Shown here: piece after piece, positions 1 through 64,000 of the stretch
How the letters are laid out: each line of letters begins with the position of its first letter
How positions within the stretch are numbered: the first letter of the stretch is position 1
From: an uncultured Planctomycetia bacterium
Lineage (GTDB): Bacteria > Omnitrophota > Gorgyraeia > CAYWPX01
Assembly (NCBI GenBank): GCA_964460615.1
Contig: CAYWPX010000001.1
Coordinates: forward strand, 49,826-113,825
Reading direction: 5' to 3'
Length of the DNA stretch: 64,000 bases
The notes under the pieces: generated by a model
Database searches by the model: none
Seen by the model: the letters and a program-made list of their open reading frames with translations, nothing else
Told to the model about the DNA's origin: nothing
Program-made: the position numbers and the translations under genes

Positions 1-2
1 GA

Positions 3-620
3 TCCGGGGCAGATGTCCTAAAGGTAAGCGAAGGAATGGGATACGATAAGAGAATCGGCAAGCATTTTCTTAGTGCAGGGATCGGCTTCGGAGGATTTTG
101 CTTTCCTAAGGACCTGAGCGCATTTATAAGGATCTCGGAAAAACTCGGCTATAATTTCAATCTTTTAAGAGAAGTCGAGAAGATCAATAACGACCAGAAA
201 TTATTATTTATCAAAAATATTGAGTCGACCTTATGGAACCTCAAAGGCAAGACTGTCGGCGTACTGGGGCTTGCATTTAAACCGAATACGGATGATATCA
301 GATTTGCCCCTTCGATAGATGTTATTAACGCGCTCATGGCCGAAGGAGTTAAGATAAAGGTATTTGACCCTCAGGCTATGAATAAAGCCAAGAAGATTTT
401 TAAGGGTGTTACCTTTTGCAAAAATCCTTATGAAGCTGCCAGGGGAAGTGATTGTTTGGCGATAGTGACGGAATGGAATGAGTTTAAGGAGCTGGACCTC
501 TTAAAAATCAAAAAACTTATGAATCAGCCGGTTATCATGGACGGAAGGAATATTTATGACCCGGCTTATGTCAAAAAACTCGGTTTCAGATATATGGGGG
601 TTGGCAGGGGGAATTTATGA
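3..620 (+). CDS. ugd: UDP-glucose 6-dehydrogenase, C-terminal part (5' end truncated by the window edge)
   Basis: The reading frame is open from position 3, with no stop before the first Met at 36. It carries the GFGGFCFPKDL nucleotide-sugar dehydrogenase active-site motif and the LAFKPNTDDIR C-terminal UDP-binding signature. The stop overlaps the next start (ATGA). Confidence 0.8.
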   Translation, partial: SGADVLKVSEGMGYDKRIGKHFLSAGIGFGGFCFPKDLSAFIRISEKLGYNFNLLREVEKINNDQKLLFIKNIESTLWNLKGKTVGVLGLAFKPNTDDIRFAPSIDVINALMAEGVKIKVFDPQAMNKAKKIFKGVTFCKNPYEAARGSDCLAIVTEWNEFKELDLLKIKKLMNQPVIMDGRNIYDPAYVKKLGFRYMGVGRGNL

Positions 621-1063
621 TCGAAGGCGTAAAGGTAAAGGTACTAAAACCTATACCGGATGAAAGAGGCAGGCTTATGGAGATGCTCCGGTCAGATGAT
701 GATATTTTTATTAAATTTGGCCAGGTCTATATGACTACGGCATTTCCGGGAGTGGTAAAGGCATGGCATTATCATAAGAAGCAGACAGACAGTTTTATCT
801 GTGTATTCGGGAAGATGAGAGTAGGGCTTTATGATTCAAGGCCGAATTCAAAGACTTATAAAGAAGTGAACGAATTTATTCTAAGCCCCGAAGAGCCAAA
901 GCTTGTTCAGATACCTAATATGGTCTATCATGGTTTTAAATGCATAGATACCAAAGAGTCGATAATCATCAACATCCCAACGGAGCTTTATAACTATAAA
1001 GAGCCCGATGAATTCAGACTGGACGCTTATGAAAATGATATTCCTTTTGATTGGAGGAAATAA
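617..1063 (+). CDS. rmlC: dTDP-4-dehydrorhamnose 3,5-epimerase-like cupin (RmlC family, short form)
   Basis: 148 aa. It follows the RmlC pattern: DERG..ME..R, WHYHKKQTD, LYDSRPNSKTYKEV and IPNMVYHGF. It lies in an rml gene set. Confidence 0.65.
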   Translation: MIEGVKVKVLKPIPDERGRLMEMLRSDDDIFIKFGQVYMTTAFPGVVKAWHYHKKQTDSFICVFGKMRVGLYDSRPNSKTYKEVNEFILSPEEPKLVQIPNMVYHGFKCIDTKESIIINIPTELYNYKEPDEFRLDAYENDIPFDWRK

Positions 1064-1800
1064 TGGATAAGATCAAGGGTGTTATACTGGCAGGCGGACT
1101 TGGCAAAAGGCTCTATCCTCTCACTAAAATTACCAATAAGCATCTTCTGCCGATTTTTGAAAAACCCATGATCTATTATCCGATACAGACTTTGGTTGAT
1201 GCCGGCATTGAGGATATTTTGATAGTAACCGGCGGGAACCATGCCGGAGAATTTCTGAGGTTACTCGGGAACGGCAAAGACTTCGGTTTAAAGCACCTGA
1301 ATTATACATACCAGGAGGGCGAAGGCGGAATAGCTGATGCACTTTCTTTGGCTGAGCATTTTGCCGAAGATTCAAGGATAGTGGTGATACTGGGTGACAA
1401 TATAATAGAAAATAGCATTAAAAGCTACGTCGACAATTTTAGAAAACAACATAGCGGAGCCAGGATCATACTTAAAGAGGTCCCGGACCCTGAAAGATTC
1501 GGAGTGGCTGAATTCAAAAATAAAAAAGTTGTCGGCATCCAAGAGAAACCCAAAAAGCCAAAATCAAAATTTGCGGTTACCGGAATATATATGTATGACA
1601 ATCAGGTTTTTAAGATGGTAAAAAAACTCAAACCTTCAAGACGAGGTGAATTAGAGATAACGGATGTGAACAACATGTATCTTGAAAAAAAGGCCCTTAG
1701 TTACGATGTTCTTAAGGGCTGGTGGACCGATTCGGGTACATTTGATTCGCTTTTGAGGGCCAATAACCTTGTAGCAAACAAAATGAGGAAAATTAAATGA
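1051..1800 (+). CDS. rmlA: sugar-1-phosphate nucleotidyltransferase (glucose-1-phosphate thymidylyltransferase-like, short form)
   Basis: The N-terminus GVILAGGLGKRLYPLTKITNKHLLPI is the GGxGxRL nucleotidyltransferase signature. It sits between rmlC-like and rmlB. Confidence 0.75.
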   Translation: MEEIMDKIKGVILAGGLGKRLYPLTKITNKHLLPIFEKPMIYYPIQTLVDAGIEDILIVTGGNHAGEFLRLLGNGKDFGLKHLNYTYQEGEGGIADALSLAEHFAEDSRIVVILGDNIIENSIKSYVDNFRKQHSGARIILKEVPDPERFGVAEFKNKKVVGIQEKPKKPKSKFAVTGIYMYDNQVFKMVKKLKPSRRGELEITDVNNMYLEKKALSYDVLKGWWTDSGTFDSLLRANNLVANKMRKIK

Positions 1801-2780
1801 AAAGGCTTTTAGTAACAGGCGGGGCGGGGTTTATAGGTTCCAATTTCATAAGATTTTCTCTTGATAAATACCCTGATCTGGAAATAATAAATCTGGACAA
1901 GCTAACATACTGTGGTAATCCGAAGAACTTATCCAATTTATCGGATTGTCCTCGATATAAATTTATAAAAGGCGATATCTGCGATAAAGCCGTCGTAAGA
2001 GAAGTTATGAAGGATGCGGATGCAGTTATTAATTTTGCGGCAGAGAGCCATGTAGACAGGTCAATCAAGGACCCGGGGGCATTTCTGAACACCAATGTTT
2101 TCGGCACCCTTACATTGTTGGATGCCGCAAAGGAATTGCCTAATATAAAAAAATTTGTTCAGATATCAACGGATGAGGTCTATGGCTCCATAAAGAAAGG
2201 CTCTACAAAAGAGGACCATTCATTATTCCCGAATAGCCCTTATGCTGCAAGCAAAGCATCTGCGGACCTTTTGGCCAGGTCTTTTTTTGTAACATTCAAA
2301 TTACCGGTTACGATCGTCAGGAGCTCCAATAATTTTGGCCCATATCAATATCCGGAAAAGGTAATACCGCTTTTTGTTACGAACCTTATTGAAAATAAAT
2401 CAGTTCCTTTATACGGCACGGGAAAAAATGTGAGAGAATGGCTTTATGTTATGGATAATTGTGCCGGCATAGATTTGGCCTTAAGGCGGGGCAAATCCGG
2501 AGAGATATATAATATCGGTTCAGGTAACGAGAAGGATAATCTTACTTTGGCAAACCTGATCCTTAGATCATTCGGCAAGGATAGATCCTTTATTCAATTC
2601 GTAAATGACAGGCCCGGCCACGACTTGAGATATTCGCTTAACTCCAATAAATTGCGCAGACTTGGCTGGAAGCCCAAGATGAGCTTTAAGGAGGCCCTTA
2701 GAGAGACAATTGATTGGTATAAGAATAATCAATCCTGGTGGAAAGATATAAAAGAAAAAGCGGATATTGTTAAATGGTAG
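1797..2780 (+). CDS. rmlB: dTDP-glucose 4,6-dehydratase
   Basis: [13 protein letters not shown] Rossmann motif, YAASKASAD (YxxxK), and SDR-extended dehydratase architecture. 327 aa. Confidence 0.85.
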   Translation: MKRLLVTGGAGFIGSNFIRFSLDKYPDLEIINLDKLTYCGNPKNLSNLSDCPRYKFIKGDICDKAVVREVMKDADAVINFAAESHVDRSIKDPGAFLNTNVFGTLTLLDAAKELPNIKKFVQISTDEVYGSIKKGSTKEDHSLFPNSPYAASKASADLLARSFFVTFKLPVTIVRSSNNFGPYQYPEKVIPLFVTNLIENKSVPLYGTGKNVREWLYVMDNCAGIDLALRRGKSGEIYNIGSGNEKDNLTLANLILRSFGKDRSFIQFVNDRPGHDLRYSLNSNKLRRLGWKPKMSFKEALRETIDWYKNNQSWWKDIKEKADIVKW

Positions 2781-2882
2781 ACTGTAGTTTTTAGGTACAA
2801 ATTTATTTTAATAGAAGATAAGGGTAAAGCGGGGGTTCACCCCGTAAGACTAATTAAAAAAATTGAGCAGAATCTTTTAAAT

Positions 2883-2899
2883 ATTAAGTCGGACTTAAT
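2883..2899. promoter_or_regulatory. 17-bp perfect palindrome ATTAAGTCgGACTTAAT in the 166-bp rmlB-rmlD gap (candidate operator)
   Basis: The inverted repeat was read directly from the sequence and lies about 48 bp upstream of the rmlD GTG start. This is the only sizeable intergenic gap in the first 9.8 kb. Confidence 0.4.
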
Positions 2900-2946
2900 T
2901 TAGTTGTTAGCACCCTTATTAATTATTTTGATAGGAGTATTACGGG

Positions 2947-3846
2947 GTGAAAATACTTATTACGGGTTGTAACGGCATGCTTGGTTCAGACCTTTGTGAG
3001 CTGCTTACATGCAGTAACCATGAAGTCTTTGGACTAGACAATAATATCGCTAAAAATAAGTGCAACACCTGCCATAATTTTATCAAATGCGATATTACGA
3101 ATTCTAAAGATATTGATGCAGGCATGTTAAAGATCGGGCCCGATATCATTATTCATACTGCTGCTATGACAGATGTGGACGGTTGCGAGGCCGACCCAGT
3201 AAAAGCTCATCTTATTAATGTCACCGGAACAGAAAATATCGTATCAGTAGCTCAGAAAACTGGCTCACTTGTTATCTTGATAAGCACCGACTATGTTTTT
3301 GACGGAGACAAGAAATTACCTTATACAGAAGATGATGAAACAAACCCAATTAATGTGTACGGACATTCGAAACACGGAGCTGAAGAAGCTGTCAAGATGC
3401 TTAAGGATAATTATATTATTATCAGGACAAGCTGGCTTTACGGGAAATGCGGGAAAAATTTTGTAGATACAGTAAGAAAAAAAGCTCTTTATGACAGAAG
3501 TTTAAATGTTGTCGTAGATCAGTATGGTTCACCAACATATACGGTTGATCTTGCCAGGGCTATTGAAAAAATTATTGAAAAGATATCAAATAAAGAAAAA
3601 CTAAACGGGATATTCCATATAACGAACAGCGATAATTGCTCATGGTTTAAATTTGCAGAGATGATATTTAATTATTCTTTATATAAAGACATAAAGATAA
3701 ATCCGATAACTTCTCTTGAGCTCGACCGGGCGGCCAAGAGACCGAAGATGTCAATCTTAGAGAATAAAAGATTTAATGAAATTTTTTATAAGATGCGTCC
3801 ATGGCAGGATGCTTTGAGAGATTATATAACCTCAACTTCAAAATAA
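2947..3846 (+). CDS. rmlD: dTDP-4-dehydrorhamnose reductase (GTG start)
   Basis: ILITGCNGMLGSDL, YGHSKHGAEEAVK and IRTSWLYG motifs typical of RmlD/RfbD. 299 aa. Confidence 0.8.
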   Translation: MKILITGCNGMLGSDLCELLTCSNHEVFGLDNNIAKNKCNTCHNFIKCDITNSKDIDAGMLKIGPDIIIHTAAMTDVDGCEADPVKAHLINVTGTENIVSVAQKTGSLVILISTDYVFDGDKKLPYTEDDETNPINVYGHSKHGAEEAVKMLKDNYIIIRTSWLYGKCGKNFVDTVRKKALYDRSLNVVVDQYGSPTYTVDLARAIEKIIEKISNKEKLNGIFHITNSDNCSWFKFAEMIFNYSLYKDIKINPITSLELDRAAKRPKMSILENKRFNEIFYKMRPWQDALRDYITSTSK

Positions 3847-3868
3847 AGATTAAATTAAGGATTTTATT

Positions 3869-5173
3869 ATGGATAAAGTGATCAAAGAAAAAATAGATTC
3901 CAAAACCGCAAAAGTCGCGATAATCGGTATGGGTTATGTCGGGCTTCCGCTGGCCGTAGAATTTGCCAGAGCCGGGTTTTCGGTAACCGGCATAGACGTG
4001 GATAAAAAGAGGGTAAGCTCAATAAATAAAGGAGAATCCTACATACTTGATATCGAGTCTGACGAGATAAAGCTTTTAATAAAGAAGAAGAGCTTTCTTG
4101 CAACAGAGGATTTTAAGGTTCTTAAGAACCATGATGCAGTTATTGTATGCGTTCCGACACCTTTAAGAAAAACCAAAGAGCCTGACATATCTTATATTAT
4201 AAGCGCAGCGGAAAATATTTCTAAATATATGAAAAAAGGGCAGCTCATCATATTGGAGAGCACTACTTACCCTGGTACTACCGAAGAGGTATTGCAGCCG
4301 ATGTTCGAGAAAGCGGGTTTTAAGCTGGATAAGGATTTTTATCTTGCCTTTTCGCCTGAAAGAGTAGATCCTTCCAATAAAAGTTTTTCTACAAAAGATA
4401 TTACAAAGGTCGTAGGTGGAGTTACTAAAAAATCAACCGAATTAGCGGCGCTATTATACGGCAAGATCATTAAATCCGTTAAGCCGGTATCAAGCAGTAA
4501 GGTCGCTGAGATGGCAAAGCTTTTGGAGAATACTTTTAGGAGCGTAAATATCGGTTTAGTCAATGAACTGGCCATTATGTCAGAGAAACTGGGGATCGAT
4601 TTTTGGGAAGTCATAGAGGCGGCCAAAACAAAGCCGTTCGGATTCATGGCTTTTTACCCTGGGCCGGGGATAGGCGGGCATTGCATACCACTGGATCCTA
4701 TATATTTATCCTGGAAGGCCAAACATTATGGGTTTAATGCGAGATTTATCGAATTGGCGGACATGGTTAACTCTCATATGCCAGAATATGTCGTCGACAG
4801 AATTATCAAAATATTGGCCAAAAACGGAAAAGTTATCTGCTCTTCTAAGATATTGATTGTAGGAGTTGCCTATAAGAAAAATGTTAGCGATTTTAGGGAG
4901 TCGCCGGCTTTTGAGGTTGTCAAGATATTGCTAAAAGAAGGCGCCAAGGTGCAGTATTCAGATCCATATGTCCCGAATTTTCCGATCAACTCGCACTCAC
5001 TTAAATCTGTAAAGTTGACTTCAGAAGTTTTAAAAGATAGCGACTGTGTTGTTGTGCTTACCGATCATGATAATATAGATTATGATTTTATCGCAAAGCA
5101 TTCTAATGTAATTTTTGACACGAGGAATGCTACTAAAAACGTTAAAGACAAAAAAAGGATTATCAAGTTATGA
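3869..5173 (+). CDS. UDP-N-acetyl-D-glucosamine/mannosamine 6-dehydrogenase family (WbpA/WbpO/TviB/WecC-like)
   Basis: KVAIIGMGYVGLPLA NAD-binding motif and GGHCIPLDP catalytic cysteine motif. 434 aa, the length typical of UDP-HexNAc dehydrogenases. Confidence 0.8.
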   Translation: MDKVIKEKIDSKTAKVAIIGMGYVGLPLAVEFARAGFSVTGIDVDKKRVSSINKGESYILDIESDEIKLLIKKKSFLATEDFKVLKNHDAVIVCVPTPLRKTKEPDISYIISAAENISKYMKKGQLIILESTTYPGTTEEVLQPMFEKAGFKLDKDFYLAFSPERVDPSNKSFSTKDITKVVGGVTKKSTELAALLYGKIIKSVKPVSSSKVAEMAKLLENTFRSVNIGLVNELAIMSEKLGIDFWEVIEAAKTKPFGFMAFYPGPGIGGHCIPLDPIYLSWKAKHYGFNARFIELADMVNSHMPEYVVDRIIKILAKNGKVICSSKILIVGVAYKKNVSDFRESPAFEVVKILLKEGAKVQYSDPYVPNFPINSHSLKSVKLTSEVLKDSDCVVVLTDHDNIDYDFIAKHSNVIFDTRNATKNVKDKKRIIKL

Positions 5174-6102
5174 GTTTATATTTAGTTACGGGAGGTGCGG
5201 GGTTTATTGGTTCCAATATTGTTGAGGCTTTAGTCAAAAAGAATAAGAAAGTAAGAGTTCTTGACAGCCTTATAACGGGAAAGATAGACAACCTCAAACC
5301 TTTTATGGATAAGATAGAATTTGTGAAAGGCGATATAAGGGATAACGCGGTTTTAGACACATCCCTTAAAGGTGTTGACTATGTTCTGCATCAGGCGGCT
5401 TTGAGGAGCGTTGCCAAGTCGGTTGAGGACCCCGAGATAACAAACGATATAAATATTAATGGGACGTTGAAACTTTTTCTGGCAGCACATGATGCTAAGG
5501 TGAAAAGGGTTGTTTACGCTTCTAGTAGTTCTGTCTATGGAGAGACCAAAAAATTCCCTGAAAGAGAATCTGACGCTCCTTCACCTATTTCTCCTTATGC
5601 TGTTTCTAAGCTGGCGGGAGAGTACTATGGCAAGATGTTTACCACTACATATAAGCTTGAAACAGTCGGTTTAAGGTATTTTAACGTATTTGGCCCCAGG
5701 CAGAACCCTGAGTCAAGATATTCGGCGGTTATACCTGCATTTATTTCCAGGATGCTTAACGGTGAAAGCCCTATAGTTGACAGCGATGGAAAACAGGCAA
5801 GGGATTTTACATATGTTGAAAACGTGGTTGAAGCTAATCTCAAGGCAGCTACGGCTAAAAATATTGCTGGGATGGTTTTTAATGTGGGATGCGGGGAAAG
5901 CTACGACCTTCTTTATATAATAAAAGTGATAAATAATTATTTAGGTACTGATATAAAACCTGTTTTTGCACCCAAAAGGCCCGGAGACGTAAGAAAGACC
6001 ATAGCCGATATAAGACTTTTGAAGAAAAAATTAGGAACTACTCTTAAAGTGAGATTTGATGAAGGCCTTGAAAGGACTATTAAATGGTTCGAAACAAAGT
6101 AA
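5170..6102 (+). CDS. NAD-dependent nucleotide-sugar epimerase (WbpP/TviC-like UDP-HexNAc(A) 4-epimerase family)
   Basis: [21 protein letters not shown] (YxxxK), 310 aa. It is translationally coupled to the upstream dehydrogenase, as in the wbpO-wbpP and tviB-tviC pairs. Confidence 0.7.
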
Positions 6103-7079
6103 AGGTCGTCCTTATAACGGGTGGTGCGGGTTTTATCGGTTCGCATCTGAGCGATTATCTTCTTGAAAGGGGTTATAGAGTAATATGTATTGATAACTTT
6201 ATAACAGGCTCTATTAATAATATCAAACATCTATTCAAGAACAAAAATTATGTACTTATTAACCATAATATTACAAAGCATATAAATATTGGCGGCAAGA
6301 TAGATTATATTTTGCATTTTGCTTCACCCGCAAGCCCCGCAGATTACCTTAAATACCCGATCCAGACTCTTAAGGTAGGCGCTTTGGGTACCCATAATGC
6401 TTTGGGGCTTGCAAAAAGCAAGAAGGCTACTATTCTTATCGCTTCCACAAGCGAGGTTTATGGTGATCCGTTGGTTCACCCTCAGAAAGAATCTTATTGG
6501 GGAAATGTCAATCCTATAGGCCCTAGAGGAGTTTATGATGAAGCCAAGAGATTCGCTGAGGCGATCACTATGGCTTATCACAGGACTCACAAGGTAGATA
6601 CAAAGATAATAAGGATATTCAATACTTACGGCCCCCGAATGAGAAAAAATGACGGCAGGGCGGTGCCGAATTTTATCTCCCAGATCTTAGCTGGCAAACC
6701 CATAACTATTTTCGGAAAGGGCCAGCAATCAAGGAGTTTCTGTTATATCTCTGACATGGTGGATGGCATTTACAGGTTAATGCTTTCTGATATCAATCAG
6801 CCTGTTAATATCGGCAATCCTCACGAGATAACCATTATGCAGTTGGCAAAAGCTATTATTAAGCTTACCGGCATTAAAGCAAAAATTGTTTATGAAGATC
6901 TTCCTGTAGATGATCCAAAAAATAGACAGCCTTATATTAAACTGGCAAGGACACTTCTTGGATGGCAGCCTAAAGTCGGGCTTGAAGAAGGCTTGACCAG
7001 GACAATAGAATATTTTAGAAAAAAAGAGAAGAGCGATGATACGAATAGGCCAAATAGGCGCAGGAATCTGGGGAAGTAA
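6084..7079 (+). CDS. UDP-glucuronate decarboxylase (UDP-xylose synthase)
   Basis: [23 protein letters not shown], and IFNTYGPRM, which is characteristic of UXS/ArnA-type decarboxylases. Confidence 0.8.
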
Positions 7080-8055
7080 CCTTCTCAGGAATTTTGCAGC
7101 GTTAGATAATGCCCAAGTAGTGGTCTGCTGCGATAAAGATAAAGCCAAACTTGAAAAAGCAAGATTGATCCATCCCGGAGTTGAGACTACCCAAAAAGCC
7201 GAAGACCTTTATTTTAAATATGATCTGGATGCCGTAGTTATAGCAACGCCGCCTTCAACGCACGGTAAGCTTGCACTGGAGGCTCTCAAAAACGACAAGC
7301 ATGTCTTTGTGGAGAAGCCGATAGCGCTTAAGACTAAGGATGCTTTAAGACTTTGTAAGATAGCAAAAGAACGGCAAAGGAATCTGATGGTCGGGCACCT
7401 CCTTTTGTATCATCCGGCTGTAAGATTTTTGAAAAAATCAATAGACAACGGCGAGCTTGGAAAGATCTTTTATATATATTCCACCCGTGTAAATCTCGGA
7501 CAGGTCAGGTTGGAGGAAAATGCTCTTTGGAGCCTGGCGCCGCATGATGTCTCGGTTGCTATGCATCTAGTCGGAGATATGCCGATCGAGGTCACAGCCA
7601 GGGGGGAGTCATATTTGCAGAAGGATATCGAGGATGTTATTTTTATGACCCTCAAATTTAAGAATAATATTCTCTGTAATATTCATGTTAGCTGGCTGGA
7701 TCCGCACAAGATTAGGAAATTTACGATTGTCGGCTCGGAAAAAATGGCAGTTTTTGATGATATGGACCCTGCCAATAAGATTAAAATTTATAATAAAGGC
7801 ATAGACAAAAAAACGGACTATAATTATTCGACATTCTTCAGTATCCGCGAAGGGGATATCCATATTCCAAGGGTTGAACTGATGGAGCCTTTAAAGATAG
7901 AATGCAAACACTTTGTCGACTCTATAATAAATAAGACAACCCCGTTTACCGACGGAAGAAATGGCCTGGAGGTATTAAGTGTTCTTGAAGCTGCTCAGAA
8001 GTCGCTTGGCAATTTTGGCAGGCCGGTAAAGGTGAAGAGGGATTTTGATGAGTAA
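7036..8055 (+). CDS. Gfo/Idh/MocA-family oxidoreductase (WbpB/WlbA-like sugar 3-oxidase)
   Basis: N-terminal [14 protein letters not shown] Rossmann motif and a VEKP motif. It forms an oxidase, acetyltransferase and aminotransferase triad with the next two genes. Confidence 0.7.
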
Positions 8056-8635
8056 AAAACCGAAGGTTTTTATACACAAAAGTTCATTTGTAGATAAGGG
8101 AGCAATTATCGGAGATGGAAGTGCCGTATGGCACTTTTCGCACATATCCAAGGATTCAAAGCTCGGCAAAAACTGCAAGCTTGGCCAGAATGTGTTTGTT
8201 GCCTCCAATGTCTCTATTGGGGATAATGTAAAGATACAGAATAATGTATCTCTGTATGAAGGGGTTACGCTCGAGGATAATGTTTTCTGCGGCCCTTCAT
8301 CCGTATTTACTAATATATTTAATCCCAGGTGCCTTTATCCAAGGAATTCGGCCAAGTTCTACAAAAAAACGCTTGTTAAAAACGGCGCTTCTATCGGGGC
8401 GAATGCAACTATTGTCTGCGGGGTTACTATAGGTGAACATGCGTTTATTGGCGCGGGGTCGGTAGTTACGCGTGATGTTCCGGATTATGGGCTTGTTTAT
8501 GGAAACCCGGCAAGGCTTAAAGGGTGGATGTGCTTGTGCGGTGAAAAACTAAAAATTAATTCCAAAAAAAATACTCATTGCAAATTTTGTGCTAAAGAGT
8601 TTAAATTTGAGAAAGGATTTCTTAAAAAGATATGA
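8045..8635 (+). CDS. hexapeptide-repeat (LbH) sugar N-acetyltransferase (WbpD/WlbB-like) with a C-terminal Cys4 zinc-ribbon tail
   Basis: Repeated [LIV]G-x-x-x-x hexapeptide periodicity. C-terminus CLCGEKL...HCKFCAKEF. Confidence 0.7.
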
Positions 8636-9780
8636 ATACTTCCGATACCAAAAACAAATTAAACAAACATATACCGCTTCTTGATTTGAAGCTTCAGTAT
8701 AAATCAATTAAAAGCGAGATAGATTCGGCGATCCAGAAGGTCGTTGAAGACCAGAATTTTATTATGGGCGAGGATGTCAGGCTTCTCGAAAATGAGATCG
8801 CCTCCTATAGCGGTGTGAAATACGGTATTGGCGTATCAAGCGGGACGGATGCTTTGATACTGGCTCTTAGGGCAATAGGGATAAAAGAGGGCGATGAGGT
8901 TATAACCACGCCTTTTACGTTCATGGCGACTGCCGGGGCAATTTCAAATGTCGGGGCGACTCCTGTATTTGTTGATATTACGCCGGATACATATAATATT
9001 GACTTCAAAAAGATCGAAGCTAAGATCACTAAAAATACAAAAGCTATCATCCCTGTGCATTTGTATGGGCAGTGTGCCGACATGGATGAGATCCTTAAAA
9101 TTGCGAATAAACATAATCTCAGGGTAATAGAGGATTCCGCCCAGTCGATAGGCGCTACTTATAAAGGAAGGCCGTCCTCTTCGATGGGGGATATGGGTTG
9201 TATAAGCTTTTTCCCGAGTAAAAATCTGGGGGCTTTCGGGGATGGCGGCATGGTAGTTACTGATAATGCCGAGCTTGCCGATAAAGTAAAGGTTTTAAGG
9301 GTTCATGGCAGTAAGATCAGGTATATTCATTCCATTATAGGTACAAATGCAAGGCTTGATAATCTGCAGGCAGCAGTTCTAAGGGTAAAGCTAAGGCATC
9401 TCGACGCTTGGGCAAAGAAGAGAACGGAAAATGCCGGGATATATAACGAGCTTTTTAAAAACGTAAATGGCGTTAAGACACCTTATGTTCCCGGTTATAA
9501 CACACACGTTTATCATCAGTACGTGATAAGCGTAGACCCGAAAAAACGCGATATTATTCTTAAGAAATTGGAAGAGAATAATGTTGAAAGCAGGGTATAT
9601 TATCCCATTCCTCTCCATTTGCAGGAATGTTATAAATTTTTGGGGTACAAAGAAGGCGATTTTCCAAATTCTGAGTTTGCAAGCCGTTCGACGCTTGCTC
9701 TTCCGGTATATCCTGAGCTTACAAAAGAAGATATTTCCTTCATAACAGGATTAATAGCCGAATTCCTTTCCAGGTCATAA
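8632..9780 (+). CDS. DegT/DnrJ/EryC1/StrS-family PLP aminotransferase (WbpE/WlbC-like)
   Basis: 382 aa. LLDLK..Y....[26 protein letters not shown] and fold-type I sugar aminotransferase motifs. Confidence 0.8.
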
Positions 9781-9794
9781 TCTGAATGTTTTGC

Positions 9795-9823
9795 TTGACG
9801 GTATAGCTTTGTTTTGTTATTAT
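9795..9823 (+). promoter_or_regulatory. sigma70-like promoter (TTGACG, 17 nt spacer, TATTAT) upstream of the MarR-like gene
   Basis: Hexamers and spacing were read directly from the sequence. An AAGGA RBS lies 7 nt before the ATG at 9843. Confidence 0.45.
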
Positions 9824-9824
9824 A

Positions 9825-9841
9825 TGTTCAAAGGATGAACA
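9825..9841. promoter_or_regulatory. inverted repeat TGTTCA-aagga-TGAACA overlapping the RBS of the MarR-like gene (candidate autoregulatory operator)
   Basis: Perfect 6-bp arms with a 5-bp spacer, ending 1 nt before the start codon. Confidence 0.4.
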
Positions 9842-9842
9842 G

Positions 9843-10202
9843 ATGAACAATAAGACACATGATATTCTGGATTCCGAAAAGACTCTTCATATACTTAAGG
9901 AGATCGAACAGAATCCCCAGGTGACCCAAAGGTATCTTTCCGAGAAATTTGTCATAAGTCTCGGCAAGGTGAATTACCTCATTAATTCCCTCATAGGAAA
10001 AGGCCTTATTAAAGTTAAAAACTTCAAAAACTCCAAAAATAAGCTTGCCTACATGTATATTTTTACACCCGAAGGACTGAAGGCAAAAATCGAAATCACT
10101 AAAAAATTCTTAGAGTGGAAGACCATTGAATACGGAAGAATAAAAAAAGATATAGAAAACTACAAAAAAGAGATCACTGCTTATTCGTCAAAGCCCGAAT
10201 AA
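9843..10202 (+). CDS. MarR/winged-helix transcriptional regulator of the EPS/nonulosonate-associated type
   Basis: 119 aa. Helix-turn-helix region QRYLSEKFVISLGKVNYLINSLIGKGLI. This small regulator class typically heads nonulosonic-acid and EPS loci. Confidence 0.55.
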   Translation: MNNKTHDILDSEKTLHILKEIEQNPQVTQRYLSEKFVISLGKVNYLINSLIGKGLIKVKNFKNSKNKLAYMYIFTPEGLKAKIEITKKFLEWKTIEYGRIKKDIENYKKEITAYSSKPE

Positions 10203-10228
10203 GCCTCAAACCGAAGGAGGCGCATAGC

Positions 10229-11125
10229 ATGCCAAGAAAGACAGTAAAAATAGGAAATAAAACAATAGGGGATGGGTATCCTTGTTATGTTATAGCAGAG
10301 ATAGGCATAAATCATAACGGCTCTTTGGATATAGCAAAAAAACTTATTGATGTTGCCATTGAGTCCGGATGTGACGCTGTAAAATTCCAGAAAAGGACCG
10401 TAGAAATTGTCTATACAGCCGAAGAGCTTTTAAAACCCAGAGAGAACCCATTCGGCACAACCAATGGCGATCTTAAAAGAGGGCTGGAATTCGGGGTCAA
10501 TGAGTATAAAGAAATCGATAGTTATTGTAAATCCAAGGGTATCGATTGGTTTGTATCGTGCTGGGATGAAAAATCGGTTGATTTTATGAAGCAGTTTAAC
10601 CCTCCTTGTTATAAGATCGCCTCCGCGTCTTTGACCGATGAGAATCTTTTAAAACACCACCTTACCACAAAAAAACCTATAATTCTTTCTACCGGTATGA
10701 GCGATATTAAGATGATTGAAGATGCTGTCAAAATATTAGGGGAGGACAATCTTGTTATAATGCACTGCACAAGTACCTATCCGTCAAAGCCGGAAGAACT
10801 TAATCTGAAAGGGATAGAGACTTTGAGGAATAGATTTAATGTTCCGATAGGCTATTCCGGGCATGAGGTCGGGTTGTATACCACTTATGCCTCAGTAATA
10901 TTGGGCGCAAATTCTGTCGAGAGGCACATTACCTTAGACAGGTCAATGTGGGGAAGCGATCAGGCTGCTTCGGTAGAGCCTCAGGGTATGAAAAGGCTTG
11001 TAGCTGATATAAGGACGTGGGAAGCGGCGAAAGGTGACGGTGAAATAAAGATTTATGATAGCGAAATCCCTATAATCCAGAAACTTAGAAGAGTGAATTC
11101 AAAGTCGGGGGTTTTATCAAAATAG
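10229..11125 (+). CDS. NeuB-family nonulosonic-acid (sialic/pseudaminic/legionaminic-type) synthase, apparently lacking a full C-terminal SAF domain
   Basis: CYVIAEIGINHNGSLDIAKKLIDVA..GCDAVKFQKR is the canonical NeuB TIM-barrel N-terminus. It is 298 aa, against about 335-350 for NeuB, PseI and LegI. Confidence 0.8.
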   Translation: MPRKTVKIGNKTIGDGYPCYVIAEIGINHNGSLDIAKKLIDVAIESGCDAVKFQKRTVEIVYTAEELLKPRENPFGTTNGDLKRGLEFGVNEYKEIDSYCKSKGIDWFVSCWDEKSVDFMKQFNPPCYKIASASLTDENLLKHHLTTKKPIILSTGMSDIKMIEDAVKILGEDNLVIMHCTSTYPSKPEELNLKGIETLRNRFNVPIGYSGHEVGLYTTYASVILGANSVERHITLDRSMWGSDQAASVEPQGMKRLVADIRTWEAAKGDGEIKIYDSEIPIIQKLRRVNSKSGVLSK

Positions 11126-11129
11126 TAAG

Positions 11130-12326
11130 GTGAAAAAAATGATCGATGCAGATTTGAAAATAGATTTCCCCGGGGTTCAGACAAGGCTTCTCGCCGAAGA
11201 AGAAAAAAAGGTAATGGAATGCATCCATAACGCCAGGGTCTTAACGATGGGGCCATACCTCAAAGAGTTAGAGAATAATTTTGCAAAGTATTTAGGTGTG
11301 AAATACGCTCTGGGGGTCAATAACTGCACTTCCGCTTTGGAATTAGCGGCTATGATAATTAATCTAAAAGAGGATGACGAGGTTATTATACCGGCGCATA
11401 CTTTTACCTCGAGTGCCATCCCGTTTTTAAGGCTAAAATGTAAGATCGTATTCGTTGATATAGACCCTAAAACTTTCGTCATGTCTATGGATGATATTAA
11501 AAAGAAGGTGACGAATAAGACCAAGGTTATTATGGCTGTGCATCTATATGGGCTTATGGCTCCGATGAGAGAAATTTCAAAATTAGCCAAAGAAAGAAAT
11601 ATAATAATTATTGAGGATGTTGCCCAGGCACCCGGCGCCGAAATTGACGGCAAAAAATCCGGCGCTTGGGGGGATACGGCATGTTTTAGTTTCCATAGCC
11701 AGAAAAATATAACAGCTCTTGGCGAAGGAGGGATGATTACTACCAATGACGAGAGTTCTTATGAAAGTATTCTGGGCTTAAGAAAAATAGGAAGTAAACC
11801 CTATAATAACCAGGAGTTTTACTGGAAGCCGGCGATGACAAATATTATCGAGGCCCTTCCGGGAAGAGTGCCTTACAATTTTGCCTTGCCTGAACCTAAT
11901 GCCTGTGCCGCTAATTCAATACTTCTGAGGCTCGACAAGGTTAATAATACAAGATTTGAACAGGCGAGGCTTATAAAAGACTCTCTATCAGAATTCAAGG
12001 AACTGGAATTTCAGGAGATACCCCCTGGATACAAGCACGTGTATCATCTATTAGTGGCTCGCTATACCTCCGGGACCAGCCACAGGGACGATCTTATAGA
12101 GCTTTTATATACCAAATATGGCATCAAATGTGTTGTACAGTATAATCCTCTTTATAATTATGATCTCTTTATTAAAAACGGCTATACCAAAAAGACATGC
12201 CCGGAAGCGGACAGGTTTTTTGGCAATATGATATCGTTTCCATTCTGGTCGGATATGCCTAAAGAAGACATAGATTATATAATTAATTCCACCAGAGAAG
12301 CGATCTTAACTTTGAGGAAAAAGTAA
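11130..12326 (+). CDS. DegT/DnrJ/EryC1-family aminotransferase (PseC/LegC-like)
   Basis: 398 aa, PLP sugar aminotransferase motifs (NCTSALELAA, FSFHSQKNITALGEGG). Confidence 0.75.
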   Translation: MKKMIDADLKIDFPGVQTRLLAEEEKKVMECIHNARVLTMGPYLKELENNFAKYLGVKYALGVNNCTSALELAAMIINLKEDDEVIIPAHTFTSSAIPFLRLKCKIVFVDIDPKTFVMSMDDIKKKVTNKTKVIMAVHLYGLMAPMREISKLAKERNIIIIEDVAQAPGAEIDGKKSGAWGDTACFSFHSQKNITALGEGGMITTNDESSYESILGLRKIGSKPYNNQEFYWKPAMTNIIEALPGRVPYNFALPEPNACAANSILLRLDKVNNTRFEQARLIKDSLSEFKELEFQEIPPGYKHVYHLLVARYTSGTSHRDDLIELLYTKYGIKCVVQYNPLYNYDLFIKNGYTKKTCPEADRFFGNMISFPFWSDMPKEDIDYIINSTREAILTLRKK

Positions 12327-12327
12327 T

Positions 12328-13125
12328 ATGGCCTTAAATGGTTTAGCATGCGTAAATGTAGAACTCACATCAAGATGCAATAAAAAATGCTGGATGTGCG
12401 GCCGCAGGAAGGTTGATAATGACTATCCGGAGTTAGCGCTTAAATACGGCGATATGGATTTTGATCTGGTTAAAAAAATAGCTAGCTCACTTCCGCCGAA
12501 TATAGTTACGCAGTTCCATAAGGACGGCGAGGCGCTTTTGTATCCACGTTTCGGTGAAGCGGTAAAACTTTTTAAGAATCAAATCAAAAATATCGTTACT
12601 AACGGCAAACTTATAGTAGAAAAGGCCGATGAAATAATCGATAATCTTGATACGATATCGATTTCAGTTTTTGAGGGCGATGAGGAGGCTGACGAGCAGC
12701 TGGAGCTTGTCAAAAAATTTCTTAAGCTAAAAGGTGACAGAAAACCTTTTACGAGCCTCAGGCTTATAGGGGAAGTTGACCCGGCAAAGTATGAGAAATT
12801 AGGATGCCTTATAATTAAAAGAGTCCTTCACGCCCAGATGGGGAGCTATAACTATCGCAAAAAAAATCCTACAATACCCGAAATCGGTATCTGCTGGGAT
12901 TTTCTGCATCATATGTGCATCAATAGGGAAGGCAACGTATCTATTTGCGTGCGTTTTGATCCCAAAGGGCTTGGTATTATAGGAAACCTTGAGAATAATT
13001 CGATTGATGAGATTTGGAATAGCCCAAAACGTATGGAGTGGCTTGAGCATCATAAGCTCGGCAAAAGGTCGGAGATACCGTTATGTTCATATTGTGAATT
13101 TTGGGGAGTTCCGACTTCAACTTAA
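12328..13125 (+). CDS. small radical SAM enzyme with C-terminal SPASM/twitch-like cysteine cluster (BtrN-like size)
   Basis: CNKKCWMC is the CxxxCxxC motif near the N-terminus. Additional Cys cluster CWDFLHHMC...ICVRF...CSYCEFWG at the C-terminus. 265 aa. Confidence 0.6.
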   Translation: MALNGLACVNVELTSRCNKKCWMCGRRKVDNDYPELALKYGDMDFDLVKKIASSLPPNIVTQFHKDGEALLYPRFGEAVKLFKNQIKNIVTNGKLIVEKADEIIDNLDTISISVFEGDEEADEQLELVKKFLKLKGDRKPFTSLRLIGEVDPAKYEKLGCLIIKRVLHAQMGSYNYRKKNPTIPEIGICWDFLHHMCINREGNVSICVRFDPKGLGIIGNLENNSIDEIWNSPKRMEWLEHHKLGKRSEIPLCSYCEFWGVPTST

Positions 13126-13154
13126 AGTTTTATTAAAAATGGAGTCAGCCAATA

Positions 13155-13814
13155 ATGCCAAATTCTAAAAATAAAATAAATCATAGGCCCTATATCCTCG
13201 GTGTAATACCGGCAAGAGGCGGGAGCAAAGGGATAAAAAGAAAAAATATCAAACCTATTAACGGAAAGCCGCTTATATACTGGTCCATTAAGGCTGCCAA
13301 AGAGTCAAAGCTTTTGAGTAGTTTTATTGTATCTACTGAGGATAAAGAGATAAAGTCTGTTGCCCATAAATATGACGCTCTTGTTCTTGACAGGCCAAAG
13401 GAGCTTGCCAGGGATTTTTCTACAACTCTTTCGGTACTTCAGCATATTATAAAGGTTATGTCGTATGTTGATATTATTGTTCTCCTCCAGCCGACATCTC
13501 CCTTAAGAGACGGCAAGCTTATTGATATGGCAATAAAAAAGTTCATCGAAAATAAAGTCGATACCTTAGCGACCGGATATATGTCGTTTGAATATGAATG
13601 GGGCTCAACCCAGAATACGCCAAGACAGAAATTGACCGGATGGTTCTATGATGACGGCAATGTTTATGTACATAAAGCCTCAGCATTAGCTAAAGGTGAG
13701 TGGGTCGGAAAGAAGAAATACCCTCTTGTTATTGACAAAAAATATAATTATGAGATCGATGATGAGATGGATTTTTTGATAGTCGAAACTCTTATGAAAA
13801 GGTTTTCCCGATAA
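13155..13814 (+). CDS. CMP-nonulosonate synthetase (acylneuraminate cytidylyltransferase family, NeuA/PseF/LegF-like)
   Basis: ILGVIPARGGSKGIKRKNIKPINGKPLI, the canonical CMP-sugar cytidylyltransferase N-terminus. 219 aa. Confidence 0.8.
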   Translation: MPNSKNKINHRPYILGVIPARGGSKGIKRKNIKPINGKPLIYWSIKAAKESKLLSSFIVSTEDKEIKSVAHKYDALVLDRPKELARDFSTTLSVLQHIIKVMSYVDIIVLLQPTSPLRDGKLIDMAIKKFIENKVDTLATGYMSFEYEWGSTQNTPRQKLTGWFYDDGNVYVHKASALAKGEWVGKKKYPLVIDKKYNYEIDDEMDFLIVETLMKRFSR

Positions 13815-13816
13815 AT

Positions 13817-15223
13817 ATGAAAATACTTCTTATATATCCAAATTGCGAAGGTTATGGCAGGATACCTATAGGCCTCTCATTGATATCCGCAAGTCTAAAA
13901 AAGGCAGGGCATGAGGTCAGGCTTTTTGACCTGACGTTCAAGGTAAGCCGCAATATTGATAATGAAGAGCGTGAGGCGATCGGTACTGCCAAAAAAGTTG
14001 ATACGCTTTCTTATTGGGGAGAGGTTACAAATTCTGATATACATCAGGAATTAAAAGAGCTTATAGGTGAATATAACCCTCGCCTTGTGGGCATTACTCT
14101 TATTCAGAATAATTACTGGACAAGTGTAGACCTATTAAAAACTATCCGCAGCGTCAGTGACGCGCATATTGTAGCAGGCGGAGTATTTTCGACGGTTTCC
14201 CCCCAGATACTCCTAATGGATAACCTTGTTGATAGTGTTATTATGGGAGAGGGCGAGATAGCTTCTGTGGAGCTGGCCAAGAGGATCGAAGCGCATAAGG
14301 ATTATAGAGACGTCAGTAACCTTGCATACCTTAAGGACGGTAAAGTTATCCGCAATCCGATACTTGGCTATGTAAAGCTGGATGATATCCCGTTCCAGGA
14401 CCTCAGCATCTTTGACGAGAGACATTTTATGAAGCCTTTTGACGGCAGAATGGTGAGGGCGGGTTACGTTGAGCTTACAAGGGGATGCCCCTTTAGCTGC
14501 ACATACTGTGTAAATTATTTTCTTAATGAAGAACTTTATTCACACGAGACAAAGCATATAAGGTTCAGGGATCCTGAGAATTCAATCAATGAGATAAGGG
14601 AATTAAAAAGTAAGTATAATTTTAATTTCATATTTTTTACCGATGAAAATATTCTGGTGCTTCCCTATAAGGAACTCAAAAAATATGCCGAGCTTTGGAA
14701 TAAATATATCAAGCTTCCTTTCTATGTGACAACAAGGGTTGAAGTAGCTACTGAAGATAAAGTGAGCCTTTTAAGGGATATGGGCTGCGCGACAGTTGCT
14801 TTTGGGATAGAATGCGGAAATGAAAAATACCGAAGAGAGATGCTTACAAGGCTTACCACAAACGCCCAGATAATAAAGGCTTTTAAGCTATGCAAAAAAT
14901 ATGGCATTAGGACCACCGCAAATAATATGTTCGGCTTCCCTTATGAGACCGAAGATCTGATATTCGACACTATAAAATTAAATATAGACGCTGATCCCGA
15001 CAGTTATTCACTCAGCATATTCGCTCCTTATATAGGTACAAAGCTCCACGAGATCTGCCTTAAAGAGGGTTACATAGAGCCCGGGATACCGCGTAAGATC
15101 TCCATGATAGATGAAAGCATATTGACTATGCCTCAGCTTAGTAAGGATAGGATCCGCGAGCTTTACGCTAATTTTGTAAAATACGTTTCAAAAGAGATCG
15201 CTATTCCAAAAGAGTATCAGTAG
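13817..15223 (+). CDS. cobalamin(B12)-binding-domain radical SAM protein, class B, paralog 1
   Basis: N-terminal Rossmann-like B12-binding domain (KILLIYPN...IGLSLISASL), then GCPFSCTYC as CxxxCxxC. 468 aa. Confidence 0.8.
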   Translation: MKILLIYPNCEGYGRIPIGLSLISASLKKAGHEVRLFDLTFKVSRNIDNEEREAIGTAKKVDTLSYWGEVTNSDIHQELKELIGEYNPRLVGITLIQNNYWTSVDLLKTIRSVSDAHIVAGGVFSTVSPQILLMDNLVDSVIMGEGEIASVELAKRIEAHKDYRDVSNLAYLKDGKVIRNPILGYVKLDDIPFQDLSIFDERHFMKPFDGRMVRAGYVELTRGCPFSCTYCVNYFLNEELYSHETKHIRFRDPENSINEIRELKSKYNFNFIFFTDENILVLPYKELKKYAELWNKYIKLPFYVTTRVEVATEDKVSLLRDMGCATVAFGIECGNEKYRREMLTRLTTNAQIIKAFKLCKKYGIRTTANNMFGFPYETEDLIFDTIKLNIDADPDSYSLSIFAPYIGTKLHEICLKEGYIEPGIPRKISMIDESILTMPQLSKDRIRELYANFVKYVSKEIAIPKEYQ

Positions 15224-15259
15224 AAATAGATAATCATTAAAGAAGAGGGGAAGATAAAA

Positions 15260-16786
15260 GTGCAAAAAGTGAATAAAAATTCAAATAAAGATTTTAAAGT
15301 GTTGTTCATCTATTATAACCCGCGCAAAATGTCCTTGGTCCCGCCTTCTATCGCGCTTTTTTCAAGCTTATTAAAATCAATAGATGTAAAAGTGGATCTA
15401 TTTGATACAACACTTTACGAAAAACAGGATAATCTTGATTCTGACGCTATTGAAGAGAAAAATCTTACCGTAAAACCTTTTTCCGAGAGCCTAAATGTCA
15501 CTAAAAAGGTTAATTATCGAAGTGCCGATATAGCTGGCGACCTGGATAGCCTGATAAAAAGCTTTAAGCCGGATCTATTAGCGGTAACAGCAGTGGAAAG
15601 TACGTTTGAAGGGAGTATTGCGCTTTTAAAAAAGATCCGTCATCATAAGATCCCTACAATTATCGGAGGGGTTTTTGCAACATTTGCCCCGGAGATCGTA
15701 ATATCATATCCTGAAATCGATATGTTATGCATCGGAGAAGGTGAGAAGGCGATCATAGAGTTAGTTCTAAAGATGCGCGAAGGCAAGGATTATTCGGATG
15801 TAACCAATCTGTGGGTAAAAAAGCAAGACGGCTCAGTTATTAAAAATCCTATAGCGAGGTTAGTTAGTCTGGACGAAAACCCCCTCCCTGATATGTCGAT
15901 TTTTGAGGACTCAAGGTTTTATAGGGCGATGGGCGGCAAGATTTATAAGATGTTCGCTGTGGAGACGCATAGAGGATGCATATTTAGCTGCGGATTCTGC
16001 AATTCGCCTTTACAGAATAGGTTCTACAAGGAAAATACAAATCAGATATATTTTCGCCACAAATCCATCGAGAAGGTCAAAGAAGAGATCGACTATTATG
16101 TAAAATTAGGCGCCGAGTATATTTTTTTATGGGCGGACAATTTTTTTGCATATCCTGACAAGTTGATTGATGAATTCTGTGAAATGTATAAAGAGTATAA
16201 GCTGCCTTTTTATTGCCAGTCTCACCCTGAGAATCTTAAAAAAGAGAGGATCCTGAAGCTTAAGGAGATCGGGATGCAGCGTATCGGCATAGGTATTGAG
16301 CATGGCAATGAGGATTTCAGGAAAAGGGTAGTCAATAGAAACTACACCAATGCTATGCTTATAGAGCGTCTTAAGATGCTTACGGACCTTGGTGTTGAAT
16401 ATAGCGTAAATAATATAATAGGATTTCCTGAAGAGACGCCGGAACTTGTCATGGACACTATTGAGCTTAATCGCCAGCATACGGCAAGTGACATAAGCTG
16501 TTCGATATTTACCCCTTTTCACGGGACACCTTTAAGAAAACTGGCGCTTGAAAGAGGTTATTTGAAAGATCCGGAGCTCATTGCGCCGTCAAATGCCGAT
16601 TCGTCGGTTCTTGTAATGCCTGATTTCAGTCAGGATGAGATATTAGGTAAACAGCGTACATTTATTTTTTATATCAAATTTCCGAAGGATCGCTGGGGCG
16701 AGATCAGTAAAGCAGAAAAATTGACTCCCGAAGGTGACAGGATATGGGCGAGACTCAGAGAAGAGTTCGTAAAGACGTATCTATAA
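15260..16786 (+). CDS. cobalamin-binding radical SAM protein, class B, paralog 2 (GTG start)
   Basis: VLFIYYNPRK...SIALFSSLL B12-domain, then GCIFSCGFC. 508 aa. A GAGGGGA RBS precedes the GTG start. Confidence 0.8.
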   Translation: MQKVNKNSNKDFKVLFIYYNPRKMSLVPPSIALFSSLLKSIDVKVDLFDTTLYEKQDNLDSDAIEEKNLTVKPFSESLNVTKKVNYRSADIAGDLDSLIKSFKPDLLAVTAVESTFEGSIALLKKIRHHKIPTIIGGVFATFAPEIVISYPEIDMLCIGEGEKAIIELVLKMREGKDYSDVTNLWVKKQDGSVIKNPIARLVSLDENPLPDMSIFEDSRFYRAMGGKIYKMFAVETHRGCIFSCGFCNSPLQNRFYKENTNQIYFRHKSIEKVKEEIDYYVKLGAEYIFLWADNFFAYPDKLIDEFCEMYKEYKLPFYCQSHPENLKKERILKLKEIGMQRIGIGIEHGNEDFRKRVVNRNYTNAMLIERLKMLTDLGVEYSVNNIIGFPEETPELVMDTIELNRQHTASDISCSIFTPFHGTPLRKLALERGYLKDPELIAPSNADSSVLVMPDFSQDEILGKQRTFIFYIKFPKDRWGEISKAEKLTPEGDRIWARLREEFVKTYL

Positions 16787-16806
16787 TAGAAGAAATTAAC
16801 GGCTAA

Positions 16807-18618
16807 ATGAATCTAATTTTCCTTGAAGAGATTGAGCAGATCGATAGTGTAGCCGGATTACTTAAAGCTGGTTACAGGGCCGTTGCCTTTACGCCGAAAG
16901 TTGTGCATGAGCTGGAAAAAAAAGGGATCGCTTACCTTCGGCCGGAGGATTACTATGATAATGACGCTTTGCAAAGAGAATGGACAGGTTATTATGATCT
17001 ATCCTGGAAGATCATCCGTTCTTTAGACGACGAGCTATTAAGTAAAACTGATGATTTTGATCTGTCGAAACTGAAGATAAGGCCTTTGGAAGCAAATGCA
17101 CAGATGTTTTTTAATATGTTTCGCCAGATCGTTATCAATATCTATATCCTAGAAAAGATCTTTGAAAAGGAATCGCCAAAAAAAGTTATTTACCCGGAAG
17201 AGATCCCCGATAAGTTGACATACAGGCTATATTTTGAAGATGAGTCGGTGGTTTCTTATCTTGTTCCTATCTTTGCCAAGATAAAAGGTTTTGAGGAAGG
17301 ATCCTTCAGTTGGCAAAAAACAGTTGTTTTGCCGGGGATCAAAAGAAGCGAACTCCCGTCTATTAGAAAATTTATCAGGGAGTCTTTATTAAGAGTAGCG
17401 GGCCATTTTAAGCATAACCCTAATAAGAGATCCATATTGGTTTTTCATAATGGGTATGATTTGAATTATATAATACCGCTGCTTTTAAAAAAGGGCCATA
17501 AGGTCATTGATTTTGAGGCATTTTTAAAGAATACTAAGAAGGTATCTGAAAGAGCATATTATCATCTCGTCTTTTCCAAGGATAATAATTATGAAAGTCT
17601 TTTTGAATACAGATCGGTCAACTTTTTCCCACTTGTTAAAACAAGGCTTGCTTTTTATCTGGACAATGTTCTGCCGGGGTATATCTCTTTAAAGCATGAT
17701 CTGGAAAAATTATTAAAAAGATCAGATATTCTTATCGGAGGGCATAGCCCGTCAAGGGTATACGAGAATATCCTTTGCGCTTTGGCAAAAGACAGGGGTA
17801 TTAAGGTCGTTTCATTCCAGCACGGTGGGTACGGGGAGAGATTTAACCATATTCTTCATGTGAATGACTTTGATAATCCTTTGTGTGATTATTTTCTATC
17901 CTGGGGAGAAGGTGTAAAGAGGTATGCAGTAAAATACAACCTTAACCGGATAAAGATCATACCGGTCGGCTCCGCCTGGCTTGACAGCCTTGCGATAAAA
18001 AACCATCATGAGGGATCGGCTGATGATAGCATTAAAACTATTCTTTATATACCTACATCTTTGAGAGTAAAGCCGAGATCCAGGATGCTTCCCGGCGAGT
18101 ATTCGGATAATACCTATTATGATCTTCAGAAAAAAATTATTTCGTCGGTTGCTAAAGATCCTAATGTCAAATTGTTAGTTAAGCTTCACCCGGGGGATGA
18201 GGCGGTTAATCCAATAATAGATTTTATAAAAGAGGCAAATCTTAATAACTGTTCGATCGTGTATGGAGAGCTTTCGAGGTGGTTTGAGGGTTCGGACCTT
18301 GTTATTTCGGATTTTATGTCGACGACCCTATTAGTGGCTTTGAGCATGAAAAAGAACGTATTTTTTTATATAGATAGTACGGCAATGCTTCTTGAAAGAG
18401 ACGCCCGGGCGATGATCGACAAAGCTGCTTATACCTTTACAAGTATCAATGATTTTTTGGGATCGATATCCGATTATGTAGATTCACCCGGCAAATTTCC
18501 CAGAAAGACCGGTGATGAGTTCATAATTAATTACGGTACATATATGAATGACGGACAAAGCGGAAAAAGGGCGGTTGAGGCGATCGAAAAAATATTTCCG
18601 GGGGCCAGTTTAAACTGA
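16807..18618 (+). CDS. hypothetical protein, possibly a GT-B-like transferase (TagF or capsule-biosynthesis-like C-terminal half); candidate nonulosonate transferase
   Basis: 603 aa and soluble. Only weak resemblance in the C-terminal region (GGHSPSRVYENILCA...VSFQHGGYGE; DLVISDFMSTTL). The assignment comes mainly from position after the CMP-sugar genes. Confidence 0.3.
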   Translation: MNLIFLEEIEQIDSVAGLLKAGYRAVAFTPKVVHELEKKGIAYLRPEDYYDNDALQREWTGYYDLSWKIIRSLDDELLSKTDDFDLSKLKIRPLEANAQMFFNMFRQIVINIYILEKIFEKESPKKVIYPEEIPDKLTYRLYFEDESVVSYLVPIFAKIKGFEEGSFSWQKTVVLPGIKRSELPSIRKFIRESLLRVAGHFKHNPNKRSILVFHNGYDLNYIIPLLLKKGHKVIDFEAFLKNTKKVSERAYYHLVFSKDNNYESLFEYRSVNFFPLVKTRLAFYLDNVLPGYISLKHDLEKLLKRSDILIGGHSPSRVYENILCALAKDRGIKVVSFQHGGYGERFNHILHVNDFDNPLCDYFLSWGEGVKRYAVKYNLNRIKIIPVGSAWLDSLAIKNHHEGSADDSIKTILYIPTSLRVKPRSRMLPGEYSDNTYYDLQKKIISSVAKDPNVKLLVKLHPGDEAVNPIIDFIKEANLNNCSIVYGELSRWFEGSDLVISDFMSTTLLVALSMKKNVFFYIDSTAMLLERDARAMIDKAAYTFTSINDFLGSISDYVDSPGKFPRKTGDEFIINYGTYMNDGQSGKRAVEAIEKIFPGASLN

Positions 18619-20177
18619 TGCAACTAAAAAAGGTTGATTCTGTAAGAAAGAGGTACCTCGTCACGCTCTTTAGCAACGTAGTCTTATTCATGGCGAGCAT
18701 TGTAACTGCCGGTATTGTCCCTAGGGCGCTGGGGCCTAAAGAGCTAGGGGATTTCGGTTTTTTAAACCGCGTTTCCAGTTCATTCAGAAATATGCTTGAT
18801 ATGGGTACGTCAAGCGCTTTTTTTAACCTCAATTCCAAAGAGGAAAAGACAGGTTCTTTAGTAAAAGCTTACTCGCTCTGGTTTTTGTTCCAGTTAGTAT
18901 TGATAATAAGCCTTATTATCTTGGCATTCTTGATAGGGATAAAGGATCTTATCTGGCCGGGCCAGGAGCTAAAATACATAGTCTGGGTAGCCGTTTTTGA
19001 CTGGGTATTTTTCTCGGCAAGCTTATTAAGACAGCTCGGCGACAGCAAAGGCCATACGACAAATGCGCAGTTAATAAATCTGGTTATAAGTATCTTAAAT
19101 ATTGTTGTTTTAGTTTTTTTTGCGCTTAAAGGATTTTTAAATATAGGCTTTTACATAGCCATCCAGATATTCAGTTCTGCGCTTATTTCGTTATTTATCA
19201 TGTTATTTGTAATAGCCCCCCACAGGGATATTTACTGGGATGGTAAAATCACCGATCACTTAAAAGGGACGATCAAATACTTCAAAGAATTCTGTTCGCC
19301 GCTAGTTATGATAATGATCGTGAGTTTTATTTTTGAGTATTTTGACAGGATGTTCTTGCAGAGGTTCGGCGGGTCGGTAGAGCAGGGGTATTTTCATATT
19401 GCCTCGAGTTGGGCGACATTTTCAACGCTCTTCACAGCATCGTTCCTTTCGATATATAAAAGGGAGGTTGCTTATTCTTTAGGCGGTAATGATAAGCTAA
19501 GGGCATCCGAGATCTTTAGCAAGTACATTAAGATGCTTTACTTTATCACATTGACATTGGCGGTTTTATTGGCTTTTAACGCTAAAGAGTTATTGGAGCT
19601 TATTGCCGGGCCTAAATTCACTCCGGCTACTATGGTCTTATTTTTGATGGCTTTTTATCCTATTCACCAGGTCTATGGGCAGCTTGGCGGGGCGACATTC
19701 TATTCGACTGAAAGGACAAAGGCTCTTAGGAATATTCAGATTGTCGGGATGCTTCTTGGGATAGGGTTAACATATCTATTTTTAGCCCCCTCAACATTAT
19801 TAATACCGGGGCTTGGAATGGGTTCAGTGGGGTTGGCTTTTAAAACAGTTTTATTGAATATTATTATAGTTCAGGTGTATTTAGTTTCTAATTGCAGGTA
19901 TTTTAAAATAAGCCCTAAGCCATTTTGGGTCCATCAGATATATACGGTTTTGATTTTATTTGTTCTGATGGTGGTTTTAAAATGGGCGGTATTCTTTTTT
20001 ATCGGCGGAGTTTCACCTTTGGTTATTTTTGGAAAGCTTGCGCTTTTGGCATTTTTGTATTTTGTTCTTATATTTATTATGATCTATTTTTTCCCGCATA
20101 TTGCGGGTTTGAAAAAGGAAGAGATTGATTTCGTGCTTGATAAGATAAAGGCGGTCTTAAGGTTTAAAAAGGCCTAA
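18618..20177 (+). CDS. polysaccharide-biosynthesis/MOP-superfamily membrane protein (Wzx-like flippase)
   Basis: 519 aa, about 14 hydrophobic segments, with a charged N-terminus followed by repeated TM helices typical of Wzx/MATE-like exporters. Confidence 0.55.
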   Translation: MQLKKVDSVRKRYLVTLFSNVVLFMASIVTAGIVPRALGPKELGDFGFLNRVSSSFRNMLDMGTSSAFFNLNSKEEKTGSLVKAYSLWFLFQLVLIISLIILAFLIGIKDLIWPGQELKYIVWVAVFDWVFFSASLLRQLGDSKGHTTNAQLINLVISILNIVVLVFFALKGFLNIGFYIAIQIFSSALISLFIMLFVIAPHRDIYWDGKITDHLKGTIKYFKEFCSPLVMIMIVSFIFEYFDRMFLQRFGGSVEQGYFHIASSWATFSTLFTASFLSIYKREVAYSLGGNDKLRASEIFSKYIKMLYFITLTLAVLLAFNAKELLELIAGPKFTPATMVLFLMAFYPIHQVYGQLGGATFYSTERTKALRNIQIVGMLLGIGLTYLFLAPSTLLIPGLGMGSVGLAFKTVLLNIIIVQVYLVSNCRYFKISPKPFWVHQIYTVLILFVLMVVLKWAVFFFIGGVSPLVIFGKLALLAFLYFVLIFIMIYFFPHIAGLKKEEIDFVLDKIKAVLRFKKA

Positions 20178-20188
20178 AAGGAAAACAA

Positions 20189-21805
20189 ATGAATAAATCT
20201 GCTAAACTAAGGGAGTTATTTAGAAAAGGTAATATCGTAAAGGTCATGGGTTCGCACGATGCGCTTGGCGCAAAATTGGCGGAAAATAGCGGGTTTGACG
20301 CTGTATGGGCAAGCGGCCTTGAGATATCCACGAGCCACGGCGTTCCTGATGCCAATATCCTTACAATGACCGATTTTCTTGACGCGGCAATTTCGATGAA
20401 TGAGGCAGTATCCGTACCGGTGGTTGCCGATTGCGATACTGGTTTCGGAAATTCCAATAATGTAATACACATGGTAAAAAAATATGAAGCGGCGGGCATT
20501 GCGGCTGTCTGCATAGAAGATAAACATTTCCCTAAAGTAAATAGTTTTATTCCGGGCAGGCAGGAGCTTGCGCCTATATCGGAATTCGTAGGAAAGATCT
20601 TGGCCGCCAAGAATGCCCAGTCTACCAAGGATTTTATGGTAATAGCGCGGGTCGAAGCGCTTATAGCCGGCTGGGGAATGGAAGAAGCTCTTAAAAGAGC
20701 CAATGCCTATAGAGATGCCGGAGCCGATGCTATCCTTATACACAGTAAGGCAAAGGACCTTAAAGAGATAAAAGAATTTATTTCTAAATGGAAAAACCGG
20801 TTGCCTTTAGTTGTTGTCCCGACCACATATTATAAAGTCAGCGCTAAAGAGCTTGAATCGATCGGTATAAAGATGGTTATATATGCCAACCAGGGTATGC
20901 GTGCATCAATTAAGGCTATGAGCGATACATATTCCGAGATTATAAGATCCGGCTCGACTGCTTCTATTGAAGATAGTATTGCATCGATGAAAGAGGTTTT
21001 TGAACTCCAGGGAATGACCAAGATGAAGGAGAACGAACTTATTTATTCCGATACTGATACCGATAAAGTTACAGCAATAATTCCTTCCGCCGGAGACCAT
21101 CTTGAAGAATATTCTATGAAGGAGATCTCTAAGGATATACCTATTTCTATGATAGATATAAACGGTAAGCCGCTTCTCCAGAGGCAGCTTGAAGTATTGA
21201 ACCGCTCTAAGGTATATGATGTAAGGGTTGTTGCCGGATACAAGAAAGATAAGATCAACGTTGAGGGAGTAAAGATAGTTTCCAATGACCTCTACAAAAA
21301 AACAGGGATACTTTTTTCTATCATGAAGGCACTTGAAGAAGTGAATTCAAAGGTTTTTATCAGTTATGGCGATGTCATTTTTGACCACATTATTTTTAAC
21401 CGATTATCCGAAAGTCCCAAGGATATAACAATATTAGTAGATAAAACATATGAGGACAAAAATTACGGCCCGGAAAAAAAGATCGATTTTGCCAATGTAA
21501 AAGCCAACCATCCGGGCTCCCAGAGAGTTCTCAACTCTCATTCTATAAAGGTTGTTACAAAGATAAGCCGCAGCGGCGCTGCCTATGAATTCCCGGGTTT
21601 GACATTCCTTTCTTCCAAAGGAGTAAGCATAATAAAAGAGATTTATAAAAAGAATAAACATAGGCTTCTCAGTAGCGGGCTGGGGGATATACTAAATCTT
21701 GCCATAAAAAATGGTTATGAGGTCTCTGCGATAGAGGCTAATTCGGGTTGGATGGAGATACATTCTCTTGAAGATTATAAACTGGCGTGCAAATTAGTGA
21801 GATAA
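20189..21805 (+). CDS. pepM: phosphoenolpyruvate phosphomutase fused to a C-terminal nucleotidyltransferase (Fom1/PntC-like PepM-cytidylyltransferase)
   Basis: N-terminal VMGSHDALGAKLAE..GFDAVWASGLEISTSHGVPDAN and EDKHFPKVNSFIPGRQ match PEP mutase. The C-terminal about 250 aa (AIIPSAGDHLE...INGKPLLQRQLEVL) is a nucleotidyltransferase fold. Confidence 0.85.
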   Translation: MNKSAKLRELFRKGNIVKVMGSHDALGAKLAENSGFDAVWASGLEISTSHGVPDANILTMTDFLDAAISMNEAVSVPVVADCDTGFGNSNNVIHMVKKYEAAGIAAVCIEDKHFPKVNSFIPGRQELAPISEFVGKILAAKNAQSTKDFMVIARVEALIAGWGMEEALKRANAYRDAGADAILIHSKAKDLKEIKEFISKWKNRLPLVVVPTTYYKVSAKELESIGIKMVIYANQGMRASIKAMSDTYSEIIRSGSTASIEDSIASMKEVFELQGMTKMKENELIYSDTDTDKVTAIIPSAGDHLEEYSMKEISKDIPISMIDINGKPLLQRQLEVLNRSKVYDVRVVAGYKKDKINVEGVKIVSNDLYKKTGILFSIMKALEEVNSKVFISYGDVIFDHIIFNRLSESPKDITILVDKTYEDKNYGPEKKIDFANVKANHPGSQRVLNSHSIKVVTKISRSGAAYEFPGLTFLSSKGVSIIKEIYKKNKHRLLSSGLGDILNLAIKNGYEVSAIEANSGWMEIHSLEDYKLACKLVR

Positions 21806-22299
21806 ATATTATGATAGACACAAAATTATTTTTAAAAAAACTTAAAAAAACAGGTTATACTTTTTTTGCAGGCGTGCCCTGTTCCATATTAAAGAATCTC
21901 CTTAAAGAGATTGAGAATGATCCGGAAATTTCATATATCCCAGCTGTGCGCGAAAACGCAGCGCTTGGGGTAGCAAGCGGAGCATATCTAACCGGCAAGA
22001 AACCTTGCGTACTTATGCAGAATTCCGGCCTGGGTAATATTGTGAACGCTATAACATCTTTTAATCATATTTATAAGATCCCGTCGCTAGTGATTATGAC
22101 CTGGAGAGGGTTTGAGGGCAAGGATGCGCCGGAACATATTATCATGGGTAAAATCATGACTGAATTATTGGACGAACTTAAGATGCCTTATAAGGTAATA
22201 GGTGAAAACTTTGATATGGATATAGAGTGGGCGGATGGAATCATCAGTAAGACTTCATTGCCTGCAGTATTGATACTTAAGGATGGGCTATTAAAATGA
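21787..22299 (+). CDS. phosphonopyruvate decarboxylase, alpha (N-terminal TPP-enzyme) subunit
   Basis: 170 aa, FFAGVPCSILKNL. It lies immediately downstream of pepM and is coupled to the beta subunit (ATGA overlap). Confidence 0.75.
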   Translation: MQISEINIMIDTKLFLKKLKKTGYTFFAGVPCSILKNLLKEIENDPEISYIPAVRENAALGVASGAYLTGKKPCVLMQNSGLGNIVNAITSFNHIYKIPSLVIMTWRGFEGKDAPEHIIMGKIMTELLDELKMPYKVIGENFDMDIEWADGIISKTSLPAVLILKDGLLK

Positions 22300-22859
22300 A
22301 AACAAACGACGCCTTAAAAATATTTTTTGATAAATTAGAGGATAATGATGTAGCATTGTTCACGACGGGGTTTACTTCAAGGTTTGCTTTTAATGTCAAG
22401 GAGCGTCCGGCAAACTTTTATATGATAGGCTCGATGGGGCTATTATCTTCGGTCGGACTTGGGATAGCCTTAAATTCAAAAAAGAGGGTGTTTATCTTTG
22501 AAGGCGACGGAAGTCTTTTGATGGACATGGGTACAATGGCAATGATAGCAAAACATAAACCTCAAAATCTTTTTCATATAGTTTTGGATAATAAGTCCTA
22601 TGAATCTACCGGAGGTCAAAAGACCATAAGTAGCGATATCGATTTTTCCAAAGTTGCCGAAAATCTTGGATACAATGAAGTATATAAAATCTATAATTCA
22701 AAGGACCTGGAAAATGAGATCTCTGATATCGTCGATTCAACTGGGCCGGTATTTATTCATCTGGAGATAAAAAATGATCCGGATTCTCATGTGGGAAGAG
22801 TTTCGATAGACCCGGATAAGCTTACAGAAAGATTAAAAAAGGAATTGAAGGCAAAATAA
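22296..22859 (+). CDS. phosphonopyruvate decarboxylase, beta (TPP-binding) subunit
   Basis: GSMGLLSSVGLGIALNSKKRVFIFEGDGSLLMDMG is the GDG-x-N TPP-binding motif. 187 aa. Confidence 0.75.
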   Translation: MKTNDALKIFFDKLEDNDVALFTTGFTSRFAFNVKERPANFYMIGSMGLLSSVGLGIALNSKKRVFIFEGDGSLLMDMGTMAMIAKHKPQNLFHIVLDNKSYESTGGQKTISSDIDFSKVAENLGYNEVYKIYNSKDLENEISDIVDSTGPVFIHLEIKNDPDSHVGRVSIDPDKLTERLKKELKAK

Positions 22860-22860
22860 T

Positions 22861-24327
22861 ATGATAAGAAAAATTCTGCTTATTAATCCTCCGAATACAA
22901 TGCCCGCTGACAGTGTGAGGCGAATCGGAGAGCCGCTGGGGCTTTTGTACCTTGGAGCTGTACTAAAAAATAACTGTTTTGAAGTCGAAGTATTTGATAT
23001 GGCCTGTCTAGGCTATGATAATTGCGAAACTCTGGACGGTTATGTGACATACGGTTCAACTGACGATGAACTTAAGGAAAGGATAATGTCCTCAAAGCCG
23101 GATGTTATCGGGGTAAGCTGCATGTTTACCGCCAGAGAGAAAAATACCTTCAGGGTCTGTAGTGTCGTAAGAAGTGTCGATAAATCTATTCCGATCATTG
23201 TGGGCGGGTTGCATCCAAGCCTTTTTCCTGAAAGGTTCATTGACGGCGGATATGCGGATTTTGTCATAACAGGCGAAGGTGAGGAGCGAATAGTAAAACT
23301 TGTAAATTGCATAAAAGAAGGCAAGCTCCCTGATTTTGACGGGGTCGCTTTTAAAGATAAAGATATATTCAGGCTTAACCCGATGATTATGAGGATCGAG
23401 GATCTTGATTCTATTCCATATCCGGATAGAAGCCTGGTAGATATGGAACGCTATATTAAGATAGGAGCTCCATATGCCCCGTTTTCGTATTGCCAGAGAG
23501 TTGCCCAGATACTTGCAACACGCGGTTGTCCAAACAGGTGCAATTTTTGTTCTACAGTGAGCTACTGGGGCAGAAAGATAAGGGCCAGGTCTGTAGATAA
23601 TATTATCGGCGAAATGAGGATACTCAAAGACCAGTACAATATAGAAGAGGTCCAGTTCGTCGATGACAATATGACCTTTAATAGAAAATTTGCTGAAGAA
23701 CTTTTTTTGAAGATGAAACAGTTTGATTTTAAGTGGTGTACGCCCCATGGGCTTATGTTTAATACCCTGGATAAGAACCTTATAAAGATAATGGCCGAAA
23801 GCGGCGCTTACCAGCTTACATTTGCCATAGAGAGTGGCTCAGAGAGGGTGCTCAGGGATATTATCCATAAAAATGTAAACCTTAAGATGGTTCGTGATAT
23901 TGTCGCTGAGGCCCACAAATATGATATAAGCGTCCACGGAATGTTTGTAATGGGTTTCCCGGGAGAGAAAAAAGAAGAGATACAGAAATCTCTTGAGTTT
24001 CCGTTCTGGGCTGAGTTTGACAGTGTCTCTTTTTTTATAGTGAACCCGCTTCCAGGATCAGAGCTTTATGAAGTATGTAAAAATAAGAATTATATAATCG
24101 AAAACTACAGCGCTATGGATTTCAAATCGGTAAATATCAATATCCCGAAGGATTCTCTAGATTACAACATGGATCCCGACGAACTACTGAAGCTTGTTGA
24201 TGAAAAGACCCATGAATTTAACGAGTGGGCAAAGCAAAAATTTCCAGAGAGGTGGAAAAGAAAGTTCGACAGGTATCTGCAAAACCATCCTAAAGACAAT
24301 AAGATAATAATGGGGAGGGTTACTTAA
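22861..24327 (+). CDS. cobalamin-binding radical SAM protein, class B, paralog 3 (Fom3-like genomic context)
   Basis: B12-domain (KILLINPP...LGLLYLGAVL), then GCPNRCNFC. 488 aa. It sits between ppd and the AEP transaminase. Confidence 0.8.
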   Translation: MIRKILLINPPNTMPADSVRRIGEPLGLLYLGAVLKNNCFEVEVFDMACLGYDNCETLDGYVTYGSTDDELKERIMSSKPDVIGVSCMFTAREKNTFRVCSVVRSVDKSIPIIVGGLHPSLFPERFIDGGYADFVITGEGEERIVKLVNCIKEGKLPDFDGVAFKDKDIFRLNPMIMRIEDLDSIPYPDRSLVDMERYIKIGAPYAPFSYCQRVAQILATRGCPNRCNFCSTVSYWGRKIRARSVDNIIGEMRILKDQYNIEEVQFVDDNMTFNRKFAEELFLKMKQFDFKWCTPHGLMFNTLDKNLIKIMAESGAYQLTFAIESGSERVLRDIIHKNVNLKMVRDIVAEAHKYDISVHGMFVMGFPGEKKEEIQKSLEFPFWAEFDSVSFFIVNPLPGSELYEVCKNKNYIIENYSAMDFKSVNINIPKDSLDYNMDPDELLKLVDEKTHEFNEWAKQKFPERWKRKFDRYLQNHPKDNKIIMGRVT

Positions 24328-24328
24328 A

Positions 24329-25393
24329 ATGATTATTTTTTCTCCGGGTCCTGCGAATATATCAAGCCGCGTTCGAAGATCTCTTTTGAAGCCGGATATC
24401 TGCCACAGGGATACGGAGTTCACTGATATTTTTTCCAATACCAGATCCCTCATTAAAGAGATTTTTTGTCTCAAGGGTTCTTATGAAGTTGTTTTTTTCG
24501 GAGGGTCCGGGACTGCGGCGATAGACAGTGTGATAAGCTCATTCGGCGGATATAAAAAGAAACTACTTATAATCTCCAACGGTATCTACGGCGAGAGGGC
24601 TTCGAGCATCGCAAGGATTTATAATATTGATTTTGACGAGATAAATTTCGGATGGGGCAACCAAATAGATCTTATTCAGATAGAGGATGCTTTAAGGAGC
24701 AGGAAATTCGGGGCGCTGTATTTTGTGCATCATGAAACTACAACAGGAATTCTGAACCCGCTTAAGGAGATCAGTAAACTGGCCAAAAAATACGATAACC
24801 TGGTGCTGGTAGACGCTGTAAGCAGTTTAGCCGGCGAAGAGTTTGACATCGAAGAGCTGAAGCTTGATGCCGTAATAGCCTCAAGCAATAAATGCATAAG
24901 GGCGATCCCCGGCATATCTTTTGTTATAGCTAGTAACGAGTTTATTAATAATGCCGGTTTTTGTAAGAGCGGATCTTTTTATACATCTTTTAAAGGACAT
25001 TTTGATATGGAGCTAAAAGGCCAGACGCCTTTTACGCCACCCGTGCAGACGTTTTATGCCTTGGAAGAGGCCCTTAAGGAGTTGAAGCAAGAGACGCTTT
25101 CAAAAAGGATCAAAGGCTTTTCTGAAATTACAAATCTTTTAAGAAACGGCCTCGAGAAGCTTGGGATAGAGTATCTGATCCCGAGGGCTTTAATGTCAAA
25201 TACCATGACAGTGATAAAGACCCCGAAGGGGAAGACTTACGAAGATCTGCACAGAGAGTTCAAAAAACATGGTTTTGTAATTTATTCTTCGCAGGGAAAA
25301 CTCGCTGGTCATACTTTCAGGCTCGGGACCGTAGGATTGATTTCAAAGAAGGATATCAAAGGATTTTTATCGGTATTTAAGGGGTTATTATGA
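24329..25393 (+). CDS. phnW: 2-aminoethylphosphonate--pyruvate aminotransferase-like class V aminotransferase
   Basis: IIFSPGPANISSRVRRSLLKPDICHRDTEF is the typical PhnW/AGXT-family N-terminus. 354 aa. It lies in a pepM-ppd context. Confidence 0.7.
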   Translation: MIIFSPGPANISSRVRRSLLKPDICHRDTEFTDIFSNTRSLIKEIFCLKGSYEVVFFGGSGTAAIDSVISSFGGYKKKLLIISNGIYGERASSIARIYNIDFDEINFGWGNQIDLIQIEDALRSRKFGALYFVHHETTTGILNPLKEISKLAKKYDNLVLVDAVSSLAGEEFDIEELKLDAVIASSNKCIRAIPGISFVIASNEFINNAGFCKSGSFYTSFKGHFDMELKGQTPFTPPVQTFYALEEALKELKQETLSKRIKGFSEITNLLRNGLEKLGIEYLIPRALMSNTMTVIKTPKGKTYEDLHREFKKHGFVIYSSQGKLAGHTFRLGTVGLISKKDIKGFLSVFKGLL

Positions 25394-26097
25394 GGGCAAT
25401 AATACTTGCCGCTGGCGTAGGAAAACGCCTTTCAAAATTTACACATAAGCCAAAATCTCTTTTAAAGATAAATAACGAAACCCTGATAACAAGGATCATA
25501 AGGCTTCTGAATGAGCATGATATCAGGGATATTGTTGTAGTTACCGGGTTTAAACAGGGGCTATTAAAAAGCGAGATAAGTAAATGCGGAAGGAAAGTCA
25601 AATTTATTCATAATAGCCTTTTTAAAAAAGGGAGCATAATATCTCTTTGGAAGGCCGCCGGTTATTTTAATAAAGATATCCTGATAATGGATGCAGATCT
25701 ATTTTTTGAGAGAGCGCTCATTAAAAAAGTTGTAGATTCGGAAAAGAAAGATTTCTTTCTTATTGATTCATCGAATAAGGTGGATAATGAAGCTGTTATA
25801 GTAGGTTTTAAGAGATCAAGAGCGGTTAAGCTTGAAAGAGGCCTTAAGGGTAAATACTCTCCGATAGGCGAATGGGCTGGTTTTCTAAAATTAAGCAGAA
25901 ATAGCGCCAAATATTTAAAAAAAATATTGGGAGATCTTATTAATAACGGCGATGAAGATTCCGGGTATGAATTTATTATACCAAGGCTTTTTAATAAAGT
26001 TAATATTTCCTATGAATTGATAGACGGATTAAAGTGGGTAGAGATCGATTTTCCAAAAGATGTGGTAAAAGCAAAGGGTTTAAGGATTATTGAATAA
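25390..26097 (+). CDS. LicC-like nucleotidyltransferase (CTP:phospho-alcohol/phosphonate cytidylyltransferase)
   Basis: MRAIILAAGVGKRL...KPKSLLKINNETLI. 235 aa. It is adjacent to a CDP-alcohol phosphotransferase. Confidence 0.6.
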   Translation: MRAIILAAGVGKRLSKFTHKPKSLLKINNETLITRIIRLLNEHDIRDIVVVTGFKQGLLKSEISKCGRKVKFIHNSLFKKGSIISLWKAAGYFNKDILIMDADLFFERALIKKVVDSEKKDFFLIDSSNKVDNEAVIVGFKRSRAVKLERGLKGKYSPIGEWAGFLKLSRNSAKYLKKILGDLINNGDEDSGYEFIIPRLFNKVNISYELIDGLKWVEIDFPKDVVKAKGLRIIE

Positions 26098-26926
26098 AGG
26101 AGGCAAAGTGAGCTTTTCTGAAGTAAGAAATGAAGTTTATGGCTATCACAGAAAGTACTATTCCTATATATTCAACTGGCCATGGTATTCATACAGAAGG
26201 TACAAGGCCATTTTTTATCTCGAAGTTGCGAGTGTAATGGTTTTTTTCTCCCTAAAGACAAAAATCACTCCCAATCAGCTGACTTTGTCGTATGTGCTTT
26301 TGAGTTTTATTGCCGGGTTATTGTTATCAATACCATGCAGGATAGCGGTAATTCTGGCTGTAATATTATTTTTCGTAAAACCCGCTATTGACTGGGCTGA
26401 TGGCGCTCTTGCCAGGATCAAAAAAACAACATCTATTACGGGGGATATCCTTGACAATTATGCCGCGGCATTAAGCTGGGTAATATTATGGGTTTCGATA
26501 GGGTTTTATTTGGGGAATTCGTTTAACAATATCTTCTATGTAATAACTGTTTTTATACCGATGATCTTTGCTATTGATATATATCCAAATATGAGAGAAA
26601 GGTTCATATATAGCTACTTTAATAAAAAAGAATACAGGATCATAGATAATAAGTCTTTTTCCGAAGGCGGTCCTCTCGGTAGATCGCGTATAGAGATCAT
26701 TAAATCGTTTGTCGACGGTATCTTTGAGCATAACGCGAGAACCGTTGATCTTATTTTAGCGATGATCGTTTTAGAGCTATTTACTCCTGTAAAGATATTA
26801 TGGGTATACTACTTATCTTTTTTAGTTTGGCAGATAACGACATATATAATCAGGCTATATTTATTTTCATTCAGGAAAAAAGCCGAAGCGGAGTTTGAAA
26901 ATCTGAAAAGAAACCTTTATGAATAA
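26090..26926 (+). CDS. CDP-alcohol phosphatidyltransferase-family membrane protein (head-group transferase)
   Basis: DWADGALARIKKTTSITGDILD matches the D-x2-DG-x2-AR-x8-G-x3-D signature. Multiple TM segments. 278 aa. Confidence 0.55.
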   Translation: MNKGGKVSFSEVRNEVYGYHRKYYSYIFNWPWYSYRRYKAIFYLEVASVMVFFSLKTKITPNQLTLSYVLLSFIAGLLLSIPCRIAVILAVILFFVKPAIDWADGALARIKKTTSITGDILDNYAAALSWVILWVSIGFYLGNSFNNIFYVITVFIPMIFAIDIYPNMRERFIYSYFNKKEYRIIDNKSFSEGGPLGRSRIEIIKSFVDGIFEHNARTVDLILAMIVLELFTPVKILWVYYLSFLVWQITTYIIRLYLFSFRKKAEAEFENLKRNLYE

Positions 26927-28007
26927 AATACGAGAAAATACTTATTCATGCGTCTATTGTTATAATAAACTTCGATTTGATGGCAAAGTTTTTATCTGCA
27001 ATAATTGTTCCAAAAAGTTCGAATTAAGAAACGGTATTCCCATACTTACCAGAATGGAGCGCTATTGGTGCAATTTTTCAAAAGACCTTATGAAAAAACT
27101 AAATATTGACGCTCACTCAAATGGCTGGAAGGATGCGATCAAAAAAAATATCAGCGGTAATGTTCTGGATCATATCTCGGCAAGGAACAGGGTAGATTTC
27201 AGGTTTGTGCTCCCCGATCTTAAGGATAAGTTGGTTCTTGATGTCGGTTCCATGTGGGGAGGCATTTCGGTGCCTATCTCTGATTATGCAAAAGAGGTGT
27301 ACTCGGTCGATACGACTTTTGAGACTTTGGAATTATTAAAGATCAGGGCTGAACAGGAAAATGTCAATAACCTGAATATAGCGCTTTCCTCCGCCCGGAA
27401 TCTCCCGTTCAGCGATAACTATTTTGATGTGGTTCTTTTAATAGGAGTTCTTGAGTGGCTTGGAGCGGATTATGATTTTGTAGCAAGCGAGCATTACGGG
27501 AAGCGCTCTAAAGACAGGGCAGTTGCAATAAAAAAACCCACTGAGCTTCAGCTAGAAGCCTTAAGCGAGATACAGAGGGTGCTTAAACCGGGCGGCAAGG
27601 TGCTGATCGCCATAGAAAACAGATATTTTTACAAATATTTCTTCGGTTATCCGGATCCTCATACGGCTGTGCCTTTTTCGTCCATTCTTCCCAGATTTTT
27701 GGCAAATAAGTATATGAATTTATTCAAGAACAAGAACTATCAGGAATATACCTATTCAATTTTTGGTTATAAAAAGCTTTTGAAGAAATCGAATTTCAAA
27801 AAATTCGATTTTTATGCCTCATCGCCGTCTTACAGGGAGCCGGAAGTCATACTGCCTCTTAATAACCCAAGATATATCAGATATTTCTATGAAAATTTCG
27901 GGCTAAGGGACCTGAAAGGCATAAAAAAATTCATTCCTTGGATTTTAATTAAACTTAATCTGATGAAATATCTGGTTCACAGCTACTTAATTGTCGCGGA
28001 GAAGTAA
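26919..28007 (+). CDS. class I SAM-dependent methyltransferase with N-terminal Cys4 zinc-ribbon (Trm112-like)
   Basis: CVYCYNKL...CNNCSKKF, then LVLDVGSMWGG (motif I) and VVLLIGVLEWL (motif II/III region). 362 aa. Confidence 0.65.
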   Translation: MNKIRENTYSCVYCYNKLRFDGKVFICNNCSKKFELRNGIPILTRMERYWCNFSKDLMKKLNIDAHSNGWKDAIKKNISGNVLDHISARNRVDFRFVLPDLKDKLVLDVGSMWGGISVPISDYAKEVYSVDTTFETLELLKIRAEQENVNNLNIALSSARNLPFSDNYFDVVLLIGVLEWLGADYDFVASEHYGKRSKDRAVAIKKPTELQLEALSEIQRVLKPGGKVLIAIENRYFYKYFFGYPDPHTAVPFSSILPRFLANKYMNLFKNKNYQEYTYSIFGYKKLLKKSNFKKFDFYASSPSYREPEVILPLNNPRYIRYFYENFGLRDLKGIKKFIPWILIKLNLMKYLVHSYLIVAEK

Positions 28008-28998
28008 AATGATAAATCTATTGGAAGATTATATATTAAATAACTGGGAATGCTTTGAGAAAAATCAGAAAAAACCCGGCCTTGTGAGTTTTATTAAATT
28101 AAACGGCCAAAGATCCGATAATGCCGCTTTGAATTTTGCCTTGTTTGTGGATGATGATGATGCTCCGAAATATTTTATTAAGGTAAATAGGCTTACTAAT
28201 GACTTCAGGCAGATAAAAAATGAGTTTGATAATCTGATTAATGTTGAAAGGACCATACCCCCAAGGCTTAAGGATTCTTTTCCGAAGCCGATCTATTTCG
28301 GGGATATGGAAAAGTCGACAAAGGTCATGATCGAGAGTTTTGTCAGCGGTAAAAAAATATACTTAGGCGATATTGCAAAACTGGAGATATTGCTTAAAAA
28401 AAGCTTTGAATGGCTAAAAGAATTTTATTCTGCCACAAAGCGGGATAAAACTTTGACATTTGACCTATCGGGCATAAAGAAAAGATATTATGAATTAAGA
28501 TCCGGATCAGTTTCAAAAGAGCTTGATCCTAAATTTGAAAAAGTAATGAAGGAATTCAGCAACATTGATAAAAGATCAGTTAATATCTCTGCTTCGCAGG
28601 GTGATTTTGATTTTGATAATATTGTTTTTGATAACGGTTCTCCCAAAATCCTGGACTGGGAAGACTTTAAATCGGATAGCCATCCATTTCTGGATGCAGA
28701 ATTCATGATCTTTAATACTGCGCTATATTTCTACAGGAATGTAGAGCATATCGAAAGTTTTAAAAAATTCTTTTCGGTCAATTCAAACACCAGGGTTATT
28801 GCCGAGTCGTATTTGACGGATTATTGCAAATTTCTTGGTGTGAATATTGGGCTTTTCCTTGTTGCGGCTATAAACGATACGTTGGATTTCCTAGACAAAG
28901 GTTACGGAAATCATTTAAAGGTTCCGATGCAGTCCTGGGATTTTTTTGAGTGCCTGTTGGATCTTGCTTTAGAAATGAGGGCTGATGGTCCAAAATAA
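27991..28998 (+). CDS. protein-kinase-like fold phosphotransferase (APH/choline-kinase family-like), catalytic-loop His replaced by Gln
   Basis: QGDFDFDNIVF matches the xGDxxxxN Brenner-type motif, and ILDWEDF resembles the IDxE motif. Weak overall. 335 aa. Confidence 0.4.
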   Translation: MSRRSKMINLLEDYILNNWECFEKNQKKPGLVSFIKLNGQRSDNAALNFALFVDDDDAPKYFIKVNRLTNDFRQIKNEFDNLINVERTIPPRLKDSFPKPIYFGDMEKSTKVMIESFVSGKKIYLGDIAKLEILLKKSFEWLKEFYSATKRDKTLTFDLSGIKKRYYELRSGSVSKELDPKFEKVMKEFSNIDKRSVNISASQGDFDFDNIVFDNGSPKILDWEDFKSDSHPFLDAEFMIFNTALYFYRNVEHIESFKKFFSVNSNTRVIAESYLTDYCKFLGVNIGLFLVAAINDTLDFLDKGYGNHLKVPMQSWDFFECLLDLALEMRADGPK

Positions 28999-30481
28999 AA
29001 AAATTAAAAAGGTTCTACTTATTACTCCTCCGGCGTATACCTTCAAAGATATGCCGGATATTAATCCTTTGCCACCCATCGGCTTAGGGTATTTAGCGGC
29101 AATTTTGGAAAAAAAGGGAATAGAGGTCGAGATATTCGATTCTCTTATTGAGGGGATCGGTAAGGAAGAGCTTATTGAGGATAATATAATAAGGATCGGC
29201 TCGTCGTTTGGCGATATTGAAGCGAAGATAAGGTCGTTCTCTCCTGACATTGTGGGGGTGAGTAACCTTTTTTCAAGGCAGGCCAGAAATGCTCACGAGA
29301 TCTATAAGATTACTAAATCAATAGATCCTAAAATAATTGTAATTGCCGGAGGGGCGCACCCGACAGTAATGCCCGAGAGCGTAATTTTAGATCAGAATGT
29401 TGATTTCGTGATCTTAGGTGAAGGCGAAAGGACTTTGGAGGATCTGATAGGCCACCTCGAAGGGAAAATAGATTTAGGAAAGCTTAACGGTATCGCCTAC
29501 AGAACCGGTTCCAAGCCTACGATTGTGCCGAAGATTAATTTTATACTTGATATCGATAGCCTTCCTTTTCCGGCAAGGCATCTGATGAAACTGGATAAAT
29601 ACTTTGGCCTTAGCGAGTCTCACGGAAAGAGGCGATGCAAAAGATTTACTCCTATAGTTACCTCGAGAGGGTGCCCGGTTGGCTGTACCTTTTGTACGGC
29701 ACATCATGTTTGGGGCAGGAATTTCCGTAAACGGAGCCCGGAGAACGTCCTAGCGGAGATGAGGGAGTTAAAGGATAAATATAACATCGAAGAGCTGCTT
29801 TTTGAGGATGACAATGTAACATTGGATGTGAAACGTGCCGAGTCCATCTTTGATATGATGATCTCGGAAAAACTTAATTTTAAATGGGATACGCCGAATG
29901 GTGTTGCAGCCTTTGCTTTGGACGAGAGACTGATAAAAAAGATGCAGGATGCCGGCTGCTACCATCTTAATATCGCGGTGGAATCCGGAAGTCCCAGAGT
30001 TCTTAAAGAGGTCATCAAAAAGCCTCTGGATCTGGATAAAGTCGAAAGGCTTATCAAATTTACCAGAAAGATTAACCTGGAATCCTGTATATTTCTTATT
30101 ATTGGAATGCCCGGTGAGACGCTTAAAGATATGTGGGACAGTTATAAGTATGCCAAAAAAATAGGCGTTTACAAGCCGTTTGTCTCTGTGGCAACTCCGT
30201 ATCCCGGGTCGCTTCTTTATGATCTTTGTTTGGAAAAAAAATATATCAAAAAGGGATTTTCTTTGAATGATCTATATATAACAAGCTGCAGCATTCAAAC
30301 CCGGGAATGGAACAGCGAGGATGTTAGAAAGCTTTTCTCGAAGGGGTTCTTTTATCTGCAGATGGAGCATTATAAAAAGCACCCTATTGAATTTGCAAAA
30401 AAAGCAGCAGTAGCGATCCTGAAAAACCCTATAAGGACATTAAAGAAAGTAGGATTATTATGTCAAAATATGAAAAGTTAA
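28985..30481 (+). CDS. cobalamin-binding radical SAM protein, class B, paralog 4
   Basis: KVLLITPP...IGLGYLAAIL B12-domain, then GCPVGCTFC. 498 aa. Confidence 0.8.
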   Translation: MVQNKKIKKVLLITPPAYTFKDMPDINPLPPIGLGYLAAILEKKGIEVEIFDSLIEGIGKEELIEDNIIRIGSSFGDIEAKIRSFSPDIVGVSNLFSRQARNAHEIYKITKSIDPKIIVIAGGAHPTVMPESVILDQNVDFVILGEGERTLEDLIGHLEGKIDLGKLNGIAYRTGSKPTIVPKINFILDIDSLPFPARHLMKLDKYFGLSESHGKRRCKRFTPIVTSRGCPVGCTFCTAHHVWGRNFRKRSPENVLAEMRELKDKYNIEELLFEDDNVTLDVKRAESIFDMMISEKLNFKWDTPNGVAAFALDERLIKKMQDAGCYHLNIAVESGSPRVLKEVIKKPLDLDKVERLIKFTRKINLESCIFLIIGMPGETLKDMWDSYKYAKKIGVYKPFVSVATPYPGSLLYDLCLEKKYIKKGFSLNDLYITSCSIQTREWNSEDVRKLFSKGFFYLQMEHYKKHPIEFAKKAAVAILKNPIRTLKKVGLLCQNMKS

Positions 30482-31587
30482 TGCCTGTCTCAAGGCCATC
30501 GCTTGGGCAGGATGAGTTAGCTGAGGTAGGTAAAGTTTTTGAATCGCATTGGCTCGGGTTAGGCGCGTGGGTATTGAGATTTGAAAATAGGATCAAAAGC
30601 TTCCTTAGCGCAAAATCAGTTATAGCAGTAAATACCGGCACAAGCGCGCTTCATCTTGCGCTTGATGCCTTGAATTTAAAGGAGGGCGATGAGGTGATAG
30701 TGCCTTCGCTTACTTTTGCCGCAAGCATACAAGCGATTGCTGCTTGTAAAGCAAGCCCAAAATTTTGTGATATAGAAGAGGACACGCTCAACATCGACTC
30801 GGCCGAAATAAAAAAACTTATAACAGATAAGACAAAGGCGATCATGCCTGTGCACTATTGCGGGCTTCCTTGTGATATGGACGAGATCATTAAAATAGCA
30901 AAGGATAACGATCTAAGGGTTGTTGAGGACGCTGCTCATGCATTCGGGTCATATTATAAGAACAGATTGATAGGCTCGTTCGGGGATGTTACCTGTTTTA
31001 GCTTTGACCCTATAAAAAATATCACCTGCGGCGAGGGCGGATGCATAGTGACGGGCGATGAAGAGTTGACAAAAATAATCTATAAAAAAAGAATACTCGG
31101 CATAGACAAGGATACATGGTCACGATATGAGCATAAGAGGGACTGGTTCTATGAGGTAACCGACCTTGGCTTCAGGTACCATATGAGCAATATAAACGCC
31201 GCCATAGGGCTTGTCCAGATGGATAAACTGCCACAGTTCATAGCGAAGAAGAGAGAATTGGTAAAAAAATACGATGAAAACTTCAGAAACTTAAAGGAGA
31301 TCAAATTATTGGTAAGGGATGTGGATAATATAGCGCCTTTTAATTACATAATAAGGGTTCAGAAGAGAGATGAGCTGATGAATTTCCTAAAGGAGAACGG
31401 GATAGATAGCGGGGTGCATTATATTCCCAACCATATCCAGCCGTTTTTCAGCAAATTTGACACTACCGGGCTTAAGGTTACGGACATGGTATGGAAAGAG
31501 ATAATAACTTTACCTTTGTTTTTCGATATGCTTGATAGCGACCAGGACAGGGTAATAGAATGCATAAAGAGGTTCTATAAAAACTAA
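30460..31587 (+). CDS. DegT/DnrJ/EryC1-family aminotransferase (ArnB-like in context)
   Basis: 375 aa, with sugar aminotransferase motifs (GDEVIVPSLTFAASIQA, FSFDPIKNITCGEGG). Confidence 0.75.
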   Translation: MSKYEKLMPVSRPSLGQDELAEVGKVFESHWLGLGAWVLRFENRIKSFLSAKSVIAVNTGTSALHLALDALNLKEGDEVIVPSLTFAASIQAIAACKASPKFCDIEEDTLNIDSAEIKKLITDKTKAIMPVHYCGLPCDMDEIIKIAKDNDLRVVEDAAHAFGSYYKNRLIGSFGDVTCFSFDPIKNITCGEGGCIVTGDEELTKIIYKKRILGIDKDTWSRYEHKRDWFYEVTDLGFRYHMSNINAAIGLVQMDKLPQFIAKKRELVKKYDENFRNLKEIKLLVRDVDNIAPFNYIIRVQKRDELMNFLKENGIDSGVHYIPNHIQPFFSKFDTTGLKVTDMVWKEIITLPLFFDMLDSDQDRVIECIKRFYKN

Positions 31588-31588
31588 T

Positions 31589-32530
31589 ATGCCATTAGTC
31601 AGCGTCATTGTACCGTTATTTAACAGCGAGAGATACCTGCAGGAAACGATTGCCGGCGTATTGGCGCAGACTTTCAGGGATTTTGAGATCATACTGATGG
31701 ATGACGGGTCCAAAGACAGTACCGCTAAAATCGTCAGATCTTTCAATGACCCGAGGATCAGGTATTTTTATAAGGAGAATGAAGGGCTTTCTGAAACGCG
31801 TAATAAGGCCATACGCGAATCGAAAGGAGAGCTAATAGCATTTCTTGACCATGATGATGTTTGGCTTGAGGAAAAACTGGCTAAAGAGGTCGCCTTGTTG
31901 ACGGGTAATGATGCCTTGGGGCTCGTATATTCCGACGCTTATATATTATTTAACGATAAGACAAGCGGTGTTACTTATTTTAAACGCTCAAACCCTAAAA
32001 AAGGAATGATACTGAAGGACCTGCTTTTTGATTCCGTCAATTTTATTCCGCTTCCTACGGTGTTAATGAAAAGGAAGGTGTTTGATGAGGTTGGGGATTT
32101 TAATAAAGATTTCAAGATAGGCGAAGAGTATGAGCTTTTTTTAAGGGTTGCCGAGAAGTATGAATTTGACTATGTCGATGAGCCGCTGGCAAAATATAGG
32201 ATACATAATAACAGTTTTAGTAATAAAAAAGACCTCTTTGTTAAAGAACACTTTATGATACTCGATATCTGGAAGAATAAAAGGCCGGATCTCTTTATAA
32301 GCGACGAATCAAAAAACAGGGTCTTAAGAAAAGAAGCGGATCTTTATAATGAACTGGGGACTTTTTATGCGCTAAATCTGAACAAAGATAAAGCGCTCGA
32401 TAATCTTAAGCTCAGTCTAGAAAAAAAATTCAGGAAGAATACGGCGATAAAGAAGATTTTTGTTCAATACCTCGGCGTAAATATCTTCAAAATAATATTT
32501 AACCTTATCAGCGGGCCGAAACATGGATAA
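31589..32530 (+). CDS. family 2 glycosyltransferase
   Basis: VSVIVPLFNSERYL...IILMDDGSKD is the GT2 N-terminus including the DxD region. 313 aa. Confidence 0.75.
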   Translation: MPLVSVIVPLFNSERYLQETIAGVLAQTFRDFEIILMDDGSKDSTAKIVRSFNDPRIRYFYKENEGLSETRNKAIRESKGELIAFLDHDDVWLEEKLAKEVALLTGNDALGLVYSDAYILFNDKTSGVTYFKRSNPKKGMILKDLLFDSVNFIPLPTVLMKRKVFDEVGDFNKDFKIGEEYELFLRVAEKYEFDYVDEPLAKYRIHNNSFSNKKDLFVKEHFMILDIWKNKRPDLFISDESKNRVLRKEADLYNELGTFYALNLNKDKALDNLKLSLEKKFRKNTAIKKIFVQYLGVNIFKIIFNLISGPKHG

Positions 32531-34472
32531 TAAGTTGATCAAAGAAATTAATAGATACTTTCATGATGAGGAGTCTCGTTTTTTTGATGAGCGTCATGTG
32601 AATAGGATTGAAAGCGAAGCTCTATTTTATGAGGATTTTCTTAAAAATTCCATAAAAGTCCCCGGTCGAGCCGTTAAGGCTCTTGATATCGGTACGGGCA
32701 CCGGGCTTATACCGGGGGTATTCAGTAGAATGGGCGGAGATTATGAGCTTGTAACTTCCGATATATCACTTGAGATGCTAAAAAAGGCCAAGAATAAGTT
32801 CATCGATAAGAGCATTCGGTTTGTCAATTGTGATGCGGAGAATCTGCCTTTTAAGGATAAAGTTTTTAGTATCGTTACCTGCTCGGCAGCTATGCATCAT
32901 TTCCCGTCAATAGAAAAATTTGCCAAGGCCTCGTACAGTGTTTTAAAAGACGACGGGTTTTTGATAATCGGTTATGAACCTAACAGGTCGTTCTGGAGGT
33001 TTTTGCCGGCATCGATCTATTATAGGATGCTTGCTAAGTTTAAAAAGCCGGATCCCCATGATAGTATCGATTACGAAGCCGTTACTAAGAACGTGAATGA
33101 TCGCCTTATTAAAGATAAGATCATCGGAAGGCCCTTAAGCAGAAATGAGATGCTTAAATATGTTGATATACATTCGCCGAATTCGGGGGATAGGATAGAT
33201 TATTCTAAGGGTTTTGACATAAAGAGCCTCTTAAACGGGCCATTTAAGGATTTTGATGCCGAAGTTGTGCATCAATTTGATGACATCACTATAAAAAGCA
33301 AAGTTTTTAAGTTATTCTTCCCTAAGCTTACTCCGCAGTTCAGCCTTATACTTAAAAAGAAAAATATCAGAAAAAAAGTCCTATTTTTATTCGTTCATTT
33401 AAATTTCGGCGGAGCCGAGGTGGGCCTATTGACTACCTTAAAAAACATCGATACAAAAAGATTTGACTGCGAGGTTGTGTCTATAGAGAAGAAAGGCGCA
33501 ATAGGAGAGGAGATAGAAAAACTCGGGTTTAAGGTGACATACCTGGATGATGACGCGAGGCTATTCAATCTTTCTTTAATATTTAAGATCAAGGATATTT
33601 TAAAGAAAGTCAATCCTGACATTTTGCATACATCTTTATTTTATGCCAATTTTTTTGGCAGGGTTGCTGCGATCTTTCATAAGCCAAAAGCCGTTATTAC
33701 TGAAGAAAGAAGCATGTATACGGAAAAAAAGTTCTATCATGTACTTATTGATAGAGTCCTGGCCTTTTTTACCGATAAGATAATTGTATGTTCTGAGTCG
33801 GTTTTAAATTTTACCATAAAGCAGGAAAAGATTGGCCCGGGAAAGTTTTACCTTATTTATAATGCGGTAGATGCCGCAAGATTTGATATAAAAAAATCAA
33901 AAATCGATCTAAGAAAAGAGCTGGGGTTAAGCCAGGATGATCTTGTTCTCGGTTCCGTAGGGTCCGTTATTCCAAAGAAAAATCACAGATTTTTGATAGA
34001 GTCGTATGCAGCGATCAGCGATAAGCTCAAGAACTCAACTTTAATCTTTGTCGGCGAGGGGGAATCAAAGAAGGAATTAATGGAGCTAACTTATAAGCTT
34101 GGGATAAAGGATAAGGTAAGGTTTTTTGGCCAGCGAAATGACATACCTGAACTTATGAAAGCCATGGATGTATTTATATTGCCGTCTTTACAGGAGGGGT
34201 TTCCAAGGACGCTTATTGAAGCTATGTATACAGGAATTCCGTCTATTGCCACTAATATTAGCGGTATCCCCGAGATCCTTAAGGACGGTGAGAACGGTTT
34301 TTTGATCGAGCCGGGAGACACAGGGCTTCTTACAAAAAGAATTCTTGAGTTGTCGATGGATAGAAAGCTAAGAGAGAAAATCGGGGCTGAGGCAAAAAAG
34401 ACTATCGAATCGGGGTATCTGCCTGACGGATACGCAAAAAAACTTGAAGCACTTTACGGGGAGCTCGCCTAA
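32523..34472 (+). CDS. bifunctional protein: N-terminal class I SAM methyltransferase fused to C-terminal GT4 (GT-B) glycosyltransferase
   Basis: LDIGTGTGLIPG and CDAENLPFKDKVFSIV are methyltransferase motifs I and post-I. The C-terminal EGFPRTLIEAMYTGIPSIATNISGIPE is the GT4 E-x7-E region. 649 aa. Confidence 0.75.
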   Translation: MDNKLIKEINRYFHDEESRFFDERHVNRIESEALFYEDFLKNSIKVPGRAVKALDIGTGTGLIPGVFSRMGGDYELVTSDISLEMLKKAKNKFIDKSIRFVNCDAENLPFKDKVFSIVTCSAAMHHFPSIEKFAKASYSVLKDDGFLIIGYEPNRSFWRFLPASIYYRMLAKFKKPDPHDSIDYEAVTKNVNDRLIKDKIIGRPLSRNEMLKYVDIHSPNSGDRIDYSKGFDIKSLLNGPFKDFDAEVVHQFDDITIKSKVFKLFFPKLTPQFSLILKKKNIRKKVLFLFVHLNFGGAEVGLLTTLKNIDTKRFDCEVVSIEKKGAIGEEIEKLGFKVTYLDDDARLFNLSLIFKIKDILKKVNPDILHTSLFYANFFGRVAAIFHKPKAVITEERSMYTEKKFYHVLIDRVLAFFTDKIIVCSESVLNFTIKQEKIGPGKFYLIYNAVDAARFDIKKSKIDLRKELGLSQDDLVLGSVGSVIPKKNHRFLIESYAAISDKLKNSTLIFVGEGESKKELMELTYKLGIKDKVRFFGQRNDIPELMKAMDVFILPSLQEGFPRTLIEAMYTGIPSIATNISGIPEILKDGENGFLIEPGDTGLLTKRILELSMDRKLREKIGAEAKKTIESGYLPDGYAKKLEALYGELA

Positions 34473-34474
34473 TC

Positions 34475-35539
34475 ATGAAAAAAATCGTTACTATCGTCGG
34501 TGCCAGGCCGCAATTTGTGAAGATGGCGCTTATTTCAGAGGCTCTAAAAGAACTTAAGGTTAAGGAGATAATTGTTCACACCGGCCAGCATTATAATAAA
34601 AACCTATCGGACATTTTTTTTAAAGAGCTTAAAATACCAAGGCCGGATTATAACCTTAATGTTGGATCCGGGACCCATGCCGAGCAGGTAGCCAAGATGT
34701 TAACGGGAATAGAAAAAATACTTGTCAAAGAAAACCCTTCCATAGTACTGGTGTATGGCGATACAAATTCTACTTTGGCGGGAGCGCTGGCTGCGTCAAA
34801 ACTGGGCATTACTATTGCGCATGTGGAAGCGGGATTAAGAAGCCTGCGGAGCGATATGCCTGAAGAGATAAATAGAGTCGTAACGGATAGCATATCAAAC
34901 ATCTTCTTCTCTCCTACTAAGGAGGCCATCAGTAACCTTAAAAAGGAAGGAAAGTACGAAAACGTATTTTTGGTAGGTGATGTAATGTTTGATTCTATAA
35001 ATAGATTTGCAAAATACCTGAATTTTAAAGTATTTTACCTTGATAACTATATTCTTTGCACTATCCATCGCCAGGAAAATACCGACTCAAAGAAAAAGCT
35101 GAAGGAAATATTTAAGGGTCTCGGGATGATAAAAGAGGAGATAATCATGCCTATCCATCCAAGGACATTTAAATCGCTGGATAAGTTTAAGATCAGGGTC
35201 CCTGATAATGTAAAACTAATTGAGCCGGTAGGCTATTTTGATATGCTTAGATACGAAAAGAAGGCCGCAATGATCATTACTGATTCCGGAGGCGTACAGA
35301 AAGAGGCTATGATATTTGCCGTACCGTGTATAACCTTAAGAAATGAAACTGAATGGGTGGAGACGGTTAAATCAGGAATGAATATTTTAGCGGGTTCATC
35401 GGCAAAAAAAATAGTAATGGCTTTCAGAAAATTCAGGAAATTTTCACCCAAAAAGAACCTCGGTTTAAAATACTACGGGGACGGCACTAGCTACAAAAAA
35501 ATCGCAAAAATTCTTTATAACAAACTAAAGGCCTTATAA
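34475..35539 (+). CDS. UDP-N-acetylglucosamine 2-epimerase family (WecB/NeuC/WbpI-like)
   Basis: TIVGARPQFVKMA, VHTGQHY and GDTNSTLAGALAASKLGI..AHVEAGLRS, the canonical 2-epimerase motifs. 354 aa. Confidence 0.8.
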   Translation: MKKIVTIVGARPQFVKMALISEALKELKVKEIIVHTGQHYNKNLSDIFFKELKIPRPDYNLNVGSGTHAEQVAKMLTGIEKILVKENPSIVLVYGDTNSTLAGALAASKLGITIAHVEAGLRSLRSDMPEEINRVVTDSISNIFFSPTKEAISNLKKEGKYENVFLVGDVMFDSINRFAKYLNFKVFYLDNYILCTIHRQENTDSKKKLKEIFKGLGMIKEEIIMPIHPRTFKSLDKFKIRVPDNVKLIEPVGYFDMLRYEKKAAMIITDSGGVQKEAMIFAVPCITLRNETEWVETVKSGMNILAGSSAKKIVMAFRKFRKFSPKKNLGLKYYGDGTSYKKIAKILYNKLKAL

Positions 35540-35541
35540 AT

Positions 35542-36513
35542 ATGAAAACAGTCCTTATTACCGGTGTCGCGGGAATGATAGGTTCGCATCTGGCTGACGC
35601 ATTGATCGCCAAAGGGTATAGGGTTATCGGGGTTGATAATCTTAATGTAGGTAAAATTGACAATATTGCCCATACCTTGAAGAATAAGAATTTTAAATTT
35701 GTGAAAATGGATATACTTGATTTGTCTAAACTGAAAAAGGCGGCAAAGGAAGCTTCAATAATAGTCCATATGGCTGCTTCCAAAAAGATCGGTGAAAGCG
35801 GTAGTTCTTACGAAACTCTTATAGTTAACGGAGACGGCATAAAAAATGTTCTCGAGGCTGCCAAGGCGGTGAAAGCAAAAGTGGTATTTGCCTCAACGTC
35901 AGATGTATACGGCGTATCAGAAGACCTGCCATTTAAAGAAGACGGTAATCTTACTATAGGCCCCACCGGTGTAAAAAGATGGTCGTATGCCGTATCAAAG
36001 ATATACGGCGAACAGCTCTCCTTTGCTTATTACAAAGAGTTTAATGTCCCAGTAGTTATCTTAAGATATTTCGGAGGCTTTAGCTCCAGAGCCAGTTTCA
36101 CATGGTCTAGCGGGCACATCCCTTTATTCATAGATGCGGCCTTAAGCGGCAAAGATATCATTATTCACGGCGATGGCAAGCAGACGCGCTCTATGGCGTA
36201 TGTCGATGATCTTGTGAGGGGGACGATACTTGCTATGGAGAACCCTAAGGCTGTTGGAGAAATTTTTAACATAGGGAATGATAAAGAAAGAAGCATTCTG
36301 GACGATGCTAAGCTGATAATAAAACTCGCAAATAGGAAAAATATAAAAATAAGATTTGTTCCCCTTAAGAAGGTTTTTGGAAATTATAAAGAGATCAAAA
36401 GGCGTATTCCCGATCTTAGTAAGGCAAAAAGGATTTTAGGGTACATGCCTAAGATAACCTCTGCTGAAGGAATAAAAAGAACCATTGAAGAGCGACTGAG
36501 GAGAAGAGTGTAA
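35542..36513 (+). CDS. NAD-dependent epimerase/dehydratase (extended SDR)
   Basis: VLITGVAGMIGSHL and YAVSKIYGE (YxxxK). 323 aa. Confidence 0.7.
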   Translation: MKTVLITGVAGMIGSHLADALIAKGYRVIGVDNLNVGKIDNIAHTLKNKNFKFVKMDILDLSKLKKAAKEASIIVHMAASKKIGESGSSYETLIVNGDGIKNVLEAAKAVKAKVVFASTSDVYGVSEDLPFKEDGNLTIGPTGVKRWSYAVSKIYGEQLSFAYYKEFNVPVVILRYFGGFSSRASFTWSSGHIPLFIDAALSGKDIIIHGDGKQTRSMAYVDDLVRGTILAMENPKAVGEIFNIGNDKERSILDDAKLIIKLANRKNIKIRFVPLKKVFGNYKEIKRRIPDLSKAKRILGYMPKITSAEGIKRTIEERLRRRV

Positions 36514-37205
36514 TGGAGATCAAAGATTGCCATAAAAGGCTCAAGAGGTTTTACGGAGATGTGGCATTCTGCCAAAACCGGGATATTGTCGGTCTTGTTA
36601 CCGGTAAGAAGGTTCTTGATATCGGATGCGGATATGGAAGCCTTATTAGTCATATTAAAAATGAGAGGCCGGATCTGGATGTTGTGGGGATAGACCCGGA
36701 CCCCCAGTCACGCAAGATGGCAAAAGAGCTTTATGATATAGATGTGATAGATATGTCGGTTTATGACCTGAAATTCCCGGATAATTCCTTTACGACTGTT
36801 ATATTAAGGGATGCAGTACATCATTTTGAAACAAAAGATGAGCTAGTTAAGGCGCTAAAAGAGATCAGGAGAGTGTCCTCTAATGAGTTAATTATATTCG
36901 ACCCCAATCCTAACTGGATACTAAAAATATCAAGAAAATTTATAAATCACAAGGATCCCGAAGCTCCTTATGAATATGTAAGAGAAGAGCTTGAAAAGGC
37001 AGGGTTCAAGATCAAATCTACCAGTCTTAGGGATGTTATCGCATTTCCCTTAAGCGGCGGATTTGTCGGGATAGAGCTTATCCCAAATAATAAGGTCATA
37101 AAAAATTTTGTAATAGCGCTCGATAAGGCGCTTAATACGTTATTCAAGGTCTTGAAGCTTCAGAAATTCTTTTGCTGGCGTTACATTATCCATGCAGTTA
37201 AATAG
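36513..37205 (+). CDS. class I SAM-dependent methyltransferase
   Basis: VLDIGCGYGSL (motif I) and TVILRDAVHHF. 230 aa. Confidence 0.65.
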   Translation: MEIKDCHKRLKRFYGDVAFCQNRDIVGLVTGKKVLDIGCGYGSLISHIKNERPDLDVVGIDPDPQSRKMAKELYDIDVIDMSVYDLKFPDNSFTTVILRDAVHHFETKDELVKALKEIRRVSSNELIIFDPNPNWILKISRKFINHKDPEAPYEYVREELEKAGFKIKSTSLRDVIAFPLSGGFVGIELIPNNKVIKNFVIALDKALNTLFKVLKLQKFFCWRYIIHAVK

Positions 37206-37228
37206 ATCTTAAAGAATAGGAAAAAAAT

Positions 37229-38023
37229 ATGCTTTTTTTTATTATACCGGCTTATAATGAAGCCCTGAACCTGCCATATTTATTTGAATCTATAATGAAA
37301 AAATCCAAGGATCTCGGAGAGCCCTGTAAACTTATTGTTGTAAATGACGGAAGCACGGATAACACAAAAGAGATCCTGGGATCGCTTAAAAAGAAATATC
37401 CGATAGATGTGATAAACCATAGTACCAATATGAATGTTGGCCAGGTTTTCAGGAGCGGTTTTTCGTATGCGCTAAAAGAGGCCAAGGACTCGGACATAAT
37501 AATCACAAAGGAAGCGGATAATACCGGCGATCTTGGTATATTGGATAGGATGATTAGTGATATAAGGAGCGGGGCCGATATTGTGCTGGCTTCGTGCTAT
37601 GCAAAAGGAGGCAAGATCGTCGGCACAACTCCGGACAGGTTATTTTTAAGCTCGATAGCAAATTTTCTTCTTAAAGCCTTTTTTCCGATAGAAGGCATTA
37701 ATACCTACAGCTCATTTTATCGTGCGTACAGGCCGCTTGTTTTAAAAAGAGCGTTTTATGCATTTGAAGGAAAGCTTTTGGAAGAAAAGGGCTTTGCTTC
37801 AATGGTTGAGATGCTTATTAAACTTAGGGTGCTGCCGATAAAAATCTCCGAGATCCCAATGGTCTTAAGGTGCGACTTGAGAAAAGGCAACAGTAAAATG
37901 AATAAGACGGAAACCATTAAGGCCTATTTTAAGCTGATCGCCAGGTATTTTATCTCATCAAGAAAGTTTTCGGCTGATGCAAGAAAAAGGTTTGTCGATG
38001 TTTTATCATATAAGGGAATATAG
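37229..38023 (+). CDS. family 2 glycosyltransferase, polyprenol-phosphate sugar synthase type (DPM1/ArnC/GtrB-like)
   Basis: FFIIPAYNEALNL...LIVVNDGSTDNT. 264 aa. It sits upstream of a deformylase-like gene, a formyltransferase and an ArnT-like GT-C. Confidence 0.65.
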   Translation: MLFFIIPAYNEALNLPYLFESIMKKSKDLGEPCKLIVVNDGSTDNTKEILGSLKKKYPIDVINHSTNMNVGQVFRSGFSYALKEAKDSDIIITKEADNTGDLGILDRMISDIRSGADIVLASCYAKGGKIVGTTPDRLFLSSIANFLLKAFFPIEGINTYSSFYRAYRPLVLKRAFYAFEGKLLEEKGFASMVEMLIKLRVLPIKISEIPMVLRCDLRKGNSKMNKTETIKAYFKLIARYFISSRKFSADARKRFVDVLSYKGI

Positions 38024-38026
38024 TTA

Positions 38027-39469
38027 ATGAAGCCGTTGAAGATCTATATAGAAAGGCATGGCGGTTGCCGTGAAGATATAAGATACGTTTTTAGGACCAT
38101 AGCTTCAATAATAGGATTGCCTTATCATTTTGTGAAAATCCGTAATTCAGCCGATATTATCTATTCGCCGGATATGCGGCCTGATGATAGGTGTAAAGTT
38201 TTTATTAAAGCAGACCAAAGCAAAAACTTTGAAAGGCTCTCCGGATTATCTTTTATTGAATCCGGGGGGATGATCTTTCTCGAATCCGACAAGAATAAAG
38301 AGGGCATTGTCCTCTATAAAGACAGGACTCTAGTAATAGATAATGATATTATCCATGCCTCTTATATTTTTTTGACAGGCAAATACGAGTGTTTACTCGG
38401 CAAAGAAGCATCGGGATTCCTGAAAGTTAAGAATACTTTTTTGAGCAATCAGAATATTTCCCATAAACCCCTGATTAATTTATATGCGGAATTTTTAAAA
38501 AAGCACATCAATTCAGATTTTGAATTTGCGCCAATGTGGCCGGACAAAAAAAAGTACGCGGTCTGTCTTACCCACGATGTCGATTATCCGGAAATTATAA
38601 GGATTATAGAGGCCTTGAGATTTCCGATAAAATCACTCAAGGATTTTAAATCTATAATACATATACTTAAAGATCCTCAATTATTCTGGAGGTTCGAGGA
38701 TTGGATGGATTTTGAGAGCAAGAAGGGTTTTAAATCTTCTTTTTGTTTTTGCTGTGAGAAGGGCTCGCTTCCTGAATATATTTTCGGAAGGCCCGATCCT
38801 TTCTATGAAATTAAAAGCGATAAATTCAAAAAAGTAATAGATTCGATCATAAAAAACGGCTGCGATATCTTTCTTCATACAAGTTATAATGCTTATAAGT
38901 CCCTTGAAAAATTGTGTGAAGAAAAAAGAATTTTGGAATCAATAACCGGATCTAAGGTGCTGGGGAACAGGCATCATTATTTTCATTTAAATCCCAAAGA
39001 TCCTTTGGAGACGCTCTCTTTCCACGAGAAGGCAGGTTTTCTTTTTGATATGTCCATTTCTTTTGAGACCCTGACGGGCTTTAGAAGAGGCATTTCTACT
39101 CCGTTCTACCCTTACGATTATAACAGAAAAAAGGAAATTAAAACGCTCCAACTTCCTACGTCGCTTATGGATAGCCAGTTATACCAGTATTTGGATAATC
39201 ATAGATTTTGGGATAGGAATGAATGCATCCATTCATTACTGTACAATATCAAAAAGACAGGCGGTATCTTAGTTACTGATTATCATGAAAGAGCTTGCGA
39301 CCCTGTCATATTTAAGGATTGGTTCGATTCTTATATTAGGATCATCGAAGAGGTAAGGAGCGATAATTGTTATTTTACGGGTACGGCTTCAGAGATCTAT
39401 GCTTATTTTGATAAAAGGCAAAAAATGCTGGATGGGTATTCGATAGATGAAACTTCTGATCATAACTAA
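38027..39469 (+). CDS. hypothetical protein, possibly a divergent CE4/polysaccharide-deacetylase-like (ArnD-like deformylase) enzyme
   Basis: 480 aa. Only a CLTHDVDYPE segment resembles the NodB/CE4 D-x-D motif. The placement between the ArnC-like and formyltransferase genes is suggestive. Confidence 0.3.
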   Translation: MKPLKIYIERHGGCREDIRYVFRTIASIIGLPYHFVKIRNSADIIYSPDMRPDDRCKVFIKADQSKNFERLSGLSFIESGGMIFLESDKNKEGIVLYKDRTLVIDNDIIHASYIFLTGKYECLLGKEASGFLKVKNTFLSNQNISHKPLINLYAEFLKKHINSDFEFAPMWPDKKKYAVCLTHDVDYPEIIRIIEALRFPIKSLKDFKSIIHILKDPQLFWRFEDWMDFESKKGFKSSFCFCCEKGSLPEYIFGRPDPFYEIKSDKFKKVIDSIIKNGCDIFLHTSYNAYKSLEKLCEEKRILESITGSKVLGNRHHYFHLNPKDPLETLSFHEKAGFLFDMSISFETLTGFRRGISTPFYPYDYNRKKEIKTLQLPTSLMDSQLYQYLDNHRFWDRNECIHSLLYNIKKTGGILVTDYHERACDPVIFKDWFDSYIRIIEEVRSDNCYFTGTASEIYAYFDKRQKMLDGYSIDETSDHN

Positions 39470-40238
39470 AAAAAACAGTATTTTCGGTTTAAAGCTTTTG
39501 AATGCCTTTAAAAACTCCGGCATTGAGGTGTCGTCTGTTGTTGTCATTGAGCCCTCCATTAAGGAGGGTGTCAGGCTTTTTAATTCTGTCAGAAAAAGAA
39601 TAGGCTTTCTGGATACATTTATATATACGCTTCAGATCATTTTTACCGATCTATTAAAAGTTCTCAAACTATTTATCCTGAAAGATCTGGTTTTTGATTA
39701 CAAAAAACTGGCTTTAAATGTTATTTGCGTCAAAAACCTTCATTCAAGAGAATCTCTCGAAAGGATCCGGAATGCAGGGCCGGACATTATAATATTAGGG
39801 CAGAGCGGTATAGTAAAAAAGGAAATTTTAGATATAGCTAAAATCGGAGTATTGAATGCTCATCCGGGAATTGTGCCTCAATATAGAGGTATAGACTCTT
39901 TTCAGTGGGCCGCATATTATAATGACTTCGAAAGGATCGGGATAAGCGTTCATTGGGTTAATAAGGGCGTTGATAGCGGCAATGTTATAACCGTTATTAA
40001 GTATAAGTTCACGGGTAAAGAAAAATTCTCAAATTTTGAAGAGACGCTCTATAAAATATGTATTGATGAGTTAGTAGAAGTCACAAAAAGGCTCAGATTT
40101 AAAGTTGAACCTGGTAAAGAGCAGAATTTGTCCGAAGGCGCTCAGTATTATAAGATACCCCGCAAATCATTAAAGATCGCCAAGGCAAATTTTAAGAATT
40201 TTATCGGTGAGATGAAGCCGGATAAAGGACAAGATTAA
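39447..40238 (+). CDS. formyltransferase-domain protein (sugar N-formyltransferase, ArnA N-domain/Fmt-like)
   Basis: ILGQSGIVKKEIL...GVLNAHPGIVPQYRGIDSFQWAAY matches the formyl_trans_N catalytic motif (N..H...P..RG). 263 aa. Confidence 0.7.
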   Translation: MKLLIITKKNSIFGLKLLNAFKNSGIEVSSVVVIEPSIKEGVRLFNSVRKRIGFLDTFIYTLQIIFTDLLKVLKLFILKDLVFDYKKLALNVICVKNLHSRESLERIRNAGPDIIILGQSGIVKKEILDIAKIGVLNAHPGIVPQYRGIDSFQWAAYYNDFERIGISVHWVNKGVDSGNVITVIKYKFTGKEKFSNFEETLYKICIDELVEVTKRLRFKVEPGKEQNLSEGAQYYKIPRKSLKIAKANFKNFIGEMKPDKGQD

Positions 40239-40244
40239 TATTAT

Positions 40245-41774
40245 ATGGCGCCGAAAAATATATTATCTGAAAGGTTATTCACAAAAATTATGTTTCTGCT
40301 GCTTTTAGCGGCCGGATTCTTTTTTAGGGCACAAAATCTGGGAAGGGCGCTTACCGGCGATGAATCTTTGTTGTTTGAAATATCCAATCTCCCTTTAAAG
40401 GATATTGTGCCAATGCTTTTGCAGATCGAGGCCTATCCGCCATTAAGTTATTTTTTGCTGCATTTTTGGATGTTTTTCAGTAAGAGCCTGATATGGGGCA
40501 AATTGTATTTTGTTTTGTTTGGTATGGGCAACTGTATCCTGGTCTATCTTATCGTTAAGGAATATATTGATGAAAAAGCCGGGAGACTTGCTTTGATCCT
40601 GTCAATATTTTCGCCGCTTTTAGTTTTCAGCTCACAATTCTTCAGAAGTTATGCTGATTATACCTTCTGGATGCTGTTATCATGCCTTTTTTTACTGAAA
40701 ATCATTAAAGGAAAAGCGGGGTCAGTGATATATCTTGGTTATATTATCTCGGTTTTATTGGGGCTATATACATTTTACTGGACTGCCGGGCCCATTTTTC
40801 TAGCCCAAATTATCCTGTTAGTATTTTCAGGTGAAATAAAAAAGGATATCCGTAAATTTCTGGTTTCAATTTCTGCTGTAATAATCGGTTTTTTGCCGTG
40901 GTTATTGCTTATCCCCGAACAATTGGGGAATGCCTCGATGACATTTTTTGACTGGTCGGCAAAAGGATTTAATGTCGGCGGGCTGAAGATAGGGCTTTTT
41001 ACCAGGAATATTTTTTCTTTACTCGGTTTTGACCCATATTTTTTTGTTTATCAGGGGGGCGTAACCAGGTTTTTTAATAAATGGGTGCTTTTGTTTTTCA
41101 TAGCAGTTTTTGCGCTTCTTTTTATTTTTCTTATTTTAAAGGTTTACCATAATCTAAAAGGGATGTTCAAAAACAAAGCTTTAGTGTTTTTCCCGTTCGT
41201 TATTGTTTTTATTCCTCTACTTATCTTTTGGTCAGCTATCTACATTTTTAATACTTTACCTAACGCTAAGTATTTTTCATTTTTTCATGCGATGTTTTTA
41301 ATATTCTATGTCATTATCATTAACATGCTTTGGAGAAAAAACAGGGTAATTGGAATTATAACCACTTTTATTATTATAATAATTTTCACAGCAAGAATCC
41401 CTGTTGCCGTATCTTCAGAAATGGATTCAAAAGGCGCCTCAAAGTATCTTGCGGATAATATGAAAAAAGGCGAGGTCGTGATCTATTTTAAATCATTTGT
41501 GGATAATGAGGATGATTTTACTTTTATTTCTCTGAATGATTACATTGTTTTTGATAAGGTTAGATCAGAATATATCTTTAAGAACGAACAAAGCATTGAA
41601 GACCTGGGCGGATTATTTGCAGCTAATAATAGTATCTGGTTCTTTAAGGCTTTTGGGAACAATGATATTTTTAAAGCGAATGAGCGTATAGATGGTCTGC
41701 TTAAAAAGAGGGGCTTTAAAGTAAACGTTGTAAAAGCTTTTAGGAACATAGAAGTCATCAAATATGAAAAATAA
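40245..41774 (+). CDS. GT-C fold membrane glycosyltransferase (ArnT/PMT, GT39/GT83-like)
   Basis: 509 aa, at least 10 TM segments. A GDESLLFE acidic motif sits in the first extracytoplasmic loop. It follows the ArnC-like gene. Confidence 0.6.
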   Translation: MAPKNILSERLFTKIMFLLLLAAGFFFRAQNLGRALTGDESLLFEISNLPLKDIVPMLLQIEAYPPLSYFLLHFWMFFSKSLIWGKLYFVLFGMGNCILVYLIVKEYIDEKAGRLALILSIFSPLLVFSSQFFRSYADYTFWMLLSCLFLLKIIKGKAGSVIYLGYIISVLLGLYTFYWTAGPIFLAQIILLVFSGEIKKDIRKFLVSISAVIIGFLPWLLLIPEQLGNASMTFFDWSAKGFNVGGLKIGLFTRNIFSLLGFDPYFFVYQGGVTRFFNKWVLLFFIAVFALLFIFLILKVYHNLKGMFKNKALVFFPFVIVFIPLLIFWSAIYIFNTLPNAKYFSFFHAMFLIFYVIIINMLWRKNRVIGIITTFIIIIIFTARIPVAVSSEMDSKGASKYLADNMKKGEVVIYFKSFVDNEDDFTFISLNDYIVFDKVRSEYIFKNEQSIEDLGGLFAANNSIWFFKAFGNNDIFKANERIDGLLKKRGFKVNVVKAFRNIEVIKYEK

Positions 41775-43035
41775 GATCAGTATCAAACAAATTATAATTT
41801 TAACGGTCTTTTTAGTGTTCTCTGCCGTTATTTTGAGTGTCTTTGTTTATGAAAGGGCTTCATCTAAGAACCTTTTTGTAAATTATTCCAAAAGGATCGC
41901 TGCCGAATCGGGGGCTTTTTTATCCGGGATCATTTTTGATGACAGTGATTTCAATAATTTTAGTTTCGGCCCCGATAAAGGGCAAGACAGCGATTATGAA
42001 AAGTTGCCTTTAAAGGCTTATCTTGATAGAGTTTTTGAAAATAAGGTTTTTGAGTATTCTGAAAAGAATAATTTTTTGCTTTCAGATTATGCCGGAAAAT
42101 TCCAGTATGAAAATCCGGAAAACGTGAAACTTGTCGAGTTGAGAGATAATTTCAAGCTTAAGGAACTCGTTAGACACCAAAAAGACGGGTTTGGAAGCAT
42201 AATAAAACTCGCTTATTGGGTAAAGCAAGAGATTAAAAGAGGTACTCCTAAGGATGTGGATTTTAATTTCAATGCCCTGGATATACTCAGAAGGGCCAAA
42301 AACGGGGAGAAATTCTTTTGCAGCGAATATGCGACCGTTTTTTTACAGTGTGCTTTAAGCCTTGGCTATCAGGCAAGATATGTCGGGCTATTAAAGGGGC
42401 ATGTTGTGAACGAAGCCTGGAGCGATACGCATGCCAAGTGGTTTGTAGTTGATGTTGATAATGGTATTTATTATATGAAGGATGGTTTACCGTTGGATGC
42501 CCTCGAGCTTCACGAAGCTTTTGAGAGTAAAGATCTTGATGATATCGGAATTTACGTCACATCCGATGGTGCTAAAAAATTGCACATCGACCTTCTTGAT
42601 CTGCTGTCATATTATCATGAGTTCTATATCAGGATGAGAAATGACTGGTTTTCCAATAGGTTCCCGCACTGGCACCACAGGTCCAATTCAATAATGAATA
42701 GCCTAGAGTGGAAGGATAGGTATACCCGGGATAATATCCTTATATCGAAGAATACTTCAAATAAGGATGAGCTCTATTTTCCTATCAATGTAGTTAACCT
42801 CAATGCTGATATCAAGGGTTCTAATGGCAGCAATATCAGGCTTATTCTTGATACATTTACTCCCGGTTTTTCTTATTTTTCTTTATTGATAGATGGCAAA
42901 AAAACTGATATCATTAAAGATTCAGTTTATATGTTTAATGTGCATCCCGGAGAAAATTTGCTTGAGATCTCAAGCGTAAATGCCTTGGGAGTAATGGGCC
43001 CCAGGCTTAAAGTAAGATTTTCACTTGTGGAATAG
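41764..43035 (+). CDS. membrane-anchored transglutaminase-like (TGc) cysteine-protease-fold protein
   Basis: N-terminal TM. KFFCSEYATVFLQCALSLGYQARYVG ... HVVNEAWSDTHAKWFVVD matches the Cys-His-Asp TGc core pattern. 423 aa. Confidence 0.5.
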   Translation: MKNKISIKQIIILTVFLVFSAVILSVFVYERASSKNLFVNYSKRIAAESGAFLSGIIFDDSDFNNFSFGPDKGQDSDYEKLPLKAYLDRVFENKVFEYSEKNNFLLSDYAGKFQYENPENVKLVELRDNFKLKELVRHQKDGFGSIIKLAYWVKQEIKRGTPKDVDFNFNALDILRRAKNGEKFFCSEYATVFLQCALSLGYQARYVGLLKGHVVNEAWSDTHAKWFVVDVDNGIYYMKDGLPLDALELHEAFESKDLDDIGIYVTSDGAKKLHIDLLDLLSYYHEFYIRMRNDWFSNRFPHWHHRSNSIMNSLEWKDRYTRDNILISKNTSNKDELYFPINVVNLNADIKGSNGSNIRLILDTFTPGFSYFSLLIDGKKTDIIKDSVYMFNVHPGENLLEISSVNALGVMGPRLKVRFSLVE

Positions 43036-43038
43036 GAT

Positions 43039-43920
43039 ATGAAAAAGATAATAACAAGATTGCTTGTTTTAGCGCTCATACTTTTTTTTACCTGTGAGAT
43101 AGGGCTAAGGATAAGGCTCGCGTATCTATACAAAAACCCGGATTGGTTATTATATCATCAGTTTAAGCTGAGGACCGCCGAAGAGATAAATACCAGCGAC
43201 CTGCCTCACTATTACATAGGCAATATGTTTAAGCCGTTTAATCTGGTATTTAGAAGTGCGAGCCCAAAGAGCCCCAAAGAGATAATCACTATTGAGAGCT
43301 CTGCTCTCAGGTCAATAAGGCGTCAAATGCAGATCTTATTGGAAAATAATCCTGATCTTAAGTGGATAGATTATTCTCCGGATAAAGATAAGAATATCGA
43401 TTTTACCAATAACAACATAGTCCTGTACGAATTTCTGGTTTACCCTGACATCTATAACACCCTTAAGAGGGAGTCGAGGATCCTAAAAAAGATCTTTGGC
43501 GCCACAATGGATGATTTTTTATATCATAACTTTGCTTTCTATATGCATATAGACGAAAATATCAATTTTACATCTATGAATTCCGATAAAGTACTGGAGG
43601 ATTATCTGAAACTTCTGGTGTCCAGGGAAGAGCCCTTCTGTAAAAGCATAAATGAATTTGGATATAACAATGTTTTTTACGTCATTACCCCTAACGGTTT
43701 TGACCCGAATTCTCCGGGCGGAAAGATATACCTGAAATATATCAATAGCGCGTATAAAGAGATGCTTAAGCTTCTGGATAAATATAAAGTCCCATGCATT
43801 GATCTTATGAATGAAAAGGTTGAGAAGTCTGATTTTAACGATTTCTTTCATTTTTCTAAAGTTGGAGGAAGGAAGATGTCAGAGCTTATTATTGAGTATC
43901 TTTCTAAGAGAGGGTATTAA
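43039..43920 (+). CDS. hypothetical membrane-anchored protein, possibly the extracytoplasmic partner (AlgJ/AlgX/DltD-like) of the MBOAT acyltransferase
   Basis: N-terminal signal anchor, 293 aa, no motif recognised. The assignment is purely positional, since its stop overlaps the MBOAT start. Confidence 0.25.
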   Translation: MKKIITRLLVLALILFFTCEIGLRIRLAYLYKNPDWLLYHQFKLRTAEEINTSDLPHYYIGNMFKPFNLVFRSASPKSPKEIITIESSALRSIRRQMQILLENNPDLKWIDYSPDKDKNIDFTNNNIVLYEFLVYPDIYNTLKRESRILKKIFGATMDDFLYHNFAFYMHIDENINFTSMNSDKVLEDYLKLLVSREEPFCKSINEFGYNNVFYVITPNGFDPNSPGGKIYLKYINSAYKEMLKLLDKYKVPCIDLMNEKVEKSDFNDFFHFSKVGGRKMSELIIEYLSKRGY

Positions 43921-45314
43921 TGCTTTTTAATTCATTTGAGTTTGCTGTTTTTTTTATAATTGTGCTTGTAGGAGCATTTATACTACAGGAGATCAATCTC
44001 TACAGGAAGCTCTTCCTTATTGTGGCTAGCTTTATTTTTTATATGCATTGGAAAGTGGATTACGGTTGGCTATTGGCAGGGTCCATACTTTTTAATTTTT
44101 ATATTGCCAAGCTTATCGGAGAAGCTTCGGTCCAAAAAAGGAGGAAGATCCTGATAGTCTTTGCGGTTTTTGGCAATCTGCTTTTATTATCCGTATATAA
44201 GTACACGAATTTTTTTATCGGAAATATAAATTTCTTTTTTAATTTAGCGCACCTAAAAAATATTAAGGCGGTTGATATAGTCCTTCCGATAGGGATATCT
44301 TTTTTTACTTTTCAGGCCATATCTTACATAGTCGACGTATACAAAAATAAGATTAAGCCGGCCTCTTTGACCGATACGGCTCTTTATATATCTTTTTTCC
44401 CGCATCTTATCGCAGGTCCTATAATAAGGGCTATTCAGATAATACCGCAATTTGCCGAAACCAAGGCCATTAGGCATGATAACCTTATTACAGGGACCCA
44501 CAGGATCTTCTGGGGGCTTATAAAGAAGATGGTCATAGCCGATAATCTCGCAGTCTTTGTTAATCAGGCATTTGCAGGGCACAGTGAATATAACTGGCTT
44601 ACTCTTTTATTGGGGGTTTATGCGTTTGCTTTTCAGATCTACTGCGATTTCTCCGGATACAGCGATATAGCTATTGGGTGTTTCAGGATACTCGGTTACA
44701 ATATCCTGGAAAATTTTAATCTTCCATATATGGCTAAGGATTTTTCCGATTTCTGGAAAAGGTGGCATATATCATTATCCAGCTGGCTTAGGGATTATCT
44801 CTATATACCGCTTGGAGGGAATAGGCTTGGCAATAATAGGACGCTCATAAATCTTATGATAACAATGTTTTTGGGCGGTCTTTGGCATGGAGCCAGGTGG
44901 ACTTTTGTTATCTGGGGTCTTTTGCACGGTATCTATCTAGTAATCCAGAAACTTCTTGAGGGGAGAATAAAACTGCCCGATAACCCCTTAATGACTTCTA
45001 TAAGGATGTTCGTTACATTCCAGCTTGTATGTCTTGCCTGGATTTTCTTTAGGGCCGAGAGTTTCTCTTCTGCGATGTCAATACTTTCGTCAATACTTAC
45101 TCTTAAAGAAGGGGTACAATTTATCCCTGCCGATGCGCTAATTTTACTGGCGCTGTCATTCGGTTTTCATTTTGCAAAATACCGAATGCCTTTATATGAA
45201 AAGTTCCTTTCTATGCCGTACTATATAAGGTATTTTGCTTATTCAGTAGGTTTTTTTCTTTTATTTTTCAATAAAGCGAGCCTCTCAAGTCAGTTTATAT
45301 ATTTTCAATTTTAA
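43920..45314 (+). CDS. MBOAT-family membrane O-acyltransferase (AlgI/DltB-like)
   Basis: 464 aa. [25 protein letters not shown] and the conserved His in [10 protein letters not shown] are diagnostic MBOAT motifs. Confidence 0.85.
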   Translation: [464 protein letters not shown]

Positions 45315-45332
45315 AAAGGAGAACATTATTAG

Positions 45333-46739
45333 ATGCATATACTTTTAATTTCGCCTCCAAAGGATAATATCGTCACAACGACTCTCCCCGAAAAGATCAA
45401 TAAAGAGCGCGGGTATAATCCGCCGCTCGGGTTGTTGTATCTGGCTTCTTATATAAATAAAAATTCAAGTCACAAGGTGAGCGTTATAGATTCCGAGGTA
45501 GAAGAGCTCACTTATCCCATGCTTAAAGAGCGCATCGAGTCAGCTAAACCTGACCTGGTAGGGATCCAGGTCCTTACATTTACCCTTATAGACAGCCTTA
45601 AGGTAGCCGAATTAGTTAAGGAGATATCCAAAGATATCCCTGTAGTTTTCGGCGGCCCGCATGTAACGGTATTCCCGCGGGAAAGTATAAGTTATGATGA
45701 TGTTGACTATATTGTCAGAGGTGAGGGCGAATATTCTTTTAAAAGCCTGATCGATAATCTCAGTGATCCTAAAGCGCTTTTAAATATTAAAGGGATCGGT
45801 TTTAAAGAGAATGGAAATGTTACCATAACTGAGGAGCCTGATTTTATAGAGGATCTCAATAGCCTTCCGATCCCGGACAGGACCCTTACGCCTTATGGGA
45901 AATATTATTCGCTTATTTCCAAAAATTTCCCGATCACTACCATAATGACGAGCCGCGGATGCCCCTATAACTGTATTTTCTGCGAAAGGATGGGAAAGAA
46001 ATTCAGGGCCAAGTCCCCCGAGAAAGTGCTTGAGGAGATTGAGGATTGCCTGAGGCTTGGTATAAAAGAGATATTTTTTCATGACGATACATTTACGATA
46101 GACAAGAAGAGGGTTTACGCTATATGCGACCTTATTGAAAAGAGAAAACTTGAGTTTGAATGGGACGCCAGAGCAAGGGTTGATACTATTGATTATGATC
46201 TTTTGGCAAGAATGAGGAAGGCGGGCCTCAAAAGGATCAGTTTCGGCGTTGAATCCGGCAACCCCAGGATCCTTAAAAACTTAAGAAAAGGCATTACTAT
46301 CGAGCAGGTTGAGAAGGCATTCAGTTATGCCAGAAGTCTTAAGATAGTGACCCTTGCTGATTTTATGATAGGGTCACCCGGAGAGACAAGAGAGGATATA
46401 AATGAGACGATCAGTTTTGCAAAAAAGATCAAAGCCGATTATGTTCAGTTTTCGGTGACAACGCCGTATCCCGGGACAGATCTATATAAGGAGGCTTTAG
46501 TAAGAGGGATAATAAGCAATGATGTTTGGAAAGAATTTGCCGAGCAGCCCAAAGCTGATTTTAAACCGCCCTTATGGACTGAAAATTTTAAAAGAGAGGA
46601 GCTTATTGAGCTTCTTAACTTTTGTTATAAAAAATTCTATATATCATGGGACTTTTTACTTAAGGAAATGTTTAGTATCAGGTCTTTCAGAGAACTGGGG
46701 AATAAATTTAAGGCAGGATTGAAATTAATGAAAAGATAA
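45333..46739 (+). CDS. cobalamin-binding radical SAM protein, class B, paralog 5
   Basis: HILLISPP...PPLGLLYLASYI B12-domain, then GCPYNCIFC. 468 aa. Confidence 0.8.
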   Translation: MHILLISPPKDNIVTTTLPEKINKERGYNPPLGLLYLASYINKNSSHKVSVIDSEVEELTYPMLKERIESAKPDLVGIQVLTFTLIDSLKVAELVKEISKDIPVVFGGPHVTVFPRESISYDDVDYIVRGEGEYSFKSLIDNLSDPKALLNIKGIGFKENGNVTITEEPDFIEDLNSLPIPDRTLTPYGKYYSLISKNFPITTIMTSRGCPYNCIFCERMGKKFRAKSPEKVLEEIEDCLRLGIKEIFFHDDTFTIDKKRVYAICDLIEKRKLEFEWDARARVDTIDYDLLARMRKAGLKRISFGVESGNPRILKNLRKGITIEQVEKAFSYARSLKIVTLADFMIGSPGETREDINETISFAKKIKADYVQFSVTTPYPGTDLYKEALVRGIISNDVWKEFAEQPKADFKPPLWTENFKREELIELLNFCYKKFYISWDFLLKEMFSIRSFRELGNKFKAGLKLMKR

Positions 46740-46744
46740 TGAAT

Positions 46745-46814
46745 TAATCTGGACTAAGACCAATCAAAAGATAGGGGATTAATCTGGACTAGGACCATTC
46801 AAAAGATAGGGGAT
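46745..46814. repeat. 35-bp tandem direct repeat, 2 copies with 2 mismatches, each copy ending in an AGGGGAT Shine-Dalgarno-like element
   Basis: taatctggactaagaccaatcaaaagataggggat followed by taatctggactaggaccattcaaaagataggggat, read directly. It ends 5 nt before the ATG at 46820. Confidence 0.75.
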
Positions 46815-46819
46815 TAAAC

Positions 46820-47725
46820 ATGGAAAATGATGTAGATGTAAGCGTAGTACTTGCCGTATATAACGAAGAGGACTCTGTCGCGAAAGAGATATCTATAATT
46901 AAAGATGCGCTTTCAAGATCCAGGTATAAATATGAGATTATCGTTATTGATGACGCATCCACTGATAATACGCCAAAAATTATTAGTTCCATAGATGGCA
47001 TCAGGATTATTACACACCGAAGAAATTTGGGCTCAGGAGGTTCAAGAAAATCAGGGACATTGGCGGCAAGGGGCGAAGTGGTAGTATGGACCGATGCCGA
47101 CCTTACCTATCCGAATGAACTTATACCGGCCCTTGTCGATCAGCTAAAAAAGGGAAATTACTCCCAGATTGTTGGCGCAAGGCTTCAGGAAGCTGGTACG
47201 GTCAAGCTTTTGAGGGCGCCGGCAAAATTCATATTAAGGAAACTTGCCTCATTTTTGGCAAAGACCGACATACCCGACCTTAATTCAGGGCTCAGGGCAT
47301 TCTATAAAAAAGATGCTATGAACTTTATCTATCTTGTGCCGAATGGTTTTTCATGCGTATCTACAATGACGCTGGCATTTTTATGCAACGGCCTTGAGGT
47401 TGGATATATGGATATCGAGTACAAAGAGCGCGTAGGTAAATCAAAGTTCCATCCTATTAAGGATACTTATAATTATTTTCTTCAGATAATAAGGATGATA
47501 ACATATTTTGAGCCTATAAGGATATTCGTTCCTCTGTCTATGTTTGTTTTCGGCGTGACATTCATTAAGAATATAATAGACCTGATACTCACAAAAAACA
47601 CCCAGGAGTCTGATATAGTCGGCTATTTCATTGCTTTTATAATTTTTGCCATAGGGCTTTTGGCGGATCTTATAGTTGTATCCAATAAGAGGTTCTATTC
47701 AAACCGGAAGGGGCAGGGGGAATAA
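46820..47725 (+). CDS. family 2 glycosyltransferase, polyprenol-phosphate sugar synthase type (GtrB/DPM1-like) with C-terminal TM helices
   Basis: VSVVLAVYNEEDSV...IIVIDDASTDNT is the GT2 N-terminus. The C-terminal 80 aa are hydrophobic, as in GtrB/ArnC. 301 aa. Confidence 0.7.
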   Translation: MENDVDVSVVLAVYNEEDSVAKEISIIKDALSRSRYKYEIIVIDDASTDNTPKIISSIDGIRIITHRRNLGSGGSRKSGTLAARGEVVVWTDADLTYPNELIPALVDQLKKGNYSQIVGARLQEAGTVKLLRAPAKFILRKLASFLAKTDIPDLNSGLRAFYKKDAMNFIYLVPNGFSCVSTMTLAFLCNGLEVGYMDIEYKERVGKSKFHPIKDTYNYFLQIIRMITYFEPIRIFVPLSMFVFGVTFIKNIIDLILTKNTQESDIVGYFIAFIIFAIGLLADLIVVSNKRFYSNRKGQGE

Positions 47726-48627
47726 TGGGTACAAGTCCTTCCAAAAAGTGCAATATCTGCGGCACTAGCGACCATTGCAAAACCGAATTTAGGTACAACA
47801 GCGTAGTTGTCGACAAATGCACCTTGTGTAATTTGTATTTTGTGACGACTACTCCGGATAAGGCCGCAATGGAAAAATCATACAAGGAAGACATGTATGA
47901 TAATTATTGGAAATATGACGGAGGATTTTACAAAAAACACTGGGAAGAGATGGAGAGCTACGAATCAAAATTTATTGAAGACCTTGAGCTTGAAGGCGAA
48001 AATATCAATAGCTTGCTGCCAAAAAGAGGTCGTTTGCTTGATTTTGGCTGCTTTAAGGGGAACTTCTGTAATTTTATGAAGCAAAAAGGCTGGGAAGTGA
48101 CCGGAGTGGATATATCAAAAGAGGCGATCGATTATGGGAAAAATAAGCTAGGCCTTGATCTATATTGCGGAGAACTTGAAAAAGTAAATTTTTCTAAAAA
48201 TAGTTTTGATCTCATTACTATGTGGGGTGTAATAGAGCATCTGCCGGATCCAAGGCGGATCATAGGCGAACTTAAAGCGTTATTGAAGCATCAGGGGTTA
48301 ATGGTCATCAAGACTCAAAGCCAGAATAGCCTTTTAACCTTGATTGGAGCGCTTATTTATAAGCTAAGTTTTGGTAGGATATATTCTCATCTTGAGTTTT
48401 TTTACAGTTTTGAGCATTTATACAGATTCAGCCCGGTGACTCTGGAAAAGCTTCTGGCGTCGGAAGGGTTTAAGGTGATCAAGATAAACTATAGCTCTGC
48501 TTACATTGCTCAATTTGCCTCTGATAAAGCAAAATGGTATATAAAACTACCGCTTGGTATAATTCAGAAACTTTCCCGGCTTTTGAATAAACAGGACAAA
48601 ATGACAGTTTTTGCATTAAAAGAATGA
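47725..48627 (+). CDS. class I SAM-dependent methyltransferase with N-terminal Cys4 zinc ribbon
   Basis: CNICGTSDHC...CTLCNLYF, then LLDFGCFKGNF (motif I) and LITMWGVIEHL. 300 aa. Confidence 0.65.
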   Translation: MGTSPSKKCNICGTSDHCKTEFRYNSVVVDKCTLCNLYFVTTTPDKAAMEKSYKEDMYDNYWKYDGGFYKKHWEEMESYESKFIEDLELEGENINSLLPKRGRLLDFGCFKGNFCNFMKQKGWEVTGVDISKEAIDYGKNKLGLDLYCGELEKVNFSKNSFDLITMWGVIEHLPDPRRIIGELKALLKHQGLMVIKTQSQNSLLTLIGALIYKLSFGRIYSHLEFFYSFEHLYRFSPVTLEKLLASEGFKVIKINYSSAYIAQFASDKAKWYIKLPLGIIQKLSRLLNKQDKMTVFALKE

Positions 48628-48676
48628 TTTCTTTTTTGAGTTGATCGTTGTTTGGGGTATCCGGAAACTAAATTCT

Positions 48677-50335
48677 ATGAAAAAAATATTATATTTTTCA
48701 TTATTTGTTACTTTTGTGCTTTCGATCTATGGACTTGATTGGGGCCTTCCTTCAAGGTGGTGTATAGACGAACCAGTTGCAAGGGCGGTAGGGATGATGG
48801 CGTCCAAAAGCTTAATTCCTGAGGGCGATCTATTGCATCCGACCTTTCATTATTTTATCCTCATTCTTTTTATTGCCCCGTTTTTATTGTTTTTGAAGCT
48901 CACTGCTTACCCGCTTGCGCTTGTTAAAAGCGCGGCATCAGTTTCCTGGATCCATCTTGCTACAGTTGACCCCAATTTCCCCCAGATGCTTTATCTGGTG
49001 GCAAGATTTTCATCGGTTGTATTTGCGCTTTTAATAATTCTATTAACTTACAAGTTAGCAAGTTCATGCTATTCCAAAAAAGCGGGGTTTTTTGGCGCGT
49101 TATATTTAAGTGTAACGATGGGGTTTATCTCCGAGGCGCATAAGTCGACCAGTTCAATATTTCTGGTTTTCATGCTGATGTTGACTATCTTTTCATGTAT
49201 TTACTATGTGAACAAAAAAAGCTTTTATAGATTTATAGTTCCCTTTTTTCTTGGCGGATTAACAGTGGCTACGAAGTTTAACGGCGGGATCGTCATCTTG
49301 CCATTGGCATTCTATCTATTTACAATTCTTAAAGAGCCTGATGGCGGAAATACAAGGAACTTATTTTTCGTTAAGGGTTTGTTTTTATCGGGGTTGATGT
49401 TTTTGGCGGGGTTTTTTGCCGGTTTTCCGGGGTTGCTGGTTAATTTACCGGACTATATATCTGCTATGGATTATTATAAGACTAGATATGTCCCTGCGGA
49501 GACAGGGAATGCAGTGCAGTTATTTATTTCAGGGATTCTGGGTTATCTCGTAACTTTAAAAGATTTTTATGGGATCTTATTATTTTTCTTAGTTATAGCT
49601 GGGTTTATTTTGGCGATCTTCAGGCTGAGGAATAACTTTGCTTTAAAATTGATATTTATTACCGTAATTCCTTACTATTTGGCATTTTCTTTTATTCCAA
49701 AGCCATTTGAAGCTAAATATATAATATTGATCACGCCTTTAATCCTAGTCATTAGCTCTTCATTGATAGAGTATACGGGAGGCTTAAACAAAATACTTAA
49801 AAGATCCGTAAACGTTTTTTTTGTCTTAATCTGGATCGTATCATTTTATTATACTTTATGCTGTGACAGGATCTATACTACCTACGACCTTAGATATGAA
49901 TGTACCAAATGGATCGAAGACAATATTCCTAAGGACAAAAAGATCATTATAGCCGGACATCCGGAGTGGGTGATACATACCAGGTTATTTAAGGACCGTG
50001 AAATACTGCTTTTAAATACTAAAGAAGATAATTTTAATCAGGCGTATAACAGGCTTTATAAAGAAGGATCGGTCTACCAGGTTAGCTTAAATGATGCCCT
50101 CAAGGTGAAGAAGGAGTTGAGCGGCTCGCATGACAATATAATTATTTACCCGGTTTTTATTTATTCAGACAGGCTTAAGATCTTCCAAAAAGTAGAAACC
50201 AAAGACGACGTTGGCATTGACTTTAGCAAGCAAAAAGTAGTCAAGGAGTTCAAAAAAAGCTATAATTTCTTCTGGAACCCCAATCTGGGGGGTTACGAAC
50301 CGCAGAAGATAGTTATTCTTACAGGGGACAAATGA
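48677..50335 (+). CDS. GT-C fold membrane glycosyltransferase (PMT/ArnT-like, GT39/GT83 family); likely start at ATG 48677 (MKKIL) rather than the track start 48641
   Basis: About 12 TM segments, then an about 180 aa C-terminal soluble domain. N-terminal loop DWGLPSRWCIDEP. It is paired with the upstream GtrB-like GT2. Confidence 0.5.
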   Translation: MKKILYFSLFVTFVLSIYGLDWGLPSRWCIDEPVARAVGMMASKSLIPEGDLLHPTFHYFILILFIAPFLLFLKLTAYPLALVKSAASVSWIHLATVDPNFPQMLYLVARFSSVVFALLIILLTYKLASSCYSKKAGFFGALYLSVTMGFISEAHKSTSSIFLVFMLMLTIFSCIYYVNKKSFYRFIVPFFLGGLTVATKFNGGIVILPLAFYLFTILKEPDGGNTRNLFFVKGLFLSGLMFLAGFFAGFPGLLVNLPDYISAMDYYKTRYVPAETGNAVQLFISGILGYLVTLKDFYGILLFFLVIAGFILAIFRLRNNFALKLIFITVIPYYLAFSFIPKPFEAKYIILITPLILVISSSLIEYTGGLNKILKRSVNVFFVLIWIVSFYYTLCCDRIYTTYDLRYECTKWIEDNIPKDKKIIIAGHPEWVIHTRLFKDREILLLNTKEDNFNQAYNRLYKEGSVYQVSLNDALKVKKELSGSHDNIIIYPVFIYSDRLKIFQKVETKDDVGIDFSKQKVVKEFKKSYNFFWNPNLGGYEPQKIVILTGDK

Positions 50336-51756
50336 AATCATTATTAAAAACTTCAGTTGCCGGGATCGCGCTTGGCTTATTTTTAACCTTTTTCCCTTTG
50401 GGTTTTGTAGTGGCTCTTGCTTTTTTCCTATGCATATACATTATCAGGGTCAAATCAGCGCCATTATCGAAGGGTTTTTTGCTTAAACTTTTCATTGCCG
50501 CATTTATTATAAGGGCGGCGCTTGCGGTCCTGAACTATAATTTTGGTTTAATCGGGGTATATAAGGGGGCGGATACGCAGCCTGACGCGGTGATCTATAA
50601 TAGCAACGCTTTTTTTATTGCTCATGTCCTCAAAGGGGAGGTGTATGAGCCGGGTGAGGATTTCAAGGAACCGTTTATAACCGACAGTATGTTTGAAAAT
50701 TATGAGATCTACAAAGGTTTTCTTCCGCAATTCGGCATATATCAGTATAACCTTTTTGTGTATTTGATAGGATTTATTTATTACCTATTCGGCTATTCTC
50801 CGGTGGCGGTGAAGCTTTTAAATTGCCTTATAGGGAGCCTTATACCCGTACTGACATTTGTTATCGCAAAGTACGTCTTTAGATCCGATGCTACCGCAAG
50901 GTGGTCGGCGATAATCACGATGCTCTTTCCTTCGATTGTATTTTGGTCAGTTACCCTTTTGAAAGACACACTTGTGGAGTTCCTTTTTATACTGGCTATA
51001 TTTTCAGCACTTAAGTTCTTTAAGGAGGACAATAAAGCTTATTTTCTGGCATATCTGGTCATTATCTTAATCTTAGGGTTTTTAAAAGAGCACATAAGGC
51101 CTATTCTTATTGGGGTGATCTTATTGATGGTTTTGATCAAAGCAGTCCAGAAGGTGTGGCAAAAAACAATTCTTACCAGGATCGTTTCTATTGTAATTGC
51201 ATCAATGCTTTTGGTATCGGTTATCGCCTTAAAGCATTCAGCAATAAAGGGCACCATCGAAAATGGGCTTTTTTCGCTTTTCAATTATCAAAAAACCTCC
51301 GTAGTGTGTTATCCAACGGCCGCATCATTTAAATTATACAAGGATTATGTCTATCAGACAGATAGAGGGATCGAGATCAGCGATTTTCTGGACATATCGA
51401 TAGTTTTCAGTATGGTGAAGGGGCTTTTTTATTATTTCTTTTCACCATTCCCATGGTTTGTGCCGTACAATCATTTTGGATTGCTTTTTTTCTATCCTCA
51501 GTCGATCTTCATGCTCTTATCTATTCCTTTTATGCTCATCGGAATAGTCGGTGGGTTAAGGACTAATACTTCAGTAGCTGCGTTATTAATAATAATTTTG
51601 GCATTTTTGGCGGTCCCTCAGGCAATGGCAGAAGGCGTAATAGGCAATGTTGTCAGGCATAGGGATATTTTCACTCCTTTTTTGATTATTTTTATCGTTC
51701 AAGGTTTGAGAATGGTATTTTTTTCAAAGGAAAGGGCTAATAAATACAGTGCCTAA
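50332..51756 (+). CDS. polytopic integral membrane protein (candidate glycan polymerase/ligase or further GT-C enzyme)
   Basis: 474 aa, at least 10 hydrophobic segments. No diagnostic motif recognised. Confidence 0.3.
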   Translation: MKSLLKTSVAGIALGLFLTFFPLGFVVALAFFLCIYIIRVKSAPLSKGFLLKLFIAAFIIRAALAVLNYNFGLIGVYKGADTQPDAVIYNSNAFFIAHVLKGEVYEPGEDFKEPFITDSMFENYEIYKGFLPQFGIYQYNLFVYLIGFIYYLFGYSPVAVKLLNCLIGSLIPVLTFVIAKYVFRSDATARWSAIITMLFPSIVFWSVTLLKDTLVEFLFILAIFSALKFFKEDNKAYFLAYLVIILILGFLKEHIRPILIGVILLMVLIKAVQKVWQKTILTRIVSIVIASMLLVSVIALKHSAIKGTIENGLFSLFNYQKTSVVCYPTAASFKLYKDYVYQTDRGIEISDFLDISIVFSMVKGLFYYFFSPFPWFVPYNHFGLLFFYPQSIFMLLSIPFMLIGIVGGLRTNTSVAALLIIILAFLAVPQAMAEGVIGNVVRHRDIFTPFLIIFIVQGLRMVFFSKERANKYSA

Positions 51757-52969
51757 AAGTAGGATCTTTTATATAACCTATGACGGTTTGCTGGATAACG
51801 TTTCCCGGTCTCAGGTAGTTCCTTATCTGACGGATCTCGGCAGAAAAGGTTATGATATTACGATTTTAAGTTTTGAAAAAATAGATAAATTAAAGCTGTC
51901 CAGTAAACTGGATCTCATTAAAGAGGATTTTAAAAATAATAACATCAGCTGGATTTATAAGAAATACCACAGATCTCCAACTGTACCTGCAACAATATAT
52001 GACATAGTAATAGGTGTTCTTACCGGCTTATCTATTAATAGAAAGCAAAAAATTGGGATCATTCATTGTCGTGGCTATATACCCGAATTAATGGGAGCAA
52101 TTTTAAAATTTTTCATTAGATCAAAGCTTATTTTTGATATGCGCGGGTTCTGGCCGGAAGAAAAAGTGGATGGCGGCGTATGGAAAAAAGATGGAATGAT
52201 CTATTCGGTATTTAAATTTTTTGAAAAGAGATTCTTTATTTATTCGGACCGGATCATTGTGCTTACTGAGGCAGCTAAAAAGACGATTCAGGAAAAATTT
52301 GCATTATTAACCGATATCACGGTTATTCCATGCTGCGTTGATACCGTAAAGTTCTCAGATCCAGGTCCAAGTTATTCCCCAAGCGCTGACCTGCCGGACT
52401 TAAAAAAGAGGTTTGTAGTGTTATATGCCGGAAGCCTGGGGACATTTTATAATCTTAAGGAGCTCTTAAGTTTTTTTACCGTTATTAAAAAGATCGACCC
52501 GTCATCATATTTATTGATCGCCTCTGATTACCCATCGGAGTCCGTTCTAAAAGAGGCCCAAAAGTTTAATATTTCGCCAGATGATCTTATGGTAAAAAAC
52601 CTGGATTATTGCGAAATGCCTATGGTGTATTCTCTTAGCAGTGTTTCGCTGATATTCTACACAAGGCGCTTATCCCTCTCAGGGTGTTGTCCCATCAAAC
52701 TTGGCGAAAGTCTGGCCTCCGGTGTGCCGGTAATAGCCAATACCGGGATAGGCGACTGCGATAGGATTATTACCGATGAAAAAGTCGGGGTTATCCTGAA
52801 TGATTTCAGTGTGGATGAATATAGAAAAGCATTTATGGGCTTAAAAGAGCTGATGATAGATAGAGATGGCCTTAAGGCCAGATGCCGGGCCTTTGCCTTC
52901 AGGTATTTATCGCTCGGTGGCGGGGTAGATAAGTACCTGGAAGTTTATAACAATCTGCTTAAAAAGTGA
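51749..52969 (+). CDS. family 4 (GT-B) glycosyltransferase
   Basis: 406 aa. The C-terminal LGESLASGVPVIANTGIGDCDRII fits the GT4 E-x7-E-type donor-binding motif. Confidence 0.6.
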   Translation: MPKSRIFYITYDGLLDNVSRSQVVPYLTDLGRKGYDITILSFEKIDKLKLSSKLDLIKEDFKNNNISWIYKKYHRSPTVPATIYDIVIGVLTGLSINRKQKIGIIHCRGYIPELMGAILKFFIRSKLIFDMRGFWPEEKVDGGVWKKDGMIYSVFKFFEKRFFIYSDRIIVLTEAAKKTIQEKFALLTDITVIPCCVDTVKFSDPGPSYSPSADLPDLKKRFVVLYAGSLGTFYNLKELLSFFTVIKKIDPSSYLLIASDYPSESVLKEAQKFNISPDDLMVKNLDYCEMPMVYSLSSVSLIFYTRRLSLSGCCPIKLGESLASGVPVIANTGIGDCDRIITDEKVGVILNDFSVDEYRKAFMGLKELMIDRDGLKARCRAFAFRYLSLGGGVDKYLEVYNNLLKK

Positions 52970-54021
52970 AAATGAAAATTCTGTTTATTGTACCATATCC
53001 GACCGAAGGGCCAAGCAACAGGTTTAGGATCGAGCAGTATCTTCCGCTTCTGAAAAAAGAGGGAGTATGCTATAAGCTCAGGCCTTTTTATAATAGAGAG
53101 CTCTATTTTATATTAAGAAAAAAAGGTAATTTTTTAAAAAAGTTTTTTTATCTTGCCTTCGCATCGTTAAAAAGACTCTTAGATGTCCTCTTAAGTTTTA
53201 GATATGATATTGTTTTTATTCACAGGGAAGCTTTCCCTACAAAGGACTGTGTTTTTGAATGGCTTTTCAGGAAATTATCTAAGAAAATAATTTTTGATTT
53301 TGATGATGCGGTGTATTTAAAAAAACCTGTTAAAACGGATTATATTGTCAGGGTCTCAGATCATGTTATTGCAGGAAACGGATTTTTAAAGAATTACGTT
53401 TCCGGCCTCAATAAGCATTCGGTTGTTATCCCGACAAGTATAGATACTGATAAGTACAAAGCGCTTAATGCCTACAGGCAAAAAATTGCCGGCAATAAAG
53501 TTATAATGGGTTGGATGGGCAGTTTTTCAACGGCTGAGTACCTTAAGGACCTTGAAGATGTTTTTAGAATGCTTCTGACCAAATACGACAATCTTGAGAT
53601 CCGAATAATCGGCGGTAGGTTCGATAATATAAGGCACGAGAGGCTACTTAATAAAGAGTGGTCTTTGGATAACGAGATCTCGGACCTTCAGCAGTTTGAT
53701 ATAGGGATCATGCCTATGCCTGATGATGAATGGGCAAAAGGCAAATGCGCTTTTAAGGTCATACAATATATGGCAACCGGCGTTCCGGCTGTAGCCTCAA
53801 ATGTAGGTATGAATAAAGAGGTTATTGATGACGGAGTTAACGGTTTTTTAGCGATAAACAAAACGGATTGGGTCAATAAACTTTCTCTTTTGATAGAATC
53901 AAAGGAATTAAGGTTAAAATTAGGCAGGGCCGGAAGGTCAAAAATCGAGAAATTATACTCAATAAACATTAATTTCCCAAAACTTATCACGTTGCTGAAA
54001 GAATGTTCCAAGGAAGGATAA
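52966..54021 (+). CDS. family 4 (GT-B) glycosyltransferase
   Basis: KVIQYMATGVPAVASNVGMNKEVIDDGVNGFL. 351 aa. Confidence 0.65.
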   Translation: MKMKILFIVPYPTEGPSNRFRIEQYLPLLKKEGVCYKLRPFYNRELYFILRKKGNFLKKFFYLAFASLKRLLDVLLSFRYDIVFIHREAFPTKDCVFEWLFRKLSKKIIFDFDDAVYLKKPVKTDYIVRVSDHVIAGNGFLKNYVSGLNKHSVVIPTSIDTDKYKALNAYRQKIAGNKVIMGWMGSFSTAEYLKDLEDVFRMLLTKYDNLEIRIIGGRFDNIRHERLLNKEWSLDNEISDLQQFDIGIMPMPDDEWAKGKCAFKVIQYMATGVPAVASNVGMNKEVIDDGVNGFLAINKTDWVNKLSLLIESKELRLKLGRAGRSKIEKLYSININFPKLITLLKECSKEG

Positions 54022-54022
54022 G

Positions 54023-55924
54023 ATGTGCGGTATTTGCGGTGTGGTGGATTCAGGCGCTAAGGGTTTTGTTACCAAAGAGCGCATAGATCTAATGGCCTCT
54101 AAGCTTATTCATAGGGGGCCTGATGATTTCGGATCTAGGGTCACTCCCGAGGTTGGACTGGGGCATAGGAGGCTCAGCATAATAGATCTGAGCTCACATG
54201 GTCACCAGCCCATGGCAAATGAAGACGGGTCTATCTGGATCGTATTTAACGGTGAAATATATAATTTTAAGAAACTAAGAGACGATTTAAAGAAAAAAGG
54301 GCATAGTTTTATTTCGGATACCGATAGTGAAGCTATAATTCATCTTTATGAAGAGGAAGGAGAAGAGTGCCTAAAAAAATTAAGAGGTATGTTTGCCTTC
54401 GCCATATGGGATGAAAAAAAGCGTACTCTTTTTGCCGCAAGGGACCGAGCAGGAAAAAAACCCTTTTTGTATTGCCAGGATGGCGAGAGATTTGCGTTTG
54501 CTTCAGAATTTGGTTCCATTATTGAAAGCGGAGTCGCCAAAAAAGAGATAAATCTTAAAGCGCTCGACAGCTTCCTTACTTTTGGCTATATCACAGCGCC
54601 TGCGACTATATATAAAAATGTGTTTAAGCTTCCTCCGGCGCATTTTTTAATATTTAAAAATAATACAATTTCAATTAAAAGATACTGGGAGCTTGATTTT
54701 TCGAATAAGCTTAATATTAGCGAAGAAGAAGCGGCAAGCGAGTTGATGAGGATACTCAAAGAGTCGGTTAATATCAGGCTTTATAGTGATGTGCCTTTGG
54801 GAGCTTTCTTAAGCGGCGGGATCGATTCAAGCGCGATAGTCGGCATTATGAGCGGGCTTTCTTCTAAGCCTGTGAAGACATTTTCTATAGGTTTTAAGGA
54901 GAAAAGTTATAATGAGCTCGGGTATGCCGAAGAAATCGCCCGGAGATTCAATACCGAACACCATGAATTAATAGTAAAACCTGACGCGCTTAGTATTTTA
55001 CCGATGCTGGTAGAAAGGTACGGAGAGCCATATGCGGATTCATCATGCATCCCCACTTATTATGTATGCCATGAAACCAGGAAATTTGTCACTGTGGCCT
55101 TAAATGGTGACGGCGGGGATGAATTATTTGCCGGATATGAACGCTACGGAGCAATGGTGGCATCTCAGGTTTATCAGAGGCTTCCAGGTATTTTTAGAAC
55201 AATCATTAGCAGTTCTGCTAAGACAATGATCCCTGATTCAATAGATTCAAAAAATATTTTTAGAAGGTTCAGAAGATTTTTTGACGGCATAGAACTTGAA
55301 AAAACCGCACGTTATATGAGATGGATAAGTATTTGTGATAATGGTTTAAAAAATAAATTATACAGAAATAACTTAAAAGAACATCTTTTGAACGATGACC
55401 CTTCCGGCCATATCGAGCCATTTTTATCTGACCAGAATGTAAAAAGTTTATTGGACAGGCTTTTATTGGCGGATACAAATGTCTATCTGCCGAATGATCT
55501 TCTTGTTAAAGTTGATATTGCAAGCATGGCTAACTCTTTGGAAGCGCGTTCGCCGTTTTTGGACCACAAGCTGATGGAATTTGCCGCGTCACTTCCCGCT
55601 GGATATAAACTGCGGGGCCTTACTAAAAAATACATTCTTAAAAAGGCTTTAAAGGGCTTATTGCCTGAGGGAAACATTAAAAGGCAAAAAATGGGTTTTG
55701 GTATACCCGTTGGCGCGTGGTTCAGGGGTGACCTGAAAAATTTTCTGATCGATACGGTCTTATCGAAAAGTGCTATTGGGAGGGGATATTTCGATGAAGC
55801 GTTTTTAAAGGAGATGGTGGACCAGCATATCGGCAAAAAGAAGGATTTTACTTTTCAGCTCTGGGCGCTTTTAATGCTGGAGCTTTGGCATAAAAAATTC
55901 TTTGACAATAAAACAATCATTTAA
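54023..55924 (+). CDS. asnB: asparagine synthase (glutamine-hydrolysing)-family amidotransferase (WbpS-like)
   Basis: MCGICGV N-terminal nucleophile Cys2. SGGIDSS PP-loop ATP pyrophosphatase motif. 633 aa. Confidence 0.85.
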   Translation: MCGICGVVDSGAKGFVTKERIDLMASKLIHRGPDDFGSRVTPEVGLGHRRLSIIDLSSHGHQPMANEDGSIWIVFNGEIYNFKKLRDDLKKKGHSFISDTDSEAIIHLYEEEGEECLKKLRGMFAFAIWDEKKRTLFAARDRAGKKPFLYCQDGERFAFASEFGSIIESGVAKKEINLKALDSFLTFGYITAPATIYKNVFKLPPAHFLIFKNNTISIKRYWELDFSNKLNISEEEAASELMRILKESVNIRLYSDVPLGAFLSGGIDSSAIVGIMSGLSSKPVKTFSIGFKEKSYNELGYAEEIARRFNTEHHELIVKPDALSILPMLVERYGEPYADSSCIPTYYVCHETRKFVTVALNGDGGDELFAGYERYGAMVASQVYQRLPGIFRTIISSSAKTMIPDSIDSKNIFRRFRRFFDGIELEKTARYMRWISICDNGLKNKLYRNNLKEHLLNDDPSGHIEPFLSDQNVKSLLDRLLLADTNVYLPNDLLVKVDIASMANSLEARSPFLDHKLMEFAASLPAGYKLRGLTKKYILKKALKGLLPEGNIKRQKMGFGIPVGAWFRGDLKNFLIDTVLSKSAIGRGYFDEAFLKEMVDQHIGKKKDFTFQLWALLMLELWHKKFFDNKTII

Positions 55925-55928
55925 TCAT

Positions 55929-56630
55929 ATGAATAGAAAATTAATTATTATATTCATTTCGGTTGCGGCGATGCTTGGAGTTTTTTTTCTTTTCAATATC
56001 GACGTGACCTACGAGAAGGGCGTTAACTATAAATGGGCTTCAGTCAAGATCCCTTTGTACCTGAAGATACTTGATTTTTTTGACAGGCATTACCATTATA
56101 AGCATCTTAGCGGGCAGATCGTTTCCGGGGGCATGAGCGACGAGGAAAAGGCCCTGGCTCTTTTAAGATGGACTCATGAAAATATTAAAAAGGTCCCACA
56201 GGGGATGCCTGTCATAGATGACCATACCTGGTACATTATAGTCAGGGGGTACGGTGCAAGGGACCAGGTCTCGGATGTCTTTTCAACTTTATCTAACTAT
56301 GCGGGCCTTTCGTCGGTCTATCTTAAGGTCTACTCCGCCGATAAAAGCTCGGCAATTCCGCTTTCGTTTGTCAGGATTAACGGTTATTGGACTTTCCTTG
56401 ACCCGTATGAAGGGGTATATTTTGCCGGTTTTGACGGTAAGATCGCGCCTATAGAAAAAATAAAGGATAAGGACCGGGTAAAGGAGATATCAATAGGCGG
56501 GATTTCCAAGACGGATTACGGACAATATCTGGATAATATCCCGGTTACGATCAACCCGGGATTTAAAAAATCTGCTATTCAGTCGCCTTTTAATAGGCTC
56601 TTCTATGAAATAAAAGAAAGGTTGAAATAA
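55929..56630 (+). CDS. hypothetical membrane-anchored protein (probable start MNRKLIII at 55929; track ORF starts 55902)
   Basis: Single N-terminal TM helix. No recognisable motif. Confidence 0.3.
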   Translation: MNRKLIIIFISVAAMLGVFFLFNIDVTYEKGVNYKWASVKIPLYLKILDFFDRHYHYKHLSGQIVSGGMSDEEKALALLRWTHENIKKVPQGMPVIDDHTWYIIVRGYGARDQVSDVFSTLSNYAGLSSVYLKVYSADKSSAIPLSFVRINGYWTFLDPYEGVYFAGFDGKIAPIEKIKDKDRVKEISIGGISKTDYGQYLDNIPVTINPGFKKSAIQSPFNRLFYEIKERLK

Positions 56631-56636
56631 ATAATT

Positions 56637-57941
56637 ATGCAGGAATCGGTTAATAGGATATTCAAGAATTTTACAAGCCTGATTATCTCCCAGGTAATTT
56701 TCAAAGTGCTAACTTTCGTAGTTATGATCATAATAGCCAGATTCCTGGGGGCAGAGGGTTTCGGCAAGCTCTCATATGGTTTGTCATTTGTCTGGGTATT
56801 TTTGTTTTTAGCCGATTTCGGACTTACGGATATTTATGTCCGTGATGTTGCGCATAATAGAGGGCTTTTAGACAAGTACATAAGCAATATACTTAGTTTA
56901 AAAATGATCCTCGGCGCAGTCAACCTTATAATAATTTTTGTTTTGGCCGGGATCTCATCGTTAGATCCTGACAAATTTTTCATAGTTCTTATTCTGGGCG
57001 CATCCATAATTATGGATTCTTTTATGTATTTTTTCAGGTTTATTTTCAGGGTCAAAGAGGATATGCTGCCCGAAGGATTTCTCATAATATTGGAGTCCAT
57101 ACTAAAACTTTTTGTGGTATTTTTAATGATCTCTTCAGGGTTCAGGCTTGCTGGACCCATATTGGTTGCATTGGCATTATTCATAGTCAGTTTTTTGAAT
57201 ATGACGATAAGTTTTTTTGTATTTTTAAAACAGACGAGATGTATTAAGCTCTCTTTTGATCTAAATTTCTGGGTTTATCTTATCAAGCACTCGTCCCCGC
57301 TTATTTTAATATACATAATGAGCCTTTTAAATTTCAGGGTGGATGTCATACTGCTGGCGATATTAAAGGGGGATATCTACGCTGGGTTATTCAATGCGGA
57401 TTTTAAGCTATTGGAGCAATTTTTGCTTATACCCATTACACTTGCATCTGTTTTTTTCCCGGTTTTTTCCAGATATTCGGGTTCTTTTGATAAGCTCGGA
57501 AAAATAATTAATAGATCGACCCTGTGGCTTTTTTTACTCAGCATTATTATAGTAGCGGTAATCTATATAAAGGGTGCATGGTTCGTAAGGATTTTTTATG
57601 GAAGTAAATTTGAGCTGGCGGGTGATCATATTTTTATCATGTCGTTATTTCTGATCCCGTTTTTCATCAAACCTGTTTTTGAGAGATTCTTTTATGTTGT
57701 GAAAGAGCAGTGGTTTGTCTGTAAAGTTTATGTGTTTAGTCTTGTCTTTAATTTGGTTTTAAATTATCTCTTTATACCGCGATGGGGAATAAACGGTTCG
57801 TCTGTTGCCACATTTATCTCGGAATTTTTTGTGGCGGTTTTATTTTTTATATTCTATAAGAAACTTAGATTTGCCAATATCGTTTCCGAAAAAGAGGATC
57901 TCGCTTATCCCGGTGACCAGATAGAAAAAGAGCTCTATTAA
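56637..57941 (+). CDS. wzx: Wzx-like MOP-superfamily oligosaccharide flippase
   Basis: 434 aa. SLIISQVIFKVLTFVVMIIIARFLGAEGFGKLSYG is the typical Wzx/polysaccharide-biosynthesis-protein N-terminus. About 12 TM segments. Confidence 0.65.
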   Translation: MQESVNRIFKNFTSLIISQVIFKVLTFVVMIIIARFLGAEGFGKLSYGLSFVWVFLFLADFGLTDIYVRDVAHNRGLLDKYISNILSLKMILGAVNLIIIFVLAGISSLDPDKFFIVLILGASIIMDSFMYFFRFIFRVKEDMLPEGFLIILESILKLFVVFLMISSGFRLAGPILVALALFIVSFLNMTISFFVFLKQTRCIKLSFDLNFWVYLIKHSSPLILIYIMSLLNFRVDVILLAILKGDIYAGLFNADFKLLEQFLLIPITLASVFFPVFSRYSGSFDKLGKIINRSTLWLFLLSIIIVAVIYIKGAWFVRIFYGSKFELAGDHIFIMSLFLIPFFIKPVFERFFYVVKEQWFVCKVYVFSLVFNLVLNYLFIPRWGINGSSVATFISEFFVAVLFFIFYKKLRFANIVSEKEDLAYPGDQIEKELY

Positions 57942-57942
57942 T

Positions 57943-58737
57943 ATGAATATATCAAAAAAATTGGAAAATGATATACTGTTCGCCCGGCAAAGAGGGGATA
58001 TTGACGGTTATTGCCGGGCAAAAAAAACAAGAGCAGAAGTAAGCCCTTTTGATAAATATAGGTATAAATTATTCATTGATCTTATAAATAATCATGATAC
58101 TCTGGGAAATGTGATTGATATCGGCTGCGACATCGGAGTGCTGGAGCCCTATTATGAAAAAAAATCCAAGAGTTTAGTTTTATTTGACCTGGACCTTTTT
58201 TCTTTAAGATGCGCAAGGTCTTTTAATAAAAGTATTGTTAATAAAACAAGTTTCTTATCGGGGGACATATCGAAACTTCCGTTTAAAACCGGGAGTTTTG
58301 ATACTGTTATAGCGCTTGAGGTTATTGAACACCTCCCCAAAGAAACCCATAGAGCTATTCTAGACGGGATTATCAGGATCCTAAAAAAAGGCGCAACTAT
58401 CTATATATCTACGCCGAACAGTTTCTCCCTGGCCGGCCTTGAAGGCAAGGTCATTGAGCTATTATCCCATAAATATAAATGGAACGCATGGGACCCTACG
58501 CATGAATATATCTATAATGCTTTTGAATTTATAGATTTCTTAAAAAGCTTCGGCGGTTTAAAGATCAAAAAAGTCACCGGTTCTTATTTTTTGCCCGGGA
58601 GCCTTGTGGTAAGGCTTCCGTTATCCCTCCAGAATATGCTGGGTGCTTTTTCATATCTTATTTCAAGATTCGTAGGTTTTTTGCCACCTTTTAAATGGCT
58701 GGGTTTTACTACATTTATAGAAGCGGAGAAAGAGTAG
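57943..58737 (+). CDS. class I SAM-dependent methyltransferase
   Basis: VIDIGCDIGVL (motif I), DTVIALEVIEHL. 264 aa. Confidence 0.6.
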   Translation: MNISKKLENDILFARQRGDIDGYCRAKKTRAEVSPFDKYRYKLFIDLINNHDTLGNVIDIGCDIGVLEPYYEKKSKSLVLFDLDLFSLRCARSFNKSIVNKTSFLSGDISKLPFKTGSFDTVIALEVIEHLPKETHRAILDGIIRILKKGATIYISTPNSFSLAGLEGKVIELLSHKYKWNAWDPTHEYIYNAFEFIDFLKSFGGLKIKKVTGSYFLPGSLVVRLPLSLQNMLGAFSYLISRFVGFLPPFKWLGFTTFIEAEKE

Positions 58738-58768
58738 TTAAACTATTAATTTAATTGTAGAGGATAAA

Positions 58769-60637
58769 ATGCTAAAAAATCAGGATATTATCTGTATTTC
58801 GAGTATTGATTGGGATTTTATTTGGCAACAGCATCAAGAGATCATGTCAACCTTTGCTAAAAACGGCAATAGAGTGCTTTTCATTGAAAACACGGGTGTT
58901 AGGCCGCCGGTTATTTCCGATACCTCGAGAATATTCAAAAGGATTTCTAATTGGAGAAAAAGCGTTAAGGGTTTCCGCCAGGAGATGGAAAATCTTTATA
59001 TTTTTTCGCCAATTGTATTGCCGTTTCCTTATTCTAGATTGGCCAGGGTCATTAATAAATTCCTTCTCACAAGGTCGATTGAACGGTGGAGCAGGGTGAT
59101 GGGATTTCAAAATCCCATAATCTGGACTTTTCTTCCGACCCCTTTAGTGCTGGATATCATTGATAAGATCCCGCACAGGGCGCTTATTTATTATTGTACC
59201 GATAATTTTTCCGCCACTTCCAAAGCTGCAAAAAAAATAGTTAAGTATGAACAAAAGGTTTTTAAAAAAGCCGATGCGGTGTTTGTGATGGCAAGAAATA
59301 TGGTTAATTATTGCAAAGAGTTCAATAAGAATGTTACCTGCGTTCCTATGGGAGTAAGCCCCGCAATTTTTGAAAAATCGGCAGCAACTCTTCCTAAGCC
59401 CCCGGAACTTCAGAATGCTAAATCCAAGGTAATAGGTTTTATCGGAGGCCTGAGGCAATCCATCGATCAGGAAATGGTTGCTTACTTAACCGAGACCTTT
59501 TGTGATTACACTTTTATTTTTGTCGGGCCTATACAGACGGATATATCGGGTTTTAAGGATATCAAAAATGTCATCATAGCCGGTAAAAAAAGACATGACG
59601 AACTCGGTGCATATTTGAGATATTTTGATGTGGCCATTATCCCCTATAAAAAAGACGATTACACAGATAATATCTCTGCTGCTAAGCTAAATGAGTATCT
59701 TGTGTTGGGGAAACCGGTCGTTACCACCAACCTGAAAGAGACAGAGCTTTTTAATAAGGAGAACGGCGATATCCTTTATATTGCGAAGAATAAGGAAGAA
59801 TTTGCGGAAAATATCAAAAAGGCTCTGAAGGAGGATTGCGAAGCCCTAAGAAAGAAAAGGATAGAGGTTGCTTATTCGAACAGCTGGGACCGCAAGATCC
59901 AGCAGATGTCGGCAATCGTCGAAGATCTTATAAAAGCCGCCGGAGAAAAGAAGGTTAACTGGCAGGTTGCGCTTCTTTCCGTGTACAGGAATTTTAGGAG
60001 AAAAGTTATTTATATTATGGCATCGCTGATACTTTTGTGGCTGGCGGTTTTTTATACTCCGTTAATGTGGATTATTGCCAAACCCTTATTGATCTTTGAT
60101 AAGCCGGCTACATCTGAAGCGATAGTAGTGTTTGCCGGAGGCGCCGGGGAGTCTGGTGAGGCAGGCCAGGGGTATGAAGAGAGGGTGACATACGCAGTTG
60201 ACCTGTATAAAGAAGGGTATGCGAAAAATTTAATATTTTCTTCAGGTTATACCTATGTATTCAAAGAACCCGAGATGATGAAGGTACTGGCAGTGTCATT
60301 GGGGGTGCCCGAGAGCTCAATATATCTGGATGATAAAGCCAGAAATACTTATGAAAACGTTGTTAATACTAAATCGATCCTTACAAAGAAACATTGGGAC
60401 AAGATCATACTAGTAAGTTCTCCTTATCATATGAGGAGAGTTGAGCTGGTTTTTAAAAAAAATGCAGATGAGGTGGAAGTTACTTATTTACCCATAAAGG
60501 ACAGCCTCTTTTACAGCCATCCGATAAAAGATTCAAAAGGGAGGAGCTCTCTTAAGCAGATCAACCTGAGCCAGATCAAGGGCATACTGCACGAATATCT
60601 TGGTATAGTGTATTACTGGTTCAAAGGGTATATCTAA
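58769..60637 (+). CDS. fusion protein: N-terminal GT-B glycosyltransferase (TuaH-like) + TM helix + C-terminal DUF218 (SanA/ElyC/YdcF-like) domain
   Basis: IICISSIDWDFIWQQHQEIM is the TuaH-type N-terminus. The C-terminal half carries DLYKEGYAKNLIFSSG...ILVSSPYHMRRV, which is DUF218-like. 622 aa. Confidence 0.55.
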   Translation: MLKNQDIICISSIDWDFIWQQHQEIMSTFAKNGNRVLFIENTGVRPPVISDTSRIFKRISNWRKSVKGFRQEMENLYIFSPIVLPFPYSRLARVINKFLLTRSIERWSRVMGFQNPIIWTFLPTPLVLDIIDKIPHRALIYYCTDNFSATSKAAKKIVKYEQKVFKKADAVFVMARNMVNYCKEFNKNVTCVPMGVSPAIFEKSAATLPKPPELQNAKSKVIGFIGGLRQSIDQEMVAYLTETFCDYTFIFVGPIQTDISGFKDIKNVIIAGKKRHDELGAYLRYFDVAIIPYKKDDYTDNISAAKLNEYLVLGKPVVTTNLKETELFNKENGDILYIAKNKEEFAENIKKALKEDCEALRKKRIEVAYSNSWDRKIQQMSAIVEDLIKAAGEKKVNWQVALLSVYRNFRRKVIYIMASLILLWLAVFYTPLMWIIAKPLLIFDKPATSEAIVVFAGGAGESGEAGQGYEERVTYAVDLYKEGYAKNLIFSSGYTYVFKEPEMMKVLAVSLGVPESSIYLDDKARNTYENVVNTKSILTKKHWDKIILVSSPYHMRRVELVFKKNADEVEVTYLPIKDSLFYSHPIKDSKGRSSLKQINLSQIKGILHEYLGIVYYWFKGYI

Positions 60638-60682
60638 AACTCCGATTCTATAAAATTCTGATAGCTTTTCTCCCGGTTATTA

Positions 60683-60690
60683 TGTATAAT
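60683..60690 (+). promoter_or_regulatory. extended -10 element TGTATAAT in the 138-bp gap upstream of the 60776 operon
   Basis: Perfect TGnTATAAT. The -35 is weak. An AAGGAG RBS lies at 60762-60767, 8 nt before the ATG at 60776. Confidence 0.4.
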
Positions 60691-60714
60691 ATCATAATTA
60701 AATAATAAGTATAA

Positions 60715-60724
60715 GGGGGGGGGG
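60715..60724. repeat. G10 homopolymeric tract in the leader/promoter-proximal region
   Basis: Ten consecutive G read directly from the sequence, in a window that is otherwise about 35 % GC. It lies 25 nt downstream of the candidate -10 and 52 nt upstream of the start codon. Confidence 0.9.
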
Positions 60725-60775
60725 CTTATTTACCTAAGCCACCTAAGGTATTATTATCTCTAAGGAGATTGATCG

Positions 60776-61303
60776 ATGAAGATAATAGATAATAAGGGCA
60801 GGATTTTTGGAAAAATCAATATCATTGATTTTTTGTTTATTTTATTTGTTATTGGTATGGTTTTCGTGCTTTTTTTGGGTTACAAAATACTTTCTTCCAT
60901 GGCGCCTCGTGATATTTATGCCTCGATGGAGATACGGCTAAAGGCTTCAAATGTCGATCCGTCAGTTACTCAGGTTATGAAAATGAATGATGTAGAGACA
61001 AGTGTAGGCGGTAGGGTAGTGGGAAGGATCGTGGAGATCCAGAGCACAAAAGACTCGGAGATAATAAATATCTCCAATAACAAGATCGAAATAATCAAAA
61101 ATCCCTTTAAGAATGATATAGTGCTTTTAATTGATGCTAAATGCAAAAGAACACCCGATGGTTTGGTGTATAAAAATAGTCCCGCTAAGATAGGTGCTTC
61201 TATTGTATTTTCTACGGATCTGTATACTTTGACCGGTTTAATTGTTGACATGAAACCATTAGGTACTCCGGCCCCTAAGGATCGCATTAAAGAGTTTGAA
61301 TAA
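60776..61303 (+). CDS. hypothetical protein with N-terminal TM helix
   Basis: ORF with a strong RBS. MKIIDNKGRIFGKINIIDFLFILFVIGMVFVLFLGY. No motif recognised. Confidence 0.3.
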   Translation: MKIIDNKGRIFGKINIIDFLFILFVIGMVFVLFLGYKILSSMAPRDIYASMEIRLKASNVDPSVTQVMKMNDVETSVGGRVVGRIVEIQSTKDSEIINISNNKIEIIKNPFKNDIVLLIDAKCKRTPDGLVYKNSPAKIGASIVFSTDLYTLTGLIVDMKPLGTPAPKDRIKEFE

Positions 61304-61305
61304 TA

Positions 61306-61860
61306 ATGAATAAGGTATATGCGAATAGCGTAATTTATGCCGGTTTTTTAAAGTTCAAAAGCTCATATAGGCGCTTTGAGCGTGTTGTAGAATTTCGTTT
61401 TCGTAGTTATAATGTTCTCAAGAAGAAGGTTTTAGACAGGGTTTTTGATGGAGATCTGGTAAGTTCAAGCGCTTTTGTAAAATACTATAATTTTTATAAA
61501 AACGCCAGAAATGATTATTTTAGCACTAGCAGGGTATTGAGTTTTTTTGCTGAGGCGTCGCTTGCTGGAAGGAATGCGGTTACTCTTGATATAAGAGGAA
61601 GCAGGTTCCTTAATTTTATTGAGAAGTTTGCGTATTTTAAACTGGAAAAGAATTTTCTGGTAGTATGTTTGATAGCTCTCTTTATCAATATTTTATTAAG
61701 CGTTTTATTTTATGGCGGTATAAGCTCTATAGGTTTTATCACTAGGTCATATATATTGATCTTTTTAGGGATCTTGATGCTAAACAGATCAAGTCTTAGA
61801 AATTTGCTGAATAGCAGTTTTTTGGTCTCCAAATTAAAAAGTCTGATGGATAAAAAATAA
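61306..61860 (+). CDS. hypothetical protein (C-terminal hydrophobic segment)
   Basis: ORF closely following the previous gene. No motif recognised. Confidence 0.25.
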   Translation: MNKVYANSVIYAGFLKFKSSYRRFERVVEFRFRSYNVLKKKVLDRVFDGDLVSSSAFVKYYNFYKNARNDYFSTSRVLSFFAEASLAGRNAVTLDIRGSRFLNFIEKFAYFKLEKNFLVVCLIALFINILLSVLFYGGISSIGFITRSYILIFLGILMLNRSSLRNLLNSSFLVSKLKSLMDKK

Positions 61861-61872
61861 AAAGGTGGGCAT

Positions 61873-62841
61873 ATGAAGGCACTGATTACCGGCGGTGCGG
61901 GGTTTATCGGTTCGCATCTTGCGGAGGAACTTCTGGAGAATGGAAAGAGCGTTATTGCTATTGATAATCTTTCTACCGGAAGCATGGATAATATCAAACA
62001 TCTGAAATCCAATCCGAAATTTGAATTTGTCCTGGATACGATCATGGACCGCAATATAATGAAAAAACTTATTTCTAAAGTGGATGTGGTTTATCATCTT
62101 GCTGCGGCGGTCGGCGTAAAATATATTATAGACAATCCTTTGCTCTCTTTAGAGACCAACATAAAAGGGACTGAGATCATTTTGGAACTTTCGAATGAGC
62201 TTGGGAAGAAGAAGGTGATCCTGGCCTCAACATCAGAGATCTACGGTAAAGACCGGTCCGGGAAAAGCTCTTTTAAGGAAAATGATGACAGGTTATTAGG
62301 CCCAACTACCATATCCAGATGGAGTTATTCGTGCGCAAAGGCTGTGGACGAGTTCTTGGCATTGGCATACTTCAGAGAAAAAAAATTACCTATAGTTATT
62401 GTAAGGTTTTTTAACATCTGCGGTCCCCGTCAATCCGGCAGATACGGAATGGTTATGCCTCGTTTTATAAAACAGTCTCTTATGAATCAGCCGATCACGA
62501 TCTTTGGCGGCGGTGATCAGACCAGGAGCTTTACTTATGTAAAAGATGCCGTAGATGGCCTTGTAAAGTTAGCTACCAACCCGAAGGCAGTCGGCGAGGT
62601 CTTTAATATAGGTAACCCAAGATCTATTTCTATTAAAGAGCTTGCTGAGAAGATAAAAAAGTTCACTAATTCAAGATCGGAGCTTTCGTTCATCCCATAT
62701 GAGAAAGCTTACGAGAAGGGCTTTGAGGATATGAAACACAGGACCCCTGATATCACTAAAATAAAGAAATTAATAGACTTCAATCCCAAGGTTGATATTG
62801 ACGAAATGATAAAGCTTATTATAGATGATTTTAAAAAATAG
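61873..62841 (+). CDS. NAD-dependent nucleotide-sugar epimerase/dehydratase (GalE/WbpP-like)
   Basis: [13 protein letters not shown] and YSCAKAVDE (YxxxK). 322 aa. Confidence 0.75.
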   Translation: MKALITGGAGFIGSHLAEELLENGKSVIAIDNLSTGSMDNIKHLKSNPKFEFVLDTIMDRNIMKKLISKVDVVYHLAAAVGVKYIIDNPLLSLETNIKGTEIILELSNELGKKKVILASTSEIYGKDRSGKSSFKENDDRLLGPTTISRWSYSCAKAVDEFLALAYFREKKLPIVIVRFFNICGPRQSGRYGMVMPRFIKQSLMNQPITIFGGGDQTRSFTYVKDAVDGLVKLATNPKAVGEVFNIGNPRSISIKELAEKIKKFTNSRSELSFIPYEKAYEKGFEDMKHRTPDITKIKKLIDFNPKVDIDEMIKLIIDDFKK

Positions 62842-62853
62842 GATAAGATTTCT

Positions 62854-63894
62854 ATGAAAGACCCGCAGTTTTATTCTTCTATGGATCTCGTTGCATCCTT
62901 CTCGATCTCAGTCATAGTCAGTTTATTAGTAACTCCTTTTGTGAAGATTCTTGCCAAAAAGCTTAATTATCTTGATCATCCCGAGGCAAAGAAGATCCAT
63001 GTGAAAGCGACTCCGCTTTTGGGTGGGGTATCTATATTCATAGCGTTCATAGTTGCGGTCATATTTACGCTTCCTCTGGAAAAAGAGATCCTGGCAATAA
63101 TAATAGGAGGATTATTTCTTATATTGATAGGACTTGTGGATGATAGGTTTGGAATGATGCCCACAACTAAACTGTTCGGCCAGCTTATAGCAGCGCTTAC
63201 TGTTGTAAAATTCGGAGGAGTGAGGGCGGAGTTCATCGGAAATTATTATATAAGCGTAATTTTTACCTGTTTTTGGATAATCGGCATAACTAATGCTATT
63301 AACCTTCTTGATAACATGAATGGGCTTTCATCAGGTCTTGTGGCGATAGCATCCGTATTTTTTGCTTTTATTGCTTTCCAGGACAATAATATTATGGCAG
63401 CTTCTTTGGCTTTGGCGCTTTGCGGAGGGTGCATAGGTTTTTTAAGATATAATTTTCCGAATGCGACGATCTTCATGGGAGATACCGGAAGCCTTTTTAT
63501 AGGGTTTTGTATCTCTACGCTCGCAGTTTTGGTCGGTTGGCATACGCCTGAATTTAATATAAGTTCGATCATTGTGCCTATTATGATTTTAGGGTACCCT
63601 ATTTTTGATACAACTTTTGTTACGATATTGAGGATAAGAGAAGGAAGGTCGGTTTTTCAGGGCGGTAAGGACCATTCTTCCCATAGGCTCTCTGTAATGG
63701 GATTAAAAAGAAAGAATGCCGTTATAATAATTTTTATGATTGCTTTTTTTATCGGTATGGCAACTTTGTTTATTAAAGAGTTATCAATGGGGCTTAATCT
63801 GATATTTGCTGCTATTATTCTGATATCAATGATAATTTTTGGAATAATTTTAAGCAGGGTAAATGTAAGATACGCAAAAGATGCCAGAAAATGA
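62854..63894 (+). CDS. polyprenyl-phosphate N-acetylhexosamine-1-phosphate transferase (WecA/MraY/TagO family), initiating transferase
   Basis: GLVDDRFGMMPTTKLFGQ, NAINLLDNMNGLSSG, FMGDTGSLFIGF. 346 aa, about 10 TM segments. Confidence 0.8.
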   Translation: MKDPQFYSSMDLVASFSISVIVSLLVTPFVKILAKKLNYLDHPEAKKIHVKATPLLGGVSIFIAFIVAVIFTLPLEKEILAIIIGGLFLILIGLVDDRFGMMPTTKLFGQLIAALTVVKFGGVRAEFIGNYYISVIFTCFWIIGITNAINLLDNMNGLSSGLVAIASVFFAFIAFQDNNIMAASLALALCGGCIGFLRYNFPNATIFMGDTGSLFIGFCISTLAVLVGWHTPEFNISSIIVPIMILGYPIFDTTFVTILRIREGRSVFQGGKDHSSHRLSVMGLKRKNAVIIIFMIAFFIGMATLFIKELSMGLNLIFAAIILISMIIFGIILSRVNVRYAKDARK

Positions 63895-64000
63895 CTCTAT
63901 TAAAGGTTAGCAAAATAAGAAATTTCGTTGATACGATTTTTGAATATTCATTCTATCTGACGGTTTTTTTCCTACCTGTAGCCATTAGTCTGCTTGAAGT

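Follow-up and report, generated by a model that had tools for sequence, protein, structure and literature searches.

The window, by which we mean the whole 64-kb stretch of DNA analysed here, is a same-strand glycan cluster of an uncultured bacterium that also holds NulO genes, two Wzx flippases, many glycosyltransferases and a WecA-type initiating transferase. Embedded in it, with conserved synteny, is a contiguous block of nine ORFs, all on the plus strand and tightly packed or overlapping, in which the initial annotation had read a pathway for a 2-aminoethylphosphonate (AEP) head group. The nine ORFs lie where it had placed them, and Pfam and NCBIfam profiles, and for the kinase-like protein its orthologues and a structure model, agree with the family proposed for each gene. 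From the gene calls on the identical public contig, three start codons were revised, namely those of the decarboxylase alpha half (21787 to 21811), the membrane transferase (26090 to 26108) and the kinase-like protein (27991 to 28009). The block and its flanking genes are as follows:

16807-18618, plus strand: LIC12162-family transferase (TIGR04331, NF046086 and PF27859 are listed for this gene and the next as a pair)
18618-20177, plus strand: Wzx-type flippase (PF01943)
20189-21805, plus strand: PEP mutase (PepM; residues 1 to about 285; PF13714) with a C-terminal MobA/LicC-type nucleotidyltransferase (NTase) domain (about 290-538; PF12804)
21811-22299, plus strand: phosphonopyruvate decarboxylase (Ppd), alpha half (TPP_enzyme_N, PF02776)
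22296-22859, plus strand: Ppd, beta half (TPP_enzyme_C, PF02775)
22861-24327, plus strand: B12-binding radical SAM enzyme of a phosphonate-linked clade, proposed C-methyltransferase on CMP-AEP (PF02310, PF04055)
24329-25393, plus strand: AEP transaminase, PhnW/AepZ-like (Aminotran_5, PF00266)
25390-26097, plus strand: stand-alone PntC/LicC-type cytidylyltransferase (NTP_transf_3, PF12804; PF00483)
26108-26926, plus strand: membrane enzyme with the CDP-alcohol phosphotransferase (CDP-OH PT) fold lacking the fourth signature aspartate (D4), proposed phosph(on)o-head-group transferase (PF01066)
26919-28007, plus strand: class I SAM methyltransferase with an N-terminal Trm112-like zinc ribbon, not phosphonate-specific (PF08241)
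28009-28998, plus strand: small-molecule kinase-like protein of the APH/choline-kinase fold, with QGDxxxxN and DWE motifs (PF01636 in orthologues; AlphaFold/Foldseek)
28985-30481, plus strand: second B12 radical SAM enzyme, in the adjacent sugar module
30460-31587, plus strand: DegT aminotransferase, same module
31589-32530, plus strand: GT2, same module

The first protein of the block combines a PEP_mutase domain (PF13714, 207 bits) with a fused NTP_transf_3 domain (PF12804) and exceeds the cut-off of the NCBIfam model TIGR02320 (338 against 319.5 bits). Its PepM part best matches the PEP mutase structure 5unc (E = 8e-110), while the NTase part matches LicC (1jyk). On alignment to the Mytilus PepM (1m1b) every catalytic residue is kept, namely D54, D81, D83, the EDKX5NS motif (E110-D-K-x5-N118-S119), R154 and H185. 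The fusion had been described as Fom1-like, which holds by analogy only: in Fom1 the cytidylyltransferase is an N-terminal PF01467 domain (PMC6697681), whereas here the NTase is a C-terminal PF12804 domain. Directly downstream are the ORFs with the TPP_enzyme_N and TPP_enzyme_C domains, which together constitute the split Ppd of the initial annotation. The alpha half matches both the Ppd model (TIGR03297, 128 bits) and that of the sulfopyruvate decarboxylase alpha subunit (TIGR03845, 137 bits) below their cut-offs; we read it as Ppd because PepM adjoins it in every AEP locus. The best NCBIfam match of the beta half is TIGR03297 (174 bits, profile positions 173-357).

The transaminase, recognized earlier as PhnW-like, has PhnW-AepZ (TIGR03301) as its top match with 331 bits, under the cut-off of 361, and scores 244 bits with TIGR02326. 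For the stand-alone NTase, initially termed LicC-like, the nearest solved structure is the AEP cytidylyltransferase Tde1415, a PntC-AEPT fusion (6pd1, E = 4.7e-12, residues 2-221). Together with the PepM-fused domain it makes two NTase domains in the block; CMP-AEP is the product of PntC, and clusters with both fused and separate NTases are known (PMC6697681). With the PepM residues complete, Ppd- and PhnW-like neighbours and an NTase nearest to PntC, the route initially proposed remains the best reading. Phosphonopyruvate would arise from PEP through PepM and be drawn on to phosphonoacetaldehyde by the split TPP decarboxylase; the PhnW-like transaminase would then yield AEP, and the PntC/LicC-type NTase would activate it to CMP-AEP, with homology supporting each of these steps.

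The next gene encodes the presumptive attaching enzyme. It matches CDP-OH_P_transf (PF01066) with 37 bits against a cut-off of 22; its profile matches are AF2299 (4o6m, E = 2e-10) and then CEPT1/CHPT1, and Foldseek searches with its AlphaFold model (pLDDT 83) return AF2299 and PIP synthases as top matches (probability 1.00). These nearest solved relatives (AF2299, CEPT1, CHPT1) take small CDP-alcohol donors, not CDP-diacylglycerol; to our knowledge, no characterised CDP-OH PT acts on a glycan, their acceptors being lipids or inositol phosphate. The initial annotation had staked its reading on this fold and on the PepM active site, and it stands on both counts, since the PF01066 fold is matched and the catalytic residues are present. 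However, while the fold is right for an installing enzyme, the protein is not a canonical CDP-OH PT: its motif reads D95xxD98GxxARx8GxxxD116xxxA120, and the D4 position is A, G, S, T, H or E in all 130 subfamily sequences and D in none. D4 is the presumed catalytic base and an Mg-2 ligand (PMC6506517), and without it the transferase may follow another mechanism or serve another nucleophile. A scan of the window's ORFs of 150 aa or more turned up no LicD or other phosphotransferase, which leaves this protein as the sole phospho(no)transferase candidate there. A CDP-OH PT as the installing enzyme in an O-antigen-like operon had been considered uncommon, but its coupling to a PepM pathway has already been drawn for Nostoc and Burkholderia clusters, in which PepM/Ppd/AEPT/NTase genes accompany a CDP-alcohol phosphatidyltransferase (PMC5987646), and the same coupling is mentioned for a glycoconjugate region of a Borg (bioRxiv 10.1101/2024.11.05.622173).

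Comparison across loci reveals the order of genes again on independent contigs (L005/L006, L093, L094 and partly L009), with amino-acid identities of 40-73%; in L094 it is kept except for a relocated radical SAM gene. The arrangement is therefore not due to chance. Upstream of the transferase subfamily lies an AEP cassette in the window, L005, L093 and L094; an HEP cassette in L095 (Ppd, Fe-ADH and NTase, on a contig that opens with part of a PepM-NTase); and a PepM-less cassette with a HisC/CobD-like PLP enzyme and two NTases in L002, L007 and L008. The identity of the stand-alone NTase to its orthologues is 42-58% in AEP loci versus 24-31% in the HisC and HEP loci, whereas that of the transferase does not track the cassette (36-54% versus 41-46% for the same comparison). 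On these sequence comparisons, the block is modular, with one transferase subfamily behind three interchangeable cassettes (AEP, HEP and PepM-less HisC-like). Because the genes upstream of it swap between loci, the subfamily would be expected to take various CMP- or CDP-activated head groups, be it AEP, HEP or an amino-alcohol phosphate.

No role had earlier been given to the B12 radical SAM enzyme encoded at 22861. It has an invariant C223-x3-C227-x2-C230 motif, and its best NCBIfam match is NF038361 (Sden_1168 family; 352 bits, under the cut-off of 575). Of unbiased metagenome loci, 5 of the 10 that hold a member of its clade also carry PepM/Ppd/PhnW, as opposed to 0 of 70 for other B12 radical SAM enzymes (Fisher p = 1e-5). 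Clade members are fused to an NTase (P0115, P0143) or a class-V aminotransferase (P0141), and adjoin D4-less transferases in five loci (L009, L010, L012, L015, L033); on an archaeal contig (L011) the two are four genes apart. The enzyme is found in all AEP loci and in none of the HEP and HisC loci compared. The tie to PepM/Ppd/PhnW, these fusions and the presence in all AEP loci suggest a Fom3-like C-methylation of CMP-AEP. Fom3 methylates CMP-HEP (as cited in PMC9204698); by analogy, the 22861 enzyme would act on a carbon of the CMP-bound aminophosphonate, giving C-methyl-AEP. In L010, there is no PepM within 8 kb of the radical SAM gene and its neighbouring transferase, which suggests that the enzyme may not act on a phosphonate in every locus.

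On this analogy, the 22861 enzyme is a likelier source of methylated AEP than the SAM methyltransferase, to which N-methylation of AEP had been tentatively ascribed. The zinc-ribbon methyltransferase assignment itself is sound (PF08241, 60 bits; N-terminal CxxC...CxxC ribbon; Trm112p match of 20.7 bits in the L009 orthologue). However, the protein recurs in PepM-less loci, being 59% identical both in the AEP locus L005 and in the PepM-less L002, and the conservation of the kinase-like protein in PepM-less loci nearly equals that in AEP loci. Both genes are absent from two AEP loci (L093, L094), and they are fused in L007, L008, L009 and L095. The kinase-like protein itself has no Pfam match; its orthologues in L005 and L009 match PF01636 (APH, 31-33 bits, cut-off 23.2), it conserves K, E, (H/Q)G(D/N)xxxxN and D-W/F-E, and its AlphaFold model (pLDDT 88) retrieves APH(3'), APH(4) and homoserine kinase (Foldseek, E about 1e-8, probability 1.00), in agreement with the initial kinase-like label. 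These patterns show that the two are not phosphonate-specific, and hence not dedicated to the N-methylation of AEP; they may form a separate, often fused pair with a target common to all variants, e.g. the acceptor or the installed group.

We consider it reasonably probable that the block makes and activates a phosphonate head group and installs it on an acceptor that is associated with the membrane and belongs to the glycan pathway encoded around it. At the cytoplasmic face, the transferase would take the phosphonyl head group off CMP and pass it to a nucleophile such as a hydroxyl. Such head-group transfer with release of CMP is the chemistry of Kennedy-pathway enzymes. The acceptor would most likely be a lipid-linked glycan intermediate, modified before export by the neighbouring Wzx flippase. 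The flippase and the LIC12162-family transferase are likewise found ahead of the cassette in L005 and L094; in L093 the flippase is preceded by a 629-aa protein without family assignment. The downstream genes (28985-32530) form a sugar module outside the phosphonate pathway: the second radical SAM type is never found with PepM in the loci compared, is followed by DegT in L031, L039, L046, L047 and L052 (with GT2 too in L046 and L047), shares a locus with DegT and GT2 in L040 and L049, and shows 56-63% identity in most loci, whether of the AEP, HEP or HisC type.

Eukaryotic ethanolamine and choline phosphotransferases place their head group on a lipid, and (methyl-)AEP might similarly pass from CMP to a membrane lipid such as diacylglycerol, making a membrane phosphonolipid in place of a decorated glycan. 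All relatives with small CDP-alcohol donors that have been solved or characterised act on lipids (CEPT1, CHPT1) or inositol phosphate (AF2299/DIPPS), and the above Nostoc and Burkholderia clusters have been read as phosphonolipid pathways (PMC5987646). Nevertheless, we regard this as unlikely, given that the transferase gene always lies within glycan clusters, flanked by a Wzx flippase on one side and by genes for glycosyltransferases or sugar modification on the other, that lipid-synthesis genes were not seen in the window, and that D4 loss separates the transferase from the lipid-forming enzymes.

More doubtful is a division into two modules, in which the PepM-NTase fusion would make and activate a phosphonate destined elsewhere, while the remaining genes would form a Kennedy/Lic-like phospho-alcohol route (kinase, N-methylation, CDP-activation, transfer). 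Kinase, methyltransferase, cytidylyltransferase and CDP-OH PT are exactly the Kennedy gene set, PepM-less loci also carry the transferase, methyltransferase and kinase, and the PepM fusion bears its own NTase domain. However, the stand-alone NTase changes along with the cassette and is nearest to PntC; L093 and L094, which lack the methyltransferase and kinase, keep the NTase and transferase right after the AEP genes; the window has no alternative phosphonate transferase; and the kinase has a degenerate motif (QGD here versus QGN in L002).

A diffusible product such as a fosfomycin-like antibiotic is very improbable: a PepM-cytidylyltransferase fusion with a B12 radical SAM methylase does follow fosfomycin logic (PMC6697681, PMC9204698), but genes for an Fe-ADH, an epoxidase, a CMP-hydrolase, resistance or export are missing from the block, the gene of a membrane transferase comes immediately after, and the whole is embedded in the syntenic glycan cluster. 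Finally, sulfopyruvate decarboxylase models score about as well as Ppd models on the two TPP halves, which counts against our preferred reading, and slightly better on the alpha half; yet a ComDE enzyme yielding a sulfonate such as taurine can practically be dismissed, as both ComDE matches fall under cut-off, the beta half favours Ppd, the adjacent gene is a bona fide PepM with EDKX5NS, and enzymes that would form sulfolactate or sulfopyruvate are lacking.

For the phosphonate decoration of a glycan intermediate, both the acceptor and the methylated product are inferred. The locus represents a real pathway by which a phosphonate (C-P) decoration is made, activated and attached, and probably also methylated. 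Pathways of this type are already known; the attaching enzyme and the vitamin-B12 methylase represent uncharacterised subfamilies.

The nine ORFs of the phosphonate block are part of one 64-kb same-strand run of genes (about 39% G+C), in which they adjoin or overlap by a few bases. Every family that the initial annotation had named for this block was recovered with Pfam and NCBIfam models, on which the following assignments rest except for the last, which comes from the Pfam matches of orthologues and a fold search:

20189-21805, + strand: fusion of PEP mutase (PepM) and a MobA/LicC-type nucleotidyltransferase (NTase)
21811-22299 and 22296-22859, + strand: split TPP decarboxylase
22861-24327, + strand: B12-binding radical SAM enzyme
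24329-25393, + strand: class-V aminotransferase, with the AEP-transaminase model as best match
25390-26097, + strand: second, stand-alone NTase
26108-26926, + strand: CDP-OH_P_transf membrane protein (hereafter the transferase)
26919-28007, + strand: Methyltransf_11 enzyme with a CxxC...CxxC ribbon at the N-terminus
28009-28998, + strand: kinase-fold ORF without a Pfam match of its own

The start codons of three of these genes were improved from an identical public contig, and an exact look-up of the PepM-fusion protein returned no record. Tracing homologues of the transferase to their contigs yielded a set of comparative loci (designated by L-numbers), and the same gene order recurs on independent contigs with 40-73% protein identity, which argues that the arrangement is under selection. 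We consider it very probable that the block makes and CMP-activates a phosphonate of the 2-aminoethylphosphonate (AEP) type; the whole chain, including transfer by the unusual transferase described below onto an acceptor of the glycan pathway, is favored with distinctly less assurance. The core of the initial interpretation is supported, while several of its details had to be corrected.

The PepM domain matches PF13714 with 207 bits and passes the TIGR02320 model (338.3 bits against a cut-off of 319.55). What we take to be the Mg and substrate ligands of PEP mutase, D58, D85, D87, E114, R159 and H190 in Mytilus numbering, are matched column for column by D54, D81, D83, E110, R154 and H185 of the window protein. 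Thus, a lack of active-site residues, which had been raised as a possible objection, was not observed: all are present when the protein is aligned to the Mytilus PEP mutase structure. In this alignment the stretch E110-D-K-HFPKV-N118-S119 corresponds to EDKLFPKTNS of the Mytilus enzyme (1m1b), while phosphonopyruvate hydrolase (2dua) displays T-S where PepM has N-S; the EDKX5NS motif distinguishes true PEP mutases within the superfamily (PMC6697681). The two halves of the TPP enzyme score 128.5 and 174.4 bits on the phosphonopyruvate decarboxylase (Ppd) model TIGR03297, whose whole-protein cut-off is 312.5; their scores on sulfopyruvate decarboxylase models, 136.6 (cut-off 147.95) and 161 (cut-off 221.5), are similar. 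In L005, L093 and L094, as in the window, the putative Ppd genes directly follow PepM. The top match of the aminotransferase is TIGR03301, at 330.7 bits just below the cut-off of 360.8, with the next models at 244 bits or less. The stand-alone NTase contains a PF12804 domain (50 bits), and its best PDB match is the PntC protein Tde1415 (6pd1, E 4.7e-12, full length), followed by LicC (1jyk, 3.5e-7). Its best NCBIfam match is the bifunctional IPCT/DIPPS model, and the Sden_1164-family NTase-like model also matches.

The membership of the transferase in the CDP-alcohol phosphotransferase family, whose failure had likewise been anticipated as an objection, is borne out by PF01066 (37 bits against a cut-off of 22), by profile matches to AF2299 (E 1.9e-10), CEPT1 and CHPT1, and by a structural model that retrieves AF2299, PIP synthases and CHPT1 with a Foldseek probability of 1.00. 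The family is defined by the signature D1xxD2GxxARx8GxxxD3xxxD4, with four metal-binding aspartates, of which D4 is an Mg-2 ligand and presumably acts as the catalytic base (PMC6506517). The window protein has D95xxD98GxxARx8GxxxD116xxxA120 and does not match the full four-aspartate signature: upon alignment to AF2299 and CEPT1, the alanine falls exactly at their D4. D95, D98, G99, A102, R103, G112 and D116 are invariant, and among the 130 of the best 150 subfamily members in which the motif is visible, the D4 position is A in 72, G in 39, S in 12, T in 4, H in 2, E in 1 and D in none. The transferases linked to radical SAM enzymes in other loci likewise lack D4. A first homology search with 21 relatives only had suggested that the family is extremely rare; this was abandoned, since an exhaustive profile search recovered 119 clusters at E <= 1e-30 and 1715 at E <= 1e-10. 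Speculatively, the missing D4 function could be replaced by another conserved motif, FEHNARTVD, which spans residues 206-214. CEPT1/CHPT1 and the archaeal AF2299/IPCT-DIPPS proteins share the fold and the D1xxD2GxxARx8GxxxD3 core and use small CDP-alcohols as donors, and the IPCT/DIPPS match of the NTase fits the succession of NTase and transferase genes in the window; however, unlike these proteins, the window transferase lacks D4, has the extra FEHNARTVD motif and occurs in a glycan cluster. Given its CDP-alcohol phosphotransferase-like fold and predicted action, with one defining feature missing, we file it as a divergent subfamily, of which we found no description in the literature searched.

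Examination of the genes upstream revealed that this one subfamily stands behind three different head-group cassettes.

Head-group cassettes upstream of the transferase (22861 type, the clade of the B12 radical SAM enzyme at 22861-24327; HEP, 2-hydroxyethylphosphonate)
AEP cassette: PepM-NTase, Ppd alpha and beta, 22861-type radical SAM, PhnW, NTase (window, L005/L006, L093)
AEP cassette variants: radical SAM relocated (L094); partial (L009)
HEP cassette: PepM-NTase fragment at the contig start, fused Ppd, Fe-dependent alcohol dehydrogenase, NTase (L095)
HisC-like, PepM-less cassette: HisC/CobD-like PLP enzyme (TIGR01141, 249 bits) and two NTases (L002, L007, L008)

The Fe-dependent alcohol dehydrogenase of L095 belongs to the enzyme class that makes 2-hydroxyethylphosphonate, and from the chemistry of the HisC/CobD-like enzyme family we infer that the HisC-like cassette would produce the phosphate of an amino alcohol (serinol, aminopropanol or ethanolamine, for example). 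The stand-alone NTase tracks the cassette, with 42-58% identity among AEP loci against 24-31% elsewhere, whereas the identity of the transferase is independent of it (36-54% against 41-46%). Such a contrast would be expected of an NTase that recognizes the head group and a transferase that accepts any CMP- or CDP-activated group. It is the strongest in-silico support for the central idea of the initial annotation, namely that a CDP-alcohol phosphotransferase could install the activated phosphonate. We found no description in the literature searched of such a transferase behind swappable cassettes inside glycan clusters. In a scan of a genome collection, two MAG loci of Omnitrophota and Dehalococcoidaceae were the sole finds; the individual genes have named relatives in Omnitrophota, Dehalococcoidaceae, Riflebacteria and archaeal assemblies. 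In two AEP loci (L093, 10866-14550; L094, 10825-14443), what stands 3' of the transferase is not the methyltransferase and kinase but a 660-671-aa protein that has no clear Pfam domains, another NTase (the third, most similar to the PepM-fused type) and an EamA transporter. In L094, moreover, the NTase and the transferase are separated by a different methyltransferase of 272 aa.

The methyltransferase and kinase genes at the end of the block invite a rival, two-module reading of Kennedy or Lic type, which is less likely and has its basis in the observation that the kinase, methyltransferase, NTase and transferase together constitute a Kennedy-pathway gene set. As in the LicA/LicC/LicD system of phosphocholine decoration, there is a kinase-fold protein, a cytidylyltransferase and, as proposed, head-group transfer from CMP onto a surface glycan; however, the window transferase is of a family unrelated to LicD, and its phosphonate head group is made de novo, with no need of a kinase. 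The kinase-like protein had no match in a sequence search against the PDB, and its fold was settled by its orthologues, which pass PF01636, and by its AlphaFold model (pLDDT 88.2, pTM 0.86), for which Foldseek retrieves APH(3'), APH(4), APH(2'') and homoserine kinase (E about 1e-8, probability 1.00). It conserves the K, E, (H/Q)GDxxxxN and DWE/DFE motifs. Its catalytic loop reads QGDFDFDN, with DWE, in the window and the canonical HGD in the fused versions of L007-L009; in the L002 counterpart (11980-12960) it is QGN, with the catalytic aspartate lost. Its kinase activity is hence uncertain, and these sequence changes point to possible degeneration, or lack of catalysis, in the stand-alone copies. 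The methyltransferase, whose PDB matches are generic class I methyltransferases, is fused to the kinase in L007, L008, L009 and L095. Moreover, the two proteins are about equally conserved whether or not the locus has PepM (59% for the methyltransferase in either case; for the kinase, 37% in the PepM-less and 39% in the AEP loci) and are exchanged for other genes in L093 and L094, indicating that they are not AEP-specific. The proposal that the methyltransferase N-methylates AEP may hold, but is weakened by this conservation in PepM-less loci, its fusion to the kinase and its absence from two AEP loci.

The AEP reading draws further support from the B12 radical SAM enzyme at 22861-24327 (PF02310, 67 bits; PF04055, 84 bits), whose CxxxCxxC core (C223, C227, C230) is invariant in 24 homologues. 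The initial annotation had listed it without a role; its presence stands and it can now be assigned to a phosphonate-linked clade. Upon classifying the radical SAM enzymes of 80 unbiased metagenome loci, we observed that the 22861 type accompanies PepM in 4 of 10 loci against none of the 70 with other types (Fisher p = 1.3e-4), and PepM, Ppd or PhnW in 5 of 10 against 0 of 70 (p = 1.0e-5). Elsewhere it is fused to a PntC-like NTase (homologues P0115 and P0143) or a PhnW-like aminotransferase (P0141). Every AEP locus has one, while HEP and HisC loci have none. It also repeatedly adjoins or lies near a D4-less transferase; one such case is an archaeal contig on which LicD, PepM, Ppd and two NTases are encoded as well. 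Among curated models it matches best the Sden_1168 family (NF038361), of which, at 352 bits against a cut-off of 575, it is a relative and not a member. That family groups with Fom3 in similarity networks, and its SD_1168 of Shewanella denitrificans is a B12 radical SAM 'P-methyltransferase' whose physiological substrate is not established (PMC9204698). P-methylation, as in PhpK and SD_1168, was rejected as the default reading because this chemistry needs a phosphinate substrate and the window encodes no phosphinate-forming steps. By analogy with Fom3, which methylates CMP-HEP according to the summary in PMC9204698, the 22861 enzyme might instead C-methylate CMP-AEP, a proposal we regard as evenly balanced. 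Literature searches returned no relevant report of C-methylated AEP natural products and no description of an AEP-linked B12 radical SAM clade.

Several 22861-type loci have peculiarities of their own. In the 797-aa homologue P0108, Pfam domains for intein splicing and an HNH endonuclease mark an insertion, around which the radical SAM halves align to residues 1-227 and 204-488. A Riflebacteria MAG (L010, GCA_015233565.1, 2200-13700) couples a 22861-type enzyme to a D4-less transferase, next to two aminotransferases, a transaldolase/FSA-like gene and a transketolase, with no PepM within 8 kb; this may be a fourth head-group cassette. On the archaeal contig L011 (GCA_040961665.1), genes for a ribosomal P-stalk protein of archaeal type, L10 and L1 adjoin the region 8000-17482, in which a fusion of PepM with a PF01467 cytidylyltransferase occurs together with Ppd, an aldehyde dehydrogenase, two NTases, a D4-less transferase with LicD beside it, a class-V aminotransferase, an HD-domain protein and a 22861-type radical SAM.

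The window contains six radical SAM genes (12328-13125, 13817-15223, 15260-16786, 22861-24327, 28985-30481 and 45333-46739), one of the SPASM type and five B12-binding, an unusual density for one 64-kb same-strand glycan cluster that implies several radical methylations or rearrangements of sugars. The enzyme at 28985-30481, only about 36% identical to that at 22861, was considered as a second phosphonate enzyme and excluded: among the 80 loci its type is never accompanied by PepM, its companions being a DegT aminotransferase and a GT2. As it is also equally conserved across all cassette variants, it belongs to a sugar module. Its association with DegT, usually with GT2, is seen in the window (28985-32530) and on unrelated contigs (L031, L039, L040, L046, L047, L049, L052), with DegT and GT2 directly 3' of it in L046 and L047; this set looks like a conserved, uncharacterized amino-sugar modification module.

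The window as a whole is a lipid-linked glycan cluster, with rhamnose-type and UDP-sugar genes and many glycosyltransferases. A nonulosonic-acid module (10229-13814: NeuB, DegT aminotransferase, SPASM radical SAM, CMP-sugar synthase) is followed by a LIC12162/BFO_1060-family transferase (16807-18618), just upstream of a flippase and the phosphonate cassette. Its remaining genes (32523-34472, 40245-41774, 41764-43035, 43920-45314, 48641-51756, 54023-55924, 56637-57941, 62854-63894) include a methyltransferase-GT4 fusion, three membrane proteins of PMT_2/GT-C-like type, a transglutaminase-like protein, an MBOAT and an AsnB-like amidotransferase, as well as another Wzx-like flippase and an initiating transferase of the WecA/MraY type. 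The presence of two Wzx-type flippases hints at two glycans or two sub-clusters. No marker gene occurs in the window, and Pfam scans of its ORFs of at least 150 aa found no LicD (PF04991).

In this respect the block departs from its closest counterparts, the phosphonyl tailoring (Pnt) clusters that Rice et al. (2019, PMC6697681) described for Treponema denticola, Atopobium rimae and Olsenella uli. Those share with it the fusion of Ppm (PepM) to a PF12804 NTase, a second separate PntC, a cell-surface glycan context and, in our reading, Ppd, an AEP transaminase and CMP-AEP as the activated intermediate; however, they have LicD-like phosphotransferases where the window has the CDP-alcohol-phosphotransferase-fold protein, and their AEP cassette is without a B12 radical SAM. 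AEP-type Pnt clusters are common, and clusters with both Ppm-fused and separate NTases have been described (PMC6697681, PMC8942020). The fosfomycin enzymes Fom1 and Fom3 of Streptomyces, as outlined in PMC6697681 and PMC9204698, similarly combine a PepM-cytidylyltransferase fusion with a cobalamin-dependent radical SAM methylase acting on a CMP-bound phosphonate, as we propose for the 22861 enzyme. In these outlines, however, the Fom1 cytidylyltransferase is a PF01467 domain at the N-terminus, in contrast to the C-terminal PF12804 domain of the window fusion, and the Fom3 substrate CMP-HEP arises via an Fe-dependent alcohol dehydrogenase, whereas the window enzyme travels with the AEP aminotransferase and is absent from the HEP-type L095. 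Fosfomycin, moreover, is outlined there as a soluble antibiotic, while the window product is read as a surface group; we take the likeness to Fom3 as an analogy.

The initial annotation viewed a CDP-alcohol phosphotransferase as uncommon for the installing enzyme in an O-antigen-like operon; the coupling of PepM with such a transferase is itself not new, since it has been published before. The predicted phosphonolipid clusters of Nostoc cyanobionts and Burkholderia (PMC5987646, Fig. 7) have pepM, ppd, an AEP aminotransferase, an NTP transferase and a CDP-alcohol phosphatidyltransferase; unlike the window, they encode a 2OG-Fe(II) oxygenase (hydroxy-AEP) and no B12 radical SAM, and were read as lipid pathways. 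The glycoconjugate region of the Cobalt Borg (bioRxiv 10.1101/2024.11.05.622173) has PepM-NTase, a PntC-AEPT-like protein and a neighboring CDP-alcohol phosphotransferase, with no ppd described; for that transferase an active site conserved exactly was reported, in contrast to the D4-less window subfamily.

Decoration of the cell surface is the presumed role of most bacterial phosphonate genes, and the steps beyond CMP-AEP, i.e. installer, acceptor and tailoring, are largely uncharacterized (PMC6697681). Against this background, a CDP-alcohol-phosphotransferase subfamily without the presumed catalytic aspartate is a concrete candidate installer, the swappable cassettes before it offer a natural experiment on donor tolerance, and CMP-AEP is the proposed substrate of a widespread, uncharacterized B12 radical SAM clade related to SD_1168. 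Jointly, the 22861 clade would C-methylate CMP-AEP to give C-methyl-AEP, and the D4-less subfamily (at least 119 clusters at 50% identity) would be a mechanistically distinct class that installs interchangeable phosph(on)o groups on lipid-linked glycans; this combined claim is tentative, and we think it rather doubtful that all of it will hold. If true, the head group would be one not described in nature, and the transferases would handle AEP, methyl-AEP, HEP and amino-alcohol phosphates as CMP- or CDP-activated groups, for glycans rather than lipids, thereby adding a third route of phosph(on)o-decoration to those of the LicD-type and EptA-type enzymes. The reading would, in addition, indicate what kind of physiological substrate SD_1168-like enzymes act on. 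Should experiments prove negative, an ordinary AEP-type Pnt cluster would remain; if confirmed, these uncultured lineages would provide both a new natural phosphonate and a new enzymatic route to phospho(no)-decorated glycans.

What the first reader, a model, noticed from the sequence alone, without database searches (positions are those of the whole stretch)
22861..24327. Fom3-like placement of a B12 radical SAM between ppd and the AEP transaminase, next to a PepM-cytidylyltransferase fusion
In fosfomycin biosynthesis the PepM-cytidylyltransferase fusion Fom1 makes a cytidylylated phosphonate. The class B radical SAM Fom3 then C-methylates that cytidylyl-phosphonate. Here the same two unusual components, a PepM-CT fusion and a B12-rSAM, are juxtaposed, but with a transaminase instead of FomC and Fom4. 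This argues for a C-methylated aminophosphonate such as 2-aminopropylphosphonate, or a 1-methyl-AEP-type head group, installed on a glycan. I do not know such a head group to be reported in glycoconjugates.
Basis: inference. Interest (0 to 1): 0.75.

Follow-up and report, generated by a model that had tools for sequence, protein, structure and literature searches.

The report
Fom3-like methylase in aminophosphonate cluster
A vitamin-B12-dependent radical SAM gene sits inside a cell-surface phosphonate pathway and belongs to an uncharacterised sister group of the fosfomycin methylase Fom3, so it probably adds a methyl group to activated 2-aminoethylphosphonate, giving a head group not yet reported in nature.

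Summary
ORF 22861-24327 is an intact 488-aa cobalamin radical SAM enzyme. It lies one base after a split Ppd and one base before an AEP transaminase, downstream of a PepM-nucleotidyltransferase fusion.

- **Phylogeny:** In NJ trees it falls in a well-supported clade of 41 sequences. That clade groups with the Sden_1168 family and Fom3 in 71-92% of replicates, and never with a local paralog alone.
- **Context:** Clade members sit beside PepM/Ppd in 14 of 23 metagenome loci, in shuffled gene orders. The rS_d clade does so in 1 of 23.
- **Fusions:** Some members are fused to a PntC-like nucleotidyltransferase or to a class V aminotransferase.
- **Pathway branch:** The target and Sden_1168 clades travel with aminotransferases. 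Fom3-type clades travel with FomC-like alcohol dehydrogenases.

These results support C-methylation of a cytidylylated aminophosphonate.

One premise is wrong. PepM-nucleotidyltransferase fusions are the majority form, and this one is LicC/PntC-type, not Fom1-type.

Three things remain untested: the substrate, the carbon methylated, and whether the acceptor is a glycan or a lipid.

I rate it a new variant of a known kind, interest about 0.6.

The parts
20189..21805 (+). PEP mutase with a C-terminal LicC/PntC-like (PF12804) nucleotidyltransferase domain
   Evidence: PF13714 scores 207.5 bits and PF12804 38 bits. TIGR02320 scores 338 bits, above the cutoff of 319.55. The EDKHFPKVNS motif is at residue 110. 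The best PDB match of the CT domain is LicC, 1jyk.
21787..22299 (+). Phosphonopyruvate decarboxylase, N-terminal TPP half
   Evidence: PF02776 scores 41.7 bits. The same split arrangement occurs in L093, L098 and L163.
22296..22859 (+). Phosphonopyruvate decarboxylase, C-terminal TPP half
   Evidence: PF02775 scores 63.8 bits.
22861..24327 (+). Target: cobalamin-dependent radical SAM enzyme of a new clade sister to the Sden_1168 family and Fom3; predicted C-methyltransferase acting on a cytidylylated aminophosphonate
   Evidence: Domains and motif. NF038361 scores 352 bits, below the cutoff of 575. It is 33% identical to Fom3 over 486 aa. Tree. Synteny and fusions. The AF2 model has pLDDT 93.5 and a class B rSAM fold.
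24329..25393 (+). AEP-type class V aminotransferase (PhnW/AepZ-like)
   Evidence: PF00266 scores 94.9 bits. TIGR03301 scores 330.7 bits, just under the cutoff of 360.8.
25390..26097 (+). Stand-alone PntC-like nucleotidyltransferase
   Evidence: PF12804 scores 50.4 bits. The best PDB match is 6pd1, the T. denticola nucleotidyltransferase/aminotransferase. This is the NTase type fused to target-clade rSAMs in P0090 and P0118.
26090..26926 (+). Membrane CDP-alcohol phosphotransferase homologue with a degenerate motif; candidate phosphonyl-head-group transferase
   Evidence: PF01066 scores 37 bits. It has 3-4 hydrophobic segments, and its motif is DxxDGxxAR-x8-G-x3-D-x3-A, so the fourth Asp is absent. 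It is conserved next to target orthologues in L002, L084, L093, L102 and L163.
26919..28007 (+). Class I SAM methyltransferase that travels with the transferase (possible N-methylase)
   Evidence: Pfam methyltransferase domains. Orthologues follow the CDP-OH_P_transf gene in L002, L084, L093, L102 and L163.
27991..28998 (+). Unknown 335-aa protein, fused to the methyltransferase in relatives
   Evidence: No Pfam hit. It aligns with the C-terminal half of the ~720-aa MTase ORFs of L093 (E 2e-11) and L084 (E 2e-5).
28985..30481 (+). Paralog d: B12 radical SAM of the same superclade; membership of the phosphonate module is uncertain and it more likely belongs to the sugar part
   Evidence: Superclade support is 91-96%. 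Its wider clade lacks PepM/Ppd in 22 of 23 loci. It travels with the DegT-GT2 genes in L083, but co-occurs with target orthologues in L002, L083 and L084.

Best explanation
The gene most likely encodes a class B (methylcobalamin-dependent) radical SAM methyltransferase dedicated to a phosphonate head-group pathway.

Inferred pathway:
1. PepM and Ppd make phosphonoacetaldehyde.
2. The class V transaminase makes 2-aminoethylphosphonate (AEP).
3. A PntC-type nucleotidyltransferase makes CMP-AEP.
4. The target enzyme C-methylates the CMP conjugate.
5. The methylated head group stays CMP-activated, since there is no FomD-type hydrolase.
6. The CDP-alcohol-phosphotransferase homologue passes it to a surface glycan or a lipid. 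In relatives a LicD does this.

Inferred mechanism, by analogy with Fom3 acting on CMP-2-hydroxyethylphosphonate:
- The enzyme cleaves SAM to a 5'-deoxyadenosyl radical.
- The radical abstracts a hydrogen from the two-carbon chain, most plausibly at C2, the carbon bearing nitrogen.
- The substrate radical takes the methyl group from methylcobalamin.
- The product is CMP-(C-methyl)AEP, for example CMP-2-aminopropylphosphonate.

Shown: the enzyme class, the clade placement, and the conserved linkage to PepM, Ppd, aminotransferase and nucleotidyltransferase genes. Inferred: methylation as the reaction, the CMP-AEP substrate, the carbon attacked, and the acceptor.
For: 1. **Enzyme class.** It has B12-binding and Radical_SAM domains and a CxxxCxxC motif. 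The model is confident and has a class B rSAM fold.
2. **Family scores.** Its best family is NF038361 (Sden_1168) at 352 bits. Fom3 itself scores 300 bits on that model. PhpK and the other families score 152 bits or less.
3. **Phylogeny.** In NJ trees of 152 sequences the target clade (n=41) has bootstrap 97-100. Target + Sden_1168 + Fom3 is recovered in 71-92% of replicates. Target + paralog d is recovered in 0 of 600.
4. **Synteny in shuffled orders.** Examples are PepM-rSAM-Ppd (L096), Ppd-NTase-rSAM (L099) and AEPT-rSAM-CDP-OH_P_transf (L093). L164, from Magnetococcales, has a bare five-gene cassette of rSAM, PepM-NTase, Ppd, AEPT and NTase.
5. **Counts in loci with at least 4 kb of flank.** PepM/Ppd are present in 14 of 23 and an NTase in 18 of 23. 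The rS_d clade has PepM/Ppd in 1 of 23.
6. **Rosetta-stone fusions.** These are NTase-rSAM (P0090, P0118, P0121), aminotransferase-rSAM (P0116), and a CT-aminotransferase gene next to the rSAM in L102.
7. **Branch partition.** Class V aminotransferases accompany the target clade (13/23) and the Sden_1168 clade (6/7). FomC-like Fe-ADH accompanies Fom3-type clades: 6/6 Streptomyces loci, 2/4 metagenomic loci, and directly adjacent in L116 and L120. L097 carries both pairs side by side.
8. **Precedent.** Fom3 acts on the CMP conjugate of HEP (PMC8158854).
Against: - No biochemical data exist for any member of the clade.
- Profile scores show the target, Fom3, Sden_1168 and rS_d clades as roughly equidistant. 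The internal branches are therefore short, and only NJ, not ML, trees could be built.
- Nine of 23 loci show no PepM/Ppd within reach. These include the closest relative L083 (7.3 kb), the 21-kb loci L002 and L102, and a basal subclade.
- Some target-clade clusters (L100, L110) have no aminotransferase of the AEP type.
- The nearest characterised relative, SD_1168, was shown to do P-methylation in vitro, and its real substrate is unknown (PMC9204698).
- Some cobalamin radical SAM enzymes are not methylases.
Confidence: 0.55

Rival explanations
1. The enzyme performs the true Fom3 reaction. It methylates CMP-2-hydroxyethylphosphonate to CMP-2-hydroxypropylphosphonate, and the transaminase serves a separate AEP branch or acts later.
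For: The enzyme is 33-38% identical to Fom3 across its full length. Several target-clade clusters (L089, L100, L110) pair it with a Fom1-type PF01467-PepM and LicD and lack an AEP transaminase.
Against: No FomC-like alcohol dehydrogenase is present in the window. Among 23 target-clade loci only L097 has one, and there it sits nearer a separate Fom3-like rSAM. True Fom3-like clades do carry the dehydrogenase.
Confidence: 0.12
2. The enzyme methylates before amination. It converts phosphonoacetaldehyde, or a CMP conjugate of it, to 2-oxopropylphosphonate, which the transaminase then turns into 2-aminopropylphosphonate.
For: The gene order Ppd-rSAM-transaminase occurs in the window, L098 and L163. 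An aminotransferase-rSAM fusion exists, P0116.
Against: Gene order varies widely between loci. NTase-rSAM fusions point to a cytidylylated substrate. I know of no precedent for radical methylation of an aldehyde carbon.
Confidence: 0.08
3. The enzyme is a P-methyltransferase that makes a methylphosphinate, as PhpK does and as SD_1168 does in vitro.
For: The best NCBIfam model is named 'Sden_1168 family ... P-methyltransferase'. The Sden_1168 clade is the NJ sister group in 61-72% of replicates.
Against: The score of 352 bits is far below the family cutoff of 575, and the PhpK family scores only 110 bits. No genes for making an H-phosphinate are present, and CMP-AEP has no P-H bond (inference from pathway chemistry). 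The physiological reaction of SD_1168 is itself unknown (PMC9204698).
Confidence: 0.05
4. The enzyme acts on the phosphonate intermediate but does not methylate it. Instead it catalyses another cobalamin radical SAM reaction, such as a rearrangement, a dehydration-type reaction or other C-C bond chemistry.
For: Class B radical SAM enzymes include non-methylases such as AprD4, OxsB and BchE. AprD4 is the top structural match.
Against: Both characterised members of the surrounding superclade (Fom3 and SD_1168) are methylases. AprD4 is only 18% identical.
Confidence: 0.1
5. The enzyme modifies a sugar or nucleotide sugar of the glycan, and its position between ppd and the transaminase is incidental.
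For: The window is a 64-kb glycan cluster with five B12 radical SAM genes. The closest relative, L083, shows no phosphonate genes within its 7.3 kb.
Against: Linkage to PepM/Ppd is seen in 14 of 23 loci in shuffled orders. The Magnetococcales cassette has no glycan genes around it. Fusions to the nucleotidyltransferase and the aminotransferase also argue against this.
Confidence: 0.07

Closest known systems
Fom3 (Streptomyces wedmorensis), cobalamin radical SAM C-methyltransferase of fosfomycin biosynthesis
   Same: It has the same domain architecture and belongs to the same superclade. It is 33% identical over 486 aa, and 38% identical to the L001 orthologue. It is encoded with PepM, Ppd and a cytidylyltransferase, and it acts on a CMP-phosphonate (PMC8158854).
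   Different: It forms a separate clade with bootstrap 98-100. Fom3 clusters carry FomC (Fe-ADH), Fom4 and FomD. The window has none of these and has a transaminase instead. Here the CMP conjugate is presumably kept for transfer rather than hydrolysed.
Sden_1168 / SD_1168 family (NCBIfam NF038361), Shewanella denitrificans
   Same: It is the best-scoring curated family (352 bits) and the NJ sister clade. It is also linked to PepM, Ppd and a class V aminotransferase, in 6 of 7 loci.
   Different: The target is below the family cutoff of 575. Family members are about 540-560 aa with an N-terminal extension. Only in vitro P-methylation of a surrogate substrate has been shown, and the physiological substrate is unknown (PMC9204698).
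Pnt pathway: PntC phosphonate cytidylyltransferases and PepM-nucleotidyltransferase fusions (Rice et al. 2019, PMC6697681)
   Same: The PepM-PF12804 fusion, the AEP transaminase and a stand-alone PntC-like enzyme (best PDB match 6pd1) match the described CMP-AEP cell-surface tailoring pathway.
   Different: The published pathway has no radical SAM step (the word 'radical' occurs 0 times in that paper). Here a Fom3-like enzyme and a CDP-alcohol phosphotransferase homologue are added.
Fom1 (CyTase-PepM fusion of fosfomycin biosynthesis)
   Same: Both are a PepM fused to a cytidylyltransferase. Relatives of the target (L001, L089, L092, L100, L110) do pair with Fom1-type fusions, and the L001 CyTase domain is 55.6% identical to Fom1's.
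   Different: In the window the transferase domain is C-terminal and of family PF12804 (LicC-like). Fom1's is N-terminal and of family PF01467.
PhpK (phosphinothricin P-methylase)
   Same: It is a class B radical SAM enzyme acting in a PepM-derived pathway.
   Different: It is only a distant relative. TIGR04479 scores 110 bits against a cutoff of 600.

Membership tests
Class B (cobalamin-dependent) radical SAM enzymes | N-terminal B12-binding Rossmann domain plus a radical SAM core with a CxxxCxxC cluster motif | tested here: met
   PF02310 scores 66.9 bits (cutoff 32.1) and PF04055 84.2 bits (cutoff 29.5). The motif is C223/C227/C230 and is invariant in 28 homologues.
Class B (cobalamin-dependent) radical SAM enzymes | Overall fold like solved cobalamin radical SAM enzymes | tested here: met
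   The AF2 model has pLDDT 93.5. Foldseek hits to AprD4, TsrM, MgmA, CysS and TokK have E-values of 1e-17 to 1e-21 and TM-scores of 0.6-0.7.
Class B (cobalamin-dependent) radical SAM enzymes | Binds cobalamin and transfers methyl from methylcobalamin | not testable with these tools
   This needs purified protein.
Sden_1168 family (NF038361, equivalog) | Whole-protein score at or above the curated cutoff of 575 bits | tested here: not met
   The target scores 352.5 bits. True members L134 and L145 score 593 and 582 bits.
Fom3 orthologues | Falls inside the Fom3 clade | tested here: not met
   The Fom3 clade (n=14) and the target clade (n=41) are each recovered separately with 97-100% support. 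The target is 33% identical to Fom3.
Fom3 orthologues | Cluster context of the hydroxy branch (FomC-type Fe-ADH; Fom4 and FomD in antibiotic clusters) | tested here: not met
   The window has no FomC, Fom4 or FomD homologue. Fe-ADH is present in 1 of 23 target-clade loci.
Fom3 orthologues | Uses a cytidylylated phosphonate as substrate | not testable with these tools
   Only indirect support exists: NTase-rSAM fusions P0090, P0118 and P0121, and an NTase in 18 of 23 loci.
PhpK family (TIGR04479) | Score at or above the cutoff of 600 bits | tested here: not met
   The target scores 109.7 bits.
PEP mutase (neighbouring gene 20189-21805) | EDKxxxxxNS motif and TIGR02320 score above the cutoff | tested here: met
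   The motif EDKHFPKVNS is at residue 110. The score is 338.3 bits against a cutoff of 319.55.
Fom1-type PepM fusion | N-terminal PF01467 CyTase domain | tested here: not met
   The fused domain is C-terminal and of family PF12804. Its best PDB match is LicC (1jyk), and the Fom1 CyTase (5x3d) is not hit.
AEP transaminase PhnW/AepZ (TIGR03301; neighbouring gene 24329-25393) | Score at or above the cutoff of 360.8 bits | tested here: inconclusive
   The score is 330.7 bits, just below the cutoff and far above any other family.
CDP-alcohol phosphotransferases (neighbouring gene 26090-26926) | Full motif DG-x2-AR-x8-G-x3-D-x3-D | tested here: not met
   PF01066 scores 37 bits, above the cutoff of 22. 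The last Asp is replaced here by Ala, and it is likewise missing (replaced by another residue) in all cluster-linked homologues examined.

The most novel reading that the evidence does not exclude
The target clade and its sister Sden_1168 family together form an 'amino branch' of phosphonate C-methylases. On this reading they convert CMP-AEP into a C-methylated aminophosphonate, such as 2-aminopropylphosphonate, which has not been reported from nature. Atypical CDP-alcohol phosphotransferase or LicD enzymes then install it on surface glycans or membrane lipids. This would occur in many uncultured bacteria (Omnitrophota, Elusimicrobiota, Magnetococcales, Riflebacteria) and in archaea. In some clusters, further B12 radical SAM enzymes embedded in the module (paralog-b type) would elaborate the head group further.
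Probability: 0.45. Interest if true: 0.72.

Novelty: new variant of a known kind. Interest (0 to 1): 0.6.

Why it matters
- Phosphonate head groups on cell surfaces have so far been AEP and its N-methyl or hydroxy derivatives. A C-methylated aminophosphonate would be a new natural phosphonate.
- It would also extend Fom3-type chemistry from antibiotic biosynthesis to cell-envelope tailoring.
- The clade gives a concrete, testable candidate substrate (CMP-AEP) for a group of class B radical SAM enzymes. That group includes SD_1168, whose physiological role has remained unknown since 2014.
- The family is spread across uncultured bacterial phyla and archaea. It may therefore contribute to environmental phosphonate pools and to surface chemistry that resists phosphatases.

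Tried and rejected
- **No solved Fom3 structure.** The PDB has none. I recovered the Fom3 sequence indirectly. I read the Fom1 CyTase sequence from a PDB alignment and used it to fetch the S. wedmorensis fom locus.
- **Clade-profile HMM scores.** These did not resolve the order of the target, Fom3, Sden_1168 and rS_d clades, which look about equidistant. Only NJ bootstraps separate them. No ML program was available.
- **SD_1168 paper.** The original paper (PMC4362910) is not held, so its cluster description could not be read.
- **Literature searches.** I searched for C-methyl AEP, 2-aminopropylphosphonate, and Fom3-like enzymes in AEP clusters. I found nothing beyond synthetic chemistry and the 3-aminopropylphosphonate of FR-900098.
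- **Source organism.** Cluster-member look-up gave no organism names. No identical or near-identical sequence is in the protein collection (best hit 73% identity), so the source organism stays unknown.
- **P-methylation reading.** I considered the reading suggested by the NCBIfam name and rejected it. The score is far below the cutoff, and there is no route to a P-H intermediate.
- **Pseudogene or chance ORF.** I considered this and rejected it. The protein aligns over its full length and keeps every invariant residue.
Full report
**Observation.**
- The window is a single 64-kb, plus-strand surface-polysaccharide cluster. It carries rml genes, UDP-glucose dehydrogenases, NeuB, three DegT aminotransferases, many glycosyltransferases, two Wzx-type flippases and a WecA-like initiating transferase.
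It has a B12-binding domain, a radical SAM domain and the motif C223-x3-C227-x2-C230.
- It starts one base after the second half of a split phosphonopyruvate decarboxylase (Ppd). It ends one base before a class V aminotransferase whose best family is the AEP transaminase (TIGR03301, 330.7 bits, cutoff 360.8).
- Upstream is a genuine PEP mutase (TIGR02320 above cutoff, motif EDKHFPKVNS) with a C-terminal nucleotidyltransferase domain.
- Downstream are a second nucleotidyltransferase, a CDP-alcohol phosphotransferase homologue, a SAM methyltransferase, an unknown protein and another B12 radical SAM (paralog d).
- The window holds five B12 radical SAM genes in all.

**Correction of a premise.**
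About 60% of PEP mutases are fused to nucleotidyltransferases: 33% to PF12804 and 24% to PF01467, the Fom1 type (PMC6697681).
- The fused domain here is C-terminal PF12804. Its best solved relative is LicC, so it is the common PntC-type arrangement for making CMP-AEP, not the Fom1 arrangement.
- The stand-alone transferase best matches the Treponema denticola PntC-aminotransferase structure 6pd1.
- Several relatives of the target do sit with true Fom1-type PF01467-PepM fusions (L001, L089, L092, L100, L110). The CyTase domain of L001 is 55.6% identical to Fom1's.
- The link between this rSAM clade and cytidylylation therefore holds whichever transferase family is present.

**Getting Fom3.**
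- No Fom3 structure or curated model was available.
- I read the Fom1 CyTase sequence from a PDB alignment and located the Streptomyces wedmorensis NRRL 3426 fom locus with it.
- From that locus I took Fom3 (534 aa, L003:5210-6814).
- Fom3 is 33% identical to the target over 486 aa (273 bits) and 34% identical to paralog d. It scores only 98-119 bits with paralogs a and e and gives no hit with b.
- Fom3 itself scores best on NF038361, the Sden_1168 model, at 300 bits. The target scores 352 bits and paralog d 297 bits.

**Phylogeny.**
- I collected 152 full-length B12 radical SAM proteins. They came from 80 metagenome loci chosen only by similarity to the target, the Streptomyces loci, database hits and the window. 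I built NJ trees with bootstraps and repeated them with three trimming levels and two distance corrections.
- The target clade (n=41) is recovered in 97-100% of replicates.
- A superclade holds the target, Fom3, Sden_1168 and paralog-d clades, plus two small groups: a three-member L156/L116/L120 group and an L111/L113 pair. It is recovered in 91-96% of replicates.
- Target + Sden_1168 + Fom3 is recovered in 71-92% of replicates. These clades, with the L156 group, are split from the paralog-d clade in 72-87%.
- Target + paralog d is never recovered (0 of 600 replicates).
- Paralogs a, b and e lie outside the superclade.
- The marine 540-aa group is the true Sden_1168 family (582-593 bits, cutoff 575). 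It is the nearest sister of the target clade in 61-72% of replicates.
- Caveat: clade-profile scores show the four clades as about equidistant. The deep branches are short, and I could not run an ML method.

**Genomic context.**
- Among loci with at least 4 kb of flank, target-clade genes have PepM or Ppd nearby in 14 of 23, a nucleotidyltransferase in 18 of 23 and a class V aminotransferase in 13 of 23. The paralog-d clade has PepM/Ppd in 1 of 23 (Fisher p about 8e-5; loci are not independent).
- Gene orders are shuffled, which argues for functional linkage. Examples:
  - PepM-rSAM-Ppd-NTase (L096)
  - Ppd-NTase-rSAM (L099)
  - PepM-Ppd-NTase-AEPT-rSAM-CDP-OH_P_transf-MTase (L093)
- Named genomes add three further cases:
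  - An Omnitrophota MAG is almost syntenic with the window (L163).
  - A Magnetococcales MAG has a bare cassette of rSAM, PepM-NTase, Ppd, AEPT and NTase, flanked by TPR genes (L164).
  - A third MAG (L165) has CDP-OH_P_transf, PepM-NTase, rSAM, AEPT and two NTase genes.
- Archaeal contigs carry the clade too. L001 lies next to ribosomal protein genes, and L102 lies next to an STT3 oligosaccharyltransferase.

**Fusions.**
- P0090, P0118 and P0121 are N-terminal PntC-like nucleotidyltransferase + target-clade rSAM.
- P0116 is class V aminotransferase + rSAM.
- In L102 the adjacent gene is a PF01467 cytidylyltransferase-aminotransferase fusion.
- Together these link the three steps: amination, cytidylylation and the radical SAM reaction.

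**Amino branch versus hydroxy branch.**
- I used FomC, Fom4 and FomD from the fom locus as probes.
- FomC-like Fe-alcohol dehydrogenases accompany Fom3-type clades. They occur in all six Streptomyces loci, in 2 of 4 metagenomic Fom3-like loci, and directly adjacent to the rSAM in L116 and L120.
- They occur in only 1 of 23 target-clade loci and 0 of 7 Sden_1168 loci.
- The single exception, L097, carries both pairs. A Fom3-like rSAM sits near PepM and the dehydrogenase, and a target-clade rSAM abuts an AEP transaminase.
- The window has no FomD-type CMP hydrolase. This fits retention of the CMP conjugate as a donor for the CDP-alcohol phosphotransferase homologue. In relatives the donor would serve LicD, which is present in 8 of 23 loci.

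**Structure.** The AlphaFold model is confident (pLDDT 93.5). It matches solved cobalamin radical SAM enzymes (AprD4, TsrM, MgmA, CysS, TokK) at no more than 20% identity. This confirms the enzyme class but says nothing about the substrate.

**Mechanism proposed (inference).**
- It follows the Fom3 paradigm, in which CMP-HEP is converted to CMP-2-hydroxypropylphosphonate (PMC8158854).
- Reductive cleavage of SAM gives a 5'-deoxyadenosyl radical, which abstracts a hydrogen from the C2 chain of CMP-AEP.
- The substrate radical takes a methyl group from methylcobalamin, and a second SAM remethylates the cobalamin.
- My estimates are:
  - about 0.8 that the enzyme acts on a phosphonate-pathway intermediate;
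  - about 0.65 that the substrate is cytidylylated;
  - about 0.5 that the product is a C-methyl AEP derivative;
  - about 0.3 that C2 is the site.
- Rivals are listed separately:
  - the Fom3 reaction on CMP-HEP;
  - methylation before amination;
  - P-methylation;
  - non-methylating chemistry;
  - a sugar substrate.

**Weak points.**
- Nine of 23 loci show no PepM/Ppd in reach. These include the closest relative L083, which has 7.3 kb holding a DMT transporter, an rSAM-SPASM gene, the target orthologue, the paralog-d orthologue, DegT and GT2.
- The 21-kb loci L002 and L102 also lack PepM/Ppd.
- L100 and L110 lack an AEP transaminase.
The transferase is a membrane CDP-alcohol phosphotransferase homologue, and its family usually serves lipid or small-alcohol acceptors (my own knowledge). 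Its motif lacks the fourth Asp.

**Novelty.**
- No curated family covers the clade.
- The Pnt pathway paper does not mention a radical SAM step.
- An inventory of PepM neighbourhoods mentions radical SAM only for Campylobacter (PMC8942020).
- The physiological function of SD_1168 is stated to be unknown (PMC9204698).
- I found no report of a natural C-methyl AEP. The library is incomplete, so this negative is provisional.
- I class the finding as a new variant of a known kind, namely Fom3-type methylation of an activated phosphonate, moved to the aminophosphonate cell-surface pathway.

Noticed in passing
window 15260-16786 (paralog b); L091:4346-5818; L117:2-1420; L163:9461-10966 and 12830-14305: Close relatives of paralog b lie directly beside phosphonate-type rSAMs in L091, L117 and L163. 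In the Omnitrophota locus L163, two paralog-a/b-type B12 rSAM genes are embedded inside the phosphonate module, one between the target orthologue and AEPT and one between the NTase and CDP-OH_P_transf. Paralog b may therefore also act on the phosphonate head group rather than on a sugar.
   Followed up: partly
window 26090-26926; also L001, L002, L084, L086, L093, L094, L109, L123: All CDP-alcohol phosphotransferase homologues linked to these clusters carry DxxDGxxAR-x8-G-x3-D-x3-X, with the fourth catalytic Asp replaced by another residue (Ala, Ser, Gly, His and others). This suggests a distinct subfamily, perhaps adapted to CMP-phosphonate donors.
   Followed up: partly
window 26919-28007 and 27991-28998: The SAM methyltransferase and the following unknown 335-aa protein correspond to a single fused ORF of about 720 aa in L084 and L093. 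The pair always follows the CDP-OH_P_transf gene and is a possible N-methylase of the head group.
   Followed up: partly
L097:346-11929: One metagenomic contig carries both a Fom3-like rSAM (with PepM and a FomC-like dehydrogenase) and a target-clade rSAM abutting an AEP transaminase. This suggests two methylated phosphonates are made from one PepM.
   Followed up: partly
L002:5493-15665: The Riflebacteria locus has the target orthologue, AEPT, CDP-OH_P_transf, MTase and a paralog-d orthologue. In place of PepM/Ppd it has a transketolase and a transaldolase/FSA gene directly upstream, and no PepM within 10 kb.
   Followed up: no
L102:8133-12934: An archaeal-type locus (STT3 present) has CDP-OH_P_transf, MTase, a target-clade rSAM and a PF01467 cytidylyltransferase-class V aminotransferase fusion. 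The fusion is analogous to the T. denticola PntC-AEPT fusion but uses the other transferase family.
   Followed up: partly
P0083 (797 aa homologue): A target-clade homologue is interrupted by an insertion of about 210-250 aa carrying intein and HNH endonuclease Pfam domains, so it is an intein-containing radical SAM gene.
   Followed up: no
window 10229-16786: NeuB, a DegT aminotransferase, an rSAM-SPASM protein and a CMP-sugar-type cytidylyltransferase (CTP_transf_3) are followed by the two B12 rSAM paralogs a and b. This looks like a nonulosonic-acid module that may be C-methylated.
   Followed up: no
window 16807-18618, 40245-41774, 43039-43920, 50332-51756, 55902-56630, 61306-61860: Six sizeable ORFs inside the cluster have no Pfam match. 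A similar unannotated 624-aa gene occupies the same position, before the flippase and PepM, in L163.
   Followed up: no
L126:2616-11500 and L128, L131, L133: Metagenomic loci of the paralog-d clade hold three to six tandem B12 radical SAM genes without any phosphonate genes. These are very rSAM-rich clusters of unknown product.
   Followed up: no

Follow-up and report, generated by a model that had tools for sequence, protein, structure and literature searches.

The ten-gene block described here raises the question of which sugar-modifying route it encodes. It lies in a 64-kb window, by which we mean the whole stretch of DNA analysed (64,000 nucleotides), and the first-pass annotation had read it as the lipid A aminoarabinose (Arn) pathway split into separate genes. 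Comparisons of gene content suggest that it is not such a pathway. We read the block as a side-branch module in a very large surface-glycan locus.

All ten open reading frames were found on the + strand at precisely the coordinates that had been listed, and HMM scans showed that the enzyme types were roughly as listed too. The HMM and structure matches of the ten genes are stronger than chance could give. These genes and the three that follow them are:

30460..31587, +, DegT-family sugar aminotransferase of the 4-aminotransferase type (PF01041, DegT_DnrJ_EryC1, 377 bits)
31589..32530, +, cytoplasmic GT2 glycosyltransferase, TuaG/EpsE-like (PF00535, 117 bits; no TM segments)
32523..34472, +, SAM methyltransferase-GT4 glycosyltransferase fusion (Methyltransf_11, residues 54-149; Glycos_transf_1, 462-626)
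34475..35539, +, non-hydrolysing UDP-HexNAc 2-epimerase of the WecB/WbpI type (Epimerase_2; TIGR00236, 322 bits, cut-off 210)
35542..36513, +, extended SDR for C4 of a UDP-sugar, UXS / UDP-GlcA 4-epimerase-like (solved relatives, motifs)
36513..37205, +, small SAM methyltransferase (Methyltransf_11, 64 bits)
37229..38023, +, TM-less polyprenyl-phosphate glycosyltransferase, DPM1/PpgS-like GT2 (Glycos_transf_2, 68 bits; PDB matches)
38027..39469, +, VimE-family (DUF7033 + CE4-like) putative N-deacetylase (VimE 87.7 bits, DUF7033 29.7 bits; AF2/Foldseek)
39447..40238, +, stand-alone N10-formyl-tetrahydrofolate-type N-formyltransferase (PF00551, Formyl_trans_N, 57.7 bits, cut-off 26.1)
40245..41774, +, GT-C glycosyltransferase, PMT_2/GT39-GT83-like (about 10 TM segments; AF2 and Foldseek)
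41764..43035, +, membrane-anchored transglutaminase-core protein (PF01841, 31 bits; one N-terminal TM segment)
43039..43920, +, 293-aa protein with an N-terminal anchor (no Pfam match)
43920..45314, +, MBOAT membrane-bound O-acyltransferase (PF03062, 101 bits)

Probable delivery of a sugar on a lipid carrier

Five syntenic loci (L084, L085, L086, L090 and L091) share a 2-epimerase–SDR–GT2–GT-C core with the window. An ortholog of the GT2 37229 lies directly 5′ of the GT-C in every one of them, and in four of the five the GT2 stop and the GT-C start overlap. In the window, 38027 follows the GT2 after a gap of 3 nt, 38027 and 39447 overlap by 23 nt, and 40245 starts 6 nt further on. The NCBI gene call of 40245 (P0115) places its start 15 codons later.

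Solved-structure matches of 37229 are limited to DPMS (5mlz, 62 bits, residues 4-239), ArnC (36 bits) and GtrB (34 bits), which agrees with the earlier assignment as a polyprenol-phosphate sugar synthase. No TM segments were predicted in 37229, and it scored 31.6 bits against the NCBIfam model of PpgS, itself a TM-less GT2. The product of 37229 would be the lipid-linked donor of the monosaccharide. The GT-C assignment of 40245 likewise held. Its PMT_2 (PF13231) score of 21.8 bits lies below the cut-off of 26.1, and the domain is present in most of its orthologs. The AF2 model (pLDDT 86) has a GT-C fold whose top Foldseek match is ArnT (5ezm, E 2e-6, TM 0.55/0.52), with STT3, PglB, Pmt and Emb ranking next; conserved residues include D39-E40 and P65-P66. 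On the outer side of the membrane, this protein would pass the sugar on from its lipid carrier. Taken together, the identities of the two enzymes and their adjacency in five syntenic loci support the sound inference, also drawn in the first-pass annotation, that a lipid carrier brings one sugar to an acceptor outside the cytoplasm. No flippase for a lipid-linked monosaccharide was identified at the locus, where neither an ArnE/F-like nor a GtrA-like gene was found.

The genes upstream are conserved to differing degrees. Orthologs of the SDR 35542 (60-66% identical) occur in all five syntenic loci. Orthologs of the 2-epimerase 34475 (47-61% identical) stand immediately 5′ of the SDR in L084, L085, L090 and L091. 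The best solved relatives of the SDR are BcUGAepi (6zl6, 150 bits), 8vr2 (148 bits) and human UXS1 (145 bits), with 89 bits against the C-terminal domain of ArnA; it carries the motifs STSDVYG and YAVSK. Orthologs of the methyltransferase 36513 were found in L090 and L084 (53-54% identity), and 31589 is syntenic in L084, L085 and L090. The fusion 32523 is also a fusion in L090 and is split into two genes in L084 and L085. The closest solved relative of the aminotransferase 30460 is ArnB (236 bits), with perosamine synthase next (218 bits); against NCBIfam it scored 324 bits for PseC and 310 for ArnB, each under its own cut-off. Its role within the module is uncertain. Given this ArnB-like enzyme, the UXS/ArnA-like acidic motif of the SDR and two UDP-sugar 6-dehydrogenases in the window, a 4-amino sugar is possible.

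Downstream, orthologs of 41764 (47% identical) occur in L086 and L090, and its position after the GT-C is conserved. Orthologs of 43039 (65-66% identical) lie immediately 5′ of the MBOAT gene in L084 and L086, where the MBOAT orthologs are 62-67% identical to 43920; 43039 is likely the partner of this MBOAT, which probably carries out extracytoplasmic O-acylation of the glycan.

A conserved core with a replaceable acyl cassette

The first-pass annotation had proposed 38027 as an ArnD-like CE4 deformylase. Its fold was borne out, since the AF2 model (pLDDT 90) has a CE4/NodB-like domain, whereas no HMM match to PF01522 (Polysacc_deac_1) was obtained and the ArnD-like role was not supported. VimE is the sole named family matched by the protein (NCBIfam, 87.7 bits, cut-off 440), together with DUF7033 (29.7 bits, cut-off 27). 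The best Foldseek match is 3rxz (E 6e-10), with ArnD (8t0j) at rank 10 (E 5e-6), and a profile built from the 38027 family detects 3rxz, but not ArnD, at sequence level. Invariant residues include H183, D184, D186, H284, R315, H317 and H420. Neither a TM segment nor a signal peptide was predicted, and 38027 is predicted to be cytoplasmic. The neighboring formyltransferase proved, as proposed, to be a stand-alone enzyme that does not group with Fmt: its homologs all have 228-281 aa with PF00551 as the only domain, and N137, H139 and D176 are invariant within the clade.

These two genes form a cassette that the core can lack or replace. In L085, L090 and L091 the order is 2-epimerase–SDR–(methyltransferase)–GT2–GT-C, with neither deacylase nor formyltransferase, which speaks against the earlier proposal of an Arn biosynthetic logic (aminate, formylate, load, deformylate). 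L090 has the gene order of the window, including an ortholog of 30460 that is 66% identical and present although the cassette is absent there. The place of the cassette is taken in L084 by a GNAT and a canonical PF01522 deacetylase, and in L086 by FkbH, a radical SAM enzyme, an ACP, MaoC and a PF01522 deacetylase; this acyl cassette stands between the 2-epimerase ortholog and the SDR. An elaborate acyl group built on an ACP makes sense only as a final decoration.

Pairing with an acyltransferase extends across the VimE family. Among the 76 loci having a called downstream gene, about 59 have an acyltransferase of some fold adjoining the VimE-like gene, just 3′ of it or, for two formyltransferases, just 5′. 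The partner is a hexapeptide (LbH) enzyme in 21 loci (14 of them with an upstream AMP-binding ligase), an HGSNAT-like membrane acyltransferase in 16, a formyltransferase in 12 (10 downstream, 2 upstream), a GNAT in at least 5, a FemAB/VimA-like enzyme in 4 and Acetyltransf_9 in 1. VimE-like domains also occur fused to FemAB-like (VimA-like) domains and, in either order, to Formyl_trans_N domains (the formyltransferase fusions include P0191 and P0204). Judging from these neighborhoods, VimE-family genes nearly always have an acyl-transferring enzyme as their next gene or as their fusion partner.

A 39447-type gene adjoins a VimE-like gene in 15 of the 80 genome loci, as well as in L083 and L087. 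The closer homologs of 39447 adjoin DUF7033 genes and the more distant ones a DegT aminotransferase, and of 14 loci that have both a VimE-like gene and its formyltransferase partner, 12 show no DegT gene in the fetched flanks. On this basis, the deacetylase appears to supply the amine. Together, these analyses suggest that 38027 and 39447 are an optional pair that swaps N-acetyl for N-formyl on a sugar.

Proposed route and alternatives

We give a little better than an even chance to a route in which the N-acetyl group of a UDP-HexNAc-derived sugar is removed and replaced by N-formyl, after which the sugar is placed on polyprenyl phosphate and transferred on the outside of the membrane without loss of the formyl group. 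The 2-epimerase 34475 and the SDR 35542 would shape the sugar, on which the methyltransferase 36513 may also act. Cytoplasmic 38027 would then remove the N-acetyl group and 39447 would formylate the freed amine. The GT2 37229 would put the sugar onto polyprenyl phosphate and, after flipping, the GT-C 40245 would attach the N-formylated sugar to the glycan; 41764, 43039 and MBOAT 43920 probably modify the product further. [quoted passage not shown] A passing remark of the first-pass annotation, that the sugar might stay N-formylated, is the reading we favour.

Parts of this route have precedents. In NodB/NodA (with NodS) and LpxC/LpxD, a deacetylase unmasks a sugar amine and an N-acyltransferase re-acylates it, NodB being the founding member of CE4; the substrates there, however, are chitooligosaccharide and UDP-3-O-acyl-GlcNAc, what is added is a fatty acyl group, and neither formyl transfer nor a GT-C is involved. 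GtrB/GtrA/Gtr, GacI/GacL and CsbB/YfhO likewise use a polyprenyl-phosphate GT2 and a GT-C to decorate a pre-made polymer outside the membrane, but with unedited Glc or GlcNAc; a GtrA-like flippase was not found at our locus. The pairing of deacetylase and formyltransferase recurs in the legionaminic-acid-like cluster of Ca. Kuenenia stuttgartiensis (SugarBase preprint), where CMP-sugars with a free amine and with N-formyl were detected (bioRxiv 10.64898/2026.04.20.719630), which puts both steps at the nucleotide-sugar level. The Kuenenia sugar differs in being a nonulosonic acid activated as a CMP-sugar, with no GT2/GT-C delivery.

Three other readings were weighed. The Arn pathway (ArnB, ArnA, ArnC, ArnD, ArnT, ArnE/F) places Ara4N on lipid A, delivered as a monosaccharide on a lipid carrier. 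In an equivalent here, SDR 35542 would oxidise and perhaps decarboxylate a UDP-uronic acid, 30460 would aminate C4, 39447 would formylate, 37229 would load the sugar, 38027 would deformylate it on the lipid and 40245 would transfer a cationic amino sugar. All six Arn activities do have a broad-family counterpart inside 11 kb (DegT, SDR, formyltransferase, polyprenyl-phosphate GT2, CE4-fold deacylase and GT-C), and the same six gene types are contiguous in a Bacteroidota locus (L010, with SDR, GT2, VimE-like, formyltransferase, GT-C and DegT genes). ArnB is the closest solved relative of 30460, ArnT the top structural match of 40245 and ArnD among the fold matches of 38027; the STSD motif of the SDR and the UDP-sugar 6-dehydrogenases of the window also fit. 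We nevertheless find this reading quite unlikely. The formyl-cycle genes are dispensable in the sister loci, even in L090 with its 30460 ortholog, an aminotransferase is absent near the pair in 12 of 14 loci, and a fusion joining a formyltransferase with its own deformylase would be pointless. Cassettes of the GNAT and FkbH/ACP kinds, which hold the same place, point to a lasting acyl group, and the formyl group here is probably final, on a glycan rather than lipid A. No protein of the locus reached an Arn family cut-off in NCBIfam (ArnC 39.8 versus 529, ArnA 41.6 versus 777, ArnB 310 versus 631 bits; no match to ArnD), the 38027-family profile does not find ArnD by sequence, the C-terminal TM helices of ArnC are missing from 37229, and an ArnE/F-like flippase is absent.

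Deacetylation could instead happen on the lipid, with 37229 loading an N-acetyl sugar, 38027 leaving a free amine, and 39447 formylating a different amine (e.g. the product of 30460) on the same or another sugar. The order GT2, deacetylase, GT-C fits, and the trios LgmA/C/B of Bordetella and FlmF2/NaxD/FlmK of Francisella deacetylate on the lipid. To our knowledge, every known GT2/deacylase/GT-C trio (Arn, Lgm, Flm/NaxD) does so and leaves a free amine. The systems for GlcN or GalN (Lgm, Flm/NaxD and mycobacterial PpgS/Rv3779) resemble our locus in that a GT-C works together with a polyprenyl-phosphate HexNAc synthase and with a deacetylase, but they deacetylate on the lipid, leave a free amine and are not known to have a paired formyltransferase. 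DegT genes pair with distant formyltransferase homologs and are found within the module or close to it in the window, L010, L090 and L011 (Bacteroidota; like L010 but with a hexapeptide acyltransferase, DegT lying about 3 kb past the GT-C). We find this quite unlikely in view of the tight, recurrent VimE-like/formyltransferase pairing, including fusions, in DegT-free loci, and of the Kuenenia data on nucleotide sugars. Moreover, 38 of the 80 genome loci have a polyprenyl-phosphate GT2 close to the VimE-like gene, and many VimE-family loci lack one altogether, such as Chloroflexota loci with an HGSNAT-like partner. The last reading, which we rate as unlikely, is that the pair edits a Wbp-type 2,3-diacetamido uronic acid, like that of the P. 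gingivalis Wbp/Vim pathway, incorporated by cytoplasmic glycosyltransferases, while GT2/GT-C handles an unedited sugar and the position of the pair is an accident of insertion. It draws on the match of 38027 to VimE, on the core functioning without the cassette in three loci, on the UDP-HexNAc 6-dehydrogenase, WbpB-, WbpD- and WbpE-like genes and AsnB/WbpS-like amidotransferase of the window, and on co-occurrence of the family with 2-epimerase (26 of 80 loci), amidotransferase (27) and WbpB/D/E-like genes (12-18). However, the Wbp-like genes are about 28 kb distant, and the cassette is placed within the GT2/GT-C unit in the window, beside GT2 and GT-C in L010, L083 and L087, and beside a YfhO-type GT-C in L043, as in CsbB/YfhO (the short contig of L043 showed no GT2). 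Other cassettes also hold the same place in L084 and L086.

The Wbp/Vim system of Porphyromonas gingivalis and Tannerella forsythia (VimE, putative deacetylase; VimA, aminoacyl transferase; WbpS, amidotransferase) shares with 38027 the DUF7033 + CE4 architecture and, with our favoured route, the logic of deacetylation and re-acylation; VimE–VimA-like fusions exist. P. gingivalis VimE was proposed to act first by removing an acetyl group, with VimA then adding Ser or Gly; the activity of VimE is one inferred and not measured in the literature (PMC7468200). The score of 38027 lies far below the equivalog cut-off, its partner is a formyltransferase instead of a FemAB-like enzyme, the cassette is inside a polyprenyl-phosphate GT2/GT-C unit, and the sugar here need not be a 2,3-diamino uronic acid.

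Neither adjacency nor fusion of deacetylase and formyltransferase fixes the order of their reactions, and the place between GT2 and GT-C would suit action on a lipid-linked sugar as well.

Gene products of the module

On balance, our analyses favor a reading of the module at 30460-41774 in which the N-acetyl group of a UDP-HexNAc-derived sugar is exchanged for an N-formyl group, and the product is then delivered on polyprenyl phosphate by a GT2/GT-C pair. The first-pass annotation had read these genes as an aminoarabinose (Arn) pathway split into separate ORFs. All ten ORFs were recovered on the + strand at exactly the positions that it had assigned. They form part of a co-directional, nearly gapless gene run that spans the entire 64-kb window, with intergenic gaps of no more than 24 nt within the module. 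Most of the gene labels were upheld by HMM scan, and those of 38027 and 40245, which were weak by sequence, were settled by structure prediction.

Genes of the module (start, strand, product and basis)
30460, +, DegT aminotransferase (HMM scan)
31589, +, GT2 (HMM scan)
32523, +, methyltransferase–GT4 fusion (HMM scan)
34475, +, WecB-type non-hydrolysing 2-epimerase (322 bits, cut-off 210)
35542, +, extended SDR (HMM scan)
36513, +, methyltransferase (HMM scan)
37229, +, GT2 (HMM scan)
38027, +, predicted VimE-like deacetylase (HMM scan and structure prediction)
39447, +, stand-alone formyltransferase, Formyl_trans_N (PF00551), 57.7 bits
40245, +, predicted GT-C (structure prediction)

The product of 38027 had been listed as a CE4-like protein and candidate ArnD-like deformylase. 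It gave no match to Polysacc_deac_1 (PF01522) at E <= 0.01, and no ArnD match was found among the NCBIfam equivalogs. It scored 29.7 bits with the DUF7033 model (cut-off 27) and 87.7 bits with the NCBIfam VimE equivalog (NF053580, 'UDP-2,3-diacetamido-2,3-dideoxy-glucuronate deacetylase'), under the cut-off of 440. Judged by these scores, 38027 is predicted to be a relative of VimE and not an ortholog. Among solved CE4 proteins, the family profile reached only 3rxz (35 bits). The predicted model (pLDDT 90) has a CE4-like catalytic domain (NodB-type fold), and a Foldseek search with it returned 3rxz as best match (E 6e-10), followed by PuuE, 1z7a and also chitin deacetylases, with Salmonella ArnD at rank 10. 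As these are CE4 members, the model supports the proposed CE4 fold. Invariant residues are the THDVD motif (H183, D184, D186), H284, R315, H317 and H420. At E <= 1e-10, the DUF7033/VimE-like family counts about 2,100 clusters; the literature searched makes no mention of DUF7033, nor did it yield a more recent report in which VimE was assayed. In Porphyromonas gingivalis, VimE was proposed to strip the C-2 N-acetyl group from the Wbp product, after which VimA would add Ser or Gly; cross-complementation was used for the VimA step, and VimE activity was inferred (Veith et al., PMC7468200).

The 3′ end of 38027 is overlapped by the formyltransferase gene 39447. The 263-aa product scored 47.6 bits with TIGR00460 (cut-off 201.5) and so does not group with Met-tRNA formyltransferases. 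All 24 of its homologs are 228-281 aa long and carry PF00551 only, without Formyl_trans_C. A housekeeping Fmt or PurN was rejected on the Fmt score, the short length and this architecture. N137, H139 and D176 are invariant in the clade, and this catalytic Asn-His-Asp aligns with that of Fmt, PurN and GDP-perosamine formyltransferase. Based on these residues and the glycan-locus context, 39447 is a putative N10-formyl-THF-dependent sugar N-formyltransferase. Its nearer homologs adjoin DUF7033 genes (related loci L083 and L087), and remoter ones adjoin DegT aminotransferases (L088, L089). Of 14 loci that carry the VimE-like/formyltransferase pair, 12 lack any DegT gene in the flanking sequence retrieved. 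Since a formyltransferase requires an amine, it appears that in this clade the deacetylase supplies it.

The remaining pair is 37229 and 40245. All seven PDB matches of 37229 are DPMS, ArnC or GtrB, led by the DPMS of Pyrococcus with 62 bits across residues 4-239. No TM segment was predicted in 37229, in contrast to ArnC, whose C-terminus has two TM helices; DPM1 and PpgS likewise have none. The product of 40245, which had been called an ArnT-like GT-C, scored only 21.8 bits with PMT_2, under the cut-off, yet most of its orthologs carry PF13231. It has about 10 TM segments and an invariant D39-E40 pair (the acidic motif of the first outer loop). Its predicted model (pLDDT 86) has a GT-C fold, for which Foldseek returned ArnT on top, then STT3/PglB (OST), Pmt, Emb and ALG9; the model thus supports GT-C identity. 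The NCBI gene call places the start of this gene 15 codons after the ATG at 40245.

Constant core and variable cassette

When the window's three GT-Cs were compared by phmmer with the ORFs of related loci, no match to 40245 was obtained. Because the GT-Cs were too divergent for phmmer, they were sought by TM counting, clustering and Pfam scans of cluster representatives. Orthologs (34-45% identity) were traced to five syntenic loci: L084, L085, L086, L090 and L091. In each locus, the gene directly before the GT-C is an ortholog of 37229 (40-62% identity), whose stop overlaps the GT-C start in four of the five. This recurrent adjacency, together with matches confined to DPMS, ArnC and GtrB, is good evidence for a predicted donor synthase/transferase pair. 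The lipid-carrier part of the earlier reading therefore stands. When core genes are compared, the GT-C stands at only 38-41% identity to its orthologs, and most of the others that the window shares with its closest loci reach 53-67%. The GT-C is thus diverging faster, perhaps in step with changes of donor or acceptor.

The order common to the five loci runs from 2-epimerase through SDR, (methyltransferase) and GT2 to GT-C, and beyond it lie a transglutaminase-like gene, a 293-aa gene and an MBOAT. In the window, the latter three (41764-45314, +; a transglutaminase-core membrane protein, an unannotated anchored protein of 293 aa and an MBOAT) are kept in L084, L086 and L090, and the functional unit probably extends past 41774. 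The nearest annotated syntenic locus is L084, from a Candidatus Omnitrophota MAG, to which many window genes are 53-67% identical, which hints at a related lineage.

It is the genes inside this core that vary. L090 matches the window order from the 30460 ortholog (66% identity) to the transglutaminase-like gene, with identities of 41-66%, and has neither 38027 nor 39447; both are also missing from L085 and L091. Between its SDR and GT2, L084 carries a canonical PF01522 deacetylase together with a small GNAT. In L086, the cassette (38027 and 39447) is replaced by a set between 2-epimerase and SDR (2605-8261) that comprises FkbH_N, a radical SAM enzyme, an ACP, a MaoC dehydratase, a 226-aa protein and a PF01522 deacetylase, and these genes point to a sugar whose N-acyl group derives from glycerate. 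Across these loci, then, a deacetylase occurs only beside acyl-supplying enzymes, and the core works without either. It would make no sense to build an acyl group on an ACP and then remove it, so the acyl group would be the final decoration in L086. By position, the formyl group is probably the final decoration in the window as well.

The same association was seen across the family. GTDB representative genomes were scanned with an alignment of 38027 homologs, which yielded 186 relatives (best match, 37% identity); 80 loci were examined and their ORFs compared with the window's proteins. Near the VimE-like gene we found a 37229-like GT2 (38 of 80 loci), an AsnB-like amidotransferase (27), a 2-epimerase (26), a GT-C of PMT_2 or YfhO type (about 23, and also L083 and L087), a 39447-like formyltransferase (15) and WbpB/D/E-like genes (12-18). 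Where the neighbor gene was classified, an acyl transferase was adjacent in about 59 of 76 loci.

Acyl transferase genes beside VimE-like genes
Hexapeptide acyltransferase, downstream: 21 loci, 14 with an AMP-binding ligase directly upstream
HGSNAT/OpgC-like membrane acyltransferase, downstream: 16 loci
Formyltransferase: 10 loci downstream and 2 upstream
GNAT, downstream: at least 5 loci
FemAB/Acetyltransf_6 (VimA-like), downstream: 4 loci
Acetyltransf_9, downstream: L082

Fusions were also found. VimE-like domains are joined to FemAB-like domains in proteins P0189, P0205 and P0208 and in ORFs of L023 and L033, and to formyltransferases of the 39447 clade (31-35% identity) in P0191 and P0204, in both orders. 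To join a formyltransferase to an enzyme that takes its formyl group off again would be futile, and the fusions instead fit consecutive steps in which acetyl is taken off and a new acyl group put on.

Several arrangements extend this range. The trio of AMP-binding ligase, VimE-like gene and hexapeptide acyltransferase of about 330 aa (14 loci, among them L008, L014, L016, L017, L031 and L037) implies that an activated, non-acetyl acyl group is installed. In Chloroflexota (L018, L021, L022, L027, L029, L030, L034, L038, L052, L067, L070, L073, L074 and others), the gene after the VimE-like one encodes a membrane protein of about 390 aa that has 8-11 TM segments and resembles HGSNAT, OpgC and Acyl_transf_3, which suggests that the freed amine is re-acylated across the membrane. 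In Nitrospira and Anaerolineae MAGs (L023, 9998-13302; L033, 8663-12161; L062), a VimE-like–FemAB/VimA-like fusion precedes a remote formyltransferase (25-27% identity to 39447), which hints at an N-formyl-aminoacyl sugar.

Proposed N-acyl exchange and its rivals

In the exchange that we favor, the acetyl group would be removed first and the new acyl group added second, and the edited sugar would then be delivered via polyprenyl phosphate by the GT2/GT-C pair. The elements are known and newly joined: acyl exchange of the VimE/VimA type and delivery of the GtrB/ArnC type. A 2026 preprint describes a legionaminic-acid-like cluster of Ca. Kuenenia that also pairs a deacetylase with a formyltransferase; CMP-sugars were detected both in free-amine and in N-formylated form, and both steps were concluded to occur on the nucleotide sugar (10.64898/2026.04.20.719630).

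The Arn interpretation fared differently in its two parts, the GT2/GT-C pair being retained and the biosynthetic logic not. No protein reaches the NCBIfam cut-off for ArnB (30460, 310 bits; cut-off 631), ArnA (formyltransferase, 41.6 bits, and SDR, 109.8; cut-off 777), ArnC (37229, 39.8 bits; cut-off 529) or ArnD, and no small SMR-like ORF that could be an ArnE/F flippase was found in the module. Retention of the core in L085, L090 and L091 without formyl enzymes argues against a GT2/GT-C route that needs formylation and deformylation, as do the futility of a formyltransferase–deformylase fusion and the scarcity of DegT genes around the pair. We keep the Arn-type route as the least probable of three rivals, since some features do recall it. 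ArnB is the nearest solved structure to 30460 (236 bits). SDR 35542 scores nearly equally against UDP-GlcA 4-epimerase (150 bits) and UXS1 (145; ArnA, 89), and its STSDVYG motif shares an acidic residue with UXS and ArnA; a literature search on its close relative, PDB 8VR2, returned nothing relevant. Two UDP-sugar 6-dehydrogenases are encoded within the window, the Bacteroidota loci L010 and L011 hold SDR, GT2, VimE-like, acyltransferase, GT-C and DegT gene types, and GT-Cs recur near VimE-like genes. With these same features in mind, we also retain two other rivals. It is unlikely that the pair edits a Wbp-type sugar independently of the GT2/GT-C; the pure Wbp/Vim form of this idea, with UDP-GlcNAc3NAcA as the edited sugar, is opposed by the Omnitrophota-type syntenic loci, which place the cassette within the 2-epimerase–SDR–GT2–GT-C unit. 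We consider it quite unlikely that the sugar is deacetylated on the lipid and that a different amine is the one formylated.

We tentatively propose a portable N-acyl editing cassette, made of a VimE-family deacetylase and a swappable acyl donor enzyme, that plugs into different glycan pathways. The donor enzyme can be a formyltransferase, a FemAB-like protein, a GNAT, a hexapeptide transferase with an AMP-ligase or an HGSNAT-like membrane transferase. Since the cassette lies inside a polyprenyl-phosphate GT2/GT-C unit, the residue is predicted to be N-formylated in the window and N-acetylated in the sister lineage L090. If the proposal is true, lipid-linked monosaccharide transfer would bring an N-formyl amino sugar to the cell surface, for which we know of no described case. 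It would also offer a concrete function for the poorly characterised DUF7033/VimE-like family and a route to N-formyl and other unusual N-acyl sugars that needs no dedicated aminotransferase. The window and L090 form a natural with/without pair for the effects of N-acyl editing on a surface glycan. For annotation, the case is a caution that an apparently complete split Arn set can be a different pathway that draws on the same enzyme families.

The surrounding glycan locus

A single giant glycan locus makes up the window; it includes rmlCABD, GT4s, two Wzx-like flippases and a WecA-like initiating transferase along with the following genes.

Further genes of the window (all on the + strand)
3869-9780: Wbp-like set, with WbpB/D/E-like genes, of UDP-HexNAc 6-dehydrogenase, 3-dehydrogenase, NeuD/PglB-type acetyltransferase and DegT aminotransferase
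10229-13814: nonulosonic-acid type set of short NeuB (298 aa), DegT aminotransferase, SPASM radical SAM and CMP-sugar synthetase
20189-27000: phosphonate set of PEP mutase with fused nucleotidyltransferase (TIGR02320, 338 bits, above cut-off), split phosphonopyruvate decarboxylase (21787, 22296), B12 radical SAM enzyme (22861), class-V aminotransferase (24329), cytidylyltransferase (25390) and CDP-alcohol phosphatidyltransferase-like membrane protein (26090)
13817, 15260, 22861, 28985, 45333: B12-binding radical SAM genes; 12328: SPASM radical SAM
46820-51756: second lipid-linked decoration unit
54023-55924: XrtA/PEP-CTERM-type AsnB-like amidotransferase (TIGR03108, 660 bits)

The Wbp-like set and the amidotransferase provide the capacity for a 2,3-diacetamido uronic acid or its amide, and the phosphonate set suggests a phosphonate-decorated glycan. 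Equivalents of the radical SAM genes recur in L084, L085, L090 and L091, and C-methylation of sugars or phosphonates is a possible role. The second decoration unit is conserved in L084. Its polyprenyl-phosphate GT2 (46820; AglJ/PgfS/ArnC/GtrB-like) has a pair of TM helices at the C-terminus and is accompanied by a methyltransferase and two GT-Cs (48641, PMT_2 39.9 bits; 50332).
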